Shown here: positions 1 to 64,000 of the stretch, piece after piece | How the letters are laid out: each line of letters opens with the position of its first letter | Numbering within the stretch: the first letter of the stretch is position 1 | Translations under genes and position numbers: made by a program | Assembly: GCA_963750185.1 (NCBI GenBank) | Contig: CAVVPV010000014.1 | Location: forward strand, 128,521 to 192,520 | Direction: 5' to 3' | Length of the DNA stretch: 64,000 nt | Source: an uncultured Verrucomicrobiae bacterium | GTDB taxonomy: Bacteria > Verrucomicrobiota > Verrucomicrobiia > Chthoniobacterales > JAFAMB01 | The notes under the pieces: model-generated | The model's input: the letters and a program-made list of their open reading frames with translations, nothing else | Told to the model about the DNA's origin: nothing | Databases searched by the model: none

Positions 1-570
1 GAACTGCAACTGGAGATGAACAAGCTTTTCCAAGACCCAAATGGCGGATATTTCAGCACCGAAGCGGAAGCAACGGATATTCTGTTCAGGATGAAGGAAG
101 ATCACGATGGTGCCGAACCATCGGCGAATTCCGTAGCCGCAATGAATCTGGCGAGGCTCAGCCGGATTTTTGATCGCGACGACTTTCAGCACGCGGCTTC
201 CCGCGTGATCGGAGAGTTTCACGAGGCGCTCGAACGGCTGCCGGCTGCATTACCGCAAATGCTTTGTGCTCTGGATGCGATATTAACTGACCCGGTGCAA
301 ATCGTAGTCGCCGGAGGAATCGACGAACCGGAAACGGCCGCACTGTTGCGGGTGATTCGGAGACTTTACTTGCCGAACAAAGTCGTACTCCTGGCCGACG
401 CGAGTCAGAATCAGAACTGGCTCGCAGAGCATGTGGCAGGCGTTCGATTCATGGGACCTGTTCATGGGCGATCTGCCGCGTATGTCTGCCGGAATTTTGC
501 GTGCGAATTGCCTGTCACGGACCCAAATTTGTTGATGGAGTTGCTGGAGAAGCTGCAGGGGCGCGGCTAA
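1..570 (+). CDS. Thioredoxin-domain protein of the YyaL/DUF255 (SSP411-like) family, C-terminal part; 5' end outside window
   Basis: The frame of ORF 16..570 stays open back to base 1 (ELQLEMNKLF...). Segments DHDGAEPSANSVAAMNLARL and AAYVCRNFACELPVTD resemble the C-terminal half of YyaL-type proteins. Confidence 0.6.
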   Translation, partial: ELQLEMNKLFQDPNGGYFSTEAEATDILFRMKEDHDGAEPSANSVAAMNLARLSRIFDRDDFQHAASRVIGEFHEALERLPAALPQMLCALDAILTDPVQIVVAGGIDEPETAALLRVIRRLYLPNKVVLLADASQNQNWLAEHVAGVRFMGPVHGRSAAYVCRNFACELPVTDPNLLMELLEKLQGRG

Positions 571-667
571 TCGGAGGTGTAAGCATTTGAGAAAACGTCC
601 AAGTCTGCAGGGCTGTTTTTCGCGGCAGGCACAGGAGCATAGACTTCCAGTCTGTGCCTGATCCTGT

Positions 668-752
668 CCCGGAGGGACCAAATGAAAGTAGCCTGGCACG
701 AAGTGCCTGGAAACAAGATAAAAGTAGACCCGTCCCGCAGGGACGGTTGATC
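668..752 (-). repeat. ~85-bp REP-like element, copy A (inverted relative to copy B at 972..1058)
   Basis: The reverse complement GATCAACCGTCCCTGCGGGACGGGTCT...GGCACTTCGTGCCAGGCTAC...TCCCTCCGGG aligns along its length with 972..1058. It contains the internal hairpin GGCACgaagtGCC. Confidence 0.8.
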
Positions 753-757
753 TGCCT

Positions 758-883
758 CACTACATAAGGCCAGAGGCGCTCTCGGATCTCTGCGTTCAAG
801 ATCGGAACCCGTTCCTTGGTGCTAAAGACACAGTGGACGTTTAGACATGAAAAGGTATTGCCAATGGTGGTGATCGTACTCAA
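758..883 (-). pseudogene. IS200/IS605-type Y1 transposase (RAYT-like) N-terminal remnant
   Basis: Reverse ORF 515..883 starts ...NTFSCLNVHCVFSTKERVPILNAEIRERLWPYV, the typical N-terminal lead-in of IS200-like / REP-associated tyrosine transposases. Similarity stops where repeat copy A begins, and no remainder of the enzyme is visible. Confidence 0.45.
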
Positions 884-971
884 ACCTCCCGAACAGGAGA
901 AACATTATTATTTGATGTGTTTTTATTTCGCCAAGACCGAGGAAAGAAGAAGACATATTTGCAAGAGACCT

Positions 972-1058
972 GATCAACCGTCCCTACGGGACTGGACGGG
1001 TCTTTCTTCTTTTTCCCGGCACTTCGTGCCAGGCTACCTTCGCTTTGATCCCTCCGGG
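972..1058 (+). repeat. ~87-bp REP-like element, copy B
   Basis: It aligns with the reverse complement of 668..752. Together the two copies bracket the transposase remnant as an inverted pair. Confidence 0.8.
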
Positions 1059-1201
1059 ATAAATGCGTAATGGCGCCTTCCCCCTGCTGCAATAAGTTAG
1101 CGCTTATGCCGCTGCGCTCCACCCCAGGCTTTTCTCCACTCGCGCCTTCGGCGCTTAAGACCGCTGCCATTTTAAGTTAGCGCTTATGTGGTGTGGATGC
1201 A

Positions 1202-2119
1202 TCACGGTGGACTCGTCGACGGTTCTGACACTTCCGGGAAACTCATCAGATTGTTGGTCGGGTTTGCATCGCCGTTCAATACCCGTGAAAGGCTCAGCAG
1301 GAGCAGTTCGGCGCGCATGTCCGTGTAATTGTTCATCGCCGATTTCAAGTAGTTCAGGACCCGTTTCCGAAGCATCGGGTCGGTCTCAAGACCGGGTCGG
1401 AGTTCGGTCAAGAGATCCAGATGCATCTGGATGACTTCCTGGACGACTGCGCCTTTGCCGTCCGCCTTGATCGTGTTAGTGCTGTGCACGCGGTAATCCA
1501 GCAGATCCTGGCGCACCAACCCAAGCGTCGAACGTAAAGCGACGGTTAGCGCGGCGAAATAATCGTGGGCATAACGATAAGGGCGGAACTCGGTAATGGC
1601 ACCTCGACGGAAGAAAAAGTTGCTTGTCGTTTTTGTGAAGTTGCCGAAGCTCAACGATTCAGCAAGATCCACCGGCTTGCTGAGGTACGACCAGATACGA
1701 TTCAATCGGCGCTGTCTTCCATCAAATTGTCCAACCGGTACGCTCGATTCGTTGATCAACCGGATCCTTGTACAGACAAGCTCAGTCTCAGGATACCGGT
1801 CAAAATGAGCGATGCAGCGAGCGAACCGATCCGGATGATACCGATCATCGGAATTGAGGATAGCGATAAAATCGCAATCTTTCGACAGCTGGAGCCCGCG
1901 CGTAAGCGCCACATGCGCACCTTGGTTTTCCTGCGGGACAAGTTGGATCCGTGCGTCTTTAATCGAACGAATAACATCTATGGAATTATCCTTGGACCCA
2001 TCGTCAATGATCACTAATCGCTCCGGCGGCAACGACTGCTCTAAGACCGACTGGATCGCTTCCGCGATATATTTCGCGTGGTTATAGGAGGGGATAACGC
2101 AGACAATTTTTTTGTTCAT
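1202..2119 (-). CDS. Glycosyltransferase family 2
   Basis: N-terminus KIVCVIPSYNHAKYIAEAIQSVLEQS...LVIIDDGSKDNS followed by NSDD, the GT-A/GT2 signature. 305 aa. Confidence 0.85.
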   Translation of the reverse strand: MNKKIVCVIPSYNHAKYIAEAIQSVLEQSLPPERLVIIDDGSKDNSIDVIRSIKDARIQLVPQENQGAHVALTRGLQLSKDCDFIAILNSDDRYHPDRFARCIAHFDRYPETELVCTRIRLINESSVPVGQFDGRQRRLNRIWSYLSKPVDLAESLSFGNFTKTTSNFFFRRGAITEFRPYRYAHDYFAALTVALRSTLGLVRQDLLDYRVHSTNTIKADGKGAVVQEVIQMHLDLLTELRPGLETDPMLRKRVLNYLKSAMNNYTDMRAELLLLSLSRVLNGDANPTNNLMSFPEVSEPSTSPP

Positions 2120-2164
2120 TCGTTGCTACCGGTCCCGTAATCGAAGTCAATTAAACTCGTTCCA

Positions 2165-2581
2165 ATGGAGACACCAACACTAGAAACGGAAGTGCGCGTC
2201 ATGTTCTTCGATACCGATGCCGGAGGCGTTGTGCACAATATCGCTTACCTGCGCTTTATCGAAACGAATCGATCGCTTCTCGCCGAAAAACTCGGCTATC
2301 CACTTCATGAGATGTTGAATCGAGGCGATTGCCCCGTTGTCGTGCGAACTGAAATTGACTATCGGCGCCCAGCGCGGCTCTGGGACACTTTGGTCGTCCG
2401 CGGCGAACTTGAGAAATTCGGGCGGAGCCGGTTCTGGTGCTCGTTCACGATCACCCGGCCGGCCGATGGATTACTCCTTGTCACCTGCCGCCAGATGCTC
2501 GCTGTTGTTCAGCTGCCCGAATTGAAAGTTCAACGGTTACCGGCCCATTGGGAAACCGATTTCGGGCATCTGAAGGCGTAG
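2165..2581 (+). CDS. Acyl-CoA thioesterase, 4HBT/YbgC-type hotdog fold
   Basis: VRVMFFDTDAGGVVHNIAYLRFIE matches the YbgC/4HBT catalytic-Asp context. 138 aa, typical size. Confidence 0.8.
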   Translation: METPTLETEVRVMFFDTDAGGVVHNIAYLRFIETNRSLLAEKLGYPLHEMLNRGDCPVVVRTEIDYRRPARLWDTLVVRGELEKFGRSRFWCSFTITRPADGLLLVTCRQMLAVVQLPELKVQRLPAHWETDFGHLKA

Positions 2582-2681
2582 CGCTCGTTGGCTAAACACC
2601 GTCGGCTCAGGGCCGATGCCCCTCCGGCTCCGGGGCAACCCAAATGGCATTTTTCTCTGAATAATGCGCCTCAGGCGGAAC

Positions 2682-3449
2682 TCACAATTTGAGATGCACC
2701 AATCGGAGTGCGTGATCAGAAAAATCCATCGCGCCTTGGAGCAGTTCCCGGCCAAAGTAAGCGAAAGTTACGTCCCGGCTGGCGACGATGAGCATGATGC
2801 TTAGCACAGTGAAATTAACGAGGTAAATAACCATCATTGAAAAGAACGTCCCATGTTCGACCAGGTCGGTCTGTCCCTCCCACAACATCCAGATGGCAAA
2901 TGTAACATGGAAACTCCAAGTAAAGCCGACCAGGCCAAATAACCAGCGTCGGTACGGTTCCACATCGACAAAGACGCCGATTCCACCGTACAGCAGCAGC
3001 GCCAGAATGCTGTAGATCGGGAAAAAATAAGGCGCGAGCGAGATCCAGAAATTGTTGGTGTCAGTCACGACGTATCCACCCGTCCGACTGACACGGAACT
3101 GGCTCACTCGGCCACCCATTAACCAAGTCCAGACCGCATGCGTCAGTTCGTGCCCGAATACGTACAACCACATCGGACGCGGCAGCCCGAAAAATGCTAT
3201 GACCCAGAGAAGCGAGCCCAACGAAAAAAACCAGAACTCCTCCGATGCCCAGAACCGGTGGTGGAGTGCGGCGTGCGAAAAGCTGCTAAAAAATGCGCGT
3301 GTTAAGATCCAGGCCGGTGGGACGAGAAAGAGCGCGATGATCTGCTTCAACCAGCGAACAGGAACAACCCATTCTGTCTCCGCAGGTTCGTTATTCGCCG
3401 CGGTACCGGTCCTAAGCCGGCGCCGCCGTTTCTTGACTGTCGAATCCAA
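2682..3449 (-). CDS. Polytopic membrane protein with HExxH motif (putative M50-like/zincin membrane metalloprotease)
   Basis: FGHELTHAVW lies within a series of hydrophobic helices. There is a basic N-terminal tail (KKRRRRLR). Confidence 0.5.
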   Translation of the reverse strand: MDSTVKKRRRRLRTGTAANNEPAETEWVVPVRWLKQIIALFLVPPAWILTRAFFSSFSHAALHHRFWASEEFWFFSLGSLLWVIAFFGLPRPMWLYVFGHELTHAVWTWLMGGRVSQFRVSRTGGYVVTDTNNFWISLAPYFFPIYSILALLLYGGIGVFVDVEPYRRWLFGLVGFTWSFHVTFAIWMLWEGQTDLVEHGTFFSMMVIYLVNFTVLSIMLIVASRDVTFAYFGRELLQGAMDFSDHALRLVHLKL

Positions 3450-3531
3450 TGCCTTTGCAGATTACCAGCGGGCCGAAAAGAAAGGCGAGCCCCAACACAT
3501 CAAAACCCAGTATCGTTGGTTCGAAACCGCT

Positions 3532-4089
3532 CTACGCGCGGCCCATGTACGCCCCGGATCGAGTGTCGACTCGGATGATTTCGCCCTCTTTAATGAAGAG
3601 GGGAACCTGAATCGTTTTGCCAGTTTCGAGTTTTGCCGGCTTTTGGACATTGTTCGCGCTATCGCCGCGGATTCCTTCAGCGGATTCAATCACCTTTAAC
3701 TCCACCGAAGAAGGTAGCTCGATTTCAACGGCTCTGCCTTCCGCGTAGAGGACGTCCACTTTCAGGTTCTCCACCAGATAGAACGCAGAATCGCCGATCA
3801 GCTCCGGTGCAAATGTCTCCGTCTCGTAGGTATCAGGATCCATGAAAACAAATCCGTCCTGATCCTTGTAGCTGTACTCCAGTTTACGCCGATTCACATC
3901 GACGAGGTCGACGGTCTCCGTCGAGCTGAACCGTACGTTGCTCGACTTGCCGGTCTTGATGCTGCGGAGCGTGGCCTGAACGAACGCCCGGAGATTGCCC
4001 GGCGTACGGTGCTGCACATCCAGTACGACGGTGACATCGCCATGGTAACGAATGGCCATCCCTTTTCTGAGATCATTTGCTGCTGCCAT
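3532..4089 (-). CDS. efp: Translation elongation factor P
   Basis: Full-length EF-P-like sequence (KGMAIRYHGDVTVVLDVQHRTPGNLRAFVQATLRSIKTGKS...VPLFIKEGEIIRVDTRSGAYMGRA). 185 aa. Confidence 0.95.
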   Translation of the reverse strand: MAAANDLRKGMAIRYHGDVTVVLDVQHRTPGNLRAFVQATLRSIKTGKSSNVRFSSTETVDLVDVNRRKLEYSYKDQDGFVFMDPDTYETETFAPELIGDSAFYLVENLKVDVLYAEGRAVEIELPSSVELKVIESAEGIRGDSANNVQKPAKLETGKTIQVPLFIKEGEIIRVDTRSGAYMGRA

Positions 4090-4107
4090 AAAACAAGTTT
4101 CTACTCA

Positions 4108-5079
4108 TTACAGAAGCTTCAGTTTCGTCAAATCTTGAGAATCCACGATTCCGACCGGTTCGTTCCTCTCGTTCACGACGATCAAATCGTCAATCCGGTG
4201 CTGGTCGAGGATATTCAGGACTTCAACTGCCAGTTTTCCAGAACGGATTGTGATTGGATGCCGGGTCATATGCCGATCAACCGGGTCCGAGAACATCTCT
4301 GGGTTTTTCTCGACCGCGCGCACAAAATCGCCATGAGTAAAGATGCCTGCCAGCATCCCCGATGGATCGGTGATCAGCGCAAGCCCGGCGCGGTGCTCGT
4401 TCATGGAATGCAAAACGGCGAGCACCGGCGTCTCTGGCGCGACAATCGGCATCCGCTCTTTGCCGCGCATAATATCGTCCACCCGCTGAAGCAGAGTTTG
4501 TCCGAGTCGGCCGCCAGGGTGATACTTCAGGAAATCGTTTTCATCGAATCCTCGCACTTCGAGCAACACCATCGCCAGCGCATCGCCCAAAGCGAGTGAT
4601 ACAGTCGTACTCGAAGTCGGCGCGAGATTCATGGGACAGGCTTCCTTTTGAACGGAGCAATCGAGTACAACATCACTCTGTCGCGCCAGAGTTGAGCCGG
4701 TGTCTCCGGTCAGACAGATCATTTTTACATGAAACCGCTTCAAGGCCGGCAGAATGTTAAGAAGTTCCGCGGTCTCGCCGCTGTAGCTGATAGCAAGCAC
4801 GACATCTCCGTCCGCGACAATCCCAAGATCGCCGTGCAACGCGTTGACAGGACTGAGCACAAATGCCGGCGAACCGGTACTGGTAAGTGTTGCTGCTATT
4901 TTTTCGCCAATTTGCCCGGATTTTCCCACGCCAAGCACGATTATTTTCCGGCCGGCTTCCACCGCTTCAAACAGGATATGGACAGCCGTTTCGAATCGTT
5001 GATCCAATCGATCGTTGAGCCGTCGCAATTCCTCGATCTCTATCCCGATGACCCGCTGTGCTTTCTGGAGATAATTCAT
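4108..5079 (-). CDS. kdsD: Arabinose-5-phosphate isomerase (KpsF/GutQ family; SIS + tandem CBS)
   Basis: SIS domain VLGVGKSGQIGEKIAATLTSTGSPAF, with two CBS-like modules in the C-terminal third. 323 aa. Confidence 0.9.
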   Translation of the reverse strand: MNYLQKAQRVIGIEIEELRRLNDRLDQRFETAVHILFEAVEAGRKIIVLGVGKSGQIGEKIAATLTSTGSPAFVLSPVNALHGDLGIVADGDVVLAISYSGETAELLNILPALKRFHVKMICLTGDTGSTLARQSDVVLDCSVQKEACPMNLAPTSSTTVSLALGDALAMVLLEVRGFDENDFLKYHPGGRLGQTLLQRVDDIMRGKERMPIVAPETPVLAVLHSMNEHRAGLALITDPSGMLAGIFTHGDFVRAVEKNPEMFSDPVDRHMTRHPITIRSGKLAVEVLNILDQHRIDDLIVVNERNEPVGIVDSQDLTKLKLL

Positions 5080-5225
5080 TCCAAATTAGGAGAGAAGTTT
5101 ACACTCCGGTGCGCAGAAGTCACCACGGGAGAGGAAGATTCACCAATGGTAGCCCGAAACGCTTTCACCGAGGGAGCCAAGCGCGATATAAAGGTGGTGA
5201 ATGTACTCTCCGTTCCTCTTCCCCG

Positions 5226-6125
5226 CTACTCGAGTAGTCCAGTCAGCACTCGCAGGTTCACGACATCTTCCTTCAGATCTTCTTTTTTCGGAGTCTCGAG
5301 GACTTTCGGGATGGCGCTGAACTCGGGCGAACACATGATTTCCCGGAACGGCGCGAGCCCGATCTTTCCTTTCCCGATGTGATCGTGACGATCGACATGC
5401 GATCCGAGCGGGGTCTTGGAATCGTTTAAGTGCAACGCCGCAAGGCGGTCGCGGCCGACGATCCGATCGAATTCAGCAATGGTTGCCCAGAAACCTTTTG
5501 CCGTCGAAATATCGAATCCAGCTTCGAACAGGTGCGCCGTATCCAGACAACTGACCAGTCGATCCTGAAATTTGGAGCGTTCGATGATTTCCGCGAGATG
5601 CTCGAACTTATGTCCGAGACAAGTGCCCTGGCCGGCGGTGATCTCCAGCGCGACCTTGGATTTGCCTTTAGGCAGCGTACCGAAGACCGTGTCCAAGGCC
5701 GATACAACGCGATCCAAGCCAGTTTCTTCACCGTCACCCATATGCGCTCCGGGATGCAGCACAAGAAAGGGGAGCCCGAGCTGATCCGCTCTGCTCAATT
5801 CCTCACTGAGTGCCTGGATCGATTTCTGTCGGAATTCGTCGTTTTTCGCTGCAGGATTAATCAGGTAGCTCGTGTGACCGAATACGACAGCCGGCCGATC
5901 GGGAAAATCGTGGTAAGCGGCCAAGTCCATGTCAGCAAACGGCTTCGCAAACCATTGCATATTGTTCTTCACAAAGATCTGGATCGCGGTGCACCCGATC
6001 GACCGCCCACGTTCAAGGGCTTTGGACGGGCCGCCTGAAATCGACATATGCGCTCCGAGCAGGAGCGGCGCACTCTTCTTTGTGTGTGCCTTGCGGGGAG
6101 ATGGAGATCCGACCTTTCGCGGCAT
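5226..6125 (-). CDS. nfo: Deoxyribonuclease IV (endonuclease IV, AP endonuclease family 2)
   Basis: LLLGAHMSISGG, VLHPGAH, CLDTAHLFEAG and HLNDSK form the Nfo metal-ligand motif series. Confidence 0.9.
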   Translation of the reverse strand: MPRKVGSPSPRKAHTKKSAPLLLGAHMSISGGPSKALERGRSIGCTAIQIFVKNNMQWFAKPFADMDLAAYHDFPDRPAVVFGHTSYLINPAAKNDEFRQKSIQALSEELSRADQLGLPFLVLHPGAHMGDGEETGLDRVVSALDTVFGTLPKGKSKVALEITAGQGTCLGHKFEHLAEIIERSKFQDRLVSCLDTAHLFEAGFDISTAKGFWATIAEFDRIVGRDRLAALHLNDSKTPLGSHVDRHDHIGKGKIGLAPFREIMCSPEFSAIPKVLETPKKEDLKEDVVNLRVLTGLLE

Positions 6126-6139
6126 GGGAAAATGATTCT

Positions 6140-8218
6140 CTATTTTTGCAGGTCCGGAATCAATTGCCAGGTTGGATCTTGAATCGTTCCAACGCCCCGG
6201 AGACCAATCTTGCCGTTGTCGACCGTTCCACTGAGATCGATCAAACCTCCAGGCAAATAAAACGCTCCTGCGAGAACGGCCTTGTGTAGGCGAGAAGCTA
6301 GTTCGAGCGATCTGATTTGAATTGTAGCCGAATCCGATTTGAACCCCACCTTAATGTCCAGCGGCTGCTCGAACCCAAGCCGGCCAAGGTGGTTAAGCAA
6401 TGGTTCAAAGAATTTTGAGCCGGTTACCGTCGCACCTTCAGTCGTCACAGTCCCATCGAGTGCCGGAAATTTCTGGTCGCCGCCGGTGATCCGGAATTCG
6501 CAGGATCCATTGGCTACCGGAATTTCACCGCCCGCGAATTGAACCGTGAACGGTGCTCGCGCGTCGATCGAGATGCGCACGTTATCCGCCGCACCATTAG
6601 AGACTTTTCCCCTTGCCCGAACTGCCGGTACGACGGTAAATCGCACCCGCTGTAGAAGCCGTGCGGTGCGCGGATCGATCCAGCTCGCAATCGCGCCCGG
6701 AGAAAGATTCGCTTCAAATTTTTCGATCGTGACACAGTCTCGCCCCAGGTCGCAGTCGAACTTCCCAGTCCCGTTCCCTTCGTCACGGGTGACCGTGACC
6801 GGGTCGCACCGAACGATGTTGTCTCGGAGCTCAAACGTTGCAGAAGCCGAATTCAGCAGCGTCCCGCGAAAGGTCGTTTTGCCCAGCCATATTTGGCCGG
6901 AACCAGAGATCTTTGCCAGAGTGCGCGAAGCTCCTGAGAAAGTTGCCTGAATAACCGGTGGGGTCTGAAACTCACATTCGCGCAATGCGTGTTGGAATTT
7001 TGGCGGCCAAAGAGATGTCAGCTCGGTCGGATTCAGCGCTGAATTGATCCGGACTCGAAAATCGCCGGGCCGATTAAGCACGTCCGCTGATAATGTTCCG
7101 GAACGATGTGTCACTTGTGCGTTCAACACCATCCAGGAACTACCCGATTTCGAGAATTCCGCCTGCATGCTCTGGAATTTTATATTCCGGAAAGAGAACT
7201 CGTCGAAATTGAGTTTCCCCACCAGCTGCACTTGGCCGTCGCGCGGGACTACGCCGCTGACCTCCACTTCGAGCGGCGCGTCAAACGAGAGTTCCTTCGC
7301 CCAGGGGAATTGAGCATCGTTCGCTAGCAGTTTCGCCGCGTCAAGTCCGCTCCGGACCTGGAAATTCTTTTCCCCATTCGCCAGGTTCCAGGTGCCGATT
7401 GCGACGAGTTCGCCGCGTCCGTCGCTGACAGCAAGCCTTTCGAGATCGACCTTCTGACTCTCAAGCGAAAACCGGCAATCGAGATCGTGAAGCTGATATT
7501 TTTCACGCAGGAGGGTGCCCGCAAACAAATGGCCGCCTTGCACCCGCAACGAAGCCGGAGCGGACAAATCGACTTGGAACGTGAAGTCCAACTCGGGTTG
7601 CTCACCTGAAAAACGAATCTTTGTAATCTCGGTGGTCAGGAGTCGCAGAAACTGTTGTTGCCCTGTCTCACGCGTCCGCGCGCCGGCTGTGAGTTTTTGC
7701 GGCAATGTGAAACTGCCTGGGTTCACCAATGTTCCGGACGCTTGCAACCGGATCCCGAACATGACACCCGATGCCTGCCGAACTTCAATCCGGCCCGGAA
7801 AAAAATAGATCCGGGATTGAAGCCGCGAGATCCGAATTCGTCCGGCTTTTGGAACGGATGGATCGACAGGGATCGAAATTCTTGCATTATGGAGATCGAC
7901 GGCGTTTAACGCTGGTTCCCCTTGAAACAGGTTCGCGTAGTTAATGTCGAGCGACAGATCACTGATTTGAGCAATGATCAGTTGCCGGCGTCCGCTGTCG
8001 TAGATTTGCAGATCCTTTGCTACCAGGCCTCGGACTGGATCGAGAGTCAGACGACGAACACGAACTTCGAGTCCGAACACTTCAAACTCCTTGGACAGCA
8101 TCGCGCGCCAGTGCCGTCCAAATCCCGTATGATAGTAATAATACGCAGCCCAGGAGAGCAGAAGAACCAGGGTTACCAGTGTCACCCACCGGATCAGTTG
8201 AAATGGACGGATTCGCAT
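6140..8218 (-). CDS. Large N-terminally anchored envelope protein of unknown function (AsmA/TamB-like, tentative)
   Basis: 692-aa ORF. Start moved to ATG 8218 (MRIRPFQLIRWVTLVTLVLLLSW = single TM). The rest is beta-rich and repetitive in character. Family assignment is tentative. Confidence 0.55.
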   Translation of the reverse strand: MRIRPFQLIRWVTLVTLVLLLSWAAYYYYHTGFGRHWRAMLSKEFEVFGLEVRVRRLTLDPVRGLVAKDLQIYDSGRRQLIIAQISDLSLDINYANLFQGEPALNAVDLHNARISIPVDPSVPKAGRIRISRLQSRIYFFPGRIEVRQASGVMFGIRLQASGTLVNPGSFTLPQKLTAGARTRETGQQQFLRLLTTEITKIRFSGEQPELDFTFQVDLSAPASLRVQGGHLFAGTLLREKYQLHDLDCRFSLESQKVDLERLAVSDGRGELVAIGTWNLANGEKNFQVRSGLDAAKLLANDAQFPWAKELSFDAPLEVEVSGVVPRDGQVQLVGKLNFDEFSFRNIKFQSMQAEFSKSGSSWMVLNAQVTHRSGTLSADVLNRPGDFRVRINSALNPTELTSLWPPKFQHALRECEFQTPPVIQATFSGASRTLAKISGSGQIWLGKTTFRGTLLNSASATFELRDNIVRCDPVTVTRDEGNGTGKFDCDLGRDCVTIEKFEANLSPGAIASWIDPRTARLLQRVRFTVVPAVRARGKVSNGAADNVRISIDARAPFTVQFAGGEIPVANGSCEFRITGGDQKFPALDGTVTTEGATVTGSKFFEPLLNHLGRLGFEQPLDIKVGFKSDSATIQIRSLELASRLHKAVLAGAFYLPGGLIDLSGTVDNGKIGLRGVGTIQDPTWQLIPDLQK

Positions 8219-8322
8219 CGAATCGGCTGGAATGATGCGAGGACAAACTCCAATGAGCAATGGGAAATCGCCGATCGTCCCGGATGTGGAGTGGCACAGC
8301 TTATGCTGTGCTTAGAGACCCG

Positions 8323-9009
8323 ATGATTCAACCGAACTGTCGGGCAAGATTTACCGGGGACGACTTCGATTTTGTTGTTCGGACGCTCGCAAGAAGTCCC
8401 GGAAACAGCGTCAACCTCGTCGAGCTGTTGACTGATAACGAGACGAGGGATCAAATTCTCGATCATGACAGTTTGGTCCGCGCCGTTCTGGAAAGGCCGG
8501 GGAACCTCACGATTTCCCCGCAGTTTTACTTCTATATTCTCGCGCGGTTGGTGTTAAGGCGTTCAGGGATTGATGACCGCAATTTATCGGATTATCTCGC
8601 CTCGTTATTGGAGAAATTCTCCCGAGTGCGCCAAATGCGCGCGCCGGTGCAGAACTTGGAAACGCCATATCTTTCGGACCTGTTGCTTGCGCTCAAGTCG
8701 GCCTCGTCGTTCCAGACGTTTCTGATCCGGGCGCATATCGGCAACTACGCCCTTTTCATCAGTGGCATCTTTTACGAAAGCATTGAGACGCGGCGACAGC
8801 GCGGTGCTCCAAGCTTTTCGTTTTACGAGGAGATCGGCCGGACAAGTTTTCACGCGATTGCGACCCATGACGTGGCGCGCAAGTACGAATTAGACGGCCT
8901 GTTTGAGAAATTGGCCGCGCATTTTCACGAGTGCCGATTGGCACTGAACCGCTTGACGGACGAATTCGTGAACATCGGGGACAACAAATATCTGCCGAGC
9001 TTCGAATGA
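8323..9009 (+). CDS. Hypothetical protein A (228 aa)
   Basis: Long ORF with genome-typical composition. Start chosen at ATG 8323 (MIQPNCRARF...). Its stop overlaps the next start (ATGA at 9006-9009). Confidence 0.6.
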   Translation: MIQPNCRARFTGDDFDFVVRTLARSPGNSVNLVELLTDNETRDQILDHDSLVRAVLERPGNLTISPQFYFYILARLVLRRSGIDDRNLSDYLASLLEKFSRVRQMRAPVQNLETPYLSDLLLALKSASSFQTFLIRAHIGNYALFISGIFYESIETRRQRGAPSFSFYEEIGRTSFHAIATHDVARKYELDGLFEKLAAHFHECRLALNRLTDEFVNIGDNKYLPSFE

Positions 9010-9716
9010 ACAGGACACTCTTCAGCGAAGTGCAACGGCTTTTCGAGCGGACCTACGCTTCAGTCGGGATCAACCTCGAGGAGTGCCTGATCGATCGGGC
9101 CCGTTGCTCGCAGCTTTCGAAATTGGCAGGGAAATCGGCTCGGGAGCTGAGTGAACTTGCCAGGACATTCTTGCGCACTTCAGATAACCGATTGTATGTG
9201 GGAATCTATTACTCAAGCTGGCTGATCGACCAGTTGGAGAGGCACGATCCGCGGGGGGGGCTCTCTGACACCAATATCCGCTCGTTGATCATGTTCGTGG
9301 AAGAAATTAACCACGCCCTGCACGCCGCGCTACAGTTCAAGGCCGGCTTGCGCCGGATCGATAGCGAAGATTTTGCACGGAATCTGGAACTGCAAGCGAC
9401 GGTGGATACCTATATGGTGCTGTTGATTTTCGTCGCGTTCTTTCGAAAAACGCAGCGGATTTCGAGGATGGATCGGCGATGGCTTCGGTTTCACCTGTTC
9501 GAGTCTCGGGCCAAGCATGCGTTCGAGGACGAAAACCTCCGGGCACGCTATCTGGAGACCGGCGAACTCGCGGCTTCGTACACCCACTATCTCGATACGT
9601 TGAACGGCGCGCGGCGTCTGGATGAGATCCGTAATTTTCATGCGCTCCCGTATGATGCCAAGAAACGGCATATCGAGGCGCTGATGAACAGGCCCGCGCA
9701 AGCCGAGGAAGGGTGA
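9006..9716 (+). CDS. Hypothetical protein B (236 aa)
   Basis: ATG 9006 overlaps the upstream TGA. Sequence ...YVGIYYSSWLIDQLERHDPRGGLSDTNIRSLIMFVEEINHALH...NLELQATVDTYMVLL. Its stop overlaps GTG 9713 of the STAND remnant. Confidence 0.6.
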   Translation: MNRTLFSEVQRLFERTYASVGINLEECLIDRARCSQLSKLAGKSARELSELARTFLRTSDNRLYVGIYYSSWLIDQLERHDPRGGLSDTNIRSLIMFVEEINHALHAALQFKAGLRRIDSEDFARNLELQATVDTYMVLLIFVAFFRKTQRISRMDRRWLRFHLFESRAKHAFEDENLRARYLETGELAASYTHYLDTLNGARRLDEIRNFHALPYDAKKRHIEALMNRPAQAEEG

Positions 9717-10215
9717 GCCACGGAGAGAAGCGGTGTCGGCGCTTGGGTCGCATCGAGACGCCTCTACCGTCGCGTGTCGGAACTCGCAAGCCGCAAGCAA
9801 GACTTGGACCGAAGAAGATTTCCGTAGCCAGGTTGCCGGTTACCGGAAGCGATGTTTTTGGTCGAGAGGAGGATATCGCCTTTCTGGATCGTGCATGGGC
9901 AAACAAGGATGTCAACGTCGTCACAATCGTTGCCTGGGCTGGGGTCAGGAAATCCACGCTCGTTAACCATTGGCTTCGACGGATGGCTACTGGCCATTAT
10001 CGTTCTGCGGAGCTTATTTTTGGGTGGTCCTTCTACAGACAGGGCAGTAGTGGGGAGACTTCGTCCGCAGTTGAATCTCTTGATGCGGCTCTCAACTGGT
10101 TTGGAGATCCAGATCCACGGCTCGGAACGGGATGGGAGAAAGGCGAAAGGCTCGCGAAGCTCGTCGCGAATCGTTGAACCTTATTGGTGGTGGATGGCTT
10201 GGAGCCGCTCCAAAA
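9713..10215 (+). pseudogene. STAND (NB-ARC/NACHT-type) P-loop NTPase, N-terminal remnant only
   Basis: VFGREEDIAFLDRAWANKDVNVVTIVAWAGVRKSTLVNHWL is a STAND N-terminus whose Walker A Gly is replaced by Arg (AGG at 9947-9949). An in-frame TGA lies at 10175-10177. Walker-B-like TLLVVDGLEPLQ follows, then homology ends. Confidence 0.7.
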
Positions 10216-10510
10216 GCGGATTTTTACGCTTGATTTTGAGGTATTTACGCGAACAGGTTACCTTCGAGTTACCTTACAACTCGGGTTTTTACCCCATGTC
10301 ATGACCTTGCCACCCTCAAGAAAATCGACTGTGGCTAAAGGGTGGTTAAGTAAATTCTAATTTCCGCTCCTCCAAGAATCGCTCTGACCGTGTGGTCTAA
10401 ACAAAGTCCCAAGCCCGGGACCTCTGCCGTGACAGGGCAGGTATTTCTAGAAGAGAGCTCTAGCCAGGTGGAGCAGAAAGTCAGCAGCTTTTGCGAAATT
10501 AAGTAAACAA

Positions 10511-10926
10511 CTATTCCTGCTTCAAAAGAATAGTGAATCCAGCCTGCTCGAAGTGGTGATCATTCGTCAGAACCTCGAAGAGCCCGCGGCTGCGCATTAC
10601 TAAGATCGATGCACAATCAGTCAAGCTCCACTCCTTGTCGATGTGCCGAATGTATTCCGAAAGTGCACGTTGGAAAAGCGAAGTCGTTTGGAGTTCGATC
10701 TCGATATTAGGATCGCTTCGAATCTCTTGAATGAAATCGCCAGCGCTTTGCGAAGAAAAGCTCCGCGCCAGCTAAAGAAGTTTGCCAACTCGGTCAAAAT
10801 CATTTCCGTGGTCACAAGCATGTCACTTGCGTGCTGCCGGGAAACCCCCTTGGCAAGTTCGTGGAGCGAGTCTTTTTGGTGCAATAAGGCGACCCAGTAT
10901 ACCGTGTCTGCGAAGAGTCGCCTCAT
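10511..10926 (-). pseudogene. PIN-domain (VapC-like) toxin gene carrying a frameshift
   Basis: Frame 1 reads MRRLFADTVYWVALLHQKD...LVTTEMILTELANF (PIN Asp/Glu positions). Another frame continues ...DPNIEIELQTTSLFQRALSEYIRHIDKEWSLTDCASILVMRSRGLFEVLTNDHHFEQAGFTILLKQE*, a typical PIN C-terminus. The frame switch lies near 10741-10770. Confidence 0.75.
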
Positions 10927-11853
10927 TCACCTTCTCCTCGGGGCTCCATACAAGTAGTGATCCAAGTTAACAGAAGCATCCTTGGGTAATTTATCCCACT
11001 CCTCTTCAGGAACACGGCGCGCGACTTCTTCCGCAATTTCCCAAATGGGTCGTCGCGCTGTCGTCTCAGCGACCGTAGCTACGGATAAGACATTGAATTC
11101 ACTGACTTTCTCAATCCGCAACAGCTCTCCGGTAGTCCCTCCGAACTCACCGATCCCCCTGATTTCTAAGTGCGACGTCTTATGGTTTCGTAGCGCCTCA
11201 GTAATTGTTGATTCTTGGTCTTCAGAGAATTTCCCAGTCACTTTCAATTCATCATCCAATCGGAGGGTGAACGTACGGGAATCTAAATTTGCTGCCCGCA
11301 GTTCCCCCCTGAGTGTGATCTCATCTTGAAAGTCTGCCGCTATCCTCTTTTCAAAAAGAAACTTGGTATCACGAGTAAACGTCGCCTTCTTGCCAGATCT
11401 TCCAGAGGCAAAACTAATCGCTTCATCCGCGGACAGATACCGGGTGAGCTCCGCGAACATTGGGACCACACGGCGCGAAAGACCCCGAGGAAGCCGTTGT
11501 TCATTCTGAACGGCTGTTATTGAATCCGCTATGAGGTCAACCGCTTCGTCGAACTCATCCTCTGGCGGCTCAATTATCAGAGAATCATCCGGCGCACTAT
11601 AAATGCGCTCCAGCGGCACCGTAGTGCTCCCGCCCTGGATAGAAAACATCTTTACACAGAAGCGATCTTCGAAATTCACCGCTAACCGCTCGCGTTCAGG
11701 ATTTCTTCTCCTCCAGATATCTTTCGCAACTTCGGCTATTAAGGATTTAAAGGCTACAATCTCGGGCAGTACATCGAGATCGAGTCCGTGGTCTTCAAAT
11801 CTAGCGCCATGGAAGGTCTGCTTAGCCAGGGTGTAATGTTTAAAGGCGCTCAT
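10927..11853 (-). CDS. 308-aa protein: unknown ~260-aa N-terminal region plus antitoxin-like C-terminal tail, coupled to the PIN gene
   Basis: The stop TGA (10927-10929) abuts the PIN ATG (TGAATG). The C-terminal RRPIWEIAEEVARRVPEEEWDKLPKDASVNLDHYLYG resembles short antitoxins found upstream of PIN toxins. The N-terminal region has no family I can name. Confidence 0.55.
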   Translation of the reverse strand: MSAFKHYTLAKQTFHGARFEDHGLDLDVLPEIVAFKSLIAEVAKDIWRRRNPERERLAVNFEDRFCVKMFSIQGGSTTVPLERIYSAPDDSLIIEPPEDEFDEAVDLIADSITAVQNEQRLPRGLSRRVVPMFAELTRYLSADEAISFASGRSGKKATFTRDTKFLFEKRIAADFQDEITLRGELRAANLDSRTFTLRLDDELKVTGKFSEDQESTITEALRNHKTSHLEIRGIGEFGGTTGELLRIEKVSEFNVLSVATVAETTARRPIWEIAEEVARRVPEEEWDKLPKDASVNLDHYLYGAPRRR

Positions 11854-12042
11854 TATGGTACAATCCCTCCACGCAAAGTTACTTTGGTGCTCTAAAGATG
11901 GGAAGAGTCAAGTTCACGCTATTTTCGCACAGTGTTCACTTGAACACAAACGCAACATTTCACTCCGTTTAATCTCATTAATCATCTCGCATTACCGCTT
12001 GTGTTGCGGGATGTTACGCAAGACTAAAGGAGGTGTTCCAAG

Positions 12043-12180
12043 ATGCCGACTTCCAAGAAAGATGCGAGCAAAGCCAGCCGGTTCCTCTCGAATCCGAAAA
12101 GCCCAAAGAACGTAAAGAGCGTCGCGGGTTCTGATTTGTCTCAAGCAAAGAACCAAAAGAAGAATCAGAAAAAGCGCTAG
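12043..12180 (+). CDS. Small Lys/Ser-rich basic protein (45 aa)
   Basis: Not in the ORF track because it is under 60 aa. A strong SD (AAAGGAGGTG at 12027-12036) sits 6 nt before the ATG. Product MPTSKKDASKASRFLSNPKSPKNVKSVAGSDLSQAKNQKKNQKKR. Confidence 0.4.
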   Translation: MPTSKKDASKASRFLSNPKSPKNVKSVAGSDLSQAKNQKKNQKKR

Positions 12181-12485
12181 TAACGATTCTTCGTTGACCT
12201 TTGGGTGCGAATGCCGCGCGGCGCGACGCAGAGGGCATATTTCAGCGATTAAACAGATTCGCATATCCGAGTTGCAAAGCATTTCCACCAAGATGCCCTA
12301 GGATGTCCACGCGCGGCATCCTTCCATTCTTCCATCTCTCTTCCCCTAACCCCCTTGCTCTATCGCCTTGATACCACGTTTTGCCTCAACGCCCGCGCCT
12401 TGCGCTTCAACTTTCGTGTGCCGCGTGGCAATATTGAAGGCATTTTAAATTGCTTAGGGGCGGTTACAGTGCCACAATGGGATTT

Positions 12486-12596
12486 ATGGCTGAGCGCCAC
12501 CTAACGACACAGGTATTTACGCCTAGCAGCCCAGCGAAACTAACCTTCGTTGAGCGCGAAGCAGTGAACGACCAATTTTTCGGGCAGTTGCATTAG
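12486..12596 (+). pseudogene. Orphan N-terminal stub (36 aa) of a P-loop ATPase-type gene
   Basis: MAERHLTTQVFTPSSPAKLTFVEREAVNDQFFGQLH* resembles the lead-in that precedes the Walker A loop in a class of ATP-binding proteins (VFTPxxPAxxxFVERExxN). It ends in a stop and no P-loop follows. Confidence 0.35.
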
Positions 12597-12930
12597 GCAT
12601 GTTCAACGAGCGTGAGCGCAACCAACGTTCATTTGGCTACTATGTACCGGCGGAGTTCAACTACCAACTGGAGAGCCGAATGCCGGAGATCGGCCTGTTC
12701 GGTTCGGGAGGAGGGGCGTCGCTAACCGACGTCCCTACCTCATCACCCGACACTAGTCCGCTTCAGGCGATCCGCACCGAGAGTCAAATCGTCAAGCGCG
12801 TTTGTTTGCATCATAGTCTCTTGGTGAAGCAAAAGCACTTTCACTTCGGAAAATCCGAGAGCTTGCGTTTCAGCTCGGCCAGTCCGATGATGCTTACTCC
12901 ATTCTTGATAAAACTCGCATGATCTGATCT

Positions 12931-13653
12931 ATGTCGCAGGAGGACTCAATCGACCTACTTGTTTGGCGAGCACGCCGGAGGGATGAAGTGATCATTGCAA
13001 ACCCAGCCACAATCCAGAGAGCGATTGAAAGGGGCGAGCCGATTACTGAGCCTCCACGCCTCTCGGCGGAAGACGCGATCACCAAGCTCTTCGACGAGCG
13101 CAAGCAACACGCACTTTCGCTCGCGTCTTCGTTGCTGCCTTGCCCCTTCTCGGATACGGCGATCCTTTATCTCTATGATCAGATTAGACTTTGCATCCTG
13201 TTCAACCTCGATGGAGCAGCAATTACTTTTTGCGGGATACTGGTCGAATATGCGCTGAAATACGCGACCTACCGAAAGGAAAATCTCGGCACTACGAGCT
13301 TCGACTCATCAGCCTGGGACCAGTTTGAAAACCTTACGCTAGCCCAGGCCATTTCTCGGGCGAAAAAAGCGCGACTGATCGACGAAGCACGCGAAAAGGC
13401 CCTTCATTTGTTCAGAGAAAACCTTCGTAACAGGTACAGCCACTTCAATATTCAAAAGATCACAAAAGACGTCTTCTTTTCGGCGGCGAAACAGAAGAAC
13501 ATGGAGACGGGAGAGGAAAAGCCTGTCGAACTGGCTGCGTCCACCCCGACGTTACAGATTCTCGCTAAGAATCGGCTGGATGAAGACAACGTGATGAACG
13601 TGTTCAAGTTCGCAGATCGTATTATGCGCGACCTTTCTGGAATATCGTCTTGA
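12931..13653 (+). CDS. DUF4145/HEPN-like protein (240 aa)
   Basis: AAITFCGILVEYALKY ... LTLAQAISRAKKARLIDEAREKALHLFRENLRNRYSHFN follows the helical layout of DUF4145-type HEPN domains and carries an R-x4-H motif (RNRYSH). Confidence 0.5.
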   Translation: MSQEDSIDLLVWRARRRDEVIIANPATIQRAIERGEPITEPPRLSAEDAITKLFDERKQHALSLASSLLPCPFSDTAILYLYDQIRLCILFNLDGAAITFCGILVEYALKYATYRKENLGTTSFDSSAWDQFENLTLAQAISRAKKARLIDEAREKALHLFRENLRNRYSHFNIQKITKDVFFSAAKQKNMETGEEKPVELAASTPTLQILAKNRLDEDNVMNVFKFADRIMRDLSGISS

Positions 13654-13691
13654 GCTTCTCTTCCGGCTCCCCACGACCTGGCGGTGATCTT

Positions 13692-14297
13692 CTATAGAAC
13701 TTTGTTTCCGCCCATTCGGTGTATATCGGGAAGGCTGACAGTGCGGATAGAGGGGCCGTGCTTCGGGATTCGTCTCTGATCGATTTCGAAAACGCGGAAG
13801 TTCGGTGAGAGTTCACACTGAACGATTTCATTGTAATTCCAGTAGACGAGGAGCACGAGAAGACCAGCGGCTGATTTCAGAACGTTGCCAAGGTTTGCTT
13901 CTTTGAAGAATTCGTCTCGATGATGTTTCACCTTTTGGTGGAATTCCCACCAATCGGGACTAGCGTTGCCTTGCGTCTCTTGCCAATTCTTCCACGGTGT
14001 TAAAGCGAGAGGGACAGGTAATACGGTGACCTTGAGTTGGGGTAGGAAGTCATGATGCGCTGGAATAATGCGTCTGTAATCTCGAATGTCTCGAATGTTG
14101 CCTGGGTCTTCGTCGCCCTTGATGCGTTTGCAGAGTAGTTTGGCCACTACATCGATTTCTGAGCAGATCGAAAGATAAAGCCCTGCCAGATAAACGGAAT
14201 AGGCGGGAAAATTTGCCTCCGCGAACTCCACCTGCCGAGAGAACGTGTGCAACTCCTCGTCAATCATCTCGAAGAAGGACCAGTGAAGATGAGCCAT
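13692..14297 (-). CDS. Hypothetical protein (201 aa), possible HEPN-like helical protein
   Basis: Convergent with 12931..13653, 38 bp apart. Motifs YRRIIPAHH (R-x4/5-H) and DWWEFHQKVKHHRDEFFKEANLGNVLKSAAGLLVLL. No secure family assignment. Confidence 0.45.
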   Translation of the reverse strand: MAHLHWSFFEMIDEELHTFSRQVEFAEANFPAYSVYLAGLYLSICSEIDVVAKLLCKRIKGDEDPGNIRDIRDYRRIIPAHHDFLPQLKVTVLPVPLALTPWKNWQETQGNASPDWWEFHQKVKHHRDEFFKEANLGNVLKSAAGLLVLLVYWNYNEIVQCELSPNFRVFEIDQRRIPKHGPSIRTVSLPDIHRMGGNKVL

Positions 14298-14674
14298 AGG
14301 GCAATCAATTCAATCAAGCTACGCTTGCAAAGAATCTTGTAGTGCTTTTACTTTTGCTTCCAACATTGCATCAGTCGCAATAGTTTTTCCCCTGCACCAA
14401 TCCTATTTCGTAGTTTTTGATTCCAACGCTTCCCTCTTTGGTCGCATTTCCGATAGGAAATGTTTCTAATGTTATAATATAAAAATGCTAATGTAAATGC
14501 ATTAGCTCGGTTATTTTTCAGTGTATATTGTTGCACCGCTGACAGCGCTTTTTATTTAGTTTGACATTCTTAAATCGCGGTCGGCCGTTTTCCGCTTGAC
14601 TAACCACCTATTCCAGTTTATGCCAGTTACATGTCACAATCATTGTTACTTATTATACCACCGGAGATCATCAA

Positions 14675-14893
14675 ATGAGTGTAGGCGACATACGACAACT
14701 TTACCCTGAACAGTTCGAGCGAATCATGCAGCTCGGCGAACTCCGCGCCCAAAATCTTGCCAAATGGGCCGAACGAAAAGAGCGAAAAGAGGCTAAACGT
14801 CGAGATTCTCGCTGTGGGCTGCTGGACCGCCGAAACAATTCGCGCCTTCGCGGATCGGCTTTGGCCGGACGGATCTTAATTGAGCTGGCTTGA
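14675..14893 (+). CDS. Hypothetical small protein (72 aa), doubtful
   Basis: GGAGA lies 8 nt upstream of the ATG and the ORF follows an AT-rich promoter-like region. The Arg-rich C-terminal half looks non-native, and a +1 frame reads more protein-like (VEILAVGCWTAETIRAFADRLWPDGS), so this may be a frameshifted remnant. Confidence 0.25.
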   Translation: MSVGDIRQLYPEQFERIMQLGELRAQNLAKWAERKERKEAKRRDSRCGLLDRRNNSRLRGSALAGRILIELA

Positions 14894-15067
14894 TCAATAT
14901 CGCCCTCGTCCGCGGGCGTACATGGACGATACACGCGAGAGCGCATGCACCGGTGCTCGGTGGGTTCGCGCATTTGTGCGTCGAATCGCTAGGAAACGAT
15001 CAACCGGCACTTTTTTTCCGATGCGAGTTGACCTGCCGTTCGGCGTTAAATTACAAGGCGGAGAAAC

Positions 15068-15988
15068 ATGAAAATCTGGATCAACCGAGCCGGTCAGAAT
15101 GTTGGGACGTTTACCCAGGAAGAAGTCCAACAAGGGTTGAACGACGGTCGGTTTATCGCGACCGATCTTGCTTGGCAGGATGGCATGGAGACCTGGAAAC
15201 CGCTTTCGGAATTTCCTGGAGTACAGGTTCCACCTCCGCAGCCGCCGGCAGCTGCATTCACGGAACAGGGCGCACCGTTTGCCCCACCATCGATGAATTC
15301 GCAGCAGTTGACGACTGTCACACGGGCGATGGAAGATGGGCCCTCGTGGGAGCATCGAAAAGAGCTAGGCTTTTGGAAAGCGCTCGTTGAGACCTGGAAA
15401 GAAGTCTTGTTGCGTCCGGGGACCAGTTTCCCCCTGATGAAGACCAGTGGCGGATTCAGCACGCCGATCGGGTTTAACATCGTCATGTTGGTGGTATTGG
15501 CTATCCCGACGTTCGTGTATTCGCTGTTGTGGTCTGGACTTATGGGTATGGCGGCCTCTGGAGCCTCCCCGCAGGACGAGGCTGCGACGAGGGTCGCTTT
15601 GGGGCTTGGGCCCGCTTTCACTGCGGTTTTTGTGGTTTTGATGATCCCGATCGGGATCGCGTCAACCTTCGTCAACGCCGGATTGTTTCATCTGTGTCTT
15701 TCACTTTTCAAAGGAACCTCGAAAAGCTACGAGGCCACCTATCGCGTATTATCCTATTCTTCCGGTGCCTACGTGTTCGCAGTTGTTCCGTTTGTCGGCG
15801 GCAGCGTTGCCGGAATCTGGTACCTCGTATCGACGATCATCGGCTTGTCAAAGGTGCATAAGACTGAACCCTGGCGCGCGATCGTCGGCGTTTTGCTTCC
15901 GGTAGTTCTTTGCTGCACCATTTTGTTTGGTGCATACGCCACCTTGATCGCGATCGTGATTGCCTCTCATGCGCACGCGAACACTTAG
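15068..15988 (+). CDS. GYF_2 (DUF4339) domain fused to a Yip1-family membrane domain
   Basis: MKIWINRAGQNVGTFTQEEVQQGLNDGRFIATDLAWQDGMETWKPLSEF is the GYF_2 signature. The C-terminal half has five hydrophobic helices of Yip1 type. Confidence 0.75.
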   Translation: MKIWINRAGQNVGTFTQEEVQQGLNDGRFIATDLAWQDGMETWKPLSEFPGVQVPPPQPPAAAFTEQGAPFAPPSMNSQQLTTVTRAMEDGPSWEHRKELGFWKALVETWKEVLLRPGTSFPLMKTSGGFSTPIGFNIVMLVVLAIPTFVYSLLWSGLMGMAASGASPQDEAATRVALGLGPAFTAVFVVLMIPIGIASTFVNAGLFHLCLSLFKGTSKSYEATYRVLSYSSGAYVFAVVPFVGGSVAGIWYLVSTIIGLSKVHKTEPWRAIVGVLLPVVLCCTILFGAYATLIAIVIASHAHANT

Positions 15989-16010
15989 CCGCCTTCACAC
16001 CCGGCGCACT

Positions 16011-16088
16011 GTAGCATACGCGTCCCGCGTGTATTCCGTCCCCCATACCAAACTGCAAAAATAAATACACGCGGGACGCGTATGCTAC
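16011..16088. terminator. Perfect 25-bp palindrome (REP-like, probable terminator) after the GYF-Yip1 gene
   Basis: GTAGCATACGCGTCCCGCGTGTATT (16011-16035) pairs with AATACACGCGGGACGCGTATGCTAC (16064-16088). The loop is 28 nt. Confidence 0.6.
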
Positions 16089-16095
16089 CGCACAG

Positions 16096-16659
16096 ATGAG
16101 AAGGTCACCCGTTGCAAGCAGCTTGGGAAAAATTATGCAGCGGCGAACCGCGAAAGCTTTCGGGGAGTCCCTGTCCGGCGGCCGCCGGATCGACACTCCA
16201 TACGCCTTCCCCACAGGGTCGTGGGAATCGCGGGTTAGTCGCAGGGTCGGCTTAACGTTCCGACCGCTTGCTCCGAAGGAGACCGACTTTGAGTTTCTCT
16301 TTCTGACGGTCTCGTCCGGGTTCGCTGCAAGCTGTTTTGCATGGCTGAGTCTTGGACTGCCATGGCCCGGATGCTTGTTTCGACGTTTGACCGGGGTGCC
16401 TTGCCCGACCTGCGGAGCAACACGGTGTGCCATGGCTCTCGCGCATGGGGATCTTCTCGGTGCAATGCGGCACAACCCGTTGATGTTCGTTTGTTACGGG
16501 CTGACGGTCGTCGTCAATGTATACGCTGCGGCCGTCTTACTTTTCCGGCTGCCACGGCTTCGGTTACCCAGCCTGCCAGCCAAGGTCAAACGTGCGTTGA
16601 GTATACTCGTTGTACTGGGCCTGGGTGCGAACTGGATTTATCTCATCGCGCACCGTTGA
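16096..16659 (+). CDS. DUF2752 domain membrane protein
   Basis: CLFRRLTGVPCPTCGATRCAMALAHGDLLGAMRHNPLMF is the CPxCG-containing DUF2752 core. The start is uncertain. Confidence 0.7.
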   Translation: MRRSPVASSLGKIMQRRTAKAFGESLSGGRRIDTPYAFPTGSWESRVSRRVGLTFRPLAPKETDFEFLFLTVSSGFAASCFAWLSLGLPWPGCLFRRLTGVPCPTCGATRCAMALAHGDLLGAMRHNPLMFVCYGLTVVVNVYAAAVLLFRLPRLRLPSLPAKVKRALSILVVLGLGANWIYLIAHR

Positions 16660-17667
16660 TGTTGTGCGTGCCACGATGAATCCCGGGCTGATTGTGTGCT
16701 GATCGGCGCAATGCAGGTCGATCCCAGTGATGCCGGCGCGTTCCATGGCCTCCAGCGCGAGCTCCGGACGATTGCAATCGCGGCTCAGATGTCCAAGCAG
16801 GACGCGCCGCAACCGGTCGCCTGCGATCGAAGCAACCAGTTTAGCAGCCGCTTCGTTCGAGAGATGGCCGTGCCTGGACAATATCCGCTGCTTCACGGAC
16901 CAGGGGCGCTTGCTGTCCTCCTGTAACATTCGTTCATCGTGGTTGGTCTCCACTACCAGGATGTCGACATCTCGGATCCGCTCCAGAGCCAGCTTCGGCG
17001 CGTACCCGAGATCGGTCAGGAACCCGATTGACCCTTCGTTGGCAGTTAACACGAAGGCCACAGGATCAACGGCATCGTGCGGCACATAAAAACTTTGAAC
17101 CTCAACGTCCTTGATCGAAAAAACCGAGCCCGTTGCAAAAAGGTTCCAACGCGCATAATTCTCAAGAGCACCGTTACGCAGGGTCTCCGCTGTCAACGGG
17201 TTAGCAAAGATCGGAATGCTAAACCGTCTGCAAAACGTGTCCAGACCGGCGACGTGATCGTTGTGCTCGTGCGTGATAAGGATTCCGTCCAAACTTTCCG
17301 GTCGCACACCGATCAGGTCGAGCCGTTGAGAAATCTGGCGCGCGCTGAAACCGGCATCCACAAGCAGCCGGCAGTGGTCAGTCGCAATCAGCGAACAGTT
17401 ACCTCTGCTGCCACTTCCGAGAACCGTCAAACTGAACACTGGCTCATTAAAACTCAATCTCGAAGCGATGCCAACGACATTGCGCGCGATTTGCGAATTC
17501 AGAGAGCTCAAGCCGGCCGATGGTGCCCGAAAAATCGAGTAGGGATCCGGATGCCCGCTCGCCAAAAAAAATTTCTTGCCTTTCGCACAGTTCCTCGGGA
17601 GTCTCGAGGTGTCTAAAACGATCCACAATCGCACTCGGCCTTTCGGACGGAACCAAAACGCCGACAC
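16564..17667 (-). CDS. MBL-fold metallo-hydrolase
   Basis: LTVLGSGSRGNCSLI...LLVDAGFS...ILITHEHNDHVAGL (HxHxDH). The true start is probably downstream of 17667 (core begins ~17430). The 3' end overlaps the convergent DUF2752 ORF by 96 bp. Confidence 0.75.
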   Translation of the reverse strand: MSAFWFRPKGRVRLWIVLDTSRLPRNCAKGKKFFLASGHPDPYSIFRAPSAGLSSLNSQIARNVVGIASRLSFNEPVFSLTVLGSGSRGNCSLIATDHCRLLVDAGFSARQISQRLDLIGVRPESLDGILITHEHNDHVAGLDTFCRRFSIPIFANPLTAETLRNGALENYARWNLFATGSVFSIKDVEVQSFYVPHDAVDPVAFVLTANEGSIGFLTDLGYAPKLALERIRDVDILVVETNHDERMLQEDSKRPWSVKQRILSRHGHLSNEAAAKLVASIAGDRLRRVLLGHLSRDCNRPELALEAMERAGITGIDLHCADQHTISPGFIVARTTSTVRDEINPVRTQAQYNEYTQRTFDLGWQAG

Positions 17668-17713
17668 CGTTGAACGCGAACCTCTCTCCTTTCCAACAAC
17701 ACCCCAGCTCCGT

Positions 17714-18322
17714 ATGAACCGCTATATTACGTTTCTTGTCATGGGCGCGCCTGGCAGCGGCAAAGGCACACAGGGCAAAGTCCTTGGAAGCGTGCCGAGG
17801 TTTTTTTTCTGTGCCTGCGGCGAAGTCTTTCGTTCGCTCGATCTGCGGACACCGCTGGGGAAGAAATTTGTTGAGTACTCCAGCCAAGGGCTCCTTGTGC
17901 CCGACGACCTGACCGTTGAACTCTGGCGAACTAAAATCGAGGCTCAAGTGCTTGAAGGTGAGTATAAGCCGGATATCGATGCGCTGGTGCTGGATGGTAT
18001 CCCGAGAAATATAAACCAGGCCAAGCTGATGGAATGCTCGATTGACGTGAAACAGGTGTTTCATCTTTCCTGTCCAAAACGCGAGGAACTCGTTCGCCGG
18101 CTCCGCAAACGAGCGATCAAAGAGAATCGCCTGGACGACGCCAACGAAGAAGTGATCCGAAAACGTCTGGCAACGTACGACGCGGAAACAAGGCCGGTCC
18201 TGGAGTATTACACCGGCCGCGTAACCGTCGTCGACGCGCTCCAACCGCCTGTGAAAGTTCTGCAGGATATCGTCACCGTGGTTTGGGACATGCACGACAG
18301 GGTGTTGCCGTTTACCGCTTGA
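17714..18322 (+). CDS. adk: Adenylate kinase
   Basis: MNRYITFLVMGAPGSGKGTQGKVL P-loop, with LID/AMP-binding segments. Start moved to ATG 17714. Confidence 0.85.
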   Translation: MNRYITFLVMGAPGSGKGTQGKVLGSVPRFFFCACGEVFRSLDLRTPLGKKFVEYSSQGLLVPDDLTVELWRTKIEAQVLEGEYKPDIDALVLDGIPRNINQAKLMECSIDVKQVFHLSCPKREELVRRLRKRAIKENRLDDANEEVIRKRLATYDAETRPVLEYYTGRVTVVDALQPPVKVLQDIVTVVWDMHDRVLPFTA

Positions 18323-18375
18323 TCAGGCGACGGTTTCAGTTGTGGCTGGAGTAGTGTTCGGTGACAGGACACGAG

Positions 18376-19326
18376 ATGAAGATCAAGCCTCGCGTCATAT
18401 TCATGGGCAGCGGGGAGATCGGGCTGCCGACGTTGCGGTGGCTGGCCGGTTCTTCCAGAGTGGACCTCGTGGCGGTTGTGACGCAACCCGACAAACCCGT
18501 GGGCCGTGCACAGGTAGTATCGCCGCCGGCTCCAAAGAAGATTGCTATAGAACTGGGCCTGCCTATCCTGCAACCGACCAGGGTCCGCCGCCCGGAAGAA
18601 CTGGATCAAATCGCTGAGCTTGCTCCGGACCTCATAGTCGTCATGGCGTACGGGCAGATCCTGCCGAAACGCCTGCTCGACATGCCAACCCTGGCGTGTC
18701 TCAACCTGCATGCCTCACTGCTGCCCAGGCATCGGGGCGCTGCCCCAATTCAGGCTTCCATTCTGGCAGGGGATCAGGTGACCGGATTGACGGTGATGCA
18801 TATGGCCGAGGGGCTAGACACTGGCGACATTCTTCTGACAAAATCGATCCCGATCCGGCACCGCGAGACCGGCGGCTCGTTGCACGATCGATTGGCGCTG
18901 CTCGGTCCGCTTGCAGTCAGTACGGCGATTGAACAGATTCTCTCCAACAGCGCGCCCAGAATCCCTCAAGACGAATCCGAAGCGACCTACGCTTCAAAAC
19001 TCGACCGCGAATCGGGCAGGATTGATTGGACAAAAGACTGCTGGTATTACGACCGGCTCATTCGCGCAATGAACCCGTGGCCCGGCGCATACACGCTGGT
19101 CAAAGATTCACATACCGTTGCCAAAAAACTCAAAATCCACCGTGCGGTCCCGGTCCACCGGTTGTCCGGAGAACCCGGGCGAATTACCGCAGTGAGAAAC
19201 CGCGGAATCGAAGTCGCCTGCGGGCGGGGAGGTCTCTTGCTCCTGGATGTTCAGCTCGAAGGCAAACGCGCGATGTCCGCGGCCGAATTTCAGCGCGGGT
19301 TTCATCTTCCGTCAGGGTTTCACTAG
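18376..19326 (+). CDS. fmt: Methionyl-tRNA formyltransferase
   Basis: RVIFMGSGEIGLPTL..., NLHASLLPRHRGAAPIQ (formyltransferase HxSLLPxxRG), and a C-terminal Fmt domain. Confidence 0.9.
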   Translation: MKIKPRVIFMGSGEIGLPTLRWLAGSSRVDLVAVVTQPDKPVGRAQVVSPPAPKKIAIELGLPILQPTRVRRPEELDQIAELAPDLIVVMAYGQILPKRLLDMPTLACLNLHASLLPRHRGAAPIQASILAGDQVTGLTVMHMAEGLDTGDILLTKSIPIRHRETGGSLHDRLALLGPLAVSTAIEQILSNSAPRIPQDESEATYASKLDRESGRIDWTKDCWYYDRLIRAMNPWPGAYTLVKDSHTVAKKLKIHRAVPVHRLSGEPGRITAVRNRGIEVACGRGGLLLLDVQLEGKRAMSAAEFQRGFHLPSGFH

Positions 19327-19333
19327 GGCTCGA

Positions 19334-20236
19334 TTAGCGTTGTGGTTCAGGCGGATGTTCGGCTTGTTCGATGGCGCGGGTCAGGGAAACGGAGACGGTT
19401 TGCCCGATGCGGAGTTCGACCGGCGGAACTCCGACCGGTTCGATGCGGACAGGGAACCGCTGCGGGAGACGAACCCAGTCGACTGTTTGGCTGATCTCGG
19501 GTAACAATCCGGTCGAGTCGCTGCCGGACCCGTCTTGAACATAGATACCCCACCCGACGCTTCGAACTATGCCTTGGAATGGTCTATTGTACCCCATCAG
19601 ATTGAGGTCGGCTTCCTGCCCGATCCGGATATGCGGCAGTTGCGTCTCCTTGAAATACGCGGCGATCCAGAATGAACTGGTGTCCACCAGAGCCAGCAAT
19701 TGCTTACCGGCAGTCACATACGTGCCGTCGCTCGTGTTCCAGTTGGTCACGTACCCATTCACGGGCGCAAAAACTTTGGTGTAGCCGAGATTCAAACGCG
19801 CGAGGTCCAAATTTGCTTTTGCAGAGACCAGCTGCGCCTGAGCGGCGGCAAAATTATCCTGGGCATTCTGAAAATCCTGTTGGGCGACCACGTGAGTCTT
19901 ATAGAGGGCGGTTTGCCGGTCGAGATCCTGCTGCCGCTGTTTCAGGTTCGCTTCCGCGTCCAGAACCTGCCCTGAGGCGATGTTCAGTTGAGCCGTAAAA
20001 TCAGTCGGATCGATTTCAAACAATAGATCGCCGATCTTCACTTGCTGGTTATCGATTACGGCAACGCGAACGATCGGACCGGAAACGCGCGGCGCGATCC
20101 CGACGATATTGGCGCGGACTTGCGAATCGCGTGTCCAGGGATAGTTCGTGTATCGCTCATAAAGCTGCCAACCGGCCCAGGCGGCCAGACCAACGAGAAT
20201 AATCGTTACCAGGTAATTGAATATTCGGGCCTTCAT
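19334..20236 (-). CDS. HlyD-family efflux adaptor (AaeA/EmrA-like)
   Basis: Single N-terminal TM, VRANIVGIAPRVSGPIVRVAVIDNQQVKIGDLLFEIDP barrel-sandwich motif, and a coiled-coil segment. Confidence 0.85.
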   Translation of the reverse strand: MKARIFNYLVTIILVGLAAWAGWQLYERYTNYPWTRDSQVRANIVGIAPRVSGPIVRVAVIDNQQVKIGDLLFEIDPTDFTAQLNIASGQVLDAEANLKQRQQDLDRQTALYKTHVVAQQDFQNAQDNFAAAQAQLVSAKANLDLARLNLGYTKVFAPVNGYVTNWNTSDGTYVTAGKQLLALVDTSSFWIAAYFKETQLPHIRIGQEADLNLMGYNRPFQGIVRSVGWGIYVQDGSGSDSTGLLPEISQTVDWVRLPQRFPVRIEPVGVPPVELRIGQTVSVSLTRAIEQAEHPPEPQR

Positions 20237-20541
20237 GGAAAGAGAATGAAACCGAAGATGCTGGTCAATAAAACCACCAGCGCCACGAAAAAAAGGGGGA
20301 GATGCCAGATATGGCGCGACAAACCGGTTCGTTCCAGGATCGTCGTCAACAGCCAGGCCGCAAGAAATCCTGCCAGCGATACGACAAAAATCCAGGGAAA
20401 ATACAGGCCGAGGAATCGGAATTCCGGTCGGTTTCCCTCTCGGAAAACACTCAATAAGTCGGACACACCCAGGAAACTATCAGAAACAGTTCCGAGCGAC
20501 AACGGTGAGGTCGGTCGAACATTGACGCTGATTCGCGGCAC
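20233..20541 (-). CDS. DUF1656 (AaeX-like) small membrane protein
   Basis: FLGLYFPWIFVVSLAGFLAAWLLTTILERTGLSRHIWHLPLFFVALVVLL. The ORF overlaps the adaptor gene by 4 nt. The real start is probably internal (~20460). Confidence 0.6.
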   Translation of the reverse strand: MPRISVNVRPTSPLSLGTVSDSFLGVSDLLSVFREGNRPEFRFLGLYFPWIFVVSLAGFLAAWLLTTILERTGLSRHIWHLPLFFVALVVLLTSIFGFILFP

Positions 20542-20561
20542 CCGGTAGTGTCAAGCTGGGT

Positions 20562-22808
20562 ATGATCGCTCCCACCGAAGCAAGCCGGGCCTCGACCAGA
20601 TTCGAATGGCCGCTCGAAGGCCTGTTCCGCGACCTGAGAGTCCGTTACGGTATCAAAATGGCGCTTGCCGGAATGCTAGGGCTTTTTTGGGCGTTGGTCC
20701 TCCGGCTGGAACATCCTAACTGGGCGGTCCTGACGGTGGCGGTGATGATGAACTCCCAGCACGTCGGTGCAATCAGCATCAAGGCGTTCATGCGCGTCGC
20801 AGGGACGATCATAGGCGCGACGTTGGGAGTCTGGTTGATCGGCTCTTATGACACGGCGCCGGTCATCGTATTGACGGGCATTTTCGTTGTCGTGGGGATC
20901 GCTGCCTACAAATTTGGCCAATATCCGGCAAGTCAGACCCCGTACAGCTATTTCCTCGTCGGATTGACTCTGCTCAGCGTTTCGACCTATGGAGTGCCCG
21001 GCCCGGATCAAATCTGGGAAACTGCCCTGAACCGGTCATTGGAAAACATAGTGGGCGCATTCAGTGCCTTGGCCGTCACAACGCTTGTATGGCCGCGATA
21101 CGCACGGGAAGAATTTTTTGAGGCGGGGCGATCCGCACTCGAGACAGTCGGAAAACTTCTTTCCCTGGAGACGGATGCTTATATCCACCAGCGTGAAGGC
21201 CCTGCGGGAGCCGATGAGATTCGCGCAAGGTTCACGTCCCAACTCTCCGCGGTACGGAACCTGTTGCAGGTTGGCGCGCGAGAGAGCACCTATTTTCGGG
21301 CGCGCATCGCAAACTACAACGCGTTTGTGGTCTCATTGACGGATCTGTTCCAGTCTGCTTCCGATCTGGAACGGAGGCGTCAGAACGAATTGCCGATCCT
21401 TGAGCGTTTGCGAGCCGAAGTAGAAGCATTGAATGCCGCGATTGCAGAAGAATTCGCGATTCTGACACGCGTGCGGTTCGGCCACGAGAAGCTGCCATCC
21501 AACCCGGTAAAGGAACGACTCGAGGCGCTGGAGGCAAAAATCATTTTGCTCAGGAGCGGCCCTGAGGAGTTGCTTCGTTCGTTGCCGCTGGAGGTAGGGG
21601 GCGCGTTTCTGGCTCACTACGGCGCGATACGCAGAGCGTGCGACAATCTGGCAACTGTTCGCGATGCAATGGCGGGCTTGCCGAGACATACACAGCCTTT
21701 GCCGGAGCACAAGGTGATTTGGGATCATCTGCCCACCATTGATTGGTTCTGGGTCAAGAACGGGATCAAAGGGGGCATTGCCACGGTTATCGGCGTGGTA
21801 CTGATTCAATCGTACAATCCGCCGGGACCCGCGATCATCCCAGTCGCTGCGTGGACATTGACGATTTTCAGCCGCCCATTCTTGCGCGCCGGCGGATTTG
21901 GGGATCTGGGAATATTCCAACGCACATTCTGGGCGTCGCTCTGGTGTATCGCGGTTGTGATTCTCCTTCTTTTGGTCGTGCCCTTCTTGGCGGACTACGC
22001 CGCCATGAACGCCGCTTTGGCTGCGATCCTGTTTGCGTTGGGTTTTTTCACCGCCAGAATGGCCGGACCGGGATTCTGGTCACAACTGGTGATATTGGGA
22101 GTCAGCGTCTTTGTCGGGCTGAACGCTCAAGTACCGGTTGCATCGACCACGATTATCAACTCTTTCCTGGGGTTCGTAACCGGGATGCTCATTTCCGCGG
22201 TTGTTGGAAGATTAATTTGGCCGGTCCTCCCGCAAGAGGTGTTCAGAGGAGATCTTTTAAAGTTTTACGAACAGCTAAAGGCATTGCTTAATCGCGATCG
22301 GCATCAGGAGAAAATCCGGACGCAGCTGGCCATTCTTCCGGTCGAGACGCAACAGGCATCCCGCCAGATTCGAATCCCGGATTTTTCCAAAGCAGAGAGA
22401 ATGAAAGTCGACCATCTTATCAAAGTTTCCCAGGCGTCGGTGATGCAGTGTACGGCGCTGATCGCAAACTCTTGCGCGTTGCCGGAATCGATCGAGGCTC
22501 GTCTGCGTCCGGATTTGACCCGCCTTGAGACTGGGTTTGGTGACATGTTGGACACGTTTGTGGAGTGCTTTCGGAAAGGCGATTGCCGGCGACCTTTTCC
22601 GAGTCTGCGGGAAACCGTGGCCGCGTTGAATGCGACCATGGGGACAGCGCGTGAAAGCGGATTGCTCAATCAACTGAACCTGGATGAAATCAGGCAGCTA
22701 CTGGAGGTCACAAACCGGTACCAATCGATGGCGGAAGCATTGGAAGAGTGCAGTGGCGTCATGCAGACGCTGAAGCTGCATCGATACACGGGCGACTGCG
22801 CGTTGTGA
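20562..22808 (+). CDS. FUSC-family efflux protein (AaeB / fusaric acid resistance-like)
   Basis: 748 aa with two multi-TM blocks separated by a long cytoplasmic helical region. N-terminal LEHPNWAVLTVAVMMNSQHVGAISIKAFMRVAGTIIGA is the FUSC signature. Confidence 0.8.
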   Translation: MIAPTEASRASTRFEWPLEGLFRDLRVRYGIKMALAGMLGLFWALVLRLEHPNWAVLTVAVMMNSQHVGAISIKAFMRVAGTIIGATLGVWLIGSYDTAPVIVLTGIFVVVGIAAYKFGQYPASQTPYSYFLVGLTLLSVSTYGVPGPDQIWETALNRSLENIVGAFSALAVTTLVWPRYAREEFFEAGRSALETVGKLLSLETDAYIHQREGPAGADEIRARFTSQLSAVRNLLQVGARESTYFRARIANYNAFVVSLTDLFQSASDLERRRQNELPILERLRAEVEALNAAIAEEFAILTRVRFGHEKLPSNPVKERLEALEAKIILLRSGPEELLRSLPLEVGGAFLAHYGAIRRACDNLATVRDAMAGLPRHTQPLPEHKVIWDHLPTIDWFWVKNGIKGGIATVIGVVLIQSYNPPGPAIIPVAAWTLTIFSRPFLRAGGFGDLGIFQRTFWASLWCIAVVILLLLVVPFLADYAAMNAALAAILFALGFFTARMAGPGFWSQLVILGVSVFVGLNAQVPVASTTIINSFLGFVTGMLISAVVGRLIWPVLPQEVFRGDLLKFYEQLKALLNRDRHQEKIRTQLAILPVETQQASRQIRIPDFSKAERMKVDHLIKVSQASVMQCTALIANSCALPESIEARLRPDLTRLETGFGDMLDTFVECFRKGDCRRPFPSLRETVAALNATMGTARESGLLNQLNLDEIRQLLEVTNRYQSMAEALEECSGVMQTLKLHRYTGDCAL

Positions 22809-22818
22809 GGAATCCTGG

Positions 22819-24183
22819 CTACTCCGGTAGATGAAGTTCTTTCAGCCGCCTGTGCAACGTCCGCCGGCTGATTCCGAGCTTTTTTGCGGCTTCTGTGCGG
22901 TTTCCGCCGGTTTCTTCCAGCGCACGCATTATCAGACGGATCTCGTTATCGTGGATATTGACCAGATCCTGATCCGCCGATCCGTGAGCAAGGCTCACCC
23001 CGGAAACGCCGCGGACGGTCATGGGGAGATCGTGGACGGTAACCTGATTTCCTGTGGCAAGAGTTACGCCTGAATCGATGGCGCCTTTCAGTTCCCGGAC
23101 ATTGCCGGGCCAGTCGTAACGCAGAAGGGCGTCCATTGCATCCGGTGACAATGGACGGAACGCTTTGCCGTCTCGTTCGGAAATTTCTTTCAGAAACGAA
23201 TTCGCCAGCAGCGGGATATCTTCTTTCCGCTCACGGAGAGGGGGAACGCGGATCTGAACGACGTTCAGACGGTAATAGAGATCTTCGCGGAATTTTCCGT
23301 CGCGCACCAGGGAAGCAAGATCCCGATTTGTTGCCGCCACCAAACGGACGTCTGCGTGGATGCTTTGGCTCCCGCCAACCCGCTCGAAAATGCCGGGATC
23401 TAGCGCCCGCAGCAGCTTGACCTGAATATTCGAATCGATCTCGCCGATCTCGTCAAGGAACAGCGTGCCGCCAGCGGCTTGCTCAAACCGGCCAATCCGA
23501 CGTTCCATTGCGCCGGTGAACGAGCCGCGCTCGTGACCGAAGAGCTCGCTTTCAATGAGTTGCGGGGAAAACGCCGCGCAGTTGAACGCAATGAATCGCG
23601 TCTTGTTGCGGTTGCTGAGGTTATGAATCGCGTGGGCGATCAATTCTTTGCCGGTGCCGCTTTCGCCCGCAATGAGAACGGTGGCGCGACTCGGTGCAAC
23701 CTGACGGACGACATCGAAAATTTCGTGCATCGCCCGCGATTCACCGACGAGGCTTTCAAGACCGAACCGTTTGTCGACCTGTACGCGGAGCTGCAGGTTC
23801 TCTTGTTCCGTCCTGCGCCCGTTGATCGCGCGCGTAATTTTGAGGCCGAGCTCATCAATGTTCACAGGCTTGGTCACAAAATCGAACGCGCCCCGTTTCA
23901 TTCCTTCTACGGCAGTCGCGATCGACCCGTACGCAGTCATCAACATGCAGATCGGCGGACGCGGACGCTGCAGGATTTTTTCGATGAGCGCCATCCCGTC
24001 ATCCGCGCCTAGACGCAAATCGGTCAAGACGAGATCGATTTGGTCCGCAGAAAGGACGTTTAGCGCTTCATCTGCGTTGCCAGCGGTATAGATATCGAAA
24101 TCGTCTTCGAGCGAATGCCGAAGCCCTTCTCTCGTATGCTTTTCGTCATCGACGATCAGGATCGTGCCTCGCATGCGCTTCAA
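22819..24183 (-). CDS. Sigma-54-dependent response regulator (NtrC/AtoC family)
   Basis: Receiver domain ([14 protein letters not shown]...[10 protein letters not shown]), AAA+ sigma-54 activator ([21 protein letters not shown]-like GSFTGA), and a C-terminal Fis HTH ([24 protein letters not shown]). Confidence 0.9.
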
Positions 24184-25370
24184 ATTTCTGACTGGTCTTG
24201 CAGCAATCGAACGCGCTTGTCGCCTACCGGGAGATGGATAGTCACGCGCACTCCCTTGCCCTCGTTACTCTCGATTTCAATTTCGCCGCCATGTTCCCGT
24301 ACGATACGCCGAACGATCAGCAGGCCCAGACCTGAGCCGGAAGACTTGGTTGTGACATAGGGCTGAAACAGTTTGCTCATCTGTTCCTGCGAAATTCCGC
24401 CACCAGTATCGTTGAACGCGACGGAGACATAGAATTCGTCCTGCCAGGTCCGAACATGTAAAATTCCCCCGGTTTTCATGGCCTGAAACGCGTTCTTGAT
24501 CACGTTATAAAAGGCCTGCTTTATTTGGTCGCGGTCAAGTTGGAGTTTCGGCAGACTCGGATCGAGGTCCATCTCGACAATAATATCGCGATCGCGAATT
24601 TCGGGACGCAAAAACGCGACGGATTCTTCGAGCACTTCGTTCAGGTTGTGCGCCTCGAATTGCGGCGTCGTAGGCCGAATGGCGCGTAAGAACTGGTTGA
24701 CAATTGAATCGAGGCGCTGGATTTCGCTCTTGGCGATCGAGATCAGTTTGCCAATGTCGCTCCGCAGTTCTGCGGGCGCTTTTCGAAGGCGGCGTTCGAC
24801 GAGTTGAAGATGAATATTCAGCGAATTAAGCGGGTTTCCGATTTCGTGAGCCACTCCCGCGGCGAGCAGCGTCAGAGCCGAGAGCCGTTCGCTCTCGATT
24901 GTCTGCTCAGCCATCCTGCGATCCTCTGTTATGTCACGCAGTATGATTGCGTAGCCGACAAGATCCTGAGGCGCTGCCTTGTTTTCTGCCTCTTCTTCGT
25001 GGAGATGCAGCGGCGCGACGTAAAAATTCAGGAACCTGTGTTGCGGATAGAAGACTTCGATATCACGGTTCAACGAGATTTCGTTGGACTGCAGAGCAAT
25101 CCAATCGAGACCCTGAAGTTTTTCTGTTAGCGGCTGGCCAACGGCTTCATCGATCTCAACGCCAAAAAGATGGGCAGCGGCTGCATTGATAAATTGGATC
25201 TTGCCCTGGGTATCCGTGACGATGACCCCTTCCTGCAGCGCATCGAATATTCGCTCCAGAAATCCCTTTTCTCGTGCAAGACGGACGAGGTAGTTCTGAA
25301 CCTCCTCCGGCTGAACCCGCCGGATTCTTTCGATCAATTTATCGATGAAACCTGATCTCATTTGAGACAA
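24180..25370 (-). CDS. Cytoplasmic PAS sensor histidine kinase (NtrB/AtoS-like)
   Basis: PAS (LQEGVIVTDTQGKIQFINAAAAHLFG), H-box AAGVAHEIGNPLN, and N/G boxes (NVIKNAFQAM, DTGGGI, GSGLGL). It overlaps the regulator gene by 4 nt. Confidence 0.9.
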   Translation of the reverse strand: MSQMRSGFIDKLIERIRRVQPEEVQNYLVRLAREKGFLERIFDALQEGVIVTDTQGKIQFINAAAAHLFGVEIDEAVGQPLTEKLQGLDWIALQSNEISLNRDIEVFYPQHRFLNFYVAPLHLHEEEAENKAAPQDLVGYAIILRDITEDRRMAEQTIESERLSALTLLAAGVAHEIGNPLNSLNIHLQLVERRLRKAPAELRSDIGKLISIAKSEIQRLDSIVNQFLRAIRPTTPQFEAHNLNEVLEESVAFLRPEIRDRDIIVEMDLDPSLPKLQLDRDQIKQAFYNVIKNAFQAMKTGGILHVRTWQDEFYVSVAFNDTGGGISQEQMSKLFQPYVTTKSSGSGLGLLIVRRIVREHGGEIEIESNEGKGVRVTIHLPVGDKRVRLLQDQSEI

Positions 25371-25444
25371 ATGGTCTTAGCCATGTCGAATTACCTGTAA
25401 GGCGAATCCGAGGAATCTCAAGGATCGTGGAAGGGCCGTTGTCG

Positions 25445-25652
25445 TCAGAAATTAGGAGTCAGAAATCAGAAATCAGAAATCAGGAGTCAGAAGTCAGGAG
25501 TTACAGAATCGATTCGCGGATTTCCACCAGGTCGATGGTTACAAGTTGTCACCATTACCCCTCGACTATAGACGTGAATCCTAATTTTGCCGCGTCCGGC
25601 GACTTTCCATTCTGCAACTCCTGACTCCTGACTCCTGATTTCTGATTTCTGG
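25445..25652. repeat. Heptamer (TCAGRAR) arrays forming a long inverted repeat
   Basis: Eight tandem heptamers lie at 25445-25500 and five reverse-complement heptamers (CTCCTGA x3, TTTCTGA, TTTCTGG) at 25618-25652. Positions 25467-25502 pair with 25616-25651 (36 bp, 1 mismatch) around a 113-nt loop. Confidence 0.9.
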
Positions 25653-25655
25653 CAC

Positions 25656-25671
25656 GGGCCACGAGTTTGCC
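25656..25671 (+). promoter_or_regulatory. Candidate sigma-54 (-24/-12) promoter for exbB-exbD-tonB
   Basis: GGGCCACGAGTTTGCC has GG-N10-GC spacing and a TTGC -12 element. It lies ~35 nt upstream of the exbB start, next to a divergent sigma-54 activator operon. The -24 half is imperfect. Confidence 0.35.
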
Positions 25672-25703
25672 TTTGCGGTTTCACGTATTAGACATACTAT
25701 CCT

Positions 25704-26468
25704 TTGCTGGTGTTGACATTTCTGCTAGCAGCTCAGTCCGGGGGCTTGGTGTACGCTTTCACGCAAGCGACATTTGAGGGAAAACTGGTCCTCACGACTC
25801 TCTTTATCGCGTCGATTTTCAGCTGGTCGGTGATGGTCACCAAAATTCGCGTGGTCCGACTGGCCAGAACCCAAAATGACCGGTTTCTGGAGCTGTTCCG
25901 TTCGGATCGGCAACCGCTGAAGATATTCGAATCCCAGCTACGCTTTGACGGTTCGCCGCTGTTCTCGATTTATCGGGCCGGGTGCAATGAACTAGCATTT
26001 CACCTGCTCGGGTCGACGGAAGCTGACGACACTTTTTGGGCGCGTTTGGAGATCGCGGAGCGAATCACGCCTTCCCAGATGCGCGTGGTAACCACCGCGA
26101 TGGAACGAGCGGTCGGCGAATCGGCTTTGCGATTGGAATCCCAGATGATTTTGTTAGCAACCGCTGTCAGTGGCGCTCCGTTTCTTGGGCTGCTCGGAAC
26201 GGTCTGGGGGGTCATGGACACGTTCTCCGGCGTTGCTCTCGCCGGTTCTGCCAACCTGCAGGCGATGGCTCCCGGTGTTTCGGGCGCTTTGATTAACACG
26301 GTGACAGGGTTGTTGGTCGCGATCCCGGCGATGTTCGGATACAATTTCCTTGTTACGAGCATCCGGTCCCTCATCGTTCAGAACGACAATTTCGCCGCAG
26401 AACTATCGTCGGAATTCGAACACAAGTACGTTAATCATTCGACTCGTCCCGTTCTCGTGAACAAGTAG
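25704..26468 (+). CDS. exbB: MotA/TolQ/ExbB proton-channel protein
   Basis: Three TM helices and the signature APFLGLLGTVWGVMDTF. TTG start as in the ORF track. Confidence 0.85.
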   Translation: MLVLTFLLAAQSGGLVYAFTQATFEGKLVLTTLFIASIFSWSVMVTKIRVVRLARTQNDRFLELFRSDRQPLKIFESQLRFDGSPLFSIYRAGCNELAFHLLGSTEADDTFWARLEIAERITPSQMRVVTTAMERAVGESALRLESQMILLATAVSGAPFLGLLGTVWGVMDTFSGVALAGSANLQAMAPGVSGALINTVTGLLVAIPAMFGYNFLVTSIRSLIVQNDNFAAELSSEFEHKYVNHSTRPVLVNK

Positions 26469-26488
26469 CTGAATAATCCGCTCGATTT

Positions 26489-26905
26489 ATGCGTCGTTTC
26501 TCAGACCGGCACTCAATGCACACGCTCACGGAGATCAACGTTACTCCGCTGCTCGACCTCGCATTCGTGCTGCTGGTGATATTCATCATCACAACGCCCC
26601 TCATGGAGAATAGCGTTAATCTCGTTGTGCCGAGCAGTTCGGAAGCGACACAGGCAGTCGACAAATCCCAGGTGCAGACCATTTCAATCGATAAGGACGA
26701 CGTTATGAAACTCAACGAGGAGGTCGTCGATGCCGCCGCGCTGGAGTCGCGACTGGTGGCATTGCGCGAGGAAAAGCCGGATGTGGCGATTGTTGTGCGA
26801 CCGCACAAGGAACTCCCGATCCAGAAGTTTATCGACGTGATGGATATCCTCCAACGCGCCAGAATTTCCAAGGTCGGCGTTTTGACGCGTCCGGACCAGC
26901 CGTAG
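26489..26905 (+). CDS. exbD: ExbD/TolR biopolymer transport protein
   Basis: INVTPLLDLAFVLLVIFIITTP is the ExbD N-terminal TM signature. 138 aa. Confidence 0.85.
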   Translation: MRRFSDRHSMHTLTEINVTPLLDLAFVLLVIFIITTPLMENSVNLVVPSSSEATQAVDKSQVQTISIDKDDVMKLNEEVVDAAALESRLVALREEKPDVAIVVRPHKELPIQKFIDVMDILQRARISKVGVLTRPDQP

Positions 26906-26908
26906 GGA

Positions 26909-28057
26909 ATGGCGGACTATCGTAGTGACGACCCGGACGGAGGTTTTAAAAAGATCTTCGTCGCAATCGCAGCCCTCCATTTGGTCCTGCTCGGAGGATT
27001 GTTTCTGCTGGCTCGGTTCCAATCGAAGGACGATAAAGAGACCTTGGTTTGGATGAGCCCGGGATCGTTTGGCGGCGATTCGGGCACCAGTTCGGCCCAG
27101 GGAGCCACACCGCAAGATGCGGCGACTCCCCAAACGGAAGAAGCGAAAACGCCCTCTGTGCCGCAAACCGCGCAGGAAGAGCAAACGCCGGAACCGACCC
27201 CGGAGCAACAGCCTACGCCTCCTCCGCCAGAGGCGACTCCCGAACTTCCGCAGCCGCCGCCGCCACCATCACCTCCCCTGACGCTTCCACCGGCCGAGGA
27301 GAAATCCAATCCGCCGATCTCGACTCCCACCCCGCGCCCGTCGGTTGAACCGACCCCGAGACCGACCCCCAGGCCGACGCCGAGGCCAACTCCGAAGCCA
27401 ACTCCGAAACCCACACCCAAACCAACGCCGAAGCCCACCCCGAAGCCGACGCCAAAGGAGAAACCGAAGGAGAACGAAAAAGAAAAGCCGAAGGAGCAGG
27501 AGAAGGAAAAAGAGAAAGAAACGGGTGAGAAGAGGGAAAAACCAAAGAGCGAATCTTCGCCGACGCCGAAGGCATCACCCGGCAAACCGGAAAAGAAGGA
27601 AACACCGAGTCCGTCGCCCCTGGAAGGCGACGAAGAGACCGCCGGTGAAAAGTCCAAAGAGAGGCAAGGGCACCGAGAAGAATCTGATCAGTCTGGATCG
27701 GATGCCGGTAGTGGGACGGCGAAAGGGCCCGGGAACGGAAAGGGCATCGGAGACACCAAAGGGAGTGGCTCCGGCGATTCCGGCCTTGAAGGGTACGTTG
27801 GGATTCTCACGAATCGGTTCGAGGCGGCCTGGAACCAGCCGACAAGCGAGATGGCGTTAGGGAAGACGCTCTCTGTCACGGTAAAGATTAAAATCGAGGC
27901 TGACGGAAAGGTCACGGAATTCGAGATCGTTGACGGCTCAGGGAACTCGGTCGTGGACGACTCGGTTCGGGAGGCTGGGAAGAAACTGATTAAGCTGCCC
28001 CCGCCGCCGAACGGTCGTCCGTTTTCGGCTCCCGTGCGGTTCGAGCTTGGGAATTAG
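26909..28057 (+). CDS. tonB: TonB-family energy transducer with a very long Pro/Thr/Lys-rich spacer
   Basis: N-terminal TM ([19 protein letters not shown]). A (PTPR/PTPK)n tract is encoded at ~27349-27450, followed by a KE-rich tract. The C-terminal TonB_C-like module reads [36 protein letters not shown]...VRFEL. Confidence 0.75.
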
Positions 28058-28117
28058 CCGCGCTGAAAAACAGCCAGCTGATCCGGCAGTGGCCTATAAG
28101 CGTTCACTTATGCGTGA

Positions 28118-28178
28118 GTAGGCGAAGCGTCCCGCTTTGCAGCTCTTCAAAAGGGGCACAAACTGAGACGCCTCCGCC
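28118..28178. repeat. REP-like palindrome, GCGAAGCGTCCCGCTTTGC family (right arm degenerate)
   Basis: GTAGGCGAAGCGTCCCGCTTTGC at 28118-28140 is the same arm as at 38171 and 40437. It is preceded by ATAAGCGTTCACTTAT (28096-28111), a motif that also occurs twice near 1092 and 1172. Confidence 0.7.
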
Positions 28179-28223
28179 AGCTCTGAATCGCTCAAGTAAA
28201 TGTTTATGAGCAATCGCCGGACG

Positions 28224-28256
28224 AAAGTTCATGTTAATTCGGGGACAGGACACTAG
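28224..28256 (+). promoter_or_regulatory. 33-bp conserved upstream motif, copy 1 (AAAGTTCATGTTAATTCGGGGACAGGACACTAG)
   Basis: Near-identical to 38398-38430 (2 mismatches) and similar to 35779-35811. It lies 70 nt upstream of the kinase ATG. Confidence 0.6.
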
Positions 28257-28325
28257 GCAATCCTACAATGCCCCTTTGTTTCGTTGCGTCGCCGATTACC
28301 GTCTGCTTTACTTAGAACGCACAAA

Positions 28326-31300
28326 ATGGCGGACGCTGAGCGTTATCAGCATTACGAAGTTCTTAAGCGCGGTGATGGGAGTCTATGGGAATTGGGCAGG
28401 GGAGCCATGGGGATCACCTATAAGGCTTTCGACACGAATCTTCGTTGTCCGGTTGCCTTGAAGGTCATCAATAACACCTACCTTAACAGCGACGTCGCCC
28501 GTCAGCGGTTCCTGAGAGAGGCGCGTGCCGCTGCGGCGCTTCGGCACCAGAATGTTGCGTCTGTCTTTCATTTGGGGACAGACCACGACAGCTATTTCTA
28601 CGCGATGGAGTTCATCGACGGCGAGACTGTTGATGCGTACATGAAGCGAGTCGGCGCGCTTAGCCCTCTCGAAGCCCTCGGAATAACGCTCCAGGTCTGC
28701 AGGGCGCTCACCGCCGCTGCCAGACAACAGTTGGTCCACAGGGACCTGAAGCCTGCGAACCTGATGCTGGTAGATCAGGAGGGTGAAAAGGTGGTCAAAG
28801 TCATCGATTTCGGCCTCGCCAAAAGTGCCAAGAAAGAGGGCGAAGATTCGGGTACCTTGACAGTCGGTGGCGGCTTTGTCGGCACGCCCCATTTTGCGAG
28901 TCCCGAACAGCTTGAAGAACGGGACATCGATATCCGTTCGGATATCTACTCCCTCGGGGCGACCCTCTATTACATGATCTCCGGCCGACCGCCCTTTTCT
29001 GGATCGGTGGCGCAAATCATGAGCCAGCATCTGTACAAGCCGCTTCCGTTGGAACCTCTGGAGGGTTCCCCGTCTTGTGTGGTGCAGCTGGTTCAGCGAA
29101 TGATGGAAAAGGATCGGGCGAACCGGCCGCAAACCCCAGGCGATCTGCGCCAGGAAGTCTTGCGTTGCATTGAATCGATTCAGGCAGATGCCACCGCGCT
29201 CCAGCGTTCGGTTGGCACCCTTGGAGGGGCTGCGGAATCAACTGAGACCCTCGCGCACAGCAGCGCGACAACCGATAATCGCCTGGAGTCCCAAGGCGCC
29301 GGTATGATCGCCATGCGATACAGGATCGCGCGCGATCTGGGCGACATTGCGCAAGGACATCGGTTCCTCGCCCACGACGTTCAAACCGGTCGGCAAGTTT
29401 CGATTCTTGTGTTCAATGAAAAGTTTTTATCTGATCGCAAGCGGTACACTGCGCTGGAACAGGAGATTGACCAGCTTCGGCGCACGCCGAGGCCTGAACT
29501 CCAGGAAATCTATTCTCTGGAAAGCATCGGGCAGCAAAGCTTTATCGTTCAGGAAGTCGTGACAGGGCCGGCTCTGGTCCAGGTTCTTCGGACCCGAAGC
29601 GCTCTCACGTTGCTGGAAGGTCTGCGGTTGTTGCGGTTGCTTGCGCCGGTCGCCGACCATGCGCAATCGAACCGACTACAGCAGGTCGCTTTGACGATTT
29701 CGGGCGTGCATCTGACGATGCCCGGATTAACGGCGCAGGGAGTCGACAACGCCCTCCTCCAGAAACCGTTGACGCAATGGAACCAGCTGGGGGTCAAGGT
29801 CGAACCGGTCGATTTTTCACTCTCTTCATCCGAGTTCAATTCAGCGACCTGGGCTGGATCAGCGACGCTGGTGCAGGGCTCCTCCGGCGAAGGACCCCGA
29901 GGCAGTTATCTTGGGATGCTGAGCCTACTCATTTACGAGATGCTCGGTGGTCCGCGGAACGTCGTCGAATCGACAGGGCGTTACACGCCAATCGCCGTTC
30001 TCACGGAAGAAGGGAACGCCATTCTTCGACGGGGACTTACTGACCAGCTGAGTTCGGCCGCCGAAATGAGCCGGTTGCTCGACATCCAATATCCATCACG
30101 AGCCACTGATCCGGGATTTGGACAGACCGCACCGCCACCGCCGGTGCCGCGCCCATCATTCGAAGGCGCAGCCCCGCCGTCGATAATTCCTGGCCGCGCC
30201 TCGCAGCCCAGCGCTCCACCGCCAGTGCTGCCGACTCCTCCGGTCGTGCCACCGCCGCCGCCTAAGAAGCCCGAAAAACGGAAGATGTCTCTTGCCGGGT
30301 TGCTGCTGATGGCGGCGTTAATCGTTTTGCTGATTGGCGGATTGGGCTACGCCATCTATCTCATGTTATCAGGGGCGCAAGTGGTGCAATCGGGAACCGG
30401 GCGCCCAACGCCGGTTACCCAGGAGACTCCGCGCCAGCGACCAACGATGTCGCCGACACCTGTCGAGACTCCAACCCCGATCGCTGCCACCCCGATGCCT
30501 ACGCCGACACCGGTCTCGACTCCCGAAGTGACGCCGTCGGCAGCGGCCACACCTATCCCGACCCCCACTGAGGTACCGTCCCCGCCAGCTACGCCGACTC
30601 CGGTGCTGACCCCAACCCCGACCAGCAGCGCACCGCCGGCGGATGACTTTGAAGAAAGACTCGACGAAGCGCAGGCGCTTGGCCGGTCCGGAGACTGGCA
30701 GGGCGCCATGAAAGGCTACCTTGCTTTGAGCGATCGATATCCGGAAAGATCACTGGCTCTTACTCGACTCGAGAATCTCCTTGCCGGACTTCACAGCGAA
30801 GGAAAATTGGATCCTCAAAGCTTCGCCGAGTCCAAATCCGACTTTGTTCATGCGGCCGAAAAAGGGGTCGTTCCGGCTATGCTGATTGTCGCCAAGTTCA
30901 CCCGTGAAAGCGATCCGGCGGAAGCGATGAAATGGTTCGAGCTCGCCGCCGCTAAAGGGAGCGCCCCGGCGATGGTGGAGGCCGGTTTGATGTATTCAAA
31001 TCGGCGGCAACCGGGTGACGACCACAAAGCGCTAGAGTACTTTTTGCAGGCCGCAAATACCGGGGATCGAATCGGGAAATATTTGGCCGGAGAATGCTAT
31101 TACTACGGCAAAGGCATTCCAGCCGACGTCGATAAGGCGCTTGTTTTCCTTCAGGAAGCCGCCGCACTCCAGGAACCGCGCGCAATGGATCTGCTCGGAA
31201 CGCATTTTCGGAAGGTCGGACGGTTCGATCAGGCGCGAAAATATTATGAAGAAGCCGCTGGCGAGGGATATGCGCTTTCTCTGTCGAACCTTGGCGTTCT

Positions 31301-31529
31301 TTACATGAATGGTGAGGGGGTGGCGCGCAGCCCGGAAATTGCGGCAAACCTTTTCAAGCAAGGAGCGGAGAAAGGCGATCCGAACGGAATGTTCTTCTAC
31401 GCCGGGTGTCTCGAACAAGGCCTCGGTGTCCCAAAAGATTTCAAGATGGCTGTCGAATGGTTCAAACGATCCGCGCGAGCCGGGAACCCGCGAGCCGTCG
31501 AGTGGTGCCGCACTCACGGGATTCAGTAG
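28326..31529 (+). CDS. Ser/Thr protein kinase with a degenerate second kinase-like region, one TM helix and C-terminal Sel1 repeats
   Basis: GRGAMGITYKA, VALKVI, HRDLKPANLM, DFGLA and SPEQ kinase subdomains. TM helix LAGLLLMAALIVLLIGGLGYAIYLML. PT-rich linker, then repeated Sel1-like units (GDPNGMFFYAGCLEQGLGVPKDFKMAVEWFKRSARAGNPRA). Start set to ATG 28326. Confidence 0.9.
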   Translation: MADAERYQHYEVLKRGDGSLWELGRGAMGITYKAFDTNLRCPVALKVINNTYLNSDVARQRFLREARAAAALRHQNVASVFHLGTDHDSYFYAMEFIDGETVDAYMKRVGALSPLEALGITLQVCRALTAAARQQLVHRDLKPANLMLVDQEGEKVVKVIDFGLAKSAKKEGEDSGTLTVGGGFVGTPHFASPEQLEERDIDIRSDIYSLGATLYYMISGRPPFSGSVAQIMSQHLYKPLPLEPLEGSPSCVVQLVQRMMEKDRANRPQTPGDLRQEVLRCIESIQADATALQRSVGTLGGAAESTETLAHSSATTDNRLESQGAGMIAMRYRIARDLGDIAQGHRFLAHDVQTGRQVSILVFNEKFLSDRKRYTALEQEIDQLRRTPRPELQEIYSLESIGQQSFIVQEVVTGPALVQVLRTRSALTLLEGLRLLRLLAPVADHAQSNRLQQVALTISGVHLTMPGLTAQGVDNALLQKPLTQWNQLGVKVEPVDFSLSSSEFNSATWAGSATLVQGSSGEGPRGSYLGMLSLLIYEMLGGPRNVVESTGRYTPIAVLTEEGNAILRRGLTDQLSSAAEMSRLLDIQYPSRATDPGFGQTAPPPPVPRPSFEGAAPPSIIPGRASQPSAPPPVLPTPPVVPPPPPKKPEKRKMSLAGLLLMAALIVLLIGGLGYAIYLMLSGAQVVQSGTGRPTPVTQETPRQRPTMSPTPVETPTPIAATPMPTPTPVSTPEVTPSAAATPIPTPTEVPSPPATPTPVLTPTPTSSAPPADDFEERLDEAQALGRSGDWQGAMKGYLALSDRYPERSLALTRLENLLAGLHSEGKLDPQSFAESKSDFVHAAEKGVVPAMLIVAKFTRESDPAEAMKWFELAAAKGSAPAMVEAGLMYSNRRQPGDDHKALEYFLQAANTGDRIGKYLAGECYYYGKGIPADVDKALVFLQEAAALQEPRAMDLLGTHFRKVGRFDQARKYYEEAAGEGYALSLSNLGVLYMNGEGVARSPEIAANLFKQGAEKGDPNGMFFYAGCLEQGLGVPKDFKMAVEWFKRSARAGNPRAVEWCRTHGIQ

Positions 31530-31537
31530 GAATCGAT

Positions 31538-32938
31538 ATGCACAGTCCGAACCCTCCTCCCACAACTATGCCAACCTCCGCATCCACGGCGGCTGAAGAA
31601 GCCGTTTACCGAAAAATCGCCTCTCGAATTATCCCGGTCTTGTTCATCAGCTACATCGCCGCTTACCTCGACCGCGTTAATGTCGGGTTCGCCAAGCTGC
31701 AGATGCAGACCGATCTCCCGCAAATCAACGATGCAGTATTCGGACTCGGAGCGGGAATTTTCTTCCTCGGGTACTTCGTCTTCGAGGTTCCGAGCAACAT
31801 CCTGCTGGCGAAGATCGGTGCGCGGATCTGGATCGCGCGCATCATGGTCACCTGGGGCATTATCTCCGCCTCGATGGTGTTCGTGAATTCGGCCCTGGTA
31901 TTTTATGTACTCCGGTTTTTACTCGGGGTCGCAGAGGCCGGGTTTTTTCCAGGAATCATTCTTTATCTTACCTACTGGTTCCCGTCGCGACGTCGCGGGG
32001 AGACGGTTGCCCTGTTTATGCTGGCAATCGCGCTGACCGGGGTTATCGGAGCACCACTGTCCGGTTGGATATTGCATCAATTCAGCGGCTCGGGATGGAT
32101 GAACGGTTGGCGGATGCTTTACCTGTTCGAAGGGCTCCCGTCGATTCTTCTCGGACTCGCGATTCCTTTTCTGCTTTCGAACAGCGTCCGGTCAGCCGGC
32201 TGGCTTACAGAGGAGGAGAAAAGACTCGTTGAACGGAATCTCGCAGCCGAGGAGACGCATAAAGAGCACATGACTTTGATCGAGATTCTTTACGAGCCGC
32301 GGTTGCTGCTTTACGCAGCGTTGTATTTCTGTTGCGTCTTTGGTCTGTACGGGACCGGATTCTGGATTCCACAATTGATCAAAAACACCGGCGTTGCAGA
32401 CCCGTGGTACGTCGGTTTGCTGACAGCGATTCCATACGGGTTCGGCGCTGTCGCGATGGTTCTTCTTGGCAAAAATTCGGACCGGACCGGCGAACGCCGT
32501 CTACATTTTGCAGCGGCCGGATTTTTGGGAGCTGTGGGGATTGTCATCAGTAATCTGTTCAAGGAGAACACCCTCCTCTCGATGATAGGGCTGACACTTG
32601 CCACAATGGGTATTCTGGCCACGTTTCCGCTTTTCTGGCCGATGCCGACCGCGCTCCTCGCAGGAACGGCGGCAGCCGCAGGGATCGCATGGATCAATTC
32701 CCTGGGTAATCTGGCTGGTTTCTTTGGACCTTCGATTGTCGGCTGGTTCAATCAAGTCACCAAGCGAAGCGATTATGGTCTCTACGTCGTTGCCGGTTTC
32801 CTGGTCGCCGGCGCGAATTTAGCCCTTCTGTTTAGCCCTCGAAAGTTCGACGCGGACGCACCGAAGCGACGTGACGATAGTGCTTGTCTGCCAGCGTTGG
32901 ACTCGAGTAATGTGACGGTTCGCAAAAAGAATCTATGA
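31538..32938 (+). CDS. MFS transporter (anion:cation symporter-like)
   Basis: About 12 hydrophobic helices. LDRVNVGFAKLQM, and DRTGERR between helices. Start set to ATG 31538, 9 nt after the kinase stop. Confidence 0.8.
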   Translation: MHSPNPPPTTMPTSASTAAEEAVYRKIASRIIPVLFISYIAAYLDRVNVGFAKLQMQTDLPQINDAVFGLGAGIFFLGYFVFEVPSNILLAKIGARIWIARIMVTWGIISASMVFVNSALVFYVLRFLLGVAEAGFFPGIILYLTYWFPSRRRGETVALFMLAIALTGVIGAPLSGWILHQFSGSGWMNGWRMLYLFEGLPSILLGLAIPFLLSNSVRSAGWLTEEEKRLVERNLAAEETHKEHMTLIEILYEPRLLLYAALYFCCVFGLYGTGFWIPQLIKNTGVADPWYVGLLTAIPYGFGAVAMVLLGKNSDRTGERRLHFAAAGFLGAVGIVISNLFKENTLLSMIGLTLATMGILATFPLFWPMPTALLAGTAAAAGIAWINSLGNLAGFFGPSIVGWFNQVTKRSDYGLYVVAGFLVAGANLALLFSPRKFDADAPKRRDDSACLPALDSSNVTVRKKNL

Positions 32939-33450
32939 ACCCGGGACTGATCAAAACTTCATCCGCGATCTTAGTTGCAGGCCTGTTTCTGACGACAGGA
33001 TGCGAAAATCTTTCGCCGGAAGCGAACGGAGCGTTGTTCGGTGCCGGGGCGGGCGCTCTGGCCGGAGGTTTGGCGAAAGCAGCAGGGGCGAGCACATCGC
33101 AGGCAGTGGCGATCGGACTTGCGGCCGGAACGGTCGCCGGCGTGACTGCGTACATCGTCGCCAAACATAAGGCAACGGAGCGTCAGCGGCGCTATGCGGA
33201 AGAACGCGCGCGACTAGCCTACGAGAACGCACCTCCTCCTCGCAAAGCGGCTTACAAGAAGACTCGCTATATTGCGGTGGACACCGTGCGTGAAAAAGAT
33301 TCTACCGGTGCAAAATCGGTGATGATTTATGACACGCAGACGGACCAGGTCGTTGGAAACAACGTCTACGACGTCAAACAATCACCGAAAGAAGGCACAG
33401 TATCCAAGTTTGATACGTACTCTGCCGAGTACGTTGGCACCGGGGCATAG
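32935..33450 (+). CDS. Lipoprotein with Gly/Ala-zipper segment
   Basis: Lipobox LFLTTGC. GALFGAGAGALAGGLAKAAGA...GLAAGTVAGV. ATGA overlap with the MFS gene. Confidence 0.6.
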   Translation: MNPGLIKTSSAILVAGLFLTTGCENLSPEANGALFGAGAGALAGGLAKAAGASTSQAVAIGLAAGTVAGVTAYIVAKHKATERQRRYAEERARLAYENAPPPRKAAYKKTRYIAVDTVREKDSTGAKSVMIYDTQTDQVVGNNVYDVKQSPKEGTVSKFDTYSAEYVGTGA

Positions 33451-33598
33451 CCTCCTCTCCCCGGACGGTTGCGTTGAAAATGGGTCGTGCAGGCCGGATC
33501 GAGGATTGATTCGGGTTTGCTCCGCTCATCGCGCCTTGTAATTGGGTATCCGGTTTCATTGCTTGGTCTCACTGCCCGATTATGTCACTGGTAAGACC

Positions 33599-34528
33599 AT
33601 GGGCTTCGAACACCGTATATTAGATCAGGACGGCAATCGGTTGCACGAGATGACCGATACCGAAAGCGGCTATCGTCTCCAGGTTAACAACCTCGGGGCG
33701 GAGTTAGTTAGCATTGCGCGTCGCGCATCGACCGGTTCATGGGCAGGTTATCTGTACCGGGACGGAGACCTCGCACCCGCGGCAAAAGGCTGGCAATCCC
33801 ATGCGACGGTCATGGGTTACTTCCTTCACCGGTTAAAAGGAGAGAAAACCTCCTACGAGGGAGCTGAGATTCGCGGTGGAAATCATGGCTTTCTGCGCCA
33901 CAAGAAATTCACCGACCCACAGGTGCTGGTGAGTGAGTCCGGTACCCTAAGCTATTCGTTCCCGGCAGATCGGCTTGTTCCAATCGAATACCCGCGCAAG
34001 GTTTCGTTCCGGATCGATTACACACTCCGGGGGAATATGGTGCACGTGACATTCAATTTTCACAACGAAGAGACCGAACGCGACTCGCACGTGAGTTTCG
34101 GTTTGCACCCGGGATTTGCTGTTTCATCCGTCGAACGGGCTCGCGTGATACTGCCAAAAGGAACCTACAGACGCTATCTCGCACCGAATAATTTTTTAAG
34201 TGGTGAGACCGTCGAATATGAGTCGGACGGTGCAACGATGCCGATCAAACCGTTCGAATTACCCGATTCATTTCTGCTTGAAGCGGTCGATGTGGAGAGT
34301 CACGTGATACGACTTGTAGACGCAGGATTAAACCGGGAGATTGAGCTTGATTTTAATGAGGCTCCGTATTTTACGCTTTGGAGCGATCTGAACCCATTCA
34401 TTTGTATCGAGCCCTGTTGGGGCTTGCCTGATCATCAGGATCAACGACCTTTCGAGAAGAAACTTGGGATCCAGGCGATCCCGCCGCTCGGGACGCTGAC
34501 CCGGCGATTCTCGACACGTCTAAATTGA
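33599..34528 (+). CDS. Aldose 1-epimerase (galactose mutarotase-like) family protein
   Basis: About 310 aa, beta-rich. LQVNNLGAELVSI..., HGFLRHKKF, SFGLHPGF are mutarotase-fold-like motifs. Start set to ATG 33599. Confidence 0.5.
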   Translation: MGFEHRILDQDGNRLHEMTDTESGYRLQVNNLGAELVSIARRASTGSWAGYLYRDGDLAPAAKGWQSHATVMGYFLHRLKGEKTSYEGAEIRGGNHGFLRHKKFTDPQVLVSESGTLSYSFPADRLVPIEYPRKVSFRIDYTLRGNMVHVTFNFHNEETERDSHVSFGLHPGFAVSSVERARVILPKGTYRRYLAPNNFLSGETVEYESDGATMPIKPFELPDSFLLEAVDVESHVIRLVDAGLNREIELDFNEAPYFTLWSDLNPFICIEPCWGLPDHQDQRPFEKKLGIQAIPPLGTLTRRFSTRLN

Positions 34529-35745
34529 GAATGAACCTTGTTGAAACTCTCAGGCAACGGTCCGAATTGCAGCCTGGTGTGCCGGCACTAGTCGATCCAA
34601 GCCTTGCGGGTGACAGAATTCTGACCTACTCCGGTTTGAACCGGCTTGTCGATTTTCTTTCATTCGATCTGCGCGAGAAAAATATCGGGGCTGGCGACCG
34701 CGTCCTGATGGGAATCTCGCCGTCGCAGGAGATGTATGGTTACCTGTTGGCGGCGCTCGAGGTTGGGGCGACTCCGATCTTGTGCGACCGGGCATCGCCG
34801 CACGACGAGTTCATCGAGTGGATAAGCGCACTGCGACCGAAAGGCTGCATTATCCCGAGAGGCGGATGGGTCGGATCCCACTTCGATGGAGTTCTCAAAA
34901 ATATCCCCTCCAAGATTTTCGTGGGCCGAGTTCGGTCGCAGGCGAGGTGGTTGCGCCTCGGAAAACTGGGTGCTCTGGAGGAGCGTCCTCCAAATTCGCC
35001 GGCGCTGATCTCGCTGGTTCACGAACATTCAAACCACCTCTCGTTTCGAGTCTGGTCGCAGGAACAACTCCAGGAAAGCATTCAGTTCCTGGTCGCCCAG
35101 CTAAAGTTGAAGGCGGGGGAAATCGATTTGTGCGCCTCCACTTTGCATCTCCTCGCTAACTTCGCGGCCGGCCTGACCAGCATCATTGCGACTCGGTCCG
35201 GCCGGTACCTCGGCCGGCAGCTTGAGAAATTCAAACCGACTCGGATCGCAGCCGGCAGCCCGGTCGTGCGCCGGCTCTTGCGGAATCCAGGGTCGCCGCT
35301 TCACAAAGTTTTCATCACCGACGCGCCGATTGAACAAAACGAAGCCGACTATTTTACAGGGCTTATCCAGCGAGCCAATATCGAGCTGGTTTTCTACAGT
35401 GATCTGCCTTTGGCATCTCTTGCGCTGAAGGAGTACGAACGAAAGGAGAATGCAAACCTCATCGGCACCTTTTCTCCCTCTGTCGAGACTCGGGTTGCAG
35501 TCCGCGATGGGGCGGAGTATCCGTCCGCCGCGACAGCAGGTCCCCCGGAAAGCGCTCCGCTTGGGCAAATCGGAGAACTGTTCGTTCGAGGATCGTTTCT
35601 GCCGAATCGCCAAACGCTTGTGAGCCTGGCAGAAGACGGAGTAGCCTGCGAGGGATTGACCGGAGACGAATGGCGCGCGACCGGCGTGTCTGGATATTTC
35701 GACGACGAATCTCGGTTCTGGCTGATTGAGGCTGCCGCGGGGTAG
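34525..35745 (+). CDS. AMP-dependent synthetase/ligase-like protein with degenerate core motif
   Basis: The N-terminal region resembles adenylate-forming enzymes (ALVDPSLAGDRILTYSGLNRLVDFLSFDLREKNIGAGDRVLMGISPSQEMYGYLLAALEVGATPIL), but I see no canonical T[SG]GTTGxPKG loop. Confidence 0.45.
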   Translation: MRMNLVETLRQRSELQPGVPALVDPSLAGDRILTYSGLNRLVDFLSFDLREKNIGAGDRVLMGISPSQEMYGYLLAALEVGATPILCDRASPHDEFIEWISALRPKGCIIPRGGWVGSHFDGVLKNIPSKIFVGRVRSQARWLRLGKLGALEERPPNSPALISLVHEHSNHLSFRVWSQEQLQESIQFLVAQLKLKAGEIDLCASTLHLLANFAAGLTSIIATRSGRYLGRQLEKFKPTRIAAGSPVVRRLLRNPGSPLHKVFITDAPIEQNEADYFTGLIQRANIELVFYSDLPLASLALKEYERKENANLIGTFSPSVETRVAVRDGAEYPSAATAGPPESAPLGQIGELFVRGSFLPNRQTLVSLAEDGVACEGLTGDEWRATGVSGYFDDESRFWLIEAAAG

Positions 35746-35778
35746 GCCGGATGGGGGAAGCGTGTGGGCCTATCGCAA

Positions 35779-35811
35779 CAAAGTAAATGCTATTTCGGGG
35801 ACAGGGCACTA
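35779..35811 (+). promoter_or_regulatory. 33-bp conserved upstream motif, copy 2 (AAAGTAAATGCTATTTCGGGGACAGGGCACTAG)
   Basis: It aligns with copies at 28224 and 38398 and ends 12 nt before the hisF ATG. Confidence 0.6.
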
Positions 35812-35823
35812 GTTTCGGTCTGG

Positions 35824-36582
35824 ATGCTGACCAAACGAATTATCCCATGCCTCGACGTCACGGACGGGCGAGTCGTCAAAGGAACGAAATTTTTGCGCCT
35901 GCGCGATGCCGGCGACCCGGTCGAGTGTGCGATCGAATATAATCGACAGGGAGCCGATGAATTGGTCTTTCTTGATATCACCGCTTCTTCAGATAATCGC
36001 CGAACGATGATCGACGTTGTCCGGCGGACAGCCGAACAATGTTTTATGCCGCTCACGGTCGGGGGTGGCATCCGGACGGTGTCCGATGTCCGGGAAATGC
36101 TGCTTGCCGGAGCTGACAAGGTCAGTATGAACACCGCTGCAATCAAGGAACCTGAATTGATTGCGCGCTCGGCCGATGCGTTTGGAGTCCAATGCATCGT
36201 GGTTGCGATCGATGCAAAACGCACCGGACCAGGTCACTGGACGGTATTTACGCACGGTGGCCGGAATCCCACGGATCTCGATGCTGTCGAGTGGGCACGC
36301 GAAGTGGAGAGGCTCGGCGGCGGGGAAATTCTGCTCACGAGCATGGATGCGGATGGCACAAAGGAAGGTTACGATCTTGAGCTAACCGCCGCAGTCAGTT
36401 CGGCCCTCGGTATCCCTGTCATTGCGAGTGGTGGCGCCGGCACCTTGAAACATCTCCTGGATGGGCTGACGCGCGGAAAAGCAGATGCAGTTCTGGCCGC
36501 GAGCATCTTCCATTTCGGCGAGTACACCGTCGCTCAGGCAAAGCATTATCTTGCTGAAAACGCCGTCCCGGTGCGCCTTTAG
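35824..36582 (+). CDS. hisF: Imidazole glycerol phosphate synthase cyclase subunit
   Basis: [23 protein letters not shown]...LVFLDITAS...PLTVGGGIR...SGGAG: full-length HisF. Confidence 0.95.
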
Positions 36583-36617
36583 ACCGCGTTTGCGCGATCG
36601 CATGGTTCAAACGTGGC

Positions 36618-37082
36618 CTAAGTGCATTCCCGGCATTTGCCGAAATACTCAAGCGAATGCCGGATATCCGAGTAGCCGTATCGCTTCTCGATTTTGCGTT
36701 CCACTTTTTCGACCGGACAGGAATCAACGATCAGCGTCACTCGGCCACATTCGGTGCAGATAATGTGGTCGTAGTGACGTTTGGGGTTCACCAGCTCGTA
36801 ATAGCTGCAGGACCGGTTCAGATTCACCTTTTGTGCGATTTGCAGGTTCTCTAGAACGGTCATAACACGGAAAACGGTTGCATAATCCGGCGCATCGAGC
36901 CCGTCACGCGATGTTTCCTGGATTTCTTCCAGCGACAACGGTTTTTCGGCTTTCAGGAGGGTTTCAAGAATCTGAACGCGGTTCCTTGTGATCCGCATTC
37001 CATTCGCTCGCAACAAATTCACAATCGCGTCCAGCGAGAGTTCACTTAAGGTTTTTTGGTTCGCGTGTGCTTGCTGAGACAT
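36618..37082 (-). CDS. Fur-family transcriptional regulator
   Basis: Winged-helix N-domain. HYDHIICTECG ... GKCRECT (two CxxC pairs). 154 aa. Confidence 0.85.
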   Translation of the reverse strand: MSQQAHANQKTLSELSLDAIVNLLRANGMRITRNRVQILETLLKAEKPLSLEEIQETSRDGLDAPDYATVFRVMTVLENLQIAQKVNLNRSCSYYELVNPKRHYDHIICTECGRVTLIVDSCPVEKVERKIEKRYGYSDIRHSLEYFGKCRECT

Positions 37083-37123
37083 GACGAGAACTTAGTTTAC
37101 CTGAGCCGAGAGGGTGGTTCAAG

Positions 37124-38125
37124 CTACACCAGAAGGTACTTGGCGAGAGCCTCGCCGCACTTCGCGAATGAGAGACGGGCCATTGCATTGGTTTCCAGCG
37201 CGGTGAGTTGCTCGTTATAGAATTCTGAGTCGTTCAACAGTCGCCGGGCCAACTCGACAAGGTGATCGAATGTGCGGCCGTTTCCGTGCAACGCGGGATA
37301 AGCAAGCTGTTCGACAGTGCCATTCCCACCGACTGTCGGGATCCGGCAGAGCAGACTGTCCCCTGCGACCTGGCCGGGAACGGAGCCCTGATCGAACTGA
37401 AGCACCAGACGATGGCCTGCGATCAATTGAAGGTATTTCGGGTAAGGCAACGGCGGCGAAATAGTGAGCTGGTCCTCCGGAAACTTCAGGCCACGCAACC
37501 GTTCCAGGCCCGATTTCCCGTCCGGATTGATGACGGTAATTGGGACCGAGAGCGTCCGAGCCGCCGAAAGGGCCAGCAAATGGTTCCGTGATGCCACGCG
37601 AAATTCGCGGGTACCGATAAACAGGCCCTGCCGCTCCTTTACCGGTCGCGAAAAGTTCCATTCTTTAAATTCGACCGGGTAGGGTGTCGGCACATGAATC
37701 GTGCGTCTCGAGACCGATGCAAACAGCGGAACCAAATCGCGCGTGCTCGAAAGGCAGAGATCGGCCTCCGCGCCGATTTCCCTAAACCGGTGCAGCCGTT
37801 TCGGGTTCAACAGTTGCCGGGTCACCTGCTGTGTACCGGACTCCTTAAACGAAATGGCGACAAAGCATCCGTGCGCCTTGAGCACTTTTATGGCGCGCTG
37901 CGCTTCGGCCAGGTCACCGCGGAGCAGCAGCAGTACACTGCGATGGCGCGCGGCTGCGGCCGTGCTGCGATAAAAGGCGCCCCGGGTCGCGGCGGCATAC
38001 GCATGATAGTTGACCGGCGGATGCATTGCTGCGTCCGGTCGACCGGGCCCATCCGAAAAGCTCTGATCCGGATCGCGCCCACCCGGGTTTAGCACGGCGA
38101 GTCCGGTGAGCGTAGCGAAGTTCAC
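37124..38125 (-). CDS. Hypothetical protein, GT-B glycosyltransferase-like (tentative)
   Basis: 333-aa ORF. The C-terminal half (GLFIGTREF...LVLQFDQGSVPGQVAGDSLLCRIPTVGG) resembles the nucleotide-sugar-binding half of GT-B enzymes. Confidence 0.4.
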   Translation of the reverse strand: MNFATLTGLAVLNPGGRDPDQSFSDGPGRPDAAMHPPVNYHAYAAATRGAFYRSTAAAARHRSVLLLLRGDLAEAQRAIKVLKAHGCFVAISFKESGTQQVTRQLLNPKRLHRFREIGAEADLCLSSTRDLVPLFASVSRRTIHVPTPYPVEFKEWNFSRPVKERQGLFIGTREFRVASRNHLLALSAARTLSVPITVINPDGKSGLERLRGLKFPEDQLTISPPLPYPKYLQLIAGHRLVLQFDQGSVPGQVAGDSLLCRIPTVGGNGTVEQLAYPALHGNGRTFDHLVELARRLLNDSEFYNEQLTALETNAMARLSFAKCGEALAKYLLV

Positions 38126-38170
38126 AGGAAGGGGACTCTAGACCGGATCCGTCACCGGCGGCAAGGCGGC

Positions 38171-38232
38171 GTAGGCGAAGCGTCCCCGCTTTGCTTCTTC
38201 CCCAGAGCGCAAAGCGAGGACGCTTCGCCTAC
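38171..38232. repeat. REP-like palindrome, GCGAAGCGTCCCGCTTTGC family
   Basis: GTAGGCGAAGCGTCCCCGCTTTGC (38171-38194) pairs with GCAAAGCGAGGACGCTTCGCCTAC (38209-38232). Confidence 0.8.
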
Positions 38233-38397
38233 AATTACACGGCCGCCGGCCCATTTTCATCGCAACCCTCCGGGCCGGAGCCAGTTGGCTGTTTTTCTGT
38301 CTCGCCGCCGCGCCGCCGCCGCGGGACTCTCTCGACCCGTATCATGAAGATATGGGTCTTCGTTCGTGCCTTGAAAAACAGCCAACTGACTCCCGGC

Positions 38398-38430
38398 AAA
38401 GTTCATGTTGTTTCGGGGACAGGACACTAG
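38398..38430 (+). promoter_or_regulatory. 33-bp conserved motif, copy 3 (AAAGTTCATGTTGTTTCGGGGACAGGACACTAG)
   Basis: It overlaps the usp stop codon (CTA 38427-38429) in antisense orientation. It is preceded by TTGAAAAACAGCCAACTGACTCCCGGCA, which also occurs at 28063-28088. Confidence 0.6.
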
Positions 38431-38897
38431 AAGAAAGCATGCTGCGAATTCGTGTCCGTGAGCGGTACGATCAATACCGGGCATCGCGCCCGCCGCAGCA
38501 CGCCGTCGGCTACGCTCCCAAGCAACAGATGCGAAATTGGGCTCCGGCTATGGGACCCAAGAACGATTAGATCCGCTCGCGAACCTTCCGCCTGCGACAT
38601 AATCAGATCGACCGTGAACCCCTCAAGCTCGATGGTGGTCGACGCAAGTCCAACCGAAGCAATCATCTCCTGCAGACGCGCGAGCCTGTCACCGTAATCG
38701 GGCGGGCTTGCCGATTCCCGGGCTGGAGCGACAGCGATTGTGTCAGGCCCGCCCCCCATTCCCATCAGAGTAGGCGCAACTTCGGTTGCATGCATCAAGA
38801 TGATTCTGGCGTGAAACGGCTTCGCCAAATGAACCGCCGCCTTCACAACTTTCATGGTTACATCGGAGAAATCGACCGGTACTAGGATTGTCTTCAT
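38427..38897 (-). CDS. Universal stress protein (UspA family)
   Basis: MKTILVPVDFSDVT..., DLIVLGSHSRSPISHLLLGSVADGVLRRARCPVLIVP (ATP-binding G-2x-G-9x-G[ST]). Start set to ATG 38897. Confidence 0.85.
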   Translation of the reverse strand: MKTILVPVDFSDVTMKVVKAAVHLAKPFHARIILMHATEVAPTLMGMGGGPDTIAVAPARESASPPDYGDRLARLQEMIASVGLASTTIELEGFTVDLIMSQAEGSRADLIVLGSHSRSPISHLLLGSVADGVLRRARCPVLIVPLTDTNSQHAFF

Positions 38898-38951
38898 GAC
38901 GCTTGGTTCCAAACGTTCGGGGCACGAACCGGACCCGGTTGCAGAACATTC

Positions 38952-38968
38952 GTGTCCTGTCCCCGAAA
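38952..38968 (-). promoter_or_regulatory. Conserved motif core, copy 4 (TTTCGGGGACAGGACAC on the minus strand)
   Basis: It lies 55 nt upstream of the usp ATG. With ACAGGACAC at 38975-38983 it forms a 9-bp hairpin. Confidence 0.55.
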
Positions 38969-39087
38969 CGGCCTACAGGACACTAGAAGCTAAGAATTGC
39001 GAATTCAAGCAGCGCCCCGCCGAATACAGTGCAGAGATCAGTCCTACCTGTGTTGAACTTTCTCCGGGTACCGCGGAGACTAGAAAA

Positions 39088-40431
39088 ATGGACGATCTCT
39101 TTGGAGCGGCCGAACCGGAGGAGGCTGGCATCGACTTGGGCGCACCCCTCGCTGCACGGATGCGTCCTCGATCTTTGGATGAATACGTTGGCCAACATCA
39201 TATCCTGGGTGCAGGGAAACTGCTCCGTCGGGCGATCGAATCGGACCGGCTGACGTCGATTATTCTCTACGGCCCGCCCGGCAGCGGAAAGACAAGTCTT
39301 GCGCAGATTATCGCGTCAACCACAAAAAGTCATTTTCACCGCTTGAACGGTGTGGAAGCTTCCGTTGCCGATGTACGGCGCGTTGCTGCAGCGGCTGCGC
39401 TCCGCCGCCGGTCAAAAGGCGAGCGAACGATCCTTTTCATCGACGAGATCCACCGGTTTAACAAAGCGCAACAGGATGTGCTTCTGCCCGACGTCGAGAA
39501 CGGAAATTTGAGGCTGGTCGGCGCCACCACACATAACCCCTTTTTTTACGTTAACAGTCCGCTTGTTTCCCGATCACAGGTTTTCCAACTGGAACCGCTT
39601 TCCCGGGAAGACCTGATTAGTTTGCTGGATGCCGCTCTGCACGATTCAGAGCGCGGTCTCGGCAACACGAACGTCGATGCGGACCCAATTGCACTTCAGT
39701 TCCTGGCGGAAGTCAGTGACGGCGATGCAAGACGCGCGTTAAACGCGTTGGAGATTGCGGTCCTCACGACTGCGCCCGATGCAGACGGCGCAATACATTT
39801 GGATCGCTCGGTTGCGGAAGAGAGCATTCAAAAAAAGGCGGTCGCGTACGATGCCGACGAGACCGAGCATTACGATACCATCAGCGCATTCATCAAGAGT
39901 ATGCGGGGCTCCGATCCCGACGCGACACTCTACTGGCTCGCCAAGATGTTGTACGCCGGGGAAGACATTCGGTTCATTGCGCGGCGCATCGTGATTGCGG
40001 CAAGCGAAGATGTGGGGATGGCTGATTCAAACGCTCTGGTAACGGCGGTAGCAGCGCAACAGGCTGTGGAGTTTGTAGGGCTGCCGGAGGCGCGGATCCC
40101 GCTGGCGCACGCCGCTGTGTATGTGGCGACGGCACCCAAAAGCAACAGGGCATGGGCGGCGTTTGGCAAAGCGCTGGTTGATGTGCAACAAGGCCGGATC
40201 CTGGCTGTCCCGAAGTACCTCCGAGGCGGCGGTTCAAAACTGCTCGGGGAGGGCGACGGTTACAAGTACGCGCACGATTATGAAGGCGGATATGTGCCTC
40301 AAGCCTATCTGCCGGAGGGAAGAAAATATTACGAACCGAGCGAGAACGGATCCGAACGAAGAATCAAAGAGCGCCTCGAATATTGGCAGAAGTTGTTCGA
40401 AGAAGAGAATCGCGGGCAAATAGGGAACTAG
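39088..40431 (+). CDS. rarA: Replication-associated recombination protein A (AAA+ ATPase)
   Basis: LAARMRPRSLDEYVGQHHILG, GPPGSGKTSLA, ILFIDEIHRFNKAQQD, and a MgsA C-terminal domain. Start set to ATG 39088. Confidence 0.9.
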   Translation: MDDLFGAAEPEEAGIDLGAPLAARMRPRSLDEYVGQHHILGAGKLLRRAIESDRLTSIILYGPPGSGKTSLAQIIASTTKSHFHRLNGVEASVADVRRVAAAAALRRRSKGERTILFIDEIHRFNKAQQDVLLPDVENGNLRLVGATTHNPFFYVNSPLVSRSQVFQLEPLSREDLISLLDAALHDSERGLGNTNVDADPIALQFLAEVSDGDARRALNALEIAVLTTAPDADGAIHLDRSVAEESIQKKAVAYDADETEHYDTISAFIKSMRGSDPDATLYWLAKMLYAGEDIRFIARRIVIAASEDVGMADSNALVTAVAAQQAVEFVGLPEARIPLAHAAVYVATAPKSNRAWAAFGKALVDVQQGRILAVPKYLRGGGSKLLGEGDGYKYAHDYEGGYVPQAYLPEGRKYYEPSENGSERRIKERLEYWQKLFEEENRGQIGN

Positions 40432-40528
40432 CTCGATTGTAAGCGAAGCGTCCCGCTTTGCCCGGTTCCCAAAAAGCAAAGCGGGACGCTTCGCTTACAA
40501 TCGAGCTAGTTCCCTATTTGCCCGCGAT
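40409..40528. terminator. Perfect 53-bp inverted repeat (REP family) between convergent genes; probable bidirectional terminator
   Basis: 40409-40461 is the exact reverse complement of 40476-40528. The loop is 14 nt. Both stop codons (TAG 40429-40431, CTA 40506-40508) lie inside the arms. Confidence 0.85.
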
Positions 40529-41777
40529 AGAAGTTAAGGTTTGCGCACTCGAGCAGCACTTTGGCGAATAACTGCGCACCGATCGGGAGCGCGGTTTCAT
40601 CTATATCGAACGTGGCGGTGTGCAAAGGCGTGGTCTTCCGCCGGGCCCGTTTCACCCCGAGTCCAATCATGCACCCTGGAACGGCCGTTAAATAGTCGGC
40701 AAAGTCTTCGGCACCCATGCTGGGTTGCTCGGCACTGAGAACATTTTTTGATCCGAGCATCCGGGTCGCAACCTCGCCGATGAGAGAGGAAAGCCGGCGA
40801 TCATTGACCATGCCGGGAATCAGTTCTGCAAAGTCCACAGCGATCTTTGCGTGAAACCCCTGCGCAACCGCGTTGCAGAGTCGTTCGAGCGTTTTGTATG
40901 TGGTCGTTGCCGTCGCGGAGCTCAATGTGCGGATTGTCCCTTCGAGAAGTGCAGTGTCTGGAATGACATTGGATGCGTGCCCCGCGTGAACGGCTCCAAT
41001 TGTGACGACCACCGGTTGCCGGGCATCGGTCTGGCGCGGAATCGCCTGATAAATGAAAGTGATCAGGTGCGCCGCGGTCGCGATCGGATCGACTGTCAGA
41101 TGCGGCCGGGCGCCATGTCCCCCGCGCCCTTCGATTCGGATCGTGAAGTCACGGCAAAAAGCTGTTCTCGGGCCTGGCGTGATCGTGACCTTGCCCACCT
41201 CGAAGTTCGGATCAACGTGAAGTGCGACGATCGCGTCCGCACCATCGATCGCACCTGCCTTTACCATTTCCACAGCGCCGCGACCTGCTTCCTCCGAGGG
41301 TTGGAAAATGCTTCTCCAACGCACCCGGAACGGACCCCCTCGGTGCAATGCAAGCGTTGTCCCGAGCAGCATCGCAGAATGGGCGTCGTGGCCGCACGCG
41401 TGCATCACACCCTTGTTTTTTGACCGGTAGGAAACTTTGTTCTCCTCCTGAATCGGTAGGGCATCGATATCCGCCCTCATTGCGATCACGGGTCCGGCAT
41501 CGGGAGCCGAAGCCGCCGTTTCGGTGATAATACCACGATTGCCCGGCCCCACCCTATGAGGAACACCGGCGGCTGTAAGCTGCTTGCTCAGATATGCAGT
41601 CGTAGCGAGTTCCTGCCCGCTCAGCTCAGGATTTTCATGAATGTGACGGCGGATAACCGCGAGCCGCGGTGCGATCTTTGCAAGCTCTTTCTCGATCCGC
41701 TCGGATGCCGGTGATTCATCGGATGGAAGTTGTTCGCGCAATCGTGTTACGCTAGCAGGCAGATCCCGGAGGAACAA
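40506..41777 (-). CDS. M20-family amidohydrolase (N-acyl-amino acid / hippurate hydrolase-like)
   Basis: IRRHIHENPELSGQE, MHACGHDAH, and a dimerisation insert. TTG start as in the ORF track. Confidence 0.85.
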   Translation of the reverse strand: MFLRDLPASVTRLREQLPSDESPASERIEKELAKIAPRLAVIRRHIHENPELSGQELATTAYLSKQLTAAGVPHRVGPGNRGIITETAASAPDAGPVIAMRADIDALPIQEENKVSYRSKNKGVMHACGHDAHSAMLLGTTLALHRGGPFRVRWRSIFQPSEEAGRGAVEMVKAGAIDGADAIVALHVDPNFEVGKVTITPGPRTAFCRDFTIRIEGRGGHGARPHLTVDPIATAAHLITFIYQAIPRQTDARQPVVVTIGAVHAGHASNVIPDTALLEGTIRTLSSATATTTYKTLERLCNAVAQGFHAKIAVDFAELIPGMVNDRRLSSLIGEVATRMLGSKNVLSAEQPSMGAEDFADYLTAVPGCMIGLGVKRARRKTTPLHTATFDIDETALPIGAQLFAKVLLECANLNFYRGQIGN

Positions 41778-41804
41778 GATCCTCTGCCTATTCCTGTCCC
41801 CAAG

Positions 41805-41830
41805 GTTGGAACGGCCGCAGCCGTTCCAAC
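41805..41830 (-). terminator. Stem-loop after the GH3 gene
   Basis: GTTGGAACGGC-CGCA-GCCGTTCCAAC, an 11-bp perfect stem, lies 26 nt past the bglX-like stop. There is no clear U-tract. Confidence 0.45.
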
Positions 41831-41855
41831 AGGGACCGATTTAAGCAGAGGTGGT

Positions 41856-44477
41856 TCAGGGGTTTGCGGTGAACTCGGATTTCAGAGTCACCTGCCCTTT
41901 AAGCGGCGTATCCTCGGATGAATCTCCGACTACAACATTGTAAACGCCGGAAACAGCATCCCACTTTTCCTTGGTTGTGTTGAAGTAGGCGAACGAACGC
42001 TGGTCCAGGCTCAGGGTAACTTTCGTTGATTGTCCCGGTTGCAAATTGACCTTTTGAAAGCCCTTCAATTCTTTGATCGGTCGAACGATCATCGGATTTT
42101 GTTGACCAACGTATAACTCCGCGACTTCCGCCCCGACTCGTTTCCCTGTATTTGTGACAGTAAACGATACCCTCACCGGTGCGTGTCCATTGAATACAGC
42201 CGGCTCAATTTTCAAGTCTGAGAACGCGAAGCTTGTGTAAGACAAACCGAATCCGAACGGAAACAACGGCTTGATGTGATTCTTTTCGTATCCGCGATAT
42301 CCGATAAATATCCCTTCCGAATAATTCATCGTGCTATTCATCGTGCTCGGGCGCTGATTAAGAGGCATCAGGATCGTTGCGTATGCCGGGTTGTCTTGTG
42401 CGAGTTTTTCCCAGCTGATAGGAAGTTTACCCGACGGGTTTACCGTACCGAACAAGATCTCGGCGAGAGCTTGCCCGCCGTTCTGGCCGGGATAGAACGC
42501 CTGAATTAACCCTCGCACCTGATTGATCCACGGCTCGGCATTGAAACTTCCGCCTCCGTGTGTAACGACGATTGTTCGCGGGTTGACGCTCGCCAGATTC
42601 TGAATCAACTCCCCCTGAAACTCAGGGAGATCGAATGGGCGATCGTAGCCTTCGCCGTCGTAGTTGTTATTGGTTCCCACGCAAACTACAACCGCGTCAT
42701 ACTTGGCAAAGTTCGGTGGCGCCTGCAGCGATGCCCAGCTCAATTGCACGCCCAGTACACCCCCGTTCCTGCCTCCCGAACTTCGACCCGCATAAGCGTT
42801 GCCGAAAAACCCGGGAACACGGTGATAATCCAGTTCGACGTTGCATGCGCTTCCGACCATCGCAGAAAACTTTGCCGAGAGCGCGGGAGTCGGCCCATAT
42901 CCCAGCGGAGGTGTTGGGGGCGAGTTGAAGTCGTCGATCAAAATCACGCCGTTCACAATCACTCGAACGCCGCCGTCGGCGCATACCTTGATTACTTGGT
43001 CGCCCGATATCTGGGGGAAGAATTGGCCGGTCCACTTTGCGTAGAAAGTTCCCTGGTTGCTGGAGACCGGAATTGGGTCCGTCTCCCAGTCAAAGTTTAT
43101 GTCGTTGTCGACGCGCGTTGTCGCAGGGGTACCGGAGAGATCGGATGTCGTGAAGTATTGCCCCAGAAGCCCGCGCTGGGCCTCGCCACCTACAATGACT
43201 TGCCATTCTGTAGTCGTGGGGTCCGGAGTGCACGCCGAAATGAAATCCACTTCCGTTCCTGCCGGCGCTTCACTTTCGATCCCGTCCAGTTCGGGGACGT
43301 AACTGATCGGAAAGACGGTCGAGCTTCCAAAACCGGTTGGCGGCGCGCCAAGCGCTGCGGGACCGACAACGGCCACCGATCGAACGCGGCCCTGCTGAAG
43401 CGGCAACAAGTTGCCGTCATTCTTCAAGAGCACGATCCCTTCGCGTGCGGTATCCAGCGCCGCCTGTTCACTCTGGGGATCGTCCAGCGGGATCGAACTG
43501 TCGAGCTGCTGGCGATCGAGGTATCCAAACGAGATGACATCGCGCAGGATCCGGCGCACCTTGTCATCCAGGATCGGTTCGTACATTTTGAGGTTGCTTG
43601 AGATCAATGGTTCCAAAGTGGAGATATTCATAAACTGAGCGTTTGGAAGGTCCAGATCGCACCCGGCGAGAAACGCGTTCACTCCATTGTGAATCGCATC
43701 GTAGTCGGACATGACGAATCCGGTGAATCCCCATTCGTTTTTGAGGACCTCCGTGAGAAGAAACGAACTCTCATTGCATTGCGCCGACGGCAAAGCACCG
43801 ATTTGGAGAAAATTGTAGGCGCCCATGATTGTCGCCGCGTGTCCCTGTTTTACCGCAGCCTCAAAGGGCACCAGGTAAATTTCACGCAACGTCCGTTCAT
43901 CAATGATCTCATTAATGTTCGTGCGGTTTTCTTCCTGGTCATTGCAGACGTAATGCTTCGCGCAAGCCCAGACCCCTTGGTCCTGAATCGCGTCCACGAC
44001 CTTCGGTATGAGCTGGCTTCCCAGATAAGGGTCTTCGCCGGTCATATACTCGAAGTTGCGCCCTCCGTACGGCGTGCGGTAAAAATCCATGCCGGGCCCA
44101 AGGATCGAAAAAAAGCCTCGCGCACGCGTGTCTCGCCCCAGACCGGCTCCGGCGTCCGTGGCCCGATCGCGGTTAAACGTCGCGGCCAACACGAGGCCGG
44201 AGGGATAGCGCACGCTCGCGGGACTGTTCCGCACACCTAACCCGGCATCTGTCTGAAAAATCTGCGGGTTGAAATGTGTTTTCAGATTAGCGAGTGGAAT
44301 CGGTTTGACGTCAAAAAATGGAGTGCCACCGATATAGTTGATTTTGTCATCCAGGGTCATTTGTGAGAGGATGCTATTGACCCTCTGCTCGACGTTAGAG
44401 CCCTCTTGGCCGTACACATTCAAAGTGCAGACCAAAATCCCGATTTGAGAGACACGGTACAGGTTTGCTAACTTCAT
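41856..44477 (-). CDS. Glycoside hydrolase family 3 beta-glucosidase with PA14 insertion
   Basis: GGRNFEYMTGEDPYL, KHYVCNDQEENR, GFVMSDY (nucleophile Asp). PA14-like segment (GLLGQYFTTSDLSG...). Signal-like N-terminus after Met at 44477. Confidence 0.9.
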   Translation of the reverse strand: MKLANLYRVSQIGILVCTLNVYGQEGSNVEQRVNSILSQMTLDDKINYIGGTPFFDVKPIPLANLKTHFNPQIFQTDAGLGVRNSPASVRYPSGLVLAATFNRDRATDAGAGLGRDTRARGFFSILGPGMDFYRTPYGGRNFEYMTGEDPYLGSQLIPKVVDAIQDQGVWACAKHYVCNDQEENRTNINEIIDERTLREIYLVPFEAAVKQGHAATIMGAYNFLQIGALPSAQCNESSFLLTEVLKNEWGFTGFVMSDYDAIHNGVNAFLAGCDLDLPNAQFMNISTLEPLISSNLKMYEPILDDKVRRILRDVISFGYLDRQQLDSSIPLDDPQSEQAALDTAREGIVLLKNDGNLLPLQQGRVRSVAVVGPAALGAPPTGFGSSTVFPISYVPELDGIESEAPAGTEVDFISACTPDPTTTEWQVIVGGEAQRGLLGQYFTTSDLSGTPATTRVDNDINFDWETDPIPVSSNQGTFYAKWTGQFFPQISGDQVIKVCADGGVRVIVNGVILIDDFNSPPTPPLGYGPTPALSAKFSAMVGSACNVELDYHRVPGFFGNAYAGRSSGGRNGGVLGVQLSWASLQAPPNFAKYDAVVVCVGTNNNYDGEGYDRPFDLPEFQGELIQNLASVNPRTIVVTHGGGSFNAEPWINQVRGLIQAFYPGQNGGQALAEILFGTVNPSGKLPISWEKLAQDNPAYATILMPLNQRPSTMNSTMNYSEGIFIGYRGYEKNHIKPLFPFGFGLSYTSFAFSDLKIEPAVFNGHAPVRVSFTVTNTGKRVGAEVAELYVGQQNPMIVRPIKELKGFQKVNLQPGQSTKVTLSLDQRSFAYFNTTKEKWDAVSGVYNVVVGDSSEDTPLKGQVTLKSEFTANP

Positions 44478-44770
44478 ATTGTTAACCGTTTGGCGATTAC
44501 GATGAGTGCAACCGGAACCCTTGGAACGACTCCACATCGCACACAGATGCCAACTGGCGCCCGAGGCAATGCGCGGGGTCCTGGATCGGAAAAAACCGAC
44601 GACTGCACTGCGAGTCAGGAGCCCCGGCCTGGTGCTAGCCGGAACGATGTTTCGATGGGGGGAAGAACCTCCTTGTTACAAACAATCCGTTATGGATCAA
44701 AACAAATGCAACGCAGCGCCGTCAATAGAAATCTTATCCGCGTTTCTCGCCGGCCCTAAGTAAATGCGGG

Positions 44771-45409
44771 TCAGTCGCGCTGATACTGGGTACTCGCGTT
44801 CACGAGTTTTTCGTCTACCCCGATGATGCGAACGCCTTGCTGGGCGTGCTCGACAACAAAGGTCAGCTCCGACATCCCCGATAGATGTTCGTGTTCGCGC
44901 GGGTTATCGAACTTGTATTCGTAGAGAGCTGTGACACGATAGACCGCCCGATACTTTGGGATTTTAAACAGCTCAATTGAATCGGTCGGAATAATTTGTC
45001 GCTCCGGCCAGCGACGGTACAGAGACTCGATCTCGCGGATTGCCTGCTCCCGGGTCCGAGCGTGCCCGTAGTAAAACACTTTCGGGGCAAGATACCTTCC
45101 GCGGGCACCCGGGTCATTCTTCTCACCGGCAGCGATATACGCTTCGACAACGTTCATCAATTGCGCTGTGATGACTGGCGACTCTTGAGTCTCGCGCGGT
45201 TGTTCGGTCTTCGCCGTTTGCTGAGCCGCTTTACCCAATACAGGGTCGACGATGCTGGTGAGAAGGATCACGACCAGCGCCAGGGAAATCGAAGCGCATC
45301 CTGAAACCCGTGCAGAATGGTGATTGGCGCGGGCTCGATTTACTGTTCCGTCTCGGGAATGCATGGAAGCACTTGCGTCTGCAGAAAGCCTTGGCGCAAA
45401 ACTAGCCAT
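44771..45409 (-). CDS. Hypothetical exported/anchored protein
   Basis: 212-aa ORF with one hydrophobic helix (ISLALVVILLTSIV). The C-terminal ~130 aa is of unknown fold. Confidence 0.5.
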   Translation of the reverse strand: MASFAPRLSADASASMHSRDGTVNRARANHHSARVSGCASISLALVVILLTSIVDPVLGKAAQQTAKTEQPRETQESPVITAQLMNVVEAYIAAGEKNDPGARGRYLAPKVFYYGHARTREQAIREIESLYRRWPERQIIPTDSIELFKIPKYRAVYRVTALYEYKFDNPREHEHLSGMSELTFVVEHAQQGVRIIGVDEKLVNASTQYQRD

Positions 45410-45652
45410 TATATCCCGACTCTACAACCCTTGCAGTGGGATGAGGACGCTAGCCGCGAAGGCTGATCGCCCCTGCAAGACTTCGGCGGCCAGGCTGGGA
45501 ACCAGCCGTATTTGCGAAATGCGGCAGGTTGTTGCAGCGTGCTCTACAACAATGGGAATAGGCATGCTGCGCCGGGCGGCTCAAAGCTATAGACAATGTG
45601 AGGCGTCATCGTGCGATGCTCGAACTCTCCAATACCGTTAACGTTTCAATAG

Positions 45653-47461
45653 ATGAAATCATTCATTGGCTCCTTTTTCGGAGCACTCTTCGCCATCATT
45701 TTACTGATCGGATTTTGCGTGGTTGGCTTGATCGCGGCAATCGCCCTTTTAGGCGCATCAGAAAAAGGGACCGTGGTCCCGGCAGGCTCGTTGCTGGTTC
45801 TCGACCTCGCAGTGCCGATCCGGGATGCGCCGCCTGAATTTGACCCTTCTTATTTGCTTGCCGAATTGAACGACCAACAGCAGGAAGAGCGTGTCAGCTT
45901 GCGCGACGTTTTGCTGGCGCTCAACCGCGCCGCGAGCGACTCGAAAATTAAAGGAGTCTTTATCACCGGAAATATTCCGTTGGATCGCGGTTACGCGTCG
46001 AGTTTTCCCGCGTTACAAGAGATCCGCGAAGCGCTCATGAAATTCAAGGAATCCCACAAGCCGGTCTATTCCTATCTCCAGTTCCCGTTTACGTCGGGGT
46101 ATTACGTCGCGTCGGTGGCGGACCAAATATTTGTCGACCCTCAGGCCGAGTTTATTCTGCGCGGCCCATCCTTTACTTCGCTTTATTTCGCGGGCGCATT
46201 GAAGAAATTCGGGATCGGCGTGCAAGTATCACGGGTCGGCAAATATAAATCAGCGGTCGAACCGTTCATTCGTGACAATATGAGCCCGGAATCCCGGGAA
46301 CAAATTGAAAAGCTGTTCGCAGATGTTTGGGGTGCTGTCACGGCAGCGATTGAAAAATCTCGCGGTCTTCAGGCCGGCTCGTTGCAGCAACTCATCGATG
46401 CCAACGGCATCATCAACGCGGATGTGGCGGTTAAAAGCAAACTTGGGACAGAGGTCGCCTCGCTGTCGCAGATAATGGACCGGTTCAAAAAGCAATACGG
46501 AACAGACACGCAGCACGATACGTTTAACCAGGTCAGCGTTGCCGCCTACGAGGAGGCGGACCGGGACCGGAGCAAGTTGCCTGTTGCAGGGTCAAAGATC
46601 GGCATCGTTTATGCCGAGGGTGAAATCGTCGATGGCGAAGGCGCACTGACCAACGTCGGAGGCGACCGCTACGCGCGGGAGATCCGCAAGTTTCGGTTCG
46701 ATCCGAGCGTCAAAGCGATTGTGCTGCGCGTGAATAGCCCGGGCGGGAGCGCATTCGCGTCCGAACAGATTTACCGGGAATTGAAAGCAGCGGGAGAAAC
46801 GAAGCCGGTGGTCGTATCGATGGGAGGCTACGCAGCCTCCGGCGGCTATTACATCTCCGCGCCCGCAAACCATATCTTCGCCGAGCCGGTCACTATCACT
46901 GGCAGTATCGGAGTCTTCGACCTGTTGGTGAATTTTGAAAAGCTTGCCACCGACAACGGAATTACGACCGATTCTGTGATAACGACTGCGCCGCTGGCGA
47001 CATTGTTTGACCCTTTCAAACAGAAATCGGACGCAGATCTTGCCATTCTGCAAAGGGAGACCGACCGGTTTTACCAGGGTTTCCTCAGCCGAGTCGCGGA
47101 TGGACGCCATCTTTCTGTCGATCAAGTGAACGAAATCGCGCAGGGCCGAGTATGGTCCGGAACCGACGCCGTACGACTCAAATTGGCGGATGAGATCGGG
47201 GGCCTGGATTCGGCGATCGCGTACGCTGCGAAGACAGCGAATCTCGGCGAACATCCGTCCATCACAGAATATCCGAGCCGGAAAGATTTGAGCGACAAGC
47301 TAAAGGCGTTATTCAAATCGACCACTCGGCCGCCCGTGGCTGGTTTTGACCCTGTCGAACTTGGCGTTCAACAATTGGAGCACCAGCTCATCGACTTGCG
47401 ATCATTGAACGATCCGAACGGTATCTACGCGCGGTTCCCCAGCGATATCCTCTGGAACTGA
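45653..47461 (+). CDS. sppA: Signal peptide peptidase SppA, 67K type
   Basis: N-terminal TM and duplicated S49 domains. VNSPGGSAFASEQIYRELK and GGYAASGGYYISAPANHIFAEPVTITGSIGV. Confidence 0.9.
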   Translation: MKSFIGSFFGALFAIILLIGFCVVGLIAAIALLGASEKGTVVPAGSLLVLDLAVPIRDAPPEFDPSYLLAELNDQQQEERVSLRDVLLALNRAASDSKIKGVFITGNIPLDRGYASSFPALQEIREALMKFKESHKPVYSYLQFPFTSGYYVASVADQIFVDPQAEFILRGPSFTSLYFAGALKKFGIGVQVSRVGKYKSAVEPFIRDNMSPESREQIEKLFADVWGAVTAAIEKSRGLQAGSLQQLIDANGIINADVAVKSKLGTEVASLSQIMDRFKKQYGTDTQHDTFNQVSVAAYEEADRDRSKLPVAGSKIGIVYAEGEIVDGEGALTNVGGDRYAREIRKFRFDPSVKAIVLRVNSPGGSAFASEQIYRELKAAGETKPVVVSMGGYAASGGYYISAPANHIFAEPVTITGSIGVFDLLVNFEKLATDNGITTDSVITTAPLATLFDPFKQKSDADLAILQRETDRFYQGFLSRVADGRHLSVDQVNEIAQGRVWSGTDAVRLKLADEIGGLDSAIAYAAKTANLGEHPSITEYPSRKDLSDKLKALFKSTTRPPVAGFDPVELGVQQLEHQLIDLRSLNDPNGIYARFPSDILWN

Positions 47462-47551
47462 TCGCCTTGGACCGACGGAAGACATTTGACCGACAGGCAC
47501 TTTGGCGCATGACTATCCCAACTGCCAGACGCGCATGCGTGCGTACCTCCC

Positions 47552-48313
47552 CTACAAACTCGTGAACGGCCTTCCGCTGTAGTATTGCTGGAGCCGTTGT
47601 TCCATGCCGAGAAGTTGCCCCTTGCGATCGTCCGGACTTAGACGAGAGATCGCCAACTGCTGGTACTTCACTGCATCGGAATAATTCCCCGCGGACGCGC
47701 AGGCAGCCGCGAGTGTGTCGATCGAGAAAGCATTCTGCCAGTTGCTGAGCATGCACGCCTTCGTCGCGAGCGCGACCGCTCTGCGACTATCGCGCACATG
47801 GTCATCCTTTGCAGTTGCGAGAATCCAGGCCAAATCGTTGAGTGTGGAGGGGTTTGTCGGTTCGAGACGAACCGCCTGTTCGTACGATTTTCTCGCCTCG
47901 CCGTACCGGCCGTAATCCACGCAACTTCGCGCTTTGCTTTCGTACAGTTCGGCTAATAGACCCGGAGAAACGTTGCTTTTGCGTGCGAGATTGATGCTTG
48001 TGTCGATTTCTTTGAGCGCTTCGTTGCCGCGCTTTGCCAGCACCAAGACTGCGGACTTTAGAAAGTAGGACCGCCAGTTGTTCGGGTCGCTCGCAATCAC
48101 CTGGTCGATTAACGCCAGCGCCTCATTCACTTTGCCGGCTTCTGCCAGTTTGAAAGCACTCTCGAGTTGCGCTTGTCCAATTGTCATGCGCTGCTGCCAG
48201 ATTTCGCCCCATCCAGGCCGGCTTTGCGCCGAGCACAGATCGGCGCCGCCGAGGTAAATAGCGAAAACGAGAAAAACGGCCGACCAAAACGCCGATGACC
48301 GTGTATTATTCAT
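47552..48313 (-). CDS. TPR-repeat protein with signal peptide
   Basis: Signal-like SAFWSAVFLVFAIYLGGADLCSA followed by several TPR units (YGRYGEARKSYEQAVRLEPTN, AGNYSDAVKYQQLAISR). Start set to ATG 48313. Confidence 0.75.
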   Translation of the reverse strand: MNNTRSSAFWSAVFLVFAIYLGGADLCSAQSRPGWGEIWQQRMTIGQAQLESAFKLAEAGKVNEALALIDQVIASDPNNWRSYFLKSAVLVLAKRGNEALKEIDTSINLARKSNVSPGLLAELYESKARSCVDYGRYGEARKSYEQAVRLEPTNPSTLNDLAWILATAKDDHVRDSRRAVALATKACMLSNWQNAFSIDTLAAACASAGNYSDAVKYQQLAISRLSPDDRKGQLLGMEQRLQQYYSGRPFTSL

Positions 48314-48322
48314 GCCTGCACC

Positions 48323-49264
48323 ATGCAACAATTTTATAAAATCCTGATCTATACCCTGAGCTGCCTATTTTACGCTGCATATGGCGGTTTTCATAGCGCA
48401 AAGGCAAACGAGCCGGAAACGGCGGGAACTTCGCTGAGTCGAAGTACCGGAAACCACATGTTTGTTGCGGTCCGTGTAAACAATCGCCCGGCGTGGTTTG
48501 CCGTTGATACCGGCGCTGCACTGAGCATCGTCGACGCGAACAAAGCGAAGGCGCTTGGATTGGCGAAGGGTGCCGGCGTCATTCAGGTGCCAAGGCAAAT
48601 CGAGGTGAACAATCGGACTGTCCCGGTCGCAACGGTGGACAGTCTCTATGTCGGTATTGACAATCTCGGGTCGGGTCCGGTTGCCTTGATAGATCTCCGC
48701 GACTTTCGCGCTAAACTCCGAGAGTCGGGCCATGAGGTGACAATGGACGGTATCATCGGTCTGGACATCTTACAGCGCTATAACGCCATCATCGATTGTC
48801 GGAGTCAGAGGATCTATCTGCAAACCGGCGGTAGCAACGGACAGGAGATTATCAAACGAGCGAAAACGGGTCGTTACAATGCCGTCCCGATGCGAATCAC
48901 ACATTCCGGGGCACTTGAAGTGATCGGCCGGATCGGGCGTAACCGTTACAGCTTCGTGGTTGACACCGGCGGGTTTGCTACGCTGATCCCCACCGCTGTA
49001 GCCCGGCAAAACGGCATTCCGGTAATCCGGACAACCGTTAACGCAAAAGGGATTCACTCGAAGGAGCGTCCGGTCGGCGTGACCATTGCGCCGGAATTCG
49101 ATTTGGGCAACTACGCTCTCGGCCCGCAAATGATCGGGGTCACGAGTTTACCGGAAGGTCCGGAGGATTTGCAGTACCAATTCGGTGGTTTGGTTGGTGC
49201 CGATTTCTTTTTTGACCGCAGCGGCATTATCGATATCGGTCGTAAAACGCTCTACTTTAAATAG
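48323..49264 (+). CDS. Retropepsin-like (clan AA) aspartic protease, two-lobed
   Basis: Two DTG motifs (WFAVDTGAALSIV and SFVVDTGGFATLI). N-terminal signal peptide. Confidence 0.7.
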   Translation: MQQFYKILIYTLSCLFYAAYGGFHSAKANEPETAGTSLSRSTGNHMFVAVRVNNRPAWFAVDTGAALSIVDANKAKALGLAKGAGVIQVPRQIEVNNRTVPVATVDSLYVGIDNLGSGPVALIDLRDFRAKLRESGHEVTMDGIIGLDILQRYNAIIDCRSQRIYLQTGGSNGQEIIKRAKTGRYNAVPMRITHSGALEVIGRIGRNRYSFVVDTGGFATLIPTAVARQNGIPVIRTTVNAKGIHSKERPVGVTIAPEFDLGNYALGPQMIGVTSLPEGPEDLQYQFGGLVGADFFFDRSGIIDIGRKTLYFK

Positions 49265-49329
49265 AGACCGTCTGGCCCGCAAAAATCACGTCCGGCGACC
49301 GCCGGAATTGGAGTTTGGACATTTGGAAA

Positions 49330-49439
49330 GGGTCACTCCGCCGCGTGACCGTGTAGCGTCATGGTAGGGTCACGCTTCCGCGTGACCGTGTGGCGTCGTG
49401 GTAGGGTCACGCTCCCGCGTGACCGTGTGGCGATACCCC
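49330..49439 (+). repeat. Three tandem 37-bp hairpin-containing repeats
   Basis: Units GGGTCACGCTYCCGCGTGACCGTGTRGCGTCRTGGTA lie at 49330-49366, 49367-49403 and 49404-49439. Each contains GGTCACGC/GCGTGACC. Confidence 0.9.
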
Positions 49440-49641
49440 AAAAGCAGACTTGATCAACGTTGCCAGTCGATCTTTGGGAACCACGCGTTGACTTAATTGA
49501 AAATAATTTATTCATATTTTCAGCCTGTTTTGGGTACAACTCCTTCCCACAGCGAATCCGGGCGGGGTCTTGTAAAAAGGGCGTTCGACTGACCCTACCG
49601 AGGCCGGGTGTCCAAATCGGGGTTCTGATGGTAGGCCTTTT

Positions 49642-49699
49642 GGGGTATCGCAACACGGTCACGCAGGAGCGCGACCCTACCATCGTGGCACACCGCTAC
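49642..49699 (-). repeat. Inverted copy of the 37-bp repeat family
   Basis: The reverse complement reads ...GATGGTAGGGTCGCGCTCCTGCGTGACCGTGTTGCGATACCCC. Together with 49404-49445 it forms terminal inverted repeats around a ~200-bp AT-rich core. Confidence 0.85.
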
Positions 49700-49803
49700 G
49701 ACCAAGACGTGTGCAAACGAAGCGACGAGCTGATTGCCGGCTAGCGCTGCCAACTGAACTTACTGTAGTCAACTCCCAACCGTGGCGTTTACTATAGCCA
49801 GAC

Positions 49804-52098
49804 ATGGGCGAACTGGACCTCGTTCAAGACTTGGCAGTCGTAACGTTCTCTGCGGGAATTGGCGGTTTTCTGTGCCAGAAAATTGGCCTCTCCAGCATTG
49901 TCGGTTTTCTGTTGGCCGGACTTTTGATCGGACCGCATGACCCTCCGTTCTCGCTCGTGGCGCATGAGGATCGCGTCGAAGCTTTGTCCCAGCTCGGTTT
50001 GGTCTTTCTCATGTTCTCGATTGGCCTGGAACTCAGCCTCGGGAAACTTCGGAGGATGGGGACCGGCATTGTTCTCGCCGTCGCTCTCGGCGCTACCATT
50101 GTTTTTAATGTTGTCCGATCGATCTGCCCGTTCCTCGGAGTAAGCGCTTCGGAAAGTTTGTTCGTAGCTGGGATGCTTGTGGCGTCCAGCTCGGCGATCA
50201 TCGGCAAGATCCTTCCGGAGACCGGGCTAATCCACCAGCGAGCCGGCAACCTCGCGATGAGTATCACGGTCCTGGAGGACCTTGTCGCGGTGGTGGTCCT
50301 GACCTTCATTTCGTCGGTTGCACAGTTGCATAGAGGGGCGGAGGCGAACCTCGGGCGGATCATCGGTATTCTTCTGGTCTTTGTTACGGTTGTCGTGGTT
50401 GTCGGACTGTTGTTGCTCCCAAGGTCATTGCAACGATTGAACCGAGCCGGCACGGACCTGCTGACAATCACCGTCGCCGGACTCGTCCTGGGTATCGCTG
50501 TCCTAGCGGCGAAGACCGGTTATTCGCTGGCTTTGGGAGCGTTTTTGCTTGGAGCAATCGTGGCCGAAACACCGCAGCGCCCGACGGTTGAACGGTCGAT
50601 GCAGGGGATGCGCGACGTCTTTATTGCGGTCTTTTTCGTTTCGATCGGAATGCTGTTGAATCCCGCGCTTTTACTGAAGAACTGGTTGCTGATCTTGTCG
50701 CTCGGAACACTTGCGATCCTGGTGCGTACGTTTGCGATCAGCGCGTCACTGCTTGTCACCGGGACCTCGGATCGAGATGCTATTCGTGCCGGGCTGATGG
50801 TCACTCCGGTTGGTGAATTCGCATTCATTATCGCGCAGCTCGGAGTCTCTGCGGGGATGCTTTCCGCCGATTACTATCCGATCGCAGTTGGAGTTGCGTT
50901 GTTCACCGCTTTGGTCTCTCCGGTCATGATCCGGCATTCCGGCCCGATCAGTGATGGATGGCTTAAAATTCAGCCACCGTTTTTCTACAATCTGCTCGGG
51001 GCTTATCAGCAGTTCCTGAATTCGATTGGGGAACATCAACGCCGGAGCCGTGTCTCCGCGCTGGCCAAGCAAATCATTGTTCCGCTGGTGATCAGTGTCA
51101 CGTTCGCCGCAGCAATTCTGATTGTTGCACCGTTTCTCCTGGTGCGCTGGAATCGCCTGTTTCCGGCGGACTCAGGCTGGTGGCCTTTTCATCTCTTTTG
51201 GGCACTCATTGGCGTTGGCGCTGCGGCGCCGACCTTGGGGATCTGGCGGCGCGTGGCCGAATTTTTCAAAGGTGCCGTCGAGATTGCGTTCGGATCGCAG
51301 CACTCGGCCTTGCTTGTCTGTCTCGATCTGGCGGCGGCAGCGCTGCTCTTTTCGTTCATCTGGCTTTTAACGCCAATCATTGGGGCCTCGGTTTCATTCT
51401 TAGGAGCGATCCTCTGCACAGCGGTTGTGTACGCGCTCTTTTTCGGGCGGCGTCTTCAAATAGCGCAGCGCCGGATTGCCGCAGAACTCTCCGAGGCAAT
51501 CCTTTCGGCGGAAGAGCGACGAAAGCGGACACACGCGGAGTGGTTGAAGGACCATCAGGAATGGGACCTCAGCTTAAGCGAAATTCGTATCCCTGACTCG
51601 GAAGCGTGGTTCGGAAAGAGTCTTGGAGACCTCTCGCTTCGCAGCCAGTTCGGTTGCTCCGTGGTCGGCGTCGAGCGCCTTGGGTATCCAGTGCCAAGTT
51701 CCGGGCCGGACACGGAACTCTATCCTGGGGACGAAATATTGGTTTTGGGTACTGCGAACCAGATCCATCGGGTCAAAGCCTTCTTTGATTCAAGTCCGCC
51801 GCGAACTGAAACCGTTGATCTGCTGGACGAAATCAGGCTTGAATCGCTGGATGTGCCTGAAAACAGCCGTCTTGTCGGGAATGCGCTCGCAGAACTCGAA
51901 ATTCCCAGGCACACCGGAGTCCAAATCGTTGGTGTTGCTCGAGGCGGCCACAGGATGCTTTTCCCGGGCCCCTTCCAGGTTCTGGATGCCGGCGACTGGC
52001 TGCTGGTCGTCGGCACGCGCGATCAGATCCACCGATTCCGAGACTGGATCAAAGAGCGCCCGGGCGCAGCCGAGAGAAAATGGGAGCCCGGCATCTAG
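49804..52098 (+). CDS. Cation:proton antiporter (CPA2/Kef-type) with two C-terminal TrkA-C (RCK_C) domains
   Basis: About 13 TM helices of the Na+/H+ exchanger family. The C-terminal 200 aa contains two repeats of the TrkA-C pattern (LSEIRIPDSEAWFGKSLGDL...GDEILVLG, LESLDVPENSRLVGNALAEL...GDWLLVVG). Confidence 0.85.
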   Translation: MGELDLVQDLAVVTFSAGIGGFLCQKIGLSSIVGFLLAGLLIGPHDPPFSLVAHEDRVEALSQLGLVFLMFSIGLELSLGKLRRMGTGIVLAVALGATIVFNVVRSICPFLGVSASESLFVAGMLVASSSAIIGKILPETGLIHQRAGNLAMSITVLEDLVAVVVLTFISSVAQLHRGAEANLGRIIGILLVFVTVVVVVGLLLLPRSLQRLNRAGTDLLTITVAGLVLGIAVLAAKTGYSLALGAFLLGAIVAETPQRPTVERSMQGMRDVFIAVFFVSIGMLLNPALLLKNWLLILSLGTLAILVRTFAISASLLVTGTSDRDAIRAGLMVTPVGEFAFIIAQLGVSAGMLSADYYPIAVGVALFTALVSPVMIRHSGPISDGWLKIQPPFFYNLLGAYQQFLNSIGEHQRRSRVSALAKQIIVPLVISVTFAAAILIVAPFLLVRWNRLFPADSGWWPFHLFWALIGVGAAAPTLGIWRRVAEFFKGAVEIAFGSQHSALLVCLDLAAAALLFSFIWLLTPIIGASVSFLGAILCTAVVYALFFGRRLQIAQRRIAAELSEAILSAEERRKRTHAEWLKDHQEWDLSLSEIRIPDSEAWFGKSLGDLSLRSQFGCSVVGVERLGYPVPSSGPDTELYPGDEILVLGTANQIHRVKAFFDSSPPRTETVDLLDEIRLESLDVPENSRLVGNALAELEIPRHTGVQIVGVARGGHRMLFPGPFQVLDAGDWLLVVGTRDQIHRFRDWIKERPGAAERKWEPGI

Positions 52099-52190
52099 AT
52101 CCAGATTGCGGGTATTGTAGCGCAGGTTCCGTTCTCCCAGCCGACTCCGCCGCTCCTTAATTAAGCTTCGCAACGACGCGGTGCCGACAT

Positions 52191-54383
52191 TCACGCCTGC
52201 CGTCGAATACTATTGCGAAGCCTAAGCGAGTTCGCGATCACCGATACGCTGCTTAGCGACATCGCGACGCTCGCGATCATTGGGTTCAGTAGCAGGCCGA
52301 ACATCGGGTACAAAATTCCGGCTGCAACCGGGACTCCCAGGAAATTGTAAACGAAGGCAAATACCAGGTTTTCACGGATTTTCTTCATTGTCTCACGACT
52401 TAGAAGAATCGCGGAAACAAGCAGGTTGAGGTCTCCTTTCACAAGGGTTATACCGGCGCTCTCGATAGCGACTTCCGTTCCGGTTCCCATTGCGATGCCG
52501 ACATCGGCCGTTGCTAGCGCAGGCGCGTCATTGATGCCGTCTCCCGCCATGGCGACTTTCGCGCCATTGGCTTGCAGTTTGGCGATCTCTTTCTGCTTCT
52601 GTTCAGGAGAAACTTCGGCGATGACGTCATCGATCCCCGCAGCTTCTGCGATCGATCGCGCGGTCACTTTGTTGTCTCCCGTCAGCATGACGGAACGAAT
52701 TTTCAAGTCGTGCAAACGCTTGACGGCATCCGCCGAGTTCCGTTTGAGGGTGTCGGCGATTGCGATTAATCCTGCCGGCTGGTTGTCGATCAGAACCACG
52801 ACAGCTGTCTTTCCCTCTCGACGCCAGCGATTTGCGGCTGCGCTGGAAACGTTTTCCGGCGCCTCGTCGCTCAACGATTTGCCAACGTAGACTACACGCG
52901 AATTAACCTCGGCTCTCACGCCCGAACCGACCGTTGCCTCGAAGGCGGTCGCCTTCGGCAGAGCCTGATTGCCGGCCGCGCGCACGATCGCGCGTCCGAG
53001 GGGGTGTTCACTCAACGACTCCACGGCAGCAGCCAGTTGGAGCACCTCAGACTGCGAGAAGGGCTTGAACGCTACTGTCTCGACGACCTTCGGGTTACCC
53101 TCGGTCAAGGTGCCGGTTTTATCGAATGCGACGACACTGATTTTTTCCAGTTCCTCCAGTACTGCAGCGTCCCGGACCAGGATACCGAGTTGCGCGCCGC
53201 GTCCAACACCGACCATCACCGCCATCGGCGTTGCCAGTCCAAGTGCGCACGGGCACGCGATAATCAGCACCGCAACTGCGGCACTAAACGCGAACGACAA
53301 CCGTGGTTCAGGACCGAAAAGCAGCCAAGCGGCAAATGTGATGAGAGCGACCAGCAGAACTGCCGGGACGAACCATTCCGAGACTTTGTCCGCGATTCGC
53401 TGCACGGGAGCCTGGGACCGCTGGGCCTTTGCCACCAGATCGACAATTTGCGCGAGCAACGTTTCGCCTCCGACGCGTTCTGCGCGGAAGATAAAACTGC
53501 CGGAGCCGTTGACTGTACCGCCAATGACAGTGTCGCCTGCTCTCTTTGTGACCGGCATCGGTTCACCGGTGATCATCGCTTCATTCAGGTCCGAATTGCC
53601 CTCGAGCAAAATGCCGTCAACCGGCACTCGATCACCGGGCCGCACACGAAGAATGTCGCCGGCATGAACCTGCTCGAGTGGAATCTCTTCTTCTTTGTCC
53701 GCGACGACTCGCCGGGCGGTACGCGGTGAGAGTTCCAGCAACGAGCGAATCGCCAAGCCAGTCTTTGATCGAGCGCGCAGCTCCAGGACCTGGCCCAGCA
53801 ACGCCAAAACCGTGATGACGGCAGCCGCTTCAAAATAGCTGGTTGCTGCGTGAGACGTGTGACCCGTCGCGGGCACAATCAGCTGTAGAACGCTGAACAG
53901 ATACGCGGCGGTTGTTCCGAGAGAGATCAGCGTAAACATGTTTGGTGTCCGGTTGAGTACTGATTTCCAGGCCCTTTCCAGGAAGGGCCAGCCGGCCCAG
54001 AAGTAAACGGGTGTGCTTAATGCGAATTGGATCAGAAGATTGGCTCTTTCCCCGAGGGCGCCAATCAACCGATCGAGACCCGACACCATCTCGCCCATGG
54101 CGAGGACGAGAACGGGTAGCGCCAGGATCGCTCCTATCCAGAATCGGCGCGTCATATCTTTGAGCTCGCTCTGGTCATCCGGTCCCGCTGTTGGCGCGAT
54201 TGGCTCCAGCGCCATCCCGCAGATCGGGCAGCTGCCCGGTTTGTCAGAAATGATTTCCGGATGCATTGGGCAGGTGTATTTACCTGCGCTCGCCCGCTTT
54301 GCGGGCGGATCTGCCGGCGTGCGCGCGTGCTCCGTGCAGGAATGATGTTCGCTATTGGCGTGATTTTCTAGATGAGAATGCAT
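52191..54383 (-). CDS. copA: Copper-translocating P1B-type ATPase
   Basis: N-terminal YTCPMHPEI...CPICGMAL metal-binding module, TM CPC motif ([13 protein letters not shown]), DKTGTLT, GDGINDAPAL. Confidence 0.92.
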   Translation of the reverse strand: MHSHLENHANSEHHSCTEHARTPADPPAKRASAGKYTCPMHPEIISDKPGSCPICGMALEPIAPTAGPDDQSELKDMTRRFWIGAILALPVLVLAMGEMVSGLDRLIGALGERANLLIQFALSTPVYFWAGWPFLERAWKSVLNRTPNMFTLISLGTTAAYLFSVLQLIVPATGHTSHAATSYFEAAAVITVLALLGQVLELRARSKTGLAIRSLLELSPRTARRVVADKEEEIPLEQVHAGDILRVRPGDRVPVDGILLEGNSDLNEAMITGEPMPVTKRAGDTVIGGTVNGSGSFIFRAERVGGETLLAQIVDLVAKAQRSQAPVQRIADKVSEWFVPAVLLVALITFAAWLLFGPEPRLSFAFSAAVAVLIIACPCALGLATPMAVMVGVGRGAQLGILVRDAAVLEELEKISVVAFDKTGTLTEGNPKVVETVAFKPFSQSEVLQLAAAVESLSEHPLGRAIVRAAGNQALPKATAFEATVGSGVRAEVNSRVVYVGKSLSDEAPENVSSAAANRWRREGKTAVVVLIDNQPAGLIAIADTLKRNSADAVKRLHDLKIRSVMLTGDNKVTARSIAEAAGIDDVIAEVSPEQKQKEIAKLQANGAKVAMAGDGINDAPALATADVGIAMGTGTEVAIESAGITLVKGDLNLLVSAILLSRETMKKIRENLVFAFVYNFLGVPVAAGILYPMFGLLLNPMIASVAMSLSSVSVIANSLRLRNSIRRQA

Positions 54384-54396
54384 GGTAGCCCTCCCT

Positions 54397-54681
54397 TTAT
54401 TTCAAGAAACGTGAAAGAACGTTGCGAAGTTCATCTACCAATTCGGCCGGCTGCATCGGTTTGGCTTTGGGATGAGCGGAATCCCGGCCAATGACACAAG
54501 TTTGCAGGTGACTCGTGAGAAGTTCGACCCCGAGCGCGTCGAGCGCCGATCGAACAGCGGAAATCTGATTCAGGATATCAACACAGTATCGATCCTCTTC
54601 GATCATGCGTTGAATACCGGCGATCTGCCCGGCGACACGATTGGTCCTGCGCCGGATACTATCTTTCGTACTAACAAGCAT
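54397..54681 (-). CDS. csoR: CsoR/RcnR-family metal-sensing repressor
   Basis: RVAGQIAGIQRMIEEDRYCVDILNQISAVRSALDALGVELLTSHLQTCV contains the Cys...His...Cys ligand pattern. 94 aa, directly upstream of copA. Confidence 0.88.
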   Translation of the reverse strand: MLVSTKDSIRRRTNRVAGQIAGIQRMIEEDRYCVDILNQISAVRSALDALGVELLTSHLQTCVIGRDSAHPKAKPMQPAELVDELRNVLSRFLK

Positions 54682-54690
54682 GGCATATAC

Positions 54691-54709
54691 ATATACCCTG
54701 TATAGGTAT
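54691..54709. promoter_or_regulatory. Candidate CsoR operator
   Basis: ATATACCCTGTATAGGTAT is a pseudo-palindrome (ATACCC / AGGTAT) 10-28 nt upstream of the csoR start. It resembles the TACCC...GGGTA type of CsoR boxes but lacks the full G/C tracts. Confidence 0.4.
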
Positions 54710-54770
54710 TATGCAAGCGAGAGAATCGAATCCGCCCCGATAAACAGCTTCGCCGTTAATAGACCAATGC

Positions 54771-55577
54771 CTACCTGCCAGGAGGCGCCAGCATCACGGC
54801 AGCCTCCGCCGTCAGCGGCAGGAATGTGAAGCTTTCCTGCAGGTATAATCGGACGGCGGTTTCGGTATGGCTCAGGTAGCCGATGGAGATATCCTGGCCG
54901 ATGTGCAACTCAAAGTCTCCGCCACGGGTGGTGAGCACCACGCCTCCGGCGATGGCGGGGGCCCAAACGATCTCTTCGTCGACAAGAGCCTGGATGTGCT
55001 GCAGGACCGGGTACCCGTCATCGCTGGCTCCGCCGATGGCGGTGTACGACTCCGCGCCCAGCAGGAGAGCGTAGGGGCCGTTGACCCCGGCGAGGCGCAA
55101 TTGGCTCACGGCTTGCGCCACTGCACCCGGATAGCTTTTCACGTCGGCAGGGAGCGTCAACTCCGGGTTGCTGGTTAATTGACGAATGCCCTGTATCCCC
55201 GCGGACGCGTACCCCTCAAACACGGCGCGATCCTCGGCGAAGGCGATTTTGCGCGCCGCGTCTTTCAACGGTGACCAGTCTGAATCGTTCGCACCGCGTG
55301 CCACATCGTCAATCGCCTGGCGCGCCAGTTCGAACGGAACTCGCAGTTCGACAAGGCCCTTCACTTCGCGTAGCGCGGCCTGGATCCCATCGCCCGGTGT
55401 CTCGATCTGACTCAGATGACCGGTGCCGACCGCCGAAAATTCGAGGCTTTTCGGGCCCTGCACGTCGACAACGCGCCGCGCCGCCAAGTGGCGCTTGAGG
55501 GTGCGGGACGCCTCCTCCTCGATCTGGGCCCATGCCATGTCAGAGATCGGCGCGAGTTCCCGATAAAGATTATTCAT
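54771..55577 (-). CDS. Family 1 encapsulin shell protein (linocin M18-like)
   Basis: MNNLYRELAPISDMAWAQIEEEASRTLKRHLAARRVVDV...VWAPAIAGGVVLTTRGGDFELHIGQDISIGY is collinear with characterised T=1 encapsulins such as mycobacterial Cfp29. 268 aa. Confidence 0.92.
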   Translation of the reverse strand: MNNLYRELAPISDMAWAQIEEEASRTLKRHLAARRVVDVQGPKSLEFSAVGTGHLSQIETPGDGIQAALREVKGLVELRVPFELARQAIDDVARGANDSDWSPLKDAARKIAFAEDRAVFEGYASAGIQGIRQLTSNPELTLPADVKSYPGAVAQAVSQLRLAGVNGPYALLLGAESYTAIGGASDDGYPVLQHIQALVDEEIVWAPAIAGGVVLTTRGGDFELHIGQDISIGYLSHTETAVRLYLQESFTFLPLTAEAAVMLAPPGR

Positions 55578-56658
55578 GTCCAGGCTCTCCTCTTAATGAA
55601 CCGATGCCGAGCGAACCATCAGGCCGCAGCAGTCGCGACTCGGATGCGGCCTCAGTCCCACATCCGTCCGAGGACGGGCCGGCAGGCGATGGAGCCACGT
55701 CCGCGTCCGCAACATTCTCCAGGAACGTCGCTGACGGCACAAAAAACAGCGTGCCGGTGACGGCGCGGCTGTAGTCCAGCAGCCGGTCGTAGTTGCCCGA
55801 TGGCCGACCGACGAACATGTTCACGAGCATCTGCTCGATCCTGTGCGGGGACCGGGCATAGCCGATAAAATAAGTGCCGAACTCCCCCTTTCCCGCATTG
55901 CCGAACGGCATGTTGTCACGCACAATCTCCAGCTGCTTTCCGTCTTCCACGATCGTCGTCAAAGCGTTGTGTGCTGAGGTCGGCTTCACGGCATCGTCCA
56001 ATTCGACGTCGGAGAGTTTGGTTCGACCGATGATCCGCTCTTGGGCCTCGATGGGCAGCGCGTTCCACTCCTGCAGGTCGTGCAAGTACTTCTGCACGAT
56101 CACGTAGCTCCCACCGGCAAACGCCGCGTCCTCATCGCCGATGATGGTGGCGTCGATCGCGGCTTGTTCCACGGGGTTCTCCGTCCCGTCGACAAAACCG
56201 ATTAGGTCGCGGTCATCGAAATAATTGAAGCCGTGCACTTCATCCACCGTGCAGACTGTGCCGCCGAGGCGGGACATGATCTGTGTCGCCAGTTCGAAGC
56301 ACAGATCCATACGCGTTGCGCGGATATGAAAGAGGATGTCGCCTGGCGTGGAGACGGCATGATGCCGACCGCGGATCTCGCGAAAAGTATGCAATTCTTT
56401 CGGCCGCGGCGACCCGAAGAGCCGGTCCCAAGCATCGGAGCCAAACGCCATGACACATGACAGGCAGCCGTCGAGGTCACGGAAGCCTACCGCTCGCAGG
56501 AGAGCGGCTAGGTCACCACAAAAGGCCCGCACGACGGCAGGATGTTCCGGTCCGGGCCTCACCGTCACGACAAGAAAGATAGCGGCGCGCGTGAGCTGCG
56601 CAACGACCCGCTGTGGAATAACGGATGGCACCCTCTGCTTTTCACTGACTCGGCTCAC
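55570..56658 (-). CDS. DyP-type peroxidase with C-terminal encapsulin cargo-loading peptide
   Basis: The DyP GxxDG motif (IGFVDGTENP), and a C-terminal disordered linker ending DGSLGIGSLRGE, the canonical targeting peptide. It overlaps the encapsulin start by 8 nt. Confidence 0.9.
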   Translation of the reverse strand: MSRVSEKQRVPSVIPQRVVAQLTRAAIFLVVTVRPGPEHPAVVRAFCGDLAALLRAVGFRDLDGCLSCVMAFGSDAWDRLFGSPRPKELHTFREIRGRHHAVSTPGDILFHIRATRMDLCFELATQIMSRLGGTVCTVDEVHGFNYFDDRDLIGFVDGTENPVEQAAIDATIIGDEDAAFAGGSYVIVQKYLHDLQEWNALPIEAQERIIGRTKLSDVELDDAVKPTSAHNALTTIVEDGKQLEIVRDNMPFGNAGKGEFGTYFIGYARSPHRIEQMLVNMFVGRPSGNYDRLLDYSRAVTGTLFFVPSATFLENVADADVAPSPAGPSSDGCGTEAASESRLLRPDGSLGIGSLRGEPGHE

Positions 56659-56902
56659 GCTCCACTCCTCAATAACTCGGTTCTGCCAGCGAACAGTTCA
56701 CTACATTATACTATGGATTACAAGGACAACATGCGTGCGGCGTCGGCCTGTGAACGAGTTCATCGGCAGCGTAAGAGCCCTAACTCACTGCAAACAGGTG
56801 GTTGGCGTGGGACCTCTTTTAATGCTTCGTTGTGACCGGTTCAGTCATGCTGATCTGTTAACGTCAACTATGAGCTAGATTCGGCAGCCTAAGAGGAGAT
56901 AC

Positions 56903-57331
56903 GTGACCACGCACGACGAACGCGTCCGGCAGAGCTTTTTCAAGCAGGCCTTCATGTCCACCTTGGGGGCCGAACTAACCGCAGTTGGGGAGGGCGTTGT
57001 TGAAATTCGGCTGCCATTCTCGCCGAGCCTGACACAGCAGGACGGCTACCTCCACGCCGGCGCAGTTACTGCCGTTCTGGATTCTGCTTGCGGTTACGCA
57101 GCCTTGAGTGTTGCTCCCGCCGACCATGAGGTTCTCACGGTGGAGTTCAAGGTAAACCTGCTTGCGCCCGCTGCGGGTAAGGTTTTCATCGCAAAAGCGC
57201 AAGTCAAGAGGGCGGGCAGGAAGCTGACGGTCTGCACGGCCGATGTATTTGCACTCAGAGGCGACAAGCAGAAGGTGGTTGCGACGATGCTGGCCACAAT
57301 CATGTTGGTGCCGACAACACATGCGAAATAA
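56903..57331 (+). CDS. PaaI-family hotdog thioesterase
   Basis: [19 protein letters not shown]...[21 protein letters not shown]...[11 protein letters not shown] start as in the ORF track. Confidence 0.8.
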
Positions 57332-57430
57332 CACCAAATTCAACGGGAGCAAACATGTATAGTCATTTGCGCGACGAAACACTACATTGCCGACGCGTAT
57401 CGGCAGGGTGGTTGAGCTATTCGCTCGAGT

Positions 57431-58156
57431 GGCGATCTCTTCTGCTTCCTGTTCAGGAGAAACTTCGGCGATGACGTCATCGATCCCCGCAGCTTCTGCG
57501 ATCGATCGCGCGGTCACTTTGTTGTCTCCCGTCAGCATGACGGAACGGATTTTCAAGTCGTGCAAACGCTTGACGGCATCCGCCGAGTTCCGTTTGAGGG
57601 TGTCGGCGATTGCGATTAATCCTGCCGGTTGGTTGTCGATCAGAACCACGACAGCTGTCTTTCCCTCTCGACGCCAGCGATTTGCGGCTGCGCTGGAAAC
57701 GTTTTCCGGCCCCTCGTCGCTCGACGATTTGCCAACGTAGACTACACGCGAATCAACCTCGGCTCTCACACCCGAACCGACCGTTGCCTCGAAGGCGGTC
57801 GCCTTCGGCAGAGCCTGATTGCCGGCCGCGCGCACGATCGCGCGTTCCAGGGGGTATTCACTCAACGACTCCACGGCAGCAGCCAGTTGGAGCACCTCAG
57901 ACTGCGAGAAGGGCTTGAACGCTACTGTCTCGACGACCGTCGGGTTACCCTCGGTCAAGGTGCCGGTTTTATCGAATGCGACGACACTGATTTTTTCCAG
58001 TTCCTCCAGTACTGCAGCGTCCCGGACCAGGATACCGAGTTGTGCGCCGCGTCCAACACCGACCATCACCGCCATCGGCGTTGCCAGTCCAAGTGCGCAC
58101 GGGCACGCGATAATCAGCACCGCAACTGCGGCACTAAACGCGAACGACAACCGTGG
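57431..58156 (-). pseudogene. Internal fragment of a copA paralog (CPC motif through the P-domain) lacking both ends
   Basis: Collinear with 52581-53306 at a constant offset of 4850 nt, with about a dozen substitutions (~98% identity). Similarity stops abruptly at both ends. It sits inside the chimeric ORF 56975..58300. Confidence 0.85.
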
Positions 58157-58368
58157 ACCATGTTCTTTAGCGGTGCCGTTGAGTGGCAACGAAGGTATAT
58201 TCGCATCGCGTTTTTCGGATTTTCTATCGCTTTCCGATACAAATAAAAGGGCTAAAGTTTGCACGGTACGCGTCGACAGAGAAAGCAAGCCCGGAGACAT
58301 GTTGGCGAACGCAGACGCGATCTGAATCAGACTTCCCCCTGGAAATTATACGAGTATTACAGTTCAAA

Positions 58369-59058
58369 ATGCCACTTGAGATCAAAGACCGTCAAGGATG
58401 GTCGTTAGCGCAAAAATGCATGGAATGGCGACCTGGAATGCTACAGGAATTACGAAAGCGAATAACACAGGTCCTTCGACCTTATTTGCTCCTGCGGGGA
58501 GCGACGCAGACTGAGGCAAACGATATCGTTGCCGACCTCGCATCTGACTGTGTGGCAAATTTACGGGGCGGCGGATCGCTCCTTCGGAAATACGGTGGAA
58601 GAGGTACGCTCGACGGATGGCTGCTCAAGACTGCGTTGAATCGTTTCCTTAGCCTGCGACGGACTCAAAAGTTCGAGAATAGTTACCTTGCAAACGGGTC
58701 GAAAGGAAACCCTATATCCGAGACGTTCACTCTCGCGGCTAATGAATCGCCGGAGGATGCGGTACTCTCCTTAATTCGGAATTCTCTTTTGAGGGCTTTC
58801 AGCAGGTGCTCTACGGAGGAGCGATTAATGCTGCGCTTACTATACTGCGAGGGGGTAACCCAGCGCGAACTCGGCAAGATGTGGCGATGGCCCGAGTGCA
58901 AGGTCAGTCGTCGGCTGTCGCGCGCGGTGGATTGGATCAAATCGGAAACGCTTCGCCAGATAGCATTGGAAGATCCGTCCGTCAGCATTATATGGGAAGA
59001 CTTTCTAGCCTTGGGCGACACTCTACGCCTCGACCTCGTTTGGAAACCGCGAGAATAA
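58369..59058 (+). CDS. ECF-type sigma-70 family factor
   Basis: Region-2-like EANDIVADLASDCV...LLRKYGGRGTLDGWLLKTALNRFLSLRR. Region-4 HTH ERLMLRLLYCEGVTQRELGKMWRWPECKVSRRLSRAVDWIK. The start (ATG 58369) is uncertain. Confidence 0.7.
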   Translation: MPLEIKDRQGWSLAQKCMEWRPGMLQELRKRITQVLRPYLLLRGATQTEANDIVADLASDCVANLRGGGSLLRKYGGRGTLDGWLLKTALNRFLSLRRTQKFENSYLANGSKGNPISETFTLAANESPEDAVLSLIRNSLLRAFSRCSTEERLMLRLLYCEGVTQRELGKMWRWPECKVSRRLSRAVDWIKSETLRQIALEDPSVSIIWEDFLALGDTLRLDLVWKPRE

Positions 59059-59125
59059 TCGAACTTACTCTCCAACCGCAATCTCTAATGTTCAGCGCTC
59101 TGCATTTGCAAGAGAATGCGTCCTC

Positions 59126-59506
59126 GTGGGCGCGACCAACCTGCTTAACTACATCAGGATCGGCGCGTTCAGATGTTTCGGCACGCATTTCATCATCTAT
59201 TACGGTGGTGCGCGATCTCCGCTGGTCATCTACCATCCGATTGTGACAGGCTTTCATCCCTTAGCGCTGATTTTGCTCCGCTTGGTTTACCTGCATGGGG
59301 TGAAACAGCGCGAGCTTGCTATTTCATGGCATTTTCACGAGGCGACGGTACGCCGTCTGCTGAGCCACAGTTTACAAGCCATTCGAGAGGAAGCACTTGC
59401 ATTCCTTCGGAAAAGTGGCTCGTTCGGCGAGTTGGAATGGTCCGACCTCGTGGCTATCTGCGAAGACCACGTGACTTTTTTATATCAGAACCAACCCTGG
59501 AAGTGA
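59126..59506 (+). CDS. Truncated sigma paralog (126 aa): region-2 remnant plus region-4 HTH
   Basis: LVGAT...YYGGARSPL parallels LRGAT...KYGGRGTL of the upstream sigma. LALILLRLVYLHGVKQRELAISWHFHEATVRRLLSHSLQAIRE parallels its region 4. GTG start. The stop lies 2 nt before the lysozyme ATG. Confidence 0.55.
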   Translation: MGATNLLNYIRIGAFRCFGTHFIIYYGGARSPLVIYHPIVTGFHPLALILLRLVYLHGVKQRELAISWHFHEATVRRLLSHSLQAIREEALAFLRKSGSFGELEWSDLVAICEDHVTFLYQNQPWK

Positions 59507-59508
59507 GT

Positions 59509-60327
59509 ATGGCAGACAAGAACCTCAGCGATGATGGGATCAAGAACCTCAAAGGATATGAAGGTGTCATCGACGGTCTTTACGACGATTCTTCGGGATA
59601 CTGCACGTTCGGCGTTGGGCATTTGGTCCACCCAGAGGCCAAGTGGAAGTGTTTCCTGCTCGAGGCGGCTAAAACCGATGATACCTGGAAAAAAAAGGTC
59701 CAGAACGTAGGTGGAACGTCGCTCAAGTACCTCCCAAAGGGGACGGTGAACGACGATAACTTTACCGATCTCAAGACGAACGCGATCGGCAAGGCGAAGG
59801 ACACCATAGCGCAAAAGAAGTATACCAAGGCGTTTGATAACCTTAGCAAGGAAGAGAAGGAAAAAGTGACGGCCGCCGCGGAGGACGCAGTGGCGGAGCA
59901 GGCTAAAATACTCGCGAAGCAGCCTAACGACGTATTTAAAGAAGACCTGAAGCCATATGAGAAGGCCGTTGGTAGCAACATCAAGACAAATCTTACACAA
60001 AACGAATTCGACGCCGCAGTCTCCTTGTGCTTCAACATCGGCGCCTCGGCTTTTTCCACGTCGAGCGTCGTCAAGGAGATCAATAGAGGCAAGTACAAAG
60101 AAGGTAATGCGAAAGAGCGCAAGGCAGCAATTCAGGCTATCGAAACTGCCTTCGGTTTGTGGAACAAGTCTAAGGGCTTGGTCAACGATGGACTTACGAA
60201 ACGCCGCAACGCGGAAGCAGACAGCTTTCTGGCCGAGGCACGGGCTGCACTCGCCGAGCTTGAGACGAAGGATGCCGCACCAGGCGCAAAGAAGCCCGTA
60301 GGAAAGCCACCGCCGGTGCCAAAATGA
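59509..60327 (+). CDS. GH24 (T4-type) lysozyme with a large charged insertion; no signal peptide
   Basis: IKNLKGYEGVIDGLYDDSSGYCTFGVGHLV has Glu, Asp (+9) and Thr (+6) spaced as in T4 lysozyme E11/D20/T26. The C-lobe reads LTQNEFDAAVSLCFNIGASAFSTSSVVKEINRGKY...GLTKRRNAE. Start ATG 59509 (the upstream part of ORF 59173.. overlaps the sigma paralog in another frame). Confidence 0.85.
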   Translation: MADKNLSDDGIKNLKGYEGVIDGLYDDSSGYCTFGVGHLVHPEAKWKCFLLEAAKTDDTWKKKVQNVGGTSLKYLPKGTVNDDNFTDLKTNAIGKAKDTIAQKKYTKAFDNLSKEEKEKVTAAAEDAVAEQAKILAKQPNDVFKEDLKPYEKAVGSNIKTNLTQNEFDAAVSLCFNIGASAFSTSSVVKEINRGKYKEGNAKERKAAIQAIETAFGLWNKSKGLVNDGLTKRRNAEADSFLAEARAALAELETKDAAPGAKKPVGKPPPVPK

Positions 60328-60598
60328 AGGGTGAGCCGCGACGAACGAGCATGCGCCTAAGGGCCTACAGTAGTGTGATGTGAAAAACGACGCATCTAAA
60401 ATTCGATCAAAGGTCAATGGTTCATCTTTGTCGCCCGACCCCCTCACCGCCTTTTGAGGGGGCGAACGCTAACTGGGGCGCCTGTACGTGCCGCGCAGCT
60501 AGCACCTGGTACCCACCGCCCCCACCAGCAACTGTGCCACAGGCTGGAATTCTGTTGAATTTTTTGCAAACATTCACGACGACGAGCTTTGAGATCAG

Positions 60599-61207
60599 AT
60601 GCACAGATCGAAAAATAAAAATCAGTCGAGACGAAATTTGCTTTTGCTTGTAACAGCATTTTTGGGTGTGCTGTGGCAGACAGGCGAAGGCCAAGACTTC
60701 TCCAATCTGGAAAATCCGCCCAAAATCGTGGGTCCCGGTTCGCAAACTCGTGGAATTAGACTGCCCAATTCGACCGACTCAGGTGTTACTCGTTCTTACG
60801 TACCGGAACGCGGAGTGGTGATCGTTGAAGCGGCTGATGGATCCAAGAATGAAGAACCATACGTGGTCTTGCCGATACTCTTCAAGCGGGACAGCGCGGA
60901 ACTTCTCGATGCGCGATCGAAATCGAACGTGGAAAAGTTGGCGGAGCTGCTGAAGCAACCTTCATTGGGCGATGCTCGGTTTTGCATTGAGGGGCACACG
61001 TCGTCGGAAGGTACGCGCCAACATAACATGATCCTTTCTATTCAACGCGCGCATCGGATATTCGTCCTGTTAACTGAGGCATTCAGTGTGAACAAGTTAA
61101 GCTTACGAGAGCAAGGATTTGGGCCTGACGCCCCGGAAGTTCGGCCGGAGACAACAGAACAGGACCGCGAGCGCAACCGGCGCGTCTTAGTCGTCAGGGA
61201 GCAGTAG
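60599..61207 (+). CDS. OmpA_C-like peptidoglycan-binding protein with signal peptide
   Basis: NLLLLVTAFLGVLW signal. ILFKRDSAELLD...CIEGHTSSEGTRQHNMILSIQRA...GFGPDAP...NRRVLVV is the OmpA/MotB C-terminal motif series. Confidence 0.8.
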   Translation: MHRSKNKNQSRRNLLLLVTAFLGVLWQTGEGQDFSNLENPPKIVGPGSQTRGIRLPNSTDSGVTRSYVPERGVVIVEAADGSKNEEPYVVLPILFKRDSAELLDARSKSNVEKLAELLKQPSLGDARFCIEGHTSSEGTRQHNMILSIQRAHRIFVLLTEAFSVNKLSLREQGFGPDAPEVRPETTEQDRERNRRVLVVREQ

Positions 61208-61234
61208 GTCGTAGGTCGTGACGGAAAGATAAGA

Positions 61235-61268
61235 GCGGCGCAACTCCGGAATAATTAATTTGCGCCGC
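61235..61268. terminator. Hairpin between the convergent OmpA-like and DUF4384 genes
   Basis: GCGGCGCAA (61235-61243) pairs with TTGCGCCGC (61260-61268), a 9-bp stem with an AT-rich 16-nt loop. Confidence 0.45.
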
Positions 61269-61330
61269 AACTTAAGGGTCAAATCGCCAACCGTCCAAGA
61301 CGTTGCGCCGGCCAAATTCAATCATTCAAT

Positions 61331-63586
61331 CTATGGCTCGAGCACGTAGCCAACCTGACCTTTCGCGATCTCCGCCTCGATCGGTGGGGACTCAGGCGTC
61401 CCAGCTTGGACAAGGATGACTCCGCGTTGTCCTAGCAAAGTGTTCTCGGGGTATTGCCTAAATGGCGTCTCCTGCAATGGAGTTGTTGCGTCGTCGCGAA
61501 ACTGAGAACGCGACACAAGGATGAGAAGTACTTCCGTACCGGCTGGCGTCGTCGTCGTAAAAGACAACGCCTTTTTGTTATCCGTAGATAGTCCAGGAAA
61601 CGACCGGCGTTCCCCCGCTCGTAGTTGGTTTACGTTGTTTAGCCCATTGGGAACGAGTTGCGTTTTTATGTGGTCCGCAGACAGTTGAACGATCTTTACG
61701 AAGCAATTCGTGTCCGAAGTCAGAGTAAATCCCAGGCTATCGCCCACATGATAGACTAACTTCGTCATCTCGACGGAAAGTGTGCCGCCGCCAGGAATCG
61801 GGACAACGGTTCGATCAGGTTGGTTTGCAGAATTATTCGCTGATTCGGACATTGAAGCTTCTTCATATCCCGTCGCAGCAAACGGAAGAAGGTGCAAACC
61901 GAGTTCCTGAACCACCTTCCCGAAAGCGGCCAATAATCCCTCGCGTTCTATCGGTAGACCGCTTTTAATTTTAGTTGCTAGGACGTGGAGCGCAGGATCT
62001 TCGCTCCTGTCGAGGGTTTCGAGGAGTCTCTTTTCGTCCGTCCAAAACTCGGCGCTCACTTCCTCCTCGGCGATACCGCGGGAATAGCGCTGATACAGTG
62101 CGCGGATTGGGTCTTCGCCATGATATCCAGCTTGCGCCTGTTGCATCACTTCGCGGAAACGGTTTGCATCGGTTTCTATCTCTGCCCGGATCACTTCTGC
62201 TTTCGGATAAAGCTGCTCGATGATGGCGCGGTCTTGCGTGCCGGCACGATCGAGTACCTTAGGTTTTAGCTGATCCGCGAATTTTGTAAGGCTCATTTCT
62301 GATGGCACTTCGAAGCCCTGGGAATGACAAACAATACAAGAAATGCCGCTCACTACTGTGGCGTCGTTTCGCGCGATGTGAGTCTTATCCTGGATTATAA
62401 TCGTCGGTGCAAAATCAAGACGAGTGCCGTTGGGTCCAGCGAGAAATCCCGCGACCAAGCCATTCGGCAGCTGGAAGAGAACCTCGCTGGCGTCTTGTTT
62501 GAAGGCGAGCTTTCGGTTTTGCGTCAGGCGTGCTTCAATCGGGCCGATGGGGGCGAGCGCGGGTCTGCGCCCCAGCCCCGATCCGCCGCTCTCAAAATCG
62601 TAGGTCATCCAGAAAACCCCCGGATAAGACCCGATTTGGTGGCGTTCAAGGATCCGATCGTTTCTTGAGACTTCCGACAAAGAAACCCCTGCACGGATAG
62701 CGCGACCGGCCCGGAGATTGGCGAACGAGTCCAGGCCTAGTTCGCCTTCGAGCTCTTTCTCGGTCTGCGGAAGATGGAGAATTTCATCGTAAAGCGGGGG
62801 CTGCGAAGCAGCGAACAGGAACCAATCCGCTCGTAAATACGCCTGCCTGCTCCCGGTCAAAGTGCGAATACGTTCTTCCAGCGACGGCGATGATCCAGCG
62901 ATTCCATAAGGGTTATAGTTCACTATCTTTTCCCACACTTCCGGAGTCATCTGATAGTCACGGAGATCAAACCGAAGTAGCGTGCGGGAGGGGTCGATTG
63001 TAATAGCTGGTGTGATTCGAGGAGACTGCGAAAGACAATTCAGGAGCTTCGAAATCGCCACTCTGTATTTCTCGATGTTTGCATCACTCTCCGTCGGTTT
63101 GCCGTCAATTCCGCTAACATTGTATAAATTTGCGACTGTAAGATAGCGCAAATAGGGACGACTAGTCGGGGGTTGCGATTCCAGGTCGCTTAGAATGAGC
63201 TTTAAAGTGCTTTCCAGTCCGATGAATTGCCGCTGCGACTGGCCGCTACCCGTATTCGCGCTCCATTGGTCGATCAAATTCAATTCATCTTGCGAGAACG
63301 GTTGCTGGTTCTTATCTGCCCCTGGACTACCCGCGCCCTGCGGCACGCCATCCGAATATTCTGCCGCCGACAAAACGTGGACTGAGGCGAGGGTAAATGC
63401 GGATCTCCTTGTACTGCCAGAATTAGACAGTATTATGGGACCGGACAAAACACTCCGCATTTCCGCGCCACTCATTACCCTCGGGCCTCCATCGTAAGCG
63501 AGGCAGTGTAGCTGTAATTGCCAAAAAGTAGCAATGTGCATCGCAGTCAACATGATGATTTGCCGGAAATTGCTTCCAGGTTGCAT
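61331..63586 (-). CDS. Large protein with a single CxxCH motif and a C-terminal DUF4384 domain
   Basis: Mid-protein VVSGISCIVCHSQG (CxxCH). C-terminal YHVGDSLGFTLTSDTNCFVKIVQLSADHIKTQLVPNG...LRAGERRSFP...TTTPAGTEVLLILVS fits the DUF4384 pattern. The start is uncertain among several Met codons (63586-63460). Confidence 0.65.
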   Translation of the reverse strand: MQPGSNFRQIIMLTAMHIATFWQLQLHCLAYDGGPRVMSGAEMRSVLSGPIILSNSGSTRRSAFTLASVHVLSAAEYSDGVPQGAGSPGADKNQQPFSQDELNLIDQWSANTGSGQSQRQFIGLESTLKLILSDLESQPPTSRPYLRYLTVANLYNVSGIDGKPTESDANIEKYRVAISKLLNCLSQSPRITPAITIDPSRTLLRFDLRDYQMTPEVWEKIVNYNPYGIAGSSPSLEERIRTLTGSRQAYLRADWFLFAASQPPLYDEILHLPQTEKELEGELGLDSFANLRAGRAIRAGVSLSEVSRNDRILERHQIGSYPGVFWMTYDFESGGSGLGRRPALAPIGPIEARLTQNRKLAFKQDASEVLFQLPNGLVAGFLAGPNGTRLDFAPTIIIQDKTHIARNDATVVSGISCIVCHSQGFEVPSEMSLTKFADQLKPKVLDRAGTQDRAIIEQLYPKAEVIRAEIETDANRFREVMQQAQAGYHGEDPIRALYQRYSRGIAEEEVSAEFWTDEKRLLETLDRSEDPALHVLATKIKSGLPIEREGLLAAFGKVVQELGLHLLPFAATGYEEASMSESANNSANQPDRTVVPIPGGGTLSVEMTKLVYHVGDSLGFTLTSDTNCFVKIVQLSADHIKTQLVPNGLNNVNQLRAGERRSFPGLSTDNKKALSFTTTTPAGTEVLLILVSRSQFRDDATTPLQETPFRQYPENTLLGQRGVILVQAGTPESPPIEAEIAKGQVGYVLEP

Positions 63587-63764
63587 AGGCTTTATGTTTG
63601 CTATTTTCCCAGAATTTCTCCTTAACGCCGGAGACGGGCTAACTGACCCGATTGACTAATGTGTTTTGATTCCGATGCATAGTTGAACTGCGACGGCCTC
63701 CCGCGTTTCCAGATACATTACCACGCAACTGAGTTGATGCGCGACAGACCAGGCGAACGTTCGG

Positions 63765-64000
63765 TTAGTCCTTCAAAGAAGTTATAAGGAATGGTCCCGC
63801 CAAATGCACGGCAGAAAATACGCCCTGCGCTCTTCGCAAAGTCGTCAATTCATCTCTTTGGACTTCGTACAAAGCTTCGGCCGGACTCTTGCCCGCCAGA
63901 AATGAAGCATAGAAACGCTTCATGAACTCGACCGTGTATTCATCTTGAATTTCCCATGTTGTCATCAAGAGATTGCTCGCCCCGGCGAGCGCTACACCAC
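63765..64000 (-). CDS. CHAT-domain (caspase-like) protein, C-terminal end only; continues beyond the window
   Basis: The frame is open to base 64000 (...GVALAGASNLLMTTWEIQDEYTVEFMKRFYASFLAGKSPAEALYEVQRDEL...), matching the conserved CHAT C-terminus (AGAxxxxxxxWxVxDxxTxxxMxxFYxxLxxGxSxAEAL). Confidence 0.65.
   Translation of the reverse strand, partial: GVALAGASNLLMTTWEIQDEYTVEFMKRFYASFLAGKSPAEALYEVQRDELTTLRRAQGVFSAVHLAGPFLITSLKD

Follow-up and report, generated by a model that had tools for sequence, protein, structure and literature searches.

A putative VapBC-like cassette with a modular accessory domain on its antitoxin and a PIN gene split by one missing base

The window, by which we mean the whole 64,000-nucleotide stretch of DNA analysed, carries on its minus strand a pair of genes that we read, with a probability of about 0.7, as a VapBC-like module in which the antitoxin would bear a modular accessory or sensor domain and in which the toxin would be dead. 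The pair is best explained as a compact (~1.5 kb) two-gene cassette of toxin-antitoxin (TA) type, hosted by what is probably a soil Chthoniobacterales bacterium (Verrucomicrobiota); at >= 90% identity, the SppA and CopA of the host genome fall into clusters with proteins labelled as Chthoniobacterales. The best explanation of its present state is that the toxin has been killed in this genome by a one-base deletion, and that the first gene (gene 1, or A) now stands as an intact orphan antitoxin, still with signs of constraint.

The gene pair and the modules of gene 1

Gene 1 is an intact ORF of 308 aa, located on the minus strand from 11853 to 10927, with its TGA at 10927-10929. The ATG of the PIN ORF (10924-10926) abuts this stop codon in a TGA/ATG junction, and gene 1 and the PIN gene are translationally coupled. 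The coupled, antitoxin-first layout that characterises VapBC operons is present here with the TGA/ATG junction and in most relatives with a 4-bp overlap. The features of the cassette, by window positions, are the following.

10420 to 10510, minus strand: 3' trailer with a GC-rich hairpin at 10423-10441, at the downstream edge of the segment shared with locus L042
10511 to 10749, minus strand: 3' piece of the PIN gene, in the -1 frame (tblastn with an intact relative: residues 56-138, 77% identity)
10621 to 10926, minus strand: 5' piece of the PIN gene (tblastn with an intact relative: residues 1-61, 70% identity)
10746 to 10750 (approximate), minus strand: frame-break site, where a short A-run has one base less than that of intact relatives (DNA alignment)
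10927 to 11853, minus strand: gene 1 (A), putative antitoxin (ORF; 99 homologues and 3925 profile-search clusters)
10930 to 11079, minus strand: linker and helical tail, putative PIN-neutralising module, A residues 259-308 (tail shared with free-standing proteins)
11080 to 11334, minus strand: acidic OB-fold, A residues 174-258 (five strands, the third and fourth separated by a helix; Foldseek)
11335 to 11853, minus strand: predicted alpha/beta domain with a fold lacking a solved match, A residues 1-173 (AlphaFold2 domain model: pLDDT 90.6, pTM 0.87)
11854 to 11899, minus strand: conserved leader of 46 nt with a GGAGGG Shine-Dalgarno sequence upstream of gene 1, at the upstream cassette edge shared with L042

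The PIN frame is open for 101 codons but resembles PIN proteins only up to about codon 60. These first ~60 codons read MRRLFADTVYWVALL...TTEMILTELANFF..., after which the ORF is out of frame up to a stop at 10621. The similarity picks up again in the -1 frame, where the 3' piece, which includes DKEWSLTDCASILVMRSRGLFEVLTNDHHFEQAGF, reads ...GDFIQEIRSDPNIEIELQTT...DKEWSLTDCASILVM...TNDHHFEQAGF and extends up to the TAG at 10511-10513. The DNA alignment with intact relatives showed exactly one gap, CGC-AAAGCG in the window and CGTAAAAGCG in the relatives, and this one missing base splits the window PIN gene into two frames. A preliminary description of this DNA had reported a stop-start coupling at TGAATG (10924-10929) and a frame change near 10741-10770; the ORF coordinates agree with the former, and the missing base, at ~10746-10750, falls inside the latter interval.

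Alignment of the two pieces with 24 partner PINs showed that the PIN signature is present in the window, with its four acidic residues D7, E46, D104 and D123 all kept, and that, of the 30 positions shared by at least 90% of the aligned PINs, 29 are retained. The window PIN read through the break gave no Pfam match at E<=1, and the PIN of L001, 75% identical to it, is likewise below the reach of Pfam; both align throughout with other PINs. The window protein is identified as a PIN because of its 70-77% identity to relatives together with the motifs. Partner PINs match Pfam PF01850 with E values of 2.7e-10, 3.3e-9 and 5.4e-6. In the PDB search, the closest solved structure to the PIN was VapC20 of M. 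tuberculosis (PDB 5wzf, E 9.3e-11), an endonuclease of the 23S rRNA sarcin-ricin loop. Gene 2 is best explained as coding for a VapC-like PIN ribonuclease.

Neither the 308-aa protein nor either PIN piece has a Pfam or NCBIfam match (Pfam E<=1). The AlphaFold2 model of gene 1, computed from 48 homologues, had a mean pLDDT of 86.5. The predicted alpha/beta domain (residues 1-173) found no significant match among PDB folds (best E 0.024 with poor overlap, and no alignment-length-normalised TM-score above 0.4), and a PDB sequence search with the gene 1 family profile returned noise alone (E >= 0.55). Foldseek matched residues 174-258, with a probability of ~1.0, to the OB-folds of SilF, IF1, the N-terminal OB of LysRS and RPA. 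With an alpha/beta and OB architecture predicted and no Pfam or NCBIfam match, gene 1 would carry none of the DNA-binding domains known from antitoxins (RHH, AbrB, Phd or HTH). The preliminary description had taken the first ~260 aa as a single domain that it could not place, and had proposed an HMM or structure search of residues 1-260; the region comprises two predicted domains, of which the second is now placed as an OB-fold and the first is still without a solved fold match.

The whole gene 1 protein is acidic (median pI 5.2, with pI 5.2-5.5 and a net charge of -3 to -4 per domain), and the family median for the OB-fold is a net charge of -3 and a pI of 5.3. Antitoxins are typically acidic, and OB-folds that bind nucleic acids typically are not. 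A nucleic-acid-binding role for the OB-fold is weakened by this charge.

The tail carries the motif PIW.EIAEE...VPEEEWDKLP.D...NLDHYLYG, the best conserved part of the protein after the N-terminal motif F.G.RF.DHGLDLDVLPEL, and in it W286, P290, D292, N296, L297, Y300 and Y302 are invariant or nearly so. We found also that this tail is free-standing in 13 proteins of 50-81 aa. At L012, the gene of one such protein (80 aa) overlaps by 4 bp the downstream gene of a 135-aa PIN, and at L005 the same tail ends the unrelated 340-aa protein P0098, with a PIN gene directly after. Because the present family, P0098 and the small 80-aa proteins all pair in this manner, the tail goes with a PIN gene whatever precedes it. 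The earlier view of a TA-like pair with an antitoxin-type tail, the last ~45 residues of which resemble a small PIN-associated antitoxin, is borne out by these three N-terminal contexts and by the existence of the tail as a small protein with a PIN gene next to it.

The N-terminal domain and the OB-fold (N+OB) were found with another C-terminal end and another partner. PDC-M32A of PADLOC matches gene 1 residues 8-261 with an E value of 3.6e-46, over profile positions 5-258 of 375 only, and gene 1 is not a full-length PDC-M32A. The true PDC-M32A proteins (376-401 aa, matching profile positions 3-372) share N+OB, have a different C-terminus of ~110 aa and are partnered by PDC-M32B, a protein of ~132-139 aa (E 2e-44 and 1.4e-49). 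No PDC-M32B match was found in the window PIN pieces or in the PINs of L001 and L004. PDC-M32B itself has no Pfam match, and a Pfam search with the tail alone and with the PDC-M32A C-termini gave nothing credible. The Limnohabitans plasmid pTEGF4 has one PDC-M32 pair, with RelE/ParE, VapBC and HigBA-like pairs around it. Both proteins of this plasmid pair are labelled 'hypothetical' in RefSeq. Judged by their distribution, which is demonstrably modular, the two ends of gene 1 are separate modules; by analogy, we infer that N+OB may be a swappable accessory module, joinable to different neutralising ends and toxins.

The structural search also gave three phage or prophage proteins that match the full two-domain fold (E 1e-11 to 9e-10), and a search of 50,697 phage records gave no match. 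DUF6575 surfaced as a lead through a viral structural match and has no sequence-level match to gene 1. This domain is among the defence-associated domains of Vassallo et al. 2022.

Family, genomic context and proposed mechanism

A word-based search gave 99 homologues of ~300-310 aa, all labelled 'hypothetical', and a profile search over 1.84 billion representatives gave 3925 clusters at E <= 1e-3 and 581 at E <= 1e-30; the family spans at least 10 phyla. It had been foreseen that the pair might turn out to be a common annotated family: common it is, but not annotated, every source giving 'hypothetical protein'. The search of species-representative genomes with a 12-sequence alignment recovered 28 loci, from Verrucomicrobiota, Planctomycetota, Omnitrophota, Acidobacteriota, Hydrogenedentota, Thermodesulfobacteriota, Myxococcota, Binatota, Melainabacteria and Alphaproteobacteria. 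Intact homologous pairs, which the preliminary description had suggested looking for in other genomes, are present at these loci: a full-length PIN (135-146 aa) follows gene 1 in one frame at 22 of the 28, usually with a 4-bp overlap, and the pairs of L001-L004 and L006 are intact, as is that of the Chthoniobacterales locus L017. The PIN is broken or truncated at six of the 28 loci and gene 1 is broken at four. Since the same pair recurs in 28 species-level genomes, the association of the two genes is not due to chance.

The gene-1 tree departs from the organismal phylogeny. The two closest copies, those of the window and of L042, share just a cassette of 1.48 kb (window 10420-11899) and are placed between unrelated flanks. 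Because the closest copies share the cassette with unrelated flanks, it moves as a unit, and the best explanation is that it is horizontally mobile.

At seven loci (L006, L019, L021, L024, L026, L031 and L032), the cassette is located just downstream of hsdS of a type I restriction-modification (R-M) system, and hsdM was identified directly downstream of it at L006, L021, L024, L026 and L032. The R-M-adjacent state needs four changes on the gene-1 tree, and because at least three of them are forced by well-supported branches, this placement does not go back to a single hitch-hiking event. About 21 of the 28 loci are not beside recognisable defence genes and have ordinary neighbours. In the window, there are no hsd genes nearby; the cassette has a truncated STAND NTPase (9713 to ~10230) and orphan genes for neighbours, one of the orphans being DUF4145-like, and it lies in an islet of low GC content (~0.48-0.52 vs 0.53-0.59 in the flanks). 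The window copy is placed in a small islet of degraded conflict genes.

The idea of a defence-type system in which a sensor is fused to the antitoxin gains support because of the homology to PDC-M32A, itself a candidate, and because of the repeated placement of the cassette in type I R-M operons, and it may hold for this family. In such a system, the tail would bind the PIN and block its active site, as VapB tails do, and the N-domain with the OB-fold would form an accessory platform for regulation or sensing, which would be likelier to bind protein than nucleic acid. A trigger, for example a phage infection or an interference with the adjacent type I R-M system, would free the PIN, and the freed PIN would cut RNA and stop growth. 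An actual role in sensing phage or in guarding R-M is put forward here tentatively, from comparisons of sequence, as a possibility that we think rather doubtful. The wider proposal, to which we give the same tentative standing, is that N+OB might be a widespread trigger-sensing platform, a second 'Panacea', arming PIN, PDC-M32B and probably other toxins through interchangeable ends, and that the hsdS-adjacent copies might be guards that release an RNase when a phage disables restriction. If this were true, the guard copies would be a PrrC-like back-up made from unrelated parts.

The pair might also be an ordinary type II TA system with no sensing at all, in which N+OB would be a dimerising and operator-binding autoregulator that replaces RHH, AbrB or HTH. 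Classical antitoxins consist of a DNA-binding domain and a toxin-binding tail (PMC10440598), OB-folds often bind nucleic acids, most loci are without defence neighbours and the plasmid PDC-M32 pair stands among ordinary TA pairs, all of which would suit such a reading. Yet the domains of N+OB are acidic, its 260 aa are far above what operator binding needs, the upstream conservation between the two closest copies is of 46 nt only, and the cassette is repeatedly found inside type I R-M operons without a clear promoter region of its own. On balance, we consider an ordinary TA system unlikely, and the VapBC-like module with an accessory or sensor domain is preferred.

Origin of the frame break

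The frameshift was checked in independent (Logan) assemblies of public runs and not in raw reads. Run X1, a soil metagenome, contains 78% of the sampled words of the locus at 100% identity and is probably the source sample. The X1 contig, with a word depth of ~3.4, is identical to the window over 10672-10942 with zero differences, deletion included. The contigs of four other soil runs (X3, X4, X8 and X9), 95-99% identical to the window, have one more base at the site, which corresponds to the intact allele. The nearest full relative, represented by three assemblies (L042-L044) and 95.8% identical over 1483 bp, exhibits the full A-run and an intact gene 1, but its PIN gene is broken by a one-base insertion of its own, 43 nt upstream. 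In other copies the breaks differ in place and in kind (a G5 run, truncations, a +1 insertion), and the PIN or gene 1 is broken at seven of 28 other loci. Because X1 has the deletion, the relatives are intact at the site and the nearest relative is broken differently, a genuine loss is favoured. With the acidic residues and nearly all conserved positions of the window PIN still in place, the toxin was probably lost genuinely and very recently, and its lineage would have undergone such a loss at least twice.

A sequencing or assembly artefact, with an intact and functional pair in the organism itself, was weighed against this loss. The broken and intact alleles differ by one base in the length of a homopolymer, the X1 depth is low and X1 may not be independent of the assembly, every catalytic and family-conserved PIN residue is still there, and alleles at least 98% identical from other samples are intact at the site. 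However, the independent Logan assembly of X1 gives the same sequence over the whole compared interval, the homopolymer is merely of 3-4 bases, the different frameshift of the nearest relative was seen in three separate assemblies, and breaks in the PIN or in gene 1 are found at the other loci counted above. An artefact is therefore improbable in our judgement, and genuine loss of the toxin is retained as the preferred reading.

In comparison with the nearest relative, gene 1 has a dN/dS of 0.22 (16 synonymous and 12 non-synonymous changes) and the PIN gene a dN/dS of 0.54 (4 synonymous and 8 non-synonymous), counts that are too small for a firm contrast between the two genes. The intact state of gene 1 beside a broken PIN bears also on a further possibility, namely that gene 1 would be the substrate-recruiting or activating partner of a two-component nuclease, its OB-fold delivering RNA or ssDNA to the PIN. 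The resemblance of the OB-fold to the OB domains of IF1, LysRS and RPA, the lack of a DNA-binding antitoxin domain in gene 1 and the strict conservation of the pair would be in line with this. We regard it as distinctly improbable: PINs of the same kind are paired with the tail alone (proteins of 50-81 aa that lack an OB-fold), in the manner of small antitoxins, both the order of the genes and their 4-bp overlap correspond to an antitoxin-first layout, the surface of the OB-fold is acidic, and the PIN breaks here while gene 1 stays intact, as expected if a prior loss of gene 1 were harmful. Gene 1 is still best explained as an antitoxin, now orphan.

A programmed shift, in which ribosomal frameshifting or transcriptional slippage would give a low, regulated level of full-length PIN, can hardly be credited: a -1 shift would restore the frame, and the site of the break is a short A-run, but the run is of three A's with no X XXY YYZ slippery heptamer, the frame is uninterrupted in close relatives, and in the other broken copies it is lost at different sites and in the opposite direction. 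A frameshift hot-spot common to the copies was ruled out together with it, the other copies being broken at different places by different means. The preliminary description had left three options for the PIN gene, inactivation, error and programmed shift. Inactivation is now favoured by X1, by the intact relatives and by the second frameshift, and the last option is very unlikely with no slippery site.

Comparison with known systems

Judged from its sequences, the family is large and unnamed and represents a variant of the VapBC-type modules, distinguished by a putative new accessory module. As in VapBC, the toxin is a PIN protein of ~136-142 aa with four acidic residues, the antitoxin gene precedes the toxin gene and is translationally coupled to it, the C-terminal tail of the antitoxin accompanies the toxin, and the order of decay is the usual one, in which the toxin is lost first. 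Unlike in VapBC, the antitoxin here is of 308 aa and composed of an alpha/beta domain and an acidic OB-fold, with no RHH, AbrB, Phd or HTH domain and no Pfam or NCBIfam match, and the cassette is often found within type I R-M operons. Thousands of clusters labelled 'hypothetical', in at least 10 bacterial phyla, become readable as proteins in which a two-domain accessory module ends in a putative neutralising tail specific for PIN. The window copy is of local interest, as a case of toxin-first decay in which two closely related copies would have been broken independently.

PDC-M32, an unpublished phage-defence candidate of PADLOC, is also a two-gene cassette with a small downstream partner (~130-140 aa), and N+OB is homologous to the first ~258 of the 375 positions of PDC-M32A. 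The two differ in that PDC-M32A has a different C-terminal domain of ~110 aa and that its partner PDC-M32B is not a PIN. The presence of N+OB on this candidate with a different toxin suggests another hyper-modular antitoxin platform.

A precedent for the principle of such a platform is found in the PanA antitoxins, with their Panacea domain (DUF4065), reportedly the subject of work by Kurata and colleagues in 2022. The design principle would be the same, a conserved accessory domain combined with interchangeable neutralising domains that act on unrelated toxins. In PanA, the Panacea domain was shown experimentally to be accessory, with a separate domain that neutralises (Ernits et al. 2023, PMC10440598). 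Gene 1 differs from PanA by the absence of a DUF4065 match (Pfam, E<=1) and by its predicted alpha/beta and OB fold, and two types of partner toxin are documented for N+OB so far.

The last comparison is with abortive-infection genes that sit within type I R-M operons, prrC among them. The prrC gene sits inside the EcoprrI operon, and PrrC is an RNase effector. The proteins are unrelated to those described here and the window copy is without nearby R-M genes, whereas at seven loci of the family the cassette adjoins type I R-M genes, and the effector would be an RNase in both systems. The repeated placement of the cassette next to hsdS leads to the hypothesis that it may act, as a toxin-based system, as a back-up for restriction.

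The nearest relative of the cassette

The cassette, formed by the gene of the 308-aa putative antitoxin (gene 1) and the frameshifted PIN gene, has its nearest relative on metagenome contigs of three assemblies (L042, L043 and L044), with an identity of 95.8%. In this relative, the 308-aa gene is intact and the PIN gene (region about 1630-2050) carries an independent one-base insertion located 43 nt upstream of the deletion found in the window. On either side of the cassette, these contigs carry sequence (an FMN reductase gene, for instance) that bears no relation to the flanks in the window. We found also an imperfect 13-nt inverted repeat (TCAAGTTCACGCT / AGTGTTCACTTGA) at window positions 11908-11943, 55-90 nt upstream of gene 1; this repeat lies beyond the segment shared with the nearest relative, and hence probably does not belong to the cassette.

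The low-GC islet and other features of the window

The cassette is located in an islet with a GC content of 0.475-0.52, compared to 0.53-0.59 in the flanks, which also contains the end of a STAND NTPase remnant and two orphan genes.

Features of the islet and its border (window positions)
~10200-14900, low-GC islet
9713-10230 (+), STAND (NB-ARC/NACHT-type) NTPase remnant
12931-13653, DUF4145-like orphan of 240 aa (Pfam E 0.004), inside the islet
13692-14297, convergent orphan of 201 aa, inside the islet

The STAND remnant exhibits a Walker A motif, GVRKST, with an arginine at the position where glycine is usual, and is interrupted by an in-frame stop at 10175-10177; a Walker-B-like motif (LVVDGLEPLQ) is found past this stop, after which the similarity ends. 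The STAND NTPase gene appears to be cut off at the start of the islet. The islet itself resembles a small graveyard for genes of the conflict type.

Elsewhere in the window, the similarity of a 441-aa ORF to heavy-metal P-type ATPases is restricted to the central part of the profile (positions 197-449 of 560). This ORF, separated by 2.6 kb from a full-length CopA-type gene, may represent a truncated paralogue.

52191-54383 (-), CopA-type gene
56975-58300 (-), 441-aa P-type ATPase-like ORF

Domain rearrangements and contexts of gene-1 homologues

The protein P0013 (263 aa, JGI metagenome) is a natural deletion fusion, in which the N-terminal ~187 residues of a gene-1 homologue run on in frame into the last ~75 residues of its PIN partner. 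The former has lost its OB-fold and tail, and the latter its N-terminus. In P0206 (453 aa) and P0210 (426 aa), a Pro/Ser/Gln-rich insert of 120-150 aa, probably disordered, separates the N-domain from the OB-fold, and the two domains are therefore separable units. Another family member, P0194 (405 aa), exhibits beyond the tail an additional Cys-rich, zinc-ribbon-like C-terminal extension of ~100 aa.

The tail was also found in small free-standing proteins. Locus L012 (1527-3147) contains two tandem small-antitoxin and PIN pairs, of 83 aa and 135 aa then 80 aa and 135 aa, with a 101-aa gene between them and pheT just downstream; the 80-aa protein has a DUF2281-like N-terminus followed by the same tail as gene 1 of the window. 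In L011 (1159-2680), an AIPR (abortive-infection) family gene is directly followed by the gene of a 59-aa free-standing tail protein; no PIN gene comes next.

At L006, the cassette lies within a type I R-M operon of order hsdR-fic-hsdS-A-PIN-hsdM, where A is the gene-1 homologue. Since the Fic/DOC-family gene (1617-2762) is located in the same operon, two toxin-type insertions are present there.

Follow-up and report, generated by a model that had tools for sequence, protein, structure and literature searches.

Here we show that the genes for a TPR-CHAT protease, a CxxCH/DUF4384 protein and an OmpA-like protein constitute a real, previously undescribed envelope module, located at the end of a 64,000-nucleotide stretch of verrucomicrobial DNA (hereafter the window). 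An earlier note on this DNA had combined these three genes with those of a neighbouring ECF sigma factor, a mini-sigma and a lysozyme in a single module. The CHAT, CxxCH/DUF4384 and OmpA-like genes of that proposal are indeed conserved together, but the sigma, mini-sigma and lysozyme genes are missing from related loci, and because genome comparison splits the six genes into two sets, they do not represent one self-contained autolysis or anti-phage system. On balance, we favour a locus of two separate, neighbouring units in a part of a verrucomicrobial chromosome that is prone to insertions; most likely, the envelope set and the sigma-lysozyme operon came to lie together recently and by chance, through island shuffling.

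All six open reading frames of the earlier note are present, with the positions and domains it had given (Table 1). A public contig (L001) that matches the window at 99.93% identity over 5.9 kb adds 8.4 kb beyond position 64000, and allowed recovery of the full CHAT gene and two genes upstream of it. Holin, spanin, capsid and integrase genes are absent from both the tail of the window and the 8.4-kb extension, in agreement with the view that this is not a prophage lysis cassette. The AT-richness ascribed to the tail is marginal (GC 52.5% vs 55.5% in the remaining window), the 10-16 kb part of the window being even lower. The copA pseudogene fragment reported beside the cluster is real and lacks both ends; the corresponding open reading frame (56975-58300) holds only the last ~40 positions of the Pfam E1-E2_ATPase domain and a partial HAD hydrolase domain, and an intact copA-like paralogue is found at 52191-54383.

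Table 1. Position, strand and basis of assignment of the features discussed.
Feature	Position in window	Strand	Basis or remark
copA-like P-type ATPase fragment	57400..58300 (lower bound approximate)	-	left edge of variable segment
Candidate promoter-like motif, TAAAGTTT-N13-CGAC	58253..58277	+	upstream of sigma gene; lead only
Divergent ECF-type sigma, TIGR03001-like family, 229 aa	58369..59058	+	NCBIfam profiles
Mini-sigma, sigma-4-only paralogue, 126 aa	59126..59506	+	alignment to sigma family
Signal-less GH24 muramidase with ~90-aa helical insertion and Pro-rich tail	59509..60327	+	Phage_lysozyme E=8.6e-26
Secreted OmpA_C-like peptidoglycan-binding protein	60599..61207	+	Pfam OmpA 55 bits; signal-like N-terminal segment
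CxxCH/DUF4384 envelope protein, 751 aa	61331..63586	-	DUF4384 at residues 611-694, 48.6 bits
TPR-CHAT protease, C-terminal 77 codons in window	63765..64000, continues outside	-	CHAT E=5.7e-11

The envelope set spans the window from 60599 to past 64000 and a further 6.6 kb outside it. The full TPR-CHAT gene (L001 5813-8683) encodes 956 aa with a CHAT domain (E=3.5e-58), KLC-type TPRs and a signal-like N-terminus in which only ~7 residues precede the hydrophobic segment; its His (HLATHG) and Cys (LSACDT) motifs are kept in orthologues. Sequence searches of the PDB with this protein matched its TPRs only, with no detectable match to CHAT proteins. Upstream of it on L001 are genes encoding a secreted 906-aa beta-helix protein and a 317-aa outer-membrane barrel. 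The 751-aa protein is composed of a degenerate cytochrome-c-like N-terminus, a ~450-aa central domain bearing a conserved CxxCH motif (C417, C420, H421), and a C-terminal DUF4384 beta-sandwich. The core of its AF2 model (residues 120-575) has a pLDDT mostly above 90, and a PDB fold search with this confidently modelled central domain found no match. Signal-like N-termini are strongly hydrophobic in all members of the set except the 751-aa protein, where the segment is weak and degenerate-looking. Since export signals are seen throughout the CHAT set (a weak one in the 751-aa protein), we consider this an envelope system and not a cytoplasmic abortive-infection switch.

The barrel, beta-helix, TPR-CHAT, CxxCH/DUF4384 and convergent OmpA-like genes recur as a block in three related verrucomicrobial contigs (L002, a JGI contig and L045), the only close comparators, two of which are near-duplicates. 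Identities are 69% (OMP), 64% (CHAT), 52% (DUF4384) and 58% (OmpA) in L002, and 76% (CHAT), 74% (OMP), 48% (beta-helix) and 61% (OmpA) in L045, with the OmpA-like orthologues (58-61% identity) in an equivalent position in both. Synteny between relatives ends at the OmpA gene, and none of the three contigs contains the sigma, mini-sigma or lysozyme. Gene order is kept for the envelope block; sigma and lysozyme homologues occur elsewhere, without each other.

What occupies the sigma-lysozyme position in these relatives bears on an alternative that we regard as unlikely, namely that the strain uses the sigma-lysozyme operon as the output arm of a periplasmic CHAT/DUF4384/OmpA sensor: envelope damage or phage attack would activate the protease, the sigma would then be released or activated, and autolysis by the muramidase would follow. 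A membrane TIR (TM-TIR) and WG-repeat pair fills the slot in L002 and the JGI contig and would be the corresponding arm there, a replacement that resembles effector swapping, but in L045 the slot is taken by IS200/IS66/Mutator transposases. The two units are physically adjacent and convergent around the OmpA gene; however, just as sigma and lysozyme are missing from related CHAT loci, CHAT and DUF4384 are missing from the sigma and lysozyme homologue loci examined. While TPR-CHAT control of ECF sigmas has precedents (DdvA-DdvS and Csx29-Csx30-RpoE) and ECF sigmas are repeatedly found upstream of CxxCH/DUF4384 family members, the locus encodes no anti-sigma domain, transmembrane transducer or kinase that could link the periplasmic proteins to the window sigma, and PADLOC models gave no defence-system assignment on it.

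Relatives of the CxxCH/DUF4384 protein number 216 in GTDB species representatives, hosted by Verrucomicrobiota, Planctomycetota and Alphaproteobacteria, and 80 of the 216 loci were retrieved. OmpA-like genes are present in at least 26 of these 80 loci, Peptidase_C14 in 21 and CHAT in 3, giving about 24 with caspase-fold proteases; counted by family member, the neighbours include OmpA (24), Peptidase_C14 (20) and FGE-sulfatase (12). All three phyla have loci with a core trio in which a CxxCH/DUF4384 protein is joined by an OmpA-like protein and by a protease of either caspase fold or subtilisin type. An ECF sigma gene lies within 5 kb of the family gene in 13 of the 80 loci (upstream in 12), to be read against a chance proximity that we estimate at ~7-8% in such ECF-rich phyla and with five alphaproteobacterial loci representing one lineage. 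Sigma-led arrangements, with unrelated ECF sigmas directly upstream of family members, occur in Alphaproteobacteria, Planctomycetota and Verrucomicrobiota, and in one locus (L057) the central domain forms the extracytoplasmic part of a Pkinase-TM-PSCyt1-...-FGE-sulfatase protein encoded directly after an ECF sigma. The recurrence of ECF sigmas upstream of the family and the L057 kinase fusion make a sigma-factor link to the envelope module plausible, and given the 13 loci with an ECF sigma, the window sigma could be a true partner of the CHAT/DUF4384 set after all.

The same census bears on the possibility that the gene set is a secretion or processing apparatus for the beta-helix protein, in which the barrel exports, CHAT matures or anchors, OmpA tethers, and the muramidase opens the wall locally. 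PorU, a protease that matures and anchors cargo in type IX secretion, offers an analogy for the clan-CD CHAT protease, as does muramidase-dependent holin/hydrolase-dependent (type 10-like) secretion for the signal-less lysozyme. The genes for barrel and beta-helix protein are conserved along with CHAT, a borderline SlipAM match is seen in the barrel (21.4 bits vs a cut-off of 22), and Beta_helix/NosD proteins recur beside the family (5 downstream neighbours, and a convergent gene in Alphaproteobacteria). We nevertheless find this quite improbable: the majority of family loci have protease and OmpA genes without a barrel or beta-helix gene, the lysozyme is not kept with the envelope set, the CxxCH domain is left without a role, and the sigma and kinase fusions favour signalling over secretion.

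The envelope set would instead act in the periplasm as a module for sensing and proteolysis that is anchored to the wall. The central CxxCH domain, which probably binds haem, may respond to a ligand or to a redox cue, upon which the protease would cut a partner (candidates are the beta-helix surface protein, the DUF4384 protein and a membrane transducer); where a lineage has an ECF sigma/anti-sigma pair or a transmembrane Ser/Thr kinase attached, the event would be relayed to transcription.

Several known systems share parts of this arrangement. The DdvA-DdvS pair of Myxococcus xanthus, a transmembrane anti-sigma with a periplasmic TPR-CHAT domain and its ECF sigma (PMC11506125, PMC6061681), resembles the locus in combining a periplasmic TPR-CHAT protease, its His-Cys dyad conserved, with a neighbouring ECF-type sigma, and the best NCBIfam match of the window sigma (TIGR03001) is a Myxococcales sigma family. 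However, the window CHAT protein has only a signal-like N-terminus and no cytoplasmic anti-sigma domain, and the window sigma is 4.7 kb from CHAT, on the other strand and not conserved with it. Type III-E craspase comprises Csx29 (TPR-CHAT), Csx30, Csx31 and RpoE, with DUF4384 as the C-terminus of some Csx30 proteins (bioRxiv 10.1101/2022.08.17.504292; PMC10028731), and thus also has genes for a TPR-CHAT protease, an ECF sigma and a protein with DUF4384 close together. Unlike craspase, which acts in the cytoplasm and is guided by RNA, the window CHAT protein is predicted to be exported, and neither Cas7-11 nor a CRISPR array is present in the locus or its extension; the CxxCH domain forming the core of the 751-aa protein is absent from Csx30, and a profile of this protein did not find Csx30 in the PDB. 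ECF43 and related groups are controlled by Ser/Thr kinases (PMC7826278, PMC8999054). Similarly, no anti-sigma adjoins the window sigma, a TIR-kinase gene is near one sigma homologue, and L057 fuses the central domain to a sigma-adjacent transmembrane kinase, but the window operon itself has no kinase. Bacterial orthocaspases and metacaspases include architectures with DUF4384 or FGE-sulfatase (PMC7475262, PMC8283722), and so share the association of a caspase-fold protease with these domains; here the domains are spread over distinct exported proteins, and an OmpA-like partner and a conserved CxxCH domain are added. This separate, exported CxxCH/DUF4384-OmpA-protease arrangement is apparently not described in the seven papers mentioning DUF4384, as represented mostly by titles and abstracts.

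The remaining genes probably form a sigma-led three-gene operon (58369-60327), each member of which is found elsewhere without the others. The sigma would transcribe its own operon, such that muramidase would be produced only while the sigma is active. The sigma passes the ECF superfamily model TIGR02937 (45.2 bits, cut-off 42.9) and its start ATG is consistent with homologue N-termini. TIGR03001 is its top NCBIfam match, but at 52 bits vs a cut-off of 154.6, and is the best match for all 41 members scanned of a family of 84 clusters (50% identity, E<=1e-30). Pfam detects region 4 alone, sub-threshold, and no ECF sigma in the PDB was matched at E<=0.01. The mini-sigma aligns with region 4 and the family's C-terminal tail only, without region 2 (tblastn about 1e-10 against relatives). 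The promoter-like motif also precedes, with equal spacing, a 65%-identical sigma in L008/L095, and is missing upstream of the L096 sigma; a 2-mismatch copy just ahead of the OmpA ATG (60556-60580) would suit the output-arm alternative weighed above, but the motif count in the window is no higher than chance.

The lysozyme start follows the mini-sigma stop closely (TGAgtATG), and the protein lacks an N-terminal hydrophobic segment. Profile searches found no member of its family within 10 kb of any of the 80 CxxCH/DUF4384 loci. Together with the export signals of the CHAT set and the lack of a PADLOC assignment, this leaves the lysozyme-based autolysis or abortive-infection reading of the earlier note unsupported.

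Homologue contexts were read on three contigs for the sigma and two for the lysozyme, and as many contigs are short, a rare sigma-lysozyme-CHAT combination may exist elsewhere. The nearest sigma homologues (57-69% identity) are without lysozyme, CHAT or DUF4384 and have TIR-kinase, SIR2-TIR, nSTAND, Peptidase_S8, ABC-exporter and guanylate-cyclase genes as neighbours, and the nearest lysozyme homologues (54-67% identity) are without sigma, CHAT or DUF4384. Both kinds of homologue have TIR-kinase, TPR-guanylate-cyclase, SIR2-TIR and nSTAND genes around them, which would fit a muramidase that travels in variable conflict islands, as an antibacterial effector or as a wall-remodelling enzyme that has its own dedicated inhibitor; the sigma would then regulate the island, and both would be unrelated to the envelope set. 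An LprI-family (lysozyme-inhibitor) gene does lie directly 3' of a 54%-identical lysozyme homologue, but this pairing was seen in that homologue only, and the window lysozyme is not followed by an inhibitor-like gene. IMG/VR, phage and plasmid collections contained no full-length relatives of the lysozyme, in keeping with such an island enzyme, but there is no obvious secretion system or delivery domain and we consider this reading very unlikely.

The lysozyme adopts a P22/lambda-type GH24 fold in its AF2 model (mean pLDDT 90.7; top Foldseek match 6et6, E=8.5e-8, target-normalised TM 0.81), and its E18/D27/T33 triad is invariant across 32 homologues. Fold and E-D-T triad are shared with phage GH24 endolysins (P22/lambda type) and the SpmX muramidase domain, from which the window enzyme, unaccompanied by holin or spanin, differs in its Pro-rich tail and an inserted helical hairpin of ~90 aa.

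The six genes that the earlier note had recognised at the end of the window are all present with the domains ascribed to them, as judged from the ORF list for 55-64 kb and from domain models (see the table), and comparison with other genomes separates them into an envelope set that recurs as a block and a sigma operon (sigma, mini-sigma and lysozyme) that does not. Extension past position 64000 was provided by a near-identical public contig (L001, a Logan contig of 14.3 kb), which shares 99.93% identity with window 58127-64000 and continues 8.4 kb further. It supplies the whole CHAT gene, encoding a 956-aa protein (CHAT, E=3.5e-58) with kinesin-light-chain-type TPRs (TPR_12/TPR_10) and a strongly hydrophobic, signal-like N-terminus in which ~7 residues precede the hydrophobic segment; the HLATHG (His) and LSACDT (Cys) motifs are kept in its orthologues. 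Upstream of CHAT on the same strand lie genes for a 906-aa secreted protein whose C-terminal part is a right-handed beta-helix and for a 317-aa outer-membrane barrel, whose match to SlipAM (DUF560), the model for Slam/type XI secretion barrels, is borderline (21.4 bits vs a cut-off of 22) and covers the C-terminal 75 residues only. No cas, phage or integrase genes were found in the L001 extension.

Positions of the features discussed, in the window and on the contigs compared with it
Sequence	Feature	Position	Strand
Window	706-aa ORF	6140-8260	-
Window	1081-aa Ser/Thr kinase with Sel1 repeats	28284-31529	+
Window	Intact heavy-metal P-type ATPase with HMBD	52191-54383	-
Window	DyP-type peroxidase gene, then encapsulin (Linocin_M18) shell gene	54771-56658	-
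Window	4HBT thioesterase gene	56903-57331	opposite to copA-like fragment
Window	copA-like fragment	~57400-58300	-
Window	Motif TAAAGTTT-N13-CGAC	58253-58277	
Window	Sigma	58369-59058	+
Window	Mini-sigma	59126-59506	+
Window	Lysozyme	59509-60327	+
Window	Two-mismatch copy of the motif	60556-60580	
Window	OmpA-like protein	60599-61207	+
Window	751-aa CxxCH/DUF4384 protein	61331-63586	-
Window	CHAT protein	63765 to beyond 64000	-
L002	Slot beyond the OmpA-like gene	12941-15393	-
L045	Tlde1/YkuD-like gene	1642-2241	
L045	Orthologue of the 751-aa protein	10001-11362	
L045	Slot beyond the OmpA-like gene	12320-16506	
L057	ECF sigma and 1182-aa protein	7810-11926	
L099	Lysozyme homologue P0065 and LprI-family gene	695-2013	

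Homologues of the 751-aa protein on other contigs share 51-57% identity with it. Relative to the window/L001 set, contig L002 carries a block of barrel (69% identity), beta-helix, TPR-CHAT (64%), 751-aa homologue (52%) and convergent OmpA-like (58%) genes; a JGI contig (3300047160) has the same gene order, and L045, a Verrucomicrobiae MAG and the closest species representative, carries CHAT (76%), barrel (74%), beta-helix (48%) and OmpA (61%) genes. The six-gene order is not what is conserved: the block recurs without sigma, mini-sigma and lysozyme, which are absent from all three of these contigs, and synteny stops at the OmpA-like gene. The slot beyond it is occupied in L002 and the JGI contig by a four-TM protein whose C-terminus is a TIR_2 domain and by a WG_beta_rep protein that begins with a hydrophobic segment, and in L045 by IS200-like, Mutator and IS66 transposases. 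Homologues of the sigma (57-69% identity) have TIR-kinase, SIR2-TIR, nSTAND, ABC-exporter, Peptidase_S8 and TPR-guanylate-cyclase genes as neighbours, those of the lysozyme (54-67% identity) lie in contexts that are different again, and tblastn with the window genes in both groups of loci revealed no cross-occurrence. The sequence comparisons thus uphold part of the single module claimed in the earlier note: CHAT, DUF4384 and OmpA belong together, as the block in L002, the JGI contig and L045 attests, and a link to the sigma is plausible in principle, but inclusion of the lysozyme is unsupported. From these comparisons, barrel, beta-helix, TPR-CHAT, CxxCH/DUF4384 and OmpA constitute a real, conserved module of predicted exported proteins, while the sigma operon, abutting a broken copA, appears to be a separate fragment of a shuffling island. 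In L045 the module has a Tlde1/YkuD-like gene upstream.

The proposal of sigma and lysozyme as the output arm of the envelope set draws on the existence of known TPR-CHAT-to-ECF-sigma systems and on the use of one slot for lysozyme here and for TIR in relatives; given that no transducer is encoded at the locus, that sigma and lysozyme are not conserved with the envelope set, and that no defence model is matched, we regard it as unlikely. A broader version would make CHAT/CxxCH-DUF4384/OmpA an undescribed periplasmic caspase-like surveillance system with a new-fold haem sensor and an exchangeable cytoplasmic output arm, namely an orphan sigma driving a muramidase in envelope-triggered autolysis here, a membrane TIR in close relatives, and sigma/anti-sigma pairs or Ser/Thr kinases in other phyla; this is more doubtful still. 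The abortive-infection reading found no support, and assignment to a known defence system was rejected, PADLOC-DB 2.0 having returned generic matches only (OmpA domain to ZorB/MotB, TPRs to a TPR model).

Among GTDB species representatives, 216 relatives of the 751-aa protein were identified, in Verrucomicrobiota, Planctomycetota and Alphaproteobacteria, and 80 of these were retrieved with their flanks. Among the immediate neighbours (two genes per side), Pfam assigned OmpA at 24 members, Peptidase_C14 at 20, FGE-sulfatase at 12, Beta_helix/NosD at five, ECF sigma at two and CHAT at one; local profile searches of the same 80 loci placed OmpA-like genes in 26, C14 caspases in 21 and CHAT in three. 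OmpA-like genes often begin no more than 50 nt from the stop of the DUF4384-family gene. No match to the lysozyme-family profile was obtained within 10 kb at any of the 80 loci. By predicted domain content, the core trio of the envelope set recurs across phyla, and the protease alternates between CHAT, C14 and S8. Sigma-like ORFs occur within 5 kb at 13 of the 80 loci (upstream in 12 cases) and belong to ECF groups other than that of the window sigma. Five alphaproteobacterial loci (L055, L070, L079, L074 and L049) share an order of ECF sigma, TM protein, Peptidase_S8, OmpA, family gene, 200-aa gene and convergent beta-helix gene, with a separate sigma/NrsF pair just upstream, and two further loci (L027 and L060) have sigma, TM protein and family gene in that order. 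The putative anti-sigma proteins lying between sigma and family gene (L027, L055, L060) have a TM segment and no Pfam match. In a Gemmataceae MAG (L057), an ECF sigma is followed directly by a 1182-aa protein that runs from a Ser/Thr kinase through a TM helix, a PSCyt1 cytochrome c and the family's central CxxCH domain to an FGE-sulfatase. Since these phyla are rich in ECF sigmas and the loci from Alphaproteobacteria represent a single lineage, the enrichment of sigmas beside the family is suggestive, not proven.

The conserved core of the 751-aa family is its central ~450 residues, and the protein's one CxxCH falls within a motif (C417, C420, H421) that does not vary among 24 sequences and reaches at least 90% conservation among 38. 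A database entry for the protein (P0001) begins at a later start and has 714 aa. As in c-type cytochromes, this motif may bind haem. Distant homologues start with one or two class I cytochrome c domains; in the window protein's subfamily the CxxCH of this N-terminal region is lost, the signal peptide of the 751-aa protein is weak, and the L045 orthologue lacks ~220 internal residues, changes that suggest decay in the window/L045 subfamily. DUF4384 (PF14326) was detected at residues 611-694 (48.6 bits vs a cut-off of 27) and is a beta-sandwich in the AF2 model, in which residues 120-575 are mostly at pLDDT >90. A whole-chain Foldseek search with this model gave no PDB match below E=1e-3, which still allows for a distant domain-level match; the weak matches were generic beta-sandwiches aligned on the DUF4384 tail, and the core has no matching PDB sequence. 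The central CxxCH domain is uncharacterised and possibly has a new fold.

The canonical Asp/Arg pair in OmpA and Pal binds diaminopimelate. The window's OmpA-like protein (Pfam OmpA, 55.4 bits vs a cut-off of 27.2; signal-like N-terminus) keeps the Arg and has Ser in place of the Asp of the TD motif (GHTSSEG); the same replacement, as GHTSSEG or GHASxEG, is seen in the verrucomicrobial partners (L002, L045, L005, L037, L014), and GYTD is retained in an alphaproteobacterial partner (L055).

Since the module is often attached to pairs of a sigma and a putative anti-sigma and is also fused to a transmembrane kinase, the most economical reading of the CxxCH domain is that of a sensor, and we consequently favour the envelope set as a wall-anchored periplasmic module for sensing and proteolysis, which would bind haem, sense, cleave a target X and signal inward. 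Its nearest mechanistic relatives are DdvA-DdvS of Myxococcus xanthus (PMC11506125, PMC6061681) and craspase Csx29-Csx30-RpoE (bioRxiv 10.1101/2022.08.17.504292; PMC10028731). Like DdvA, the window CHAT is, from its CHAT model, motifs and signal-like N-terminus, an extracytoplasmic TPR-CHAT with a His-Cys dyad, but DdvA begins with a zinc anti-sigma domain in the cytoplasm that leads into a TM helix, an arrangement that the window CHAT lacks. Type III-E craspase comprises Cas7-11, a CRISPR array and a cytoplasmic Csx29, whereas no cas genes are found here (L001 and window tail) and CHAT carries an export signal. Given the lack of an anti-sigma domain and of Cas7-11 and the export of the proteins, the locus belongs to neither class; sequence searches of the PDB linked neither the CHAT protein to DdvA or Csx29 nor the window sigma to DdvS. 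In the part of the DUF4384 literature covered by full-text search, the CHAT/CxxCH-DUF4384/OmpA arrangement was not found described. Among systems of envelope signalling that rely on proteases, the conserved set represents a new variant.

The control of ECF sigma factors by caspase-like proteases was characterised only recently, in DdvA and craspase, and DUF4384 still lacks an assigned function. The locus opens onto a family (216 loci, three phyla) in which a confidently modelled CxxCH domain without PDB counterpart is repeatedly accompanied by an OmpA-like wall anchor and an exported caspase, CHAT or subtilisin protease, often with a sigma or kinase. If the CxxCH domain is a sensor, PVC bacteria and Alphaproteobacteria would have a new way of reading envelope state, and DUF4384 would gain a context. 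Telling the core apart from accidental neighbours also keeps an adjacency-based lysozyme 'autolysis system' out of annotation.

The 229-aa sigma passes the NCBI ECF superfamily model TIGR02937 (45.2 bits vs a cut-off of 42.9, residues 43-193), and Pfam recognises region 4 alone, below threshold. Its best model, TIGR03001 (Myxococcales sigma family 1), scores 52.2 bits against a cut-off of 154.6, so it is not a member. The family comprises 84 clusters at 50% identity (E<=1e-30); TIGR03001 was the top model for all 41 members scanned (best E 2.1e-28), and judging from the E-values all 41 would score under its cut-off. Neither an anti-sigma domain nor a transmembrane protein is encoded in 58369-61207, leaving the sigma without a cognate anti-sigma neighbour, and the genes that follow it are a sigma-4 paralogue and then the lysozyme. 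As alignment of the 126-aa ORF is confined to region 4 and a short C-terminal tail of the sigma family, the name 'mini-sigma' is a fair one. Four proteins from the sigma-family search (P0217, P0269, P0274, P0275; 113-149 aa) resemble it in having the sigma-4 end only and are either contig-end fragments or real genes. The sigma family has no match in IMG/VR. Metagenomes searched with the sigma alignment yielded three loci, one a duplicate of L008, too few for an autoregulatory promoter to be defined. Upstream of the window sigma gene and of a related one (L008, 2748) is the motif TAAAGTTT-N13-CGAC, and its two-mismatch copy lies 19 nt before the OmpA-like ATG; the motif was rejected as regulon evidence, being common to two sigma loci only and occurring window-wide at the count expected by chance. 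The kinase nearest to the orphan sigma, the 1081-aa one with Sel1 repeats, is 27 kb away.

The lysozyme, of 272 aa, belongs to the GH24 muramidases (Pfam E=8.6e-26) and has both the Glu-Asp-Thr triad (Glu18/Asp27/Thr33, invariant across 32 homologues) and the T4/P22 lysozyme fold; its family numbers 72 homologues. Foldseek with the AF2 model (mean pLDDT 90.7) gives 6et6, 9kbs and 2anv (E down to 8.5e-8 for 6et6, TM 0.81 normalised to target), and the model resembles P22-type and prophage muramidases with an additional helical hairpin of ~90 residues. As the earlier note had it, the protein lacks an export signal, no N-terminal hydrophobic segment being found, and abuts the mini-sigma, starting two bases past its stop (TGAgtATG). 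Although a GH24 member, it is not part of a phage lysis cassette, an origin that was rejected here as it was in that note: no holin or spanin is found near it (window tail, L001) and the family has no relatives in IMG/VR. In phage and plasmid collections the matches are confined to the C-lobe, those from phages covering residues 134-234 (~40% identity). Beside a 54%-identical homologue (P0065, on L099), an LprI-family (lysozyme-inhibitor) gene follows with a 4-nt overlap, so that the two resemble a pair of enzyme and inhibitor or of effector and immunity protein.

Around the locus, no tRNA, Rfam family or flanking repeat was found that would mark an integrated element. The tail is lower in GC as claimed (52.5% vs 55.5%), but the difference is slight and not unique in the window. 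The copA-like fragment is real and truncated at both ends; the 3' tail of its ORF overlaps the 4HBT thioesterase gene, and the intact P-type ATPase lies 3 kb away. Elsewhere in the window, Pfam gives no match at E<=1e-5 for the 706-aa ORF, and the DyP-type peroxidase gene is followed immediately by the encapsulin shell gene, which we take to be a classic encapsulin cargo pair.
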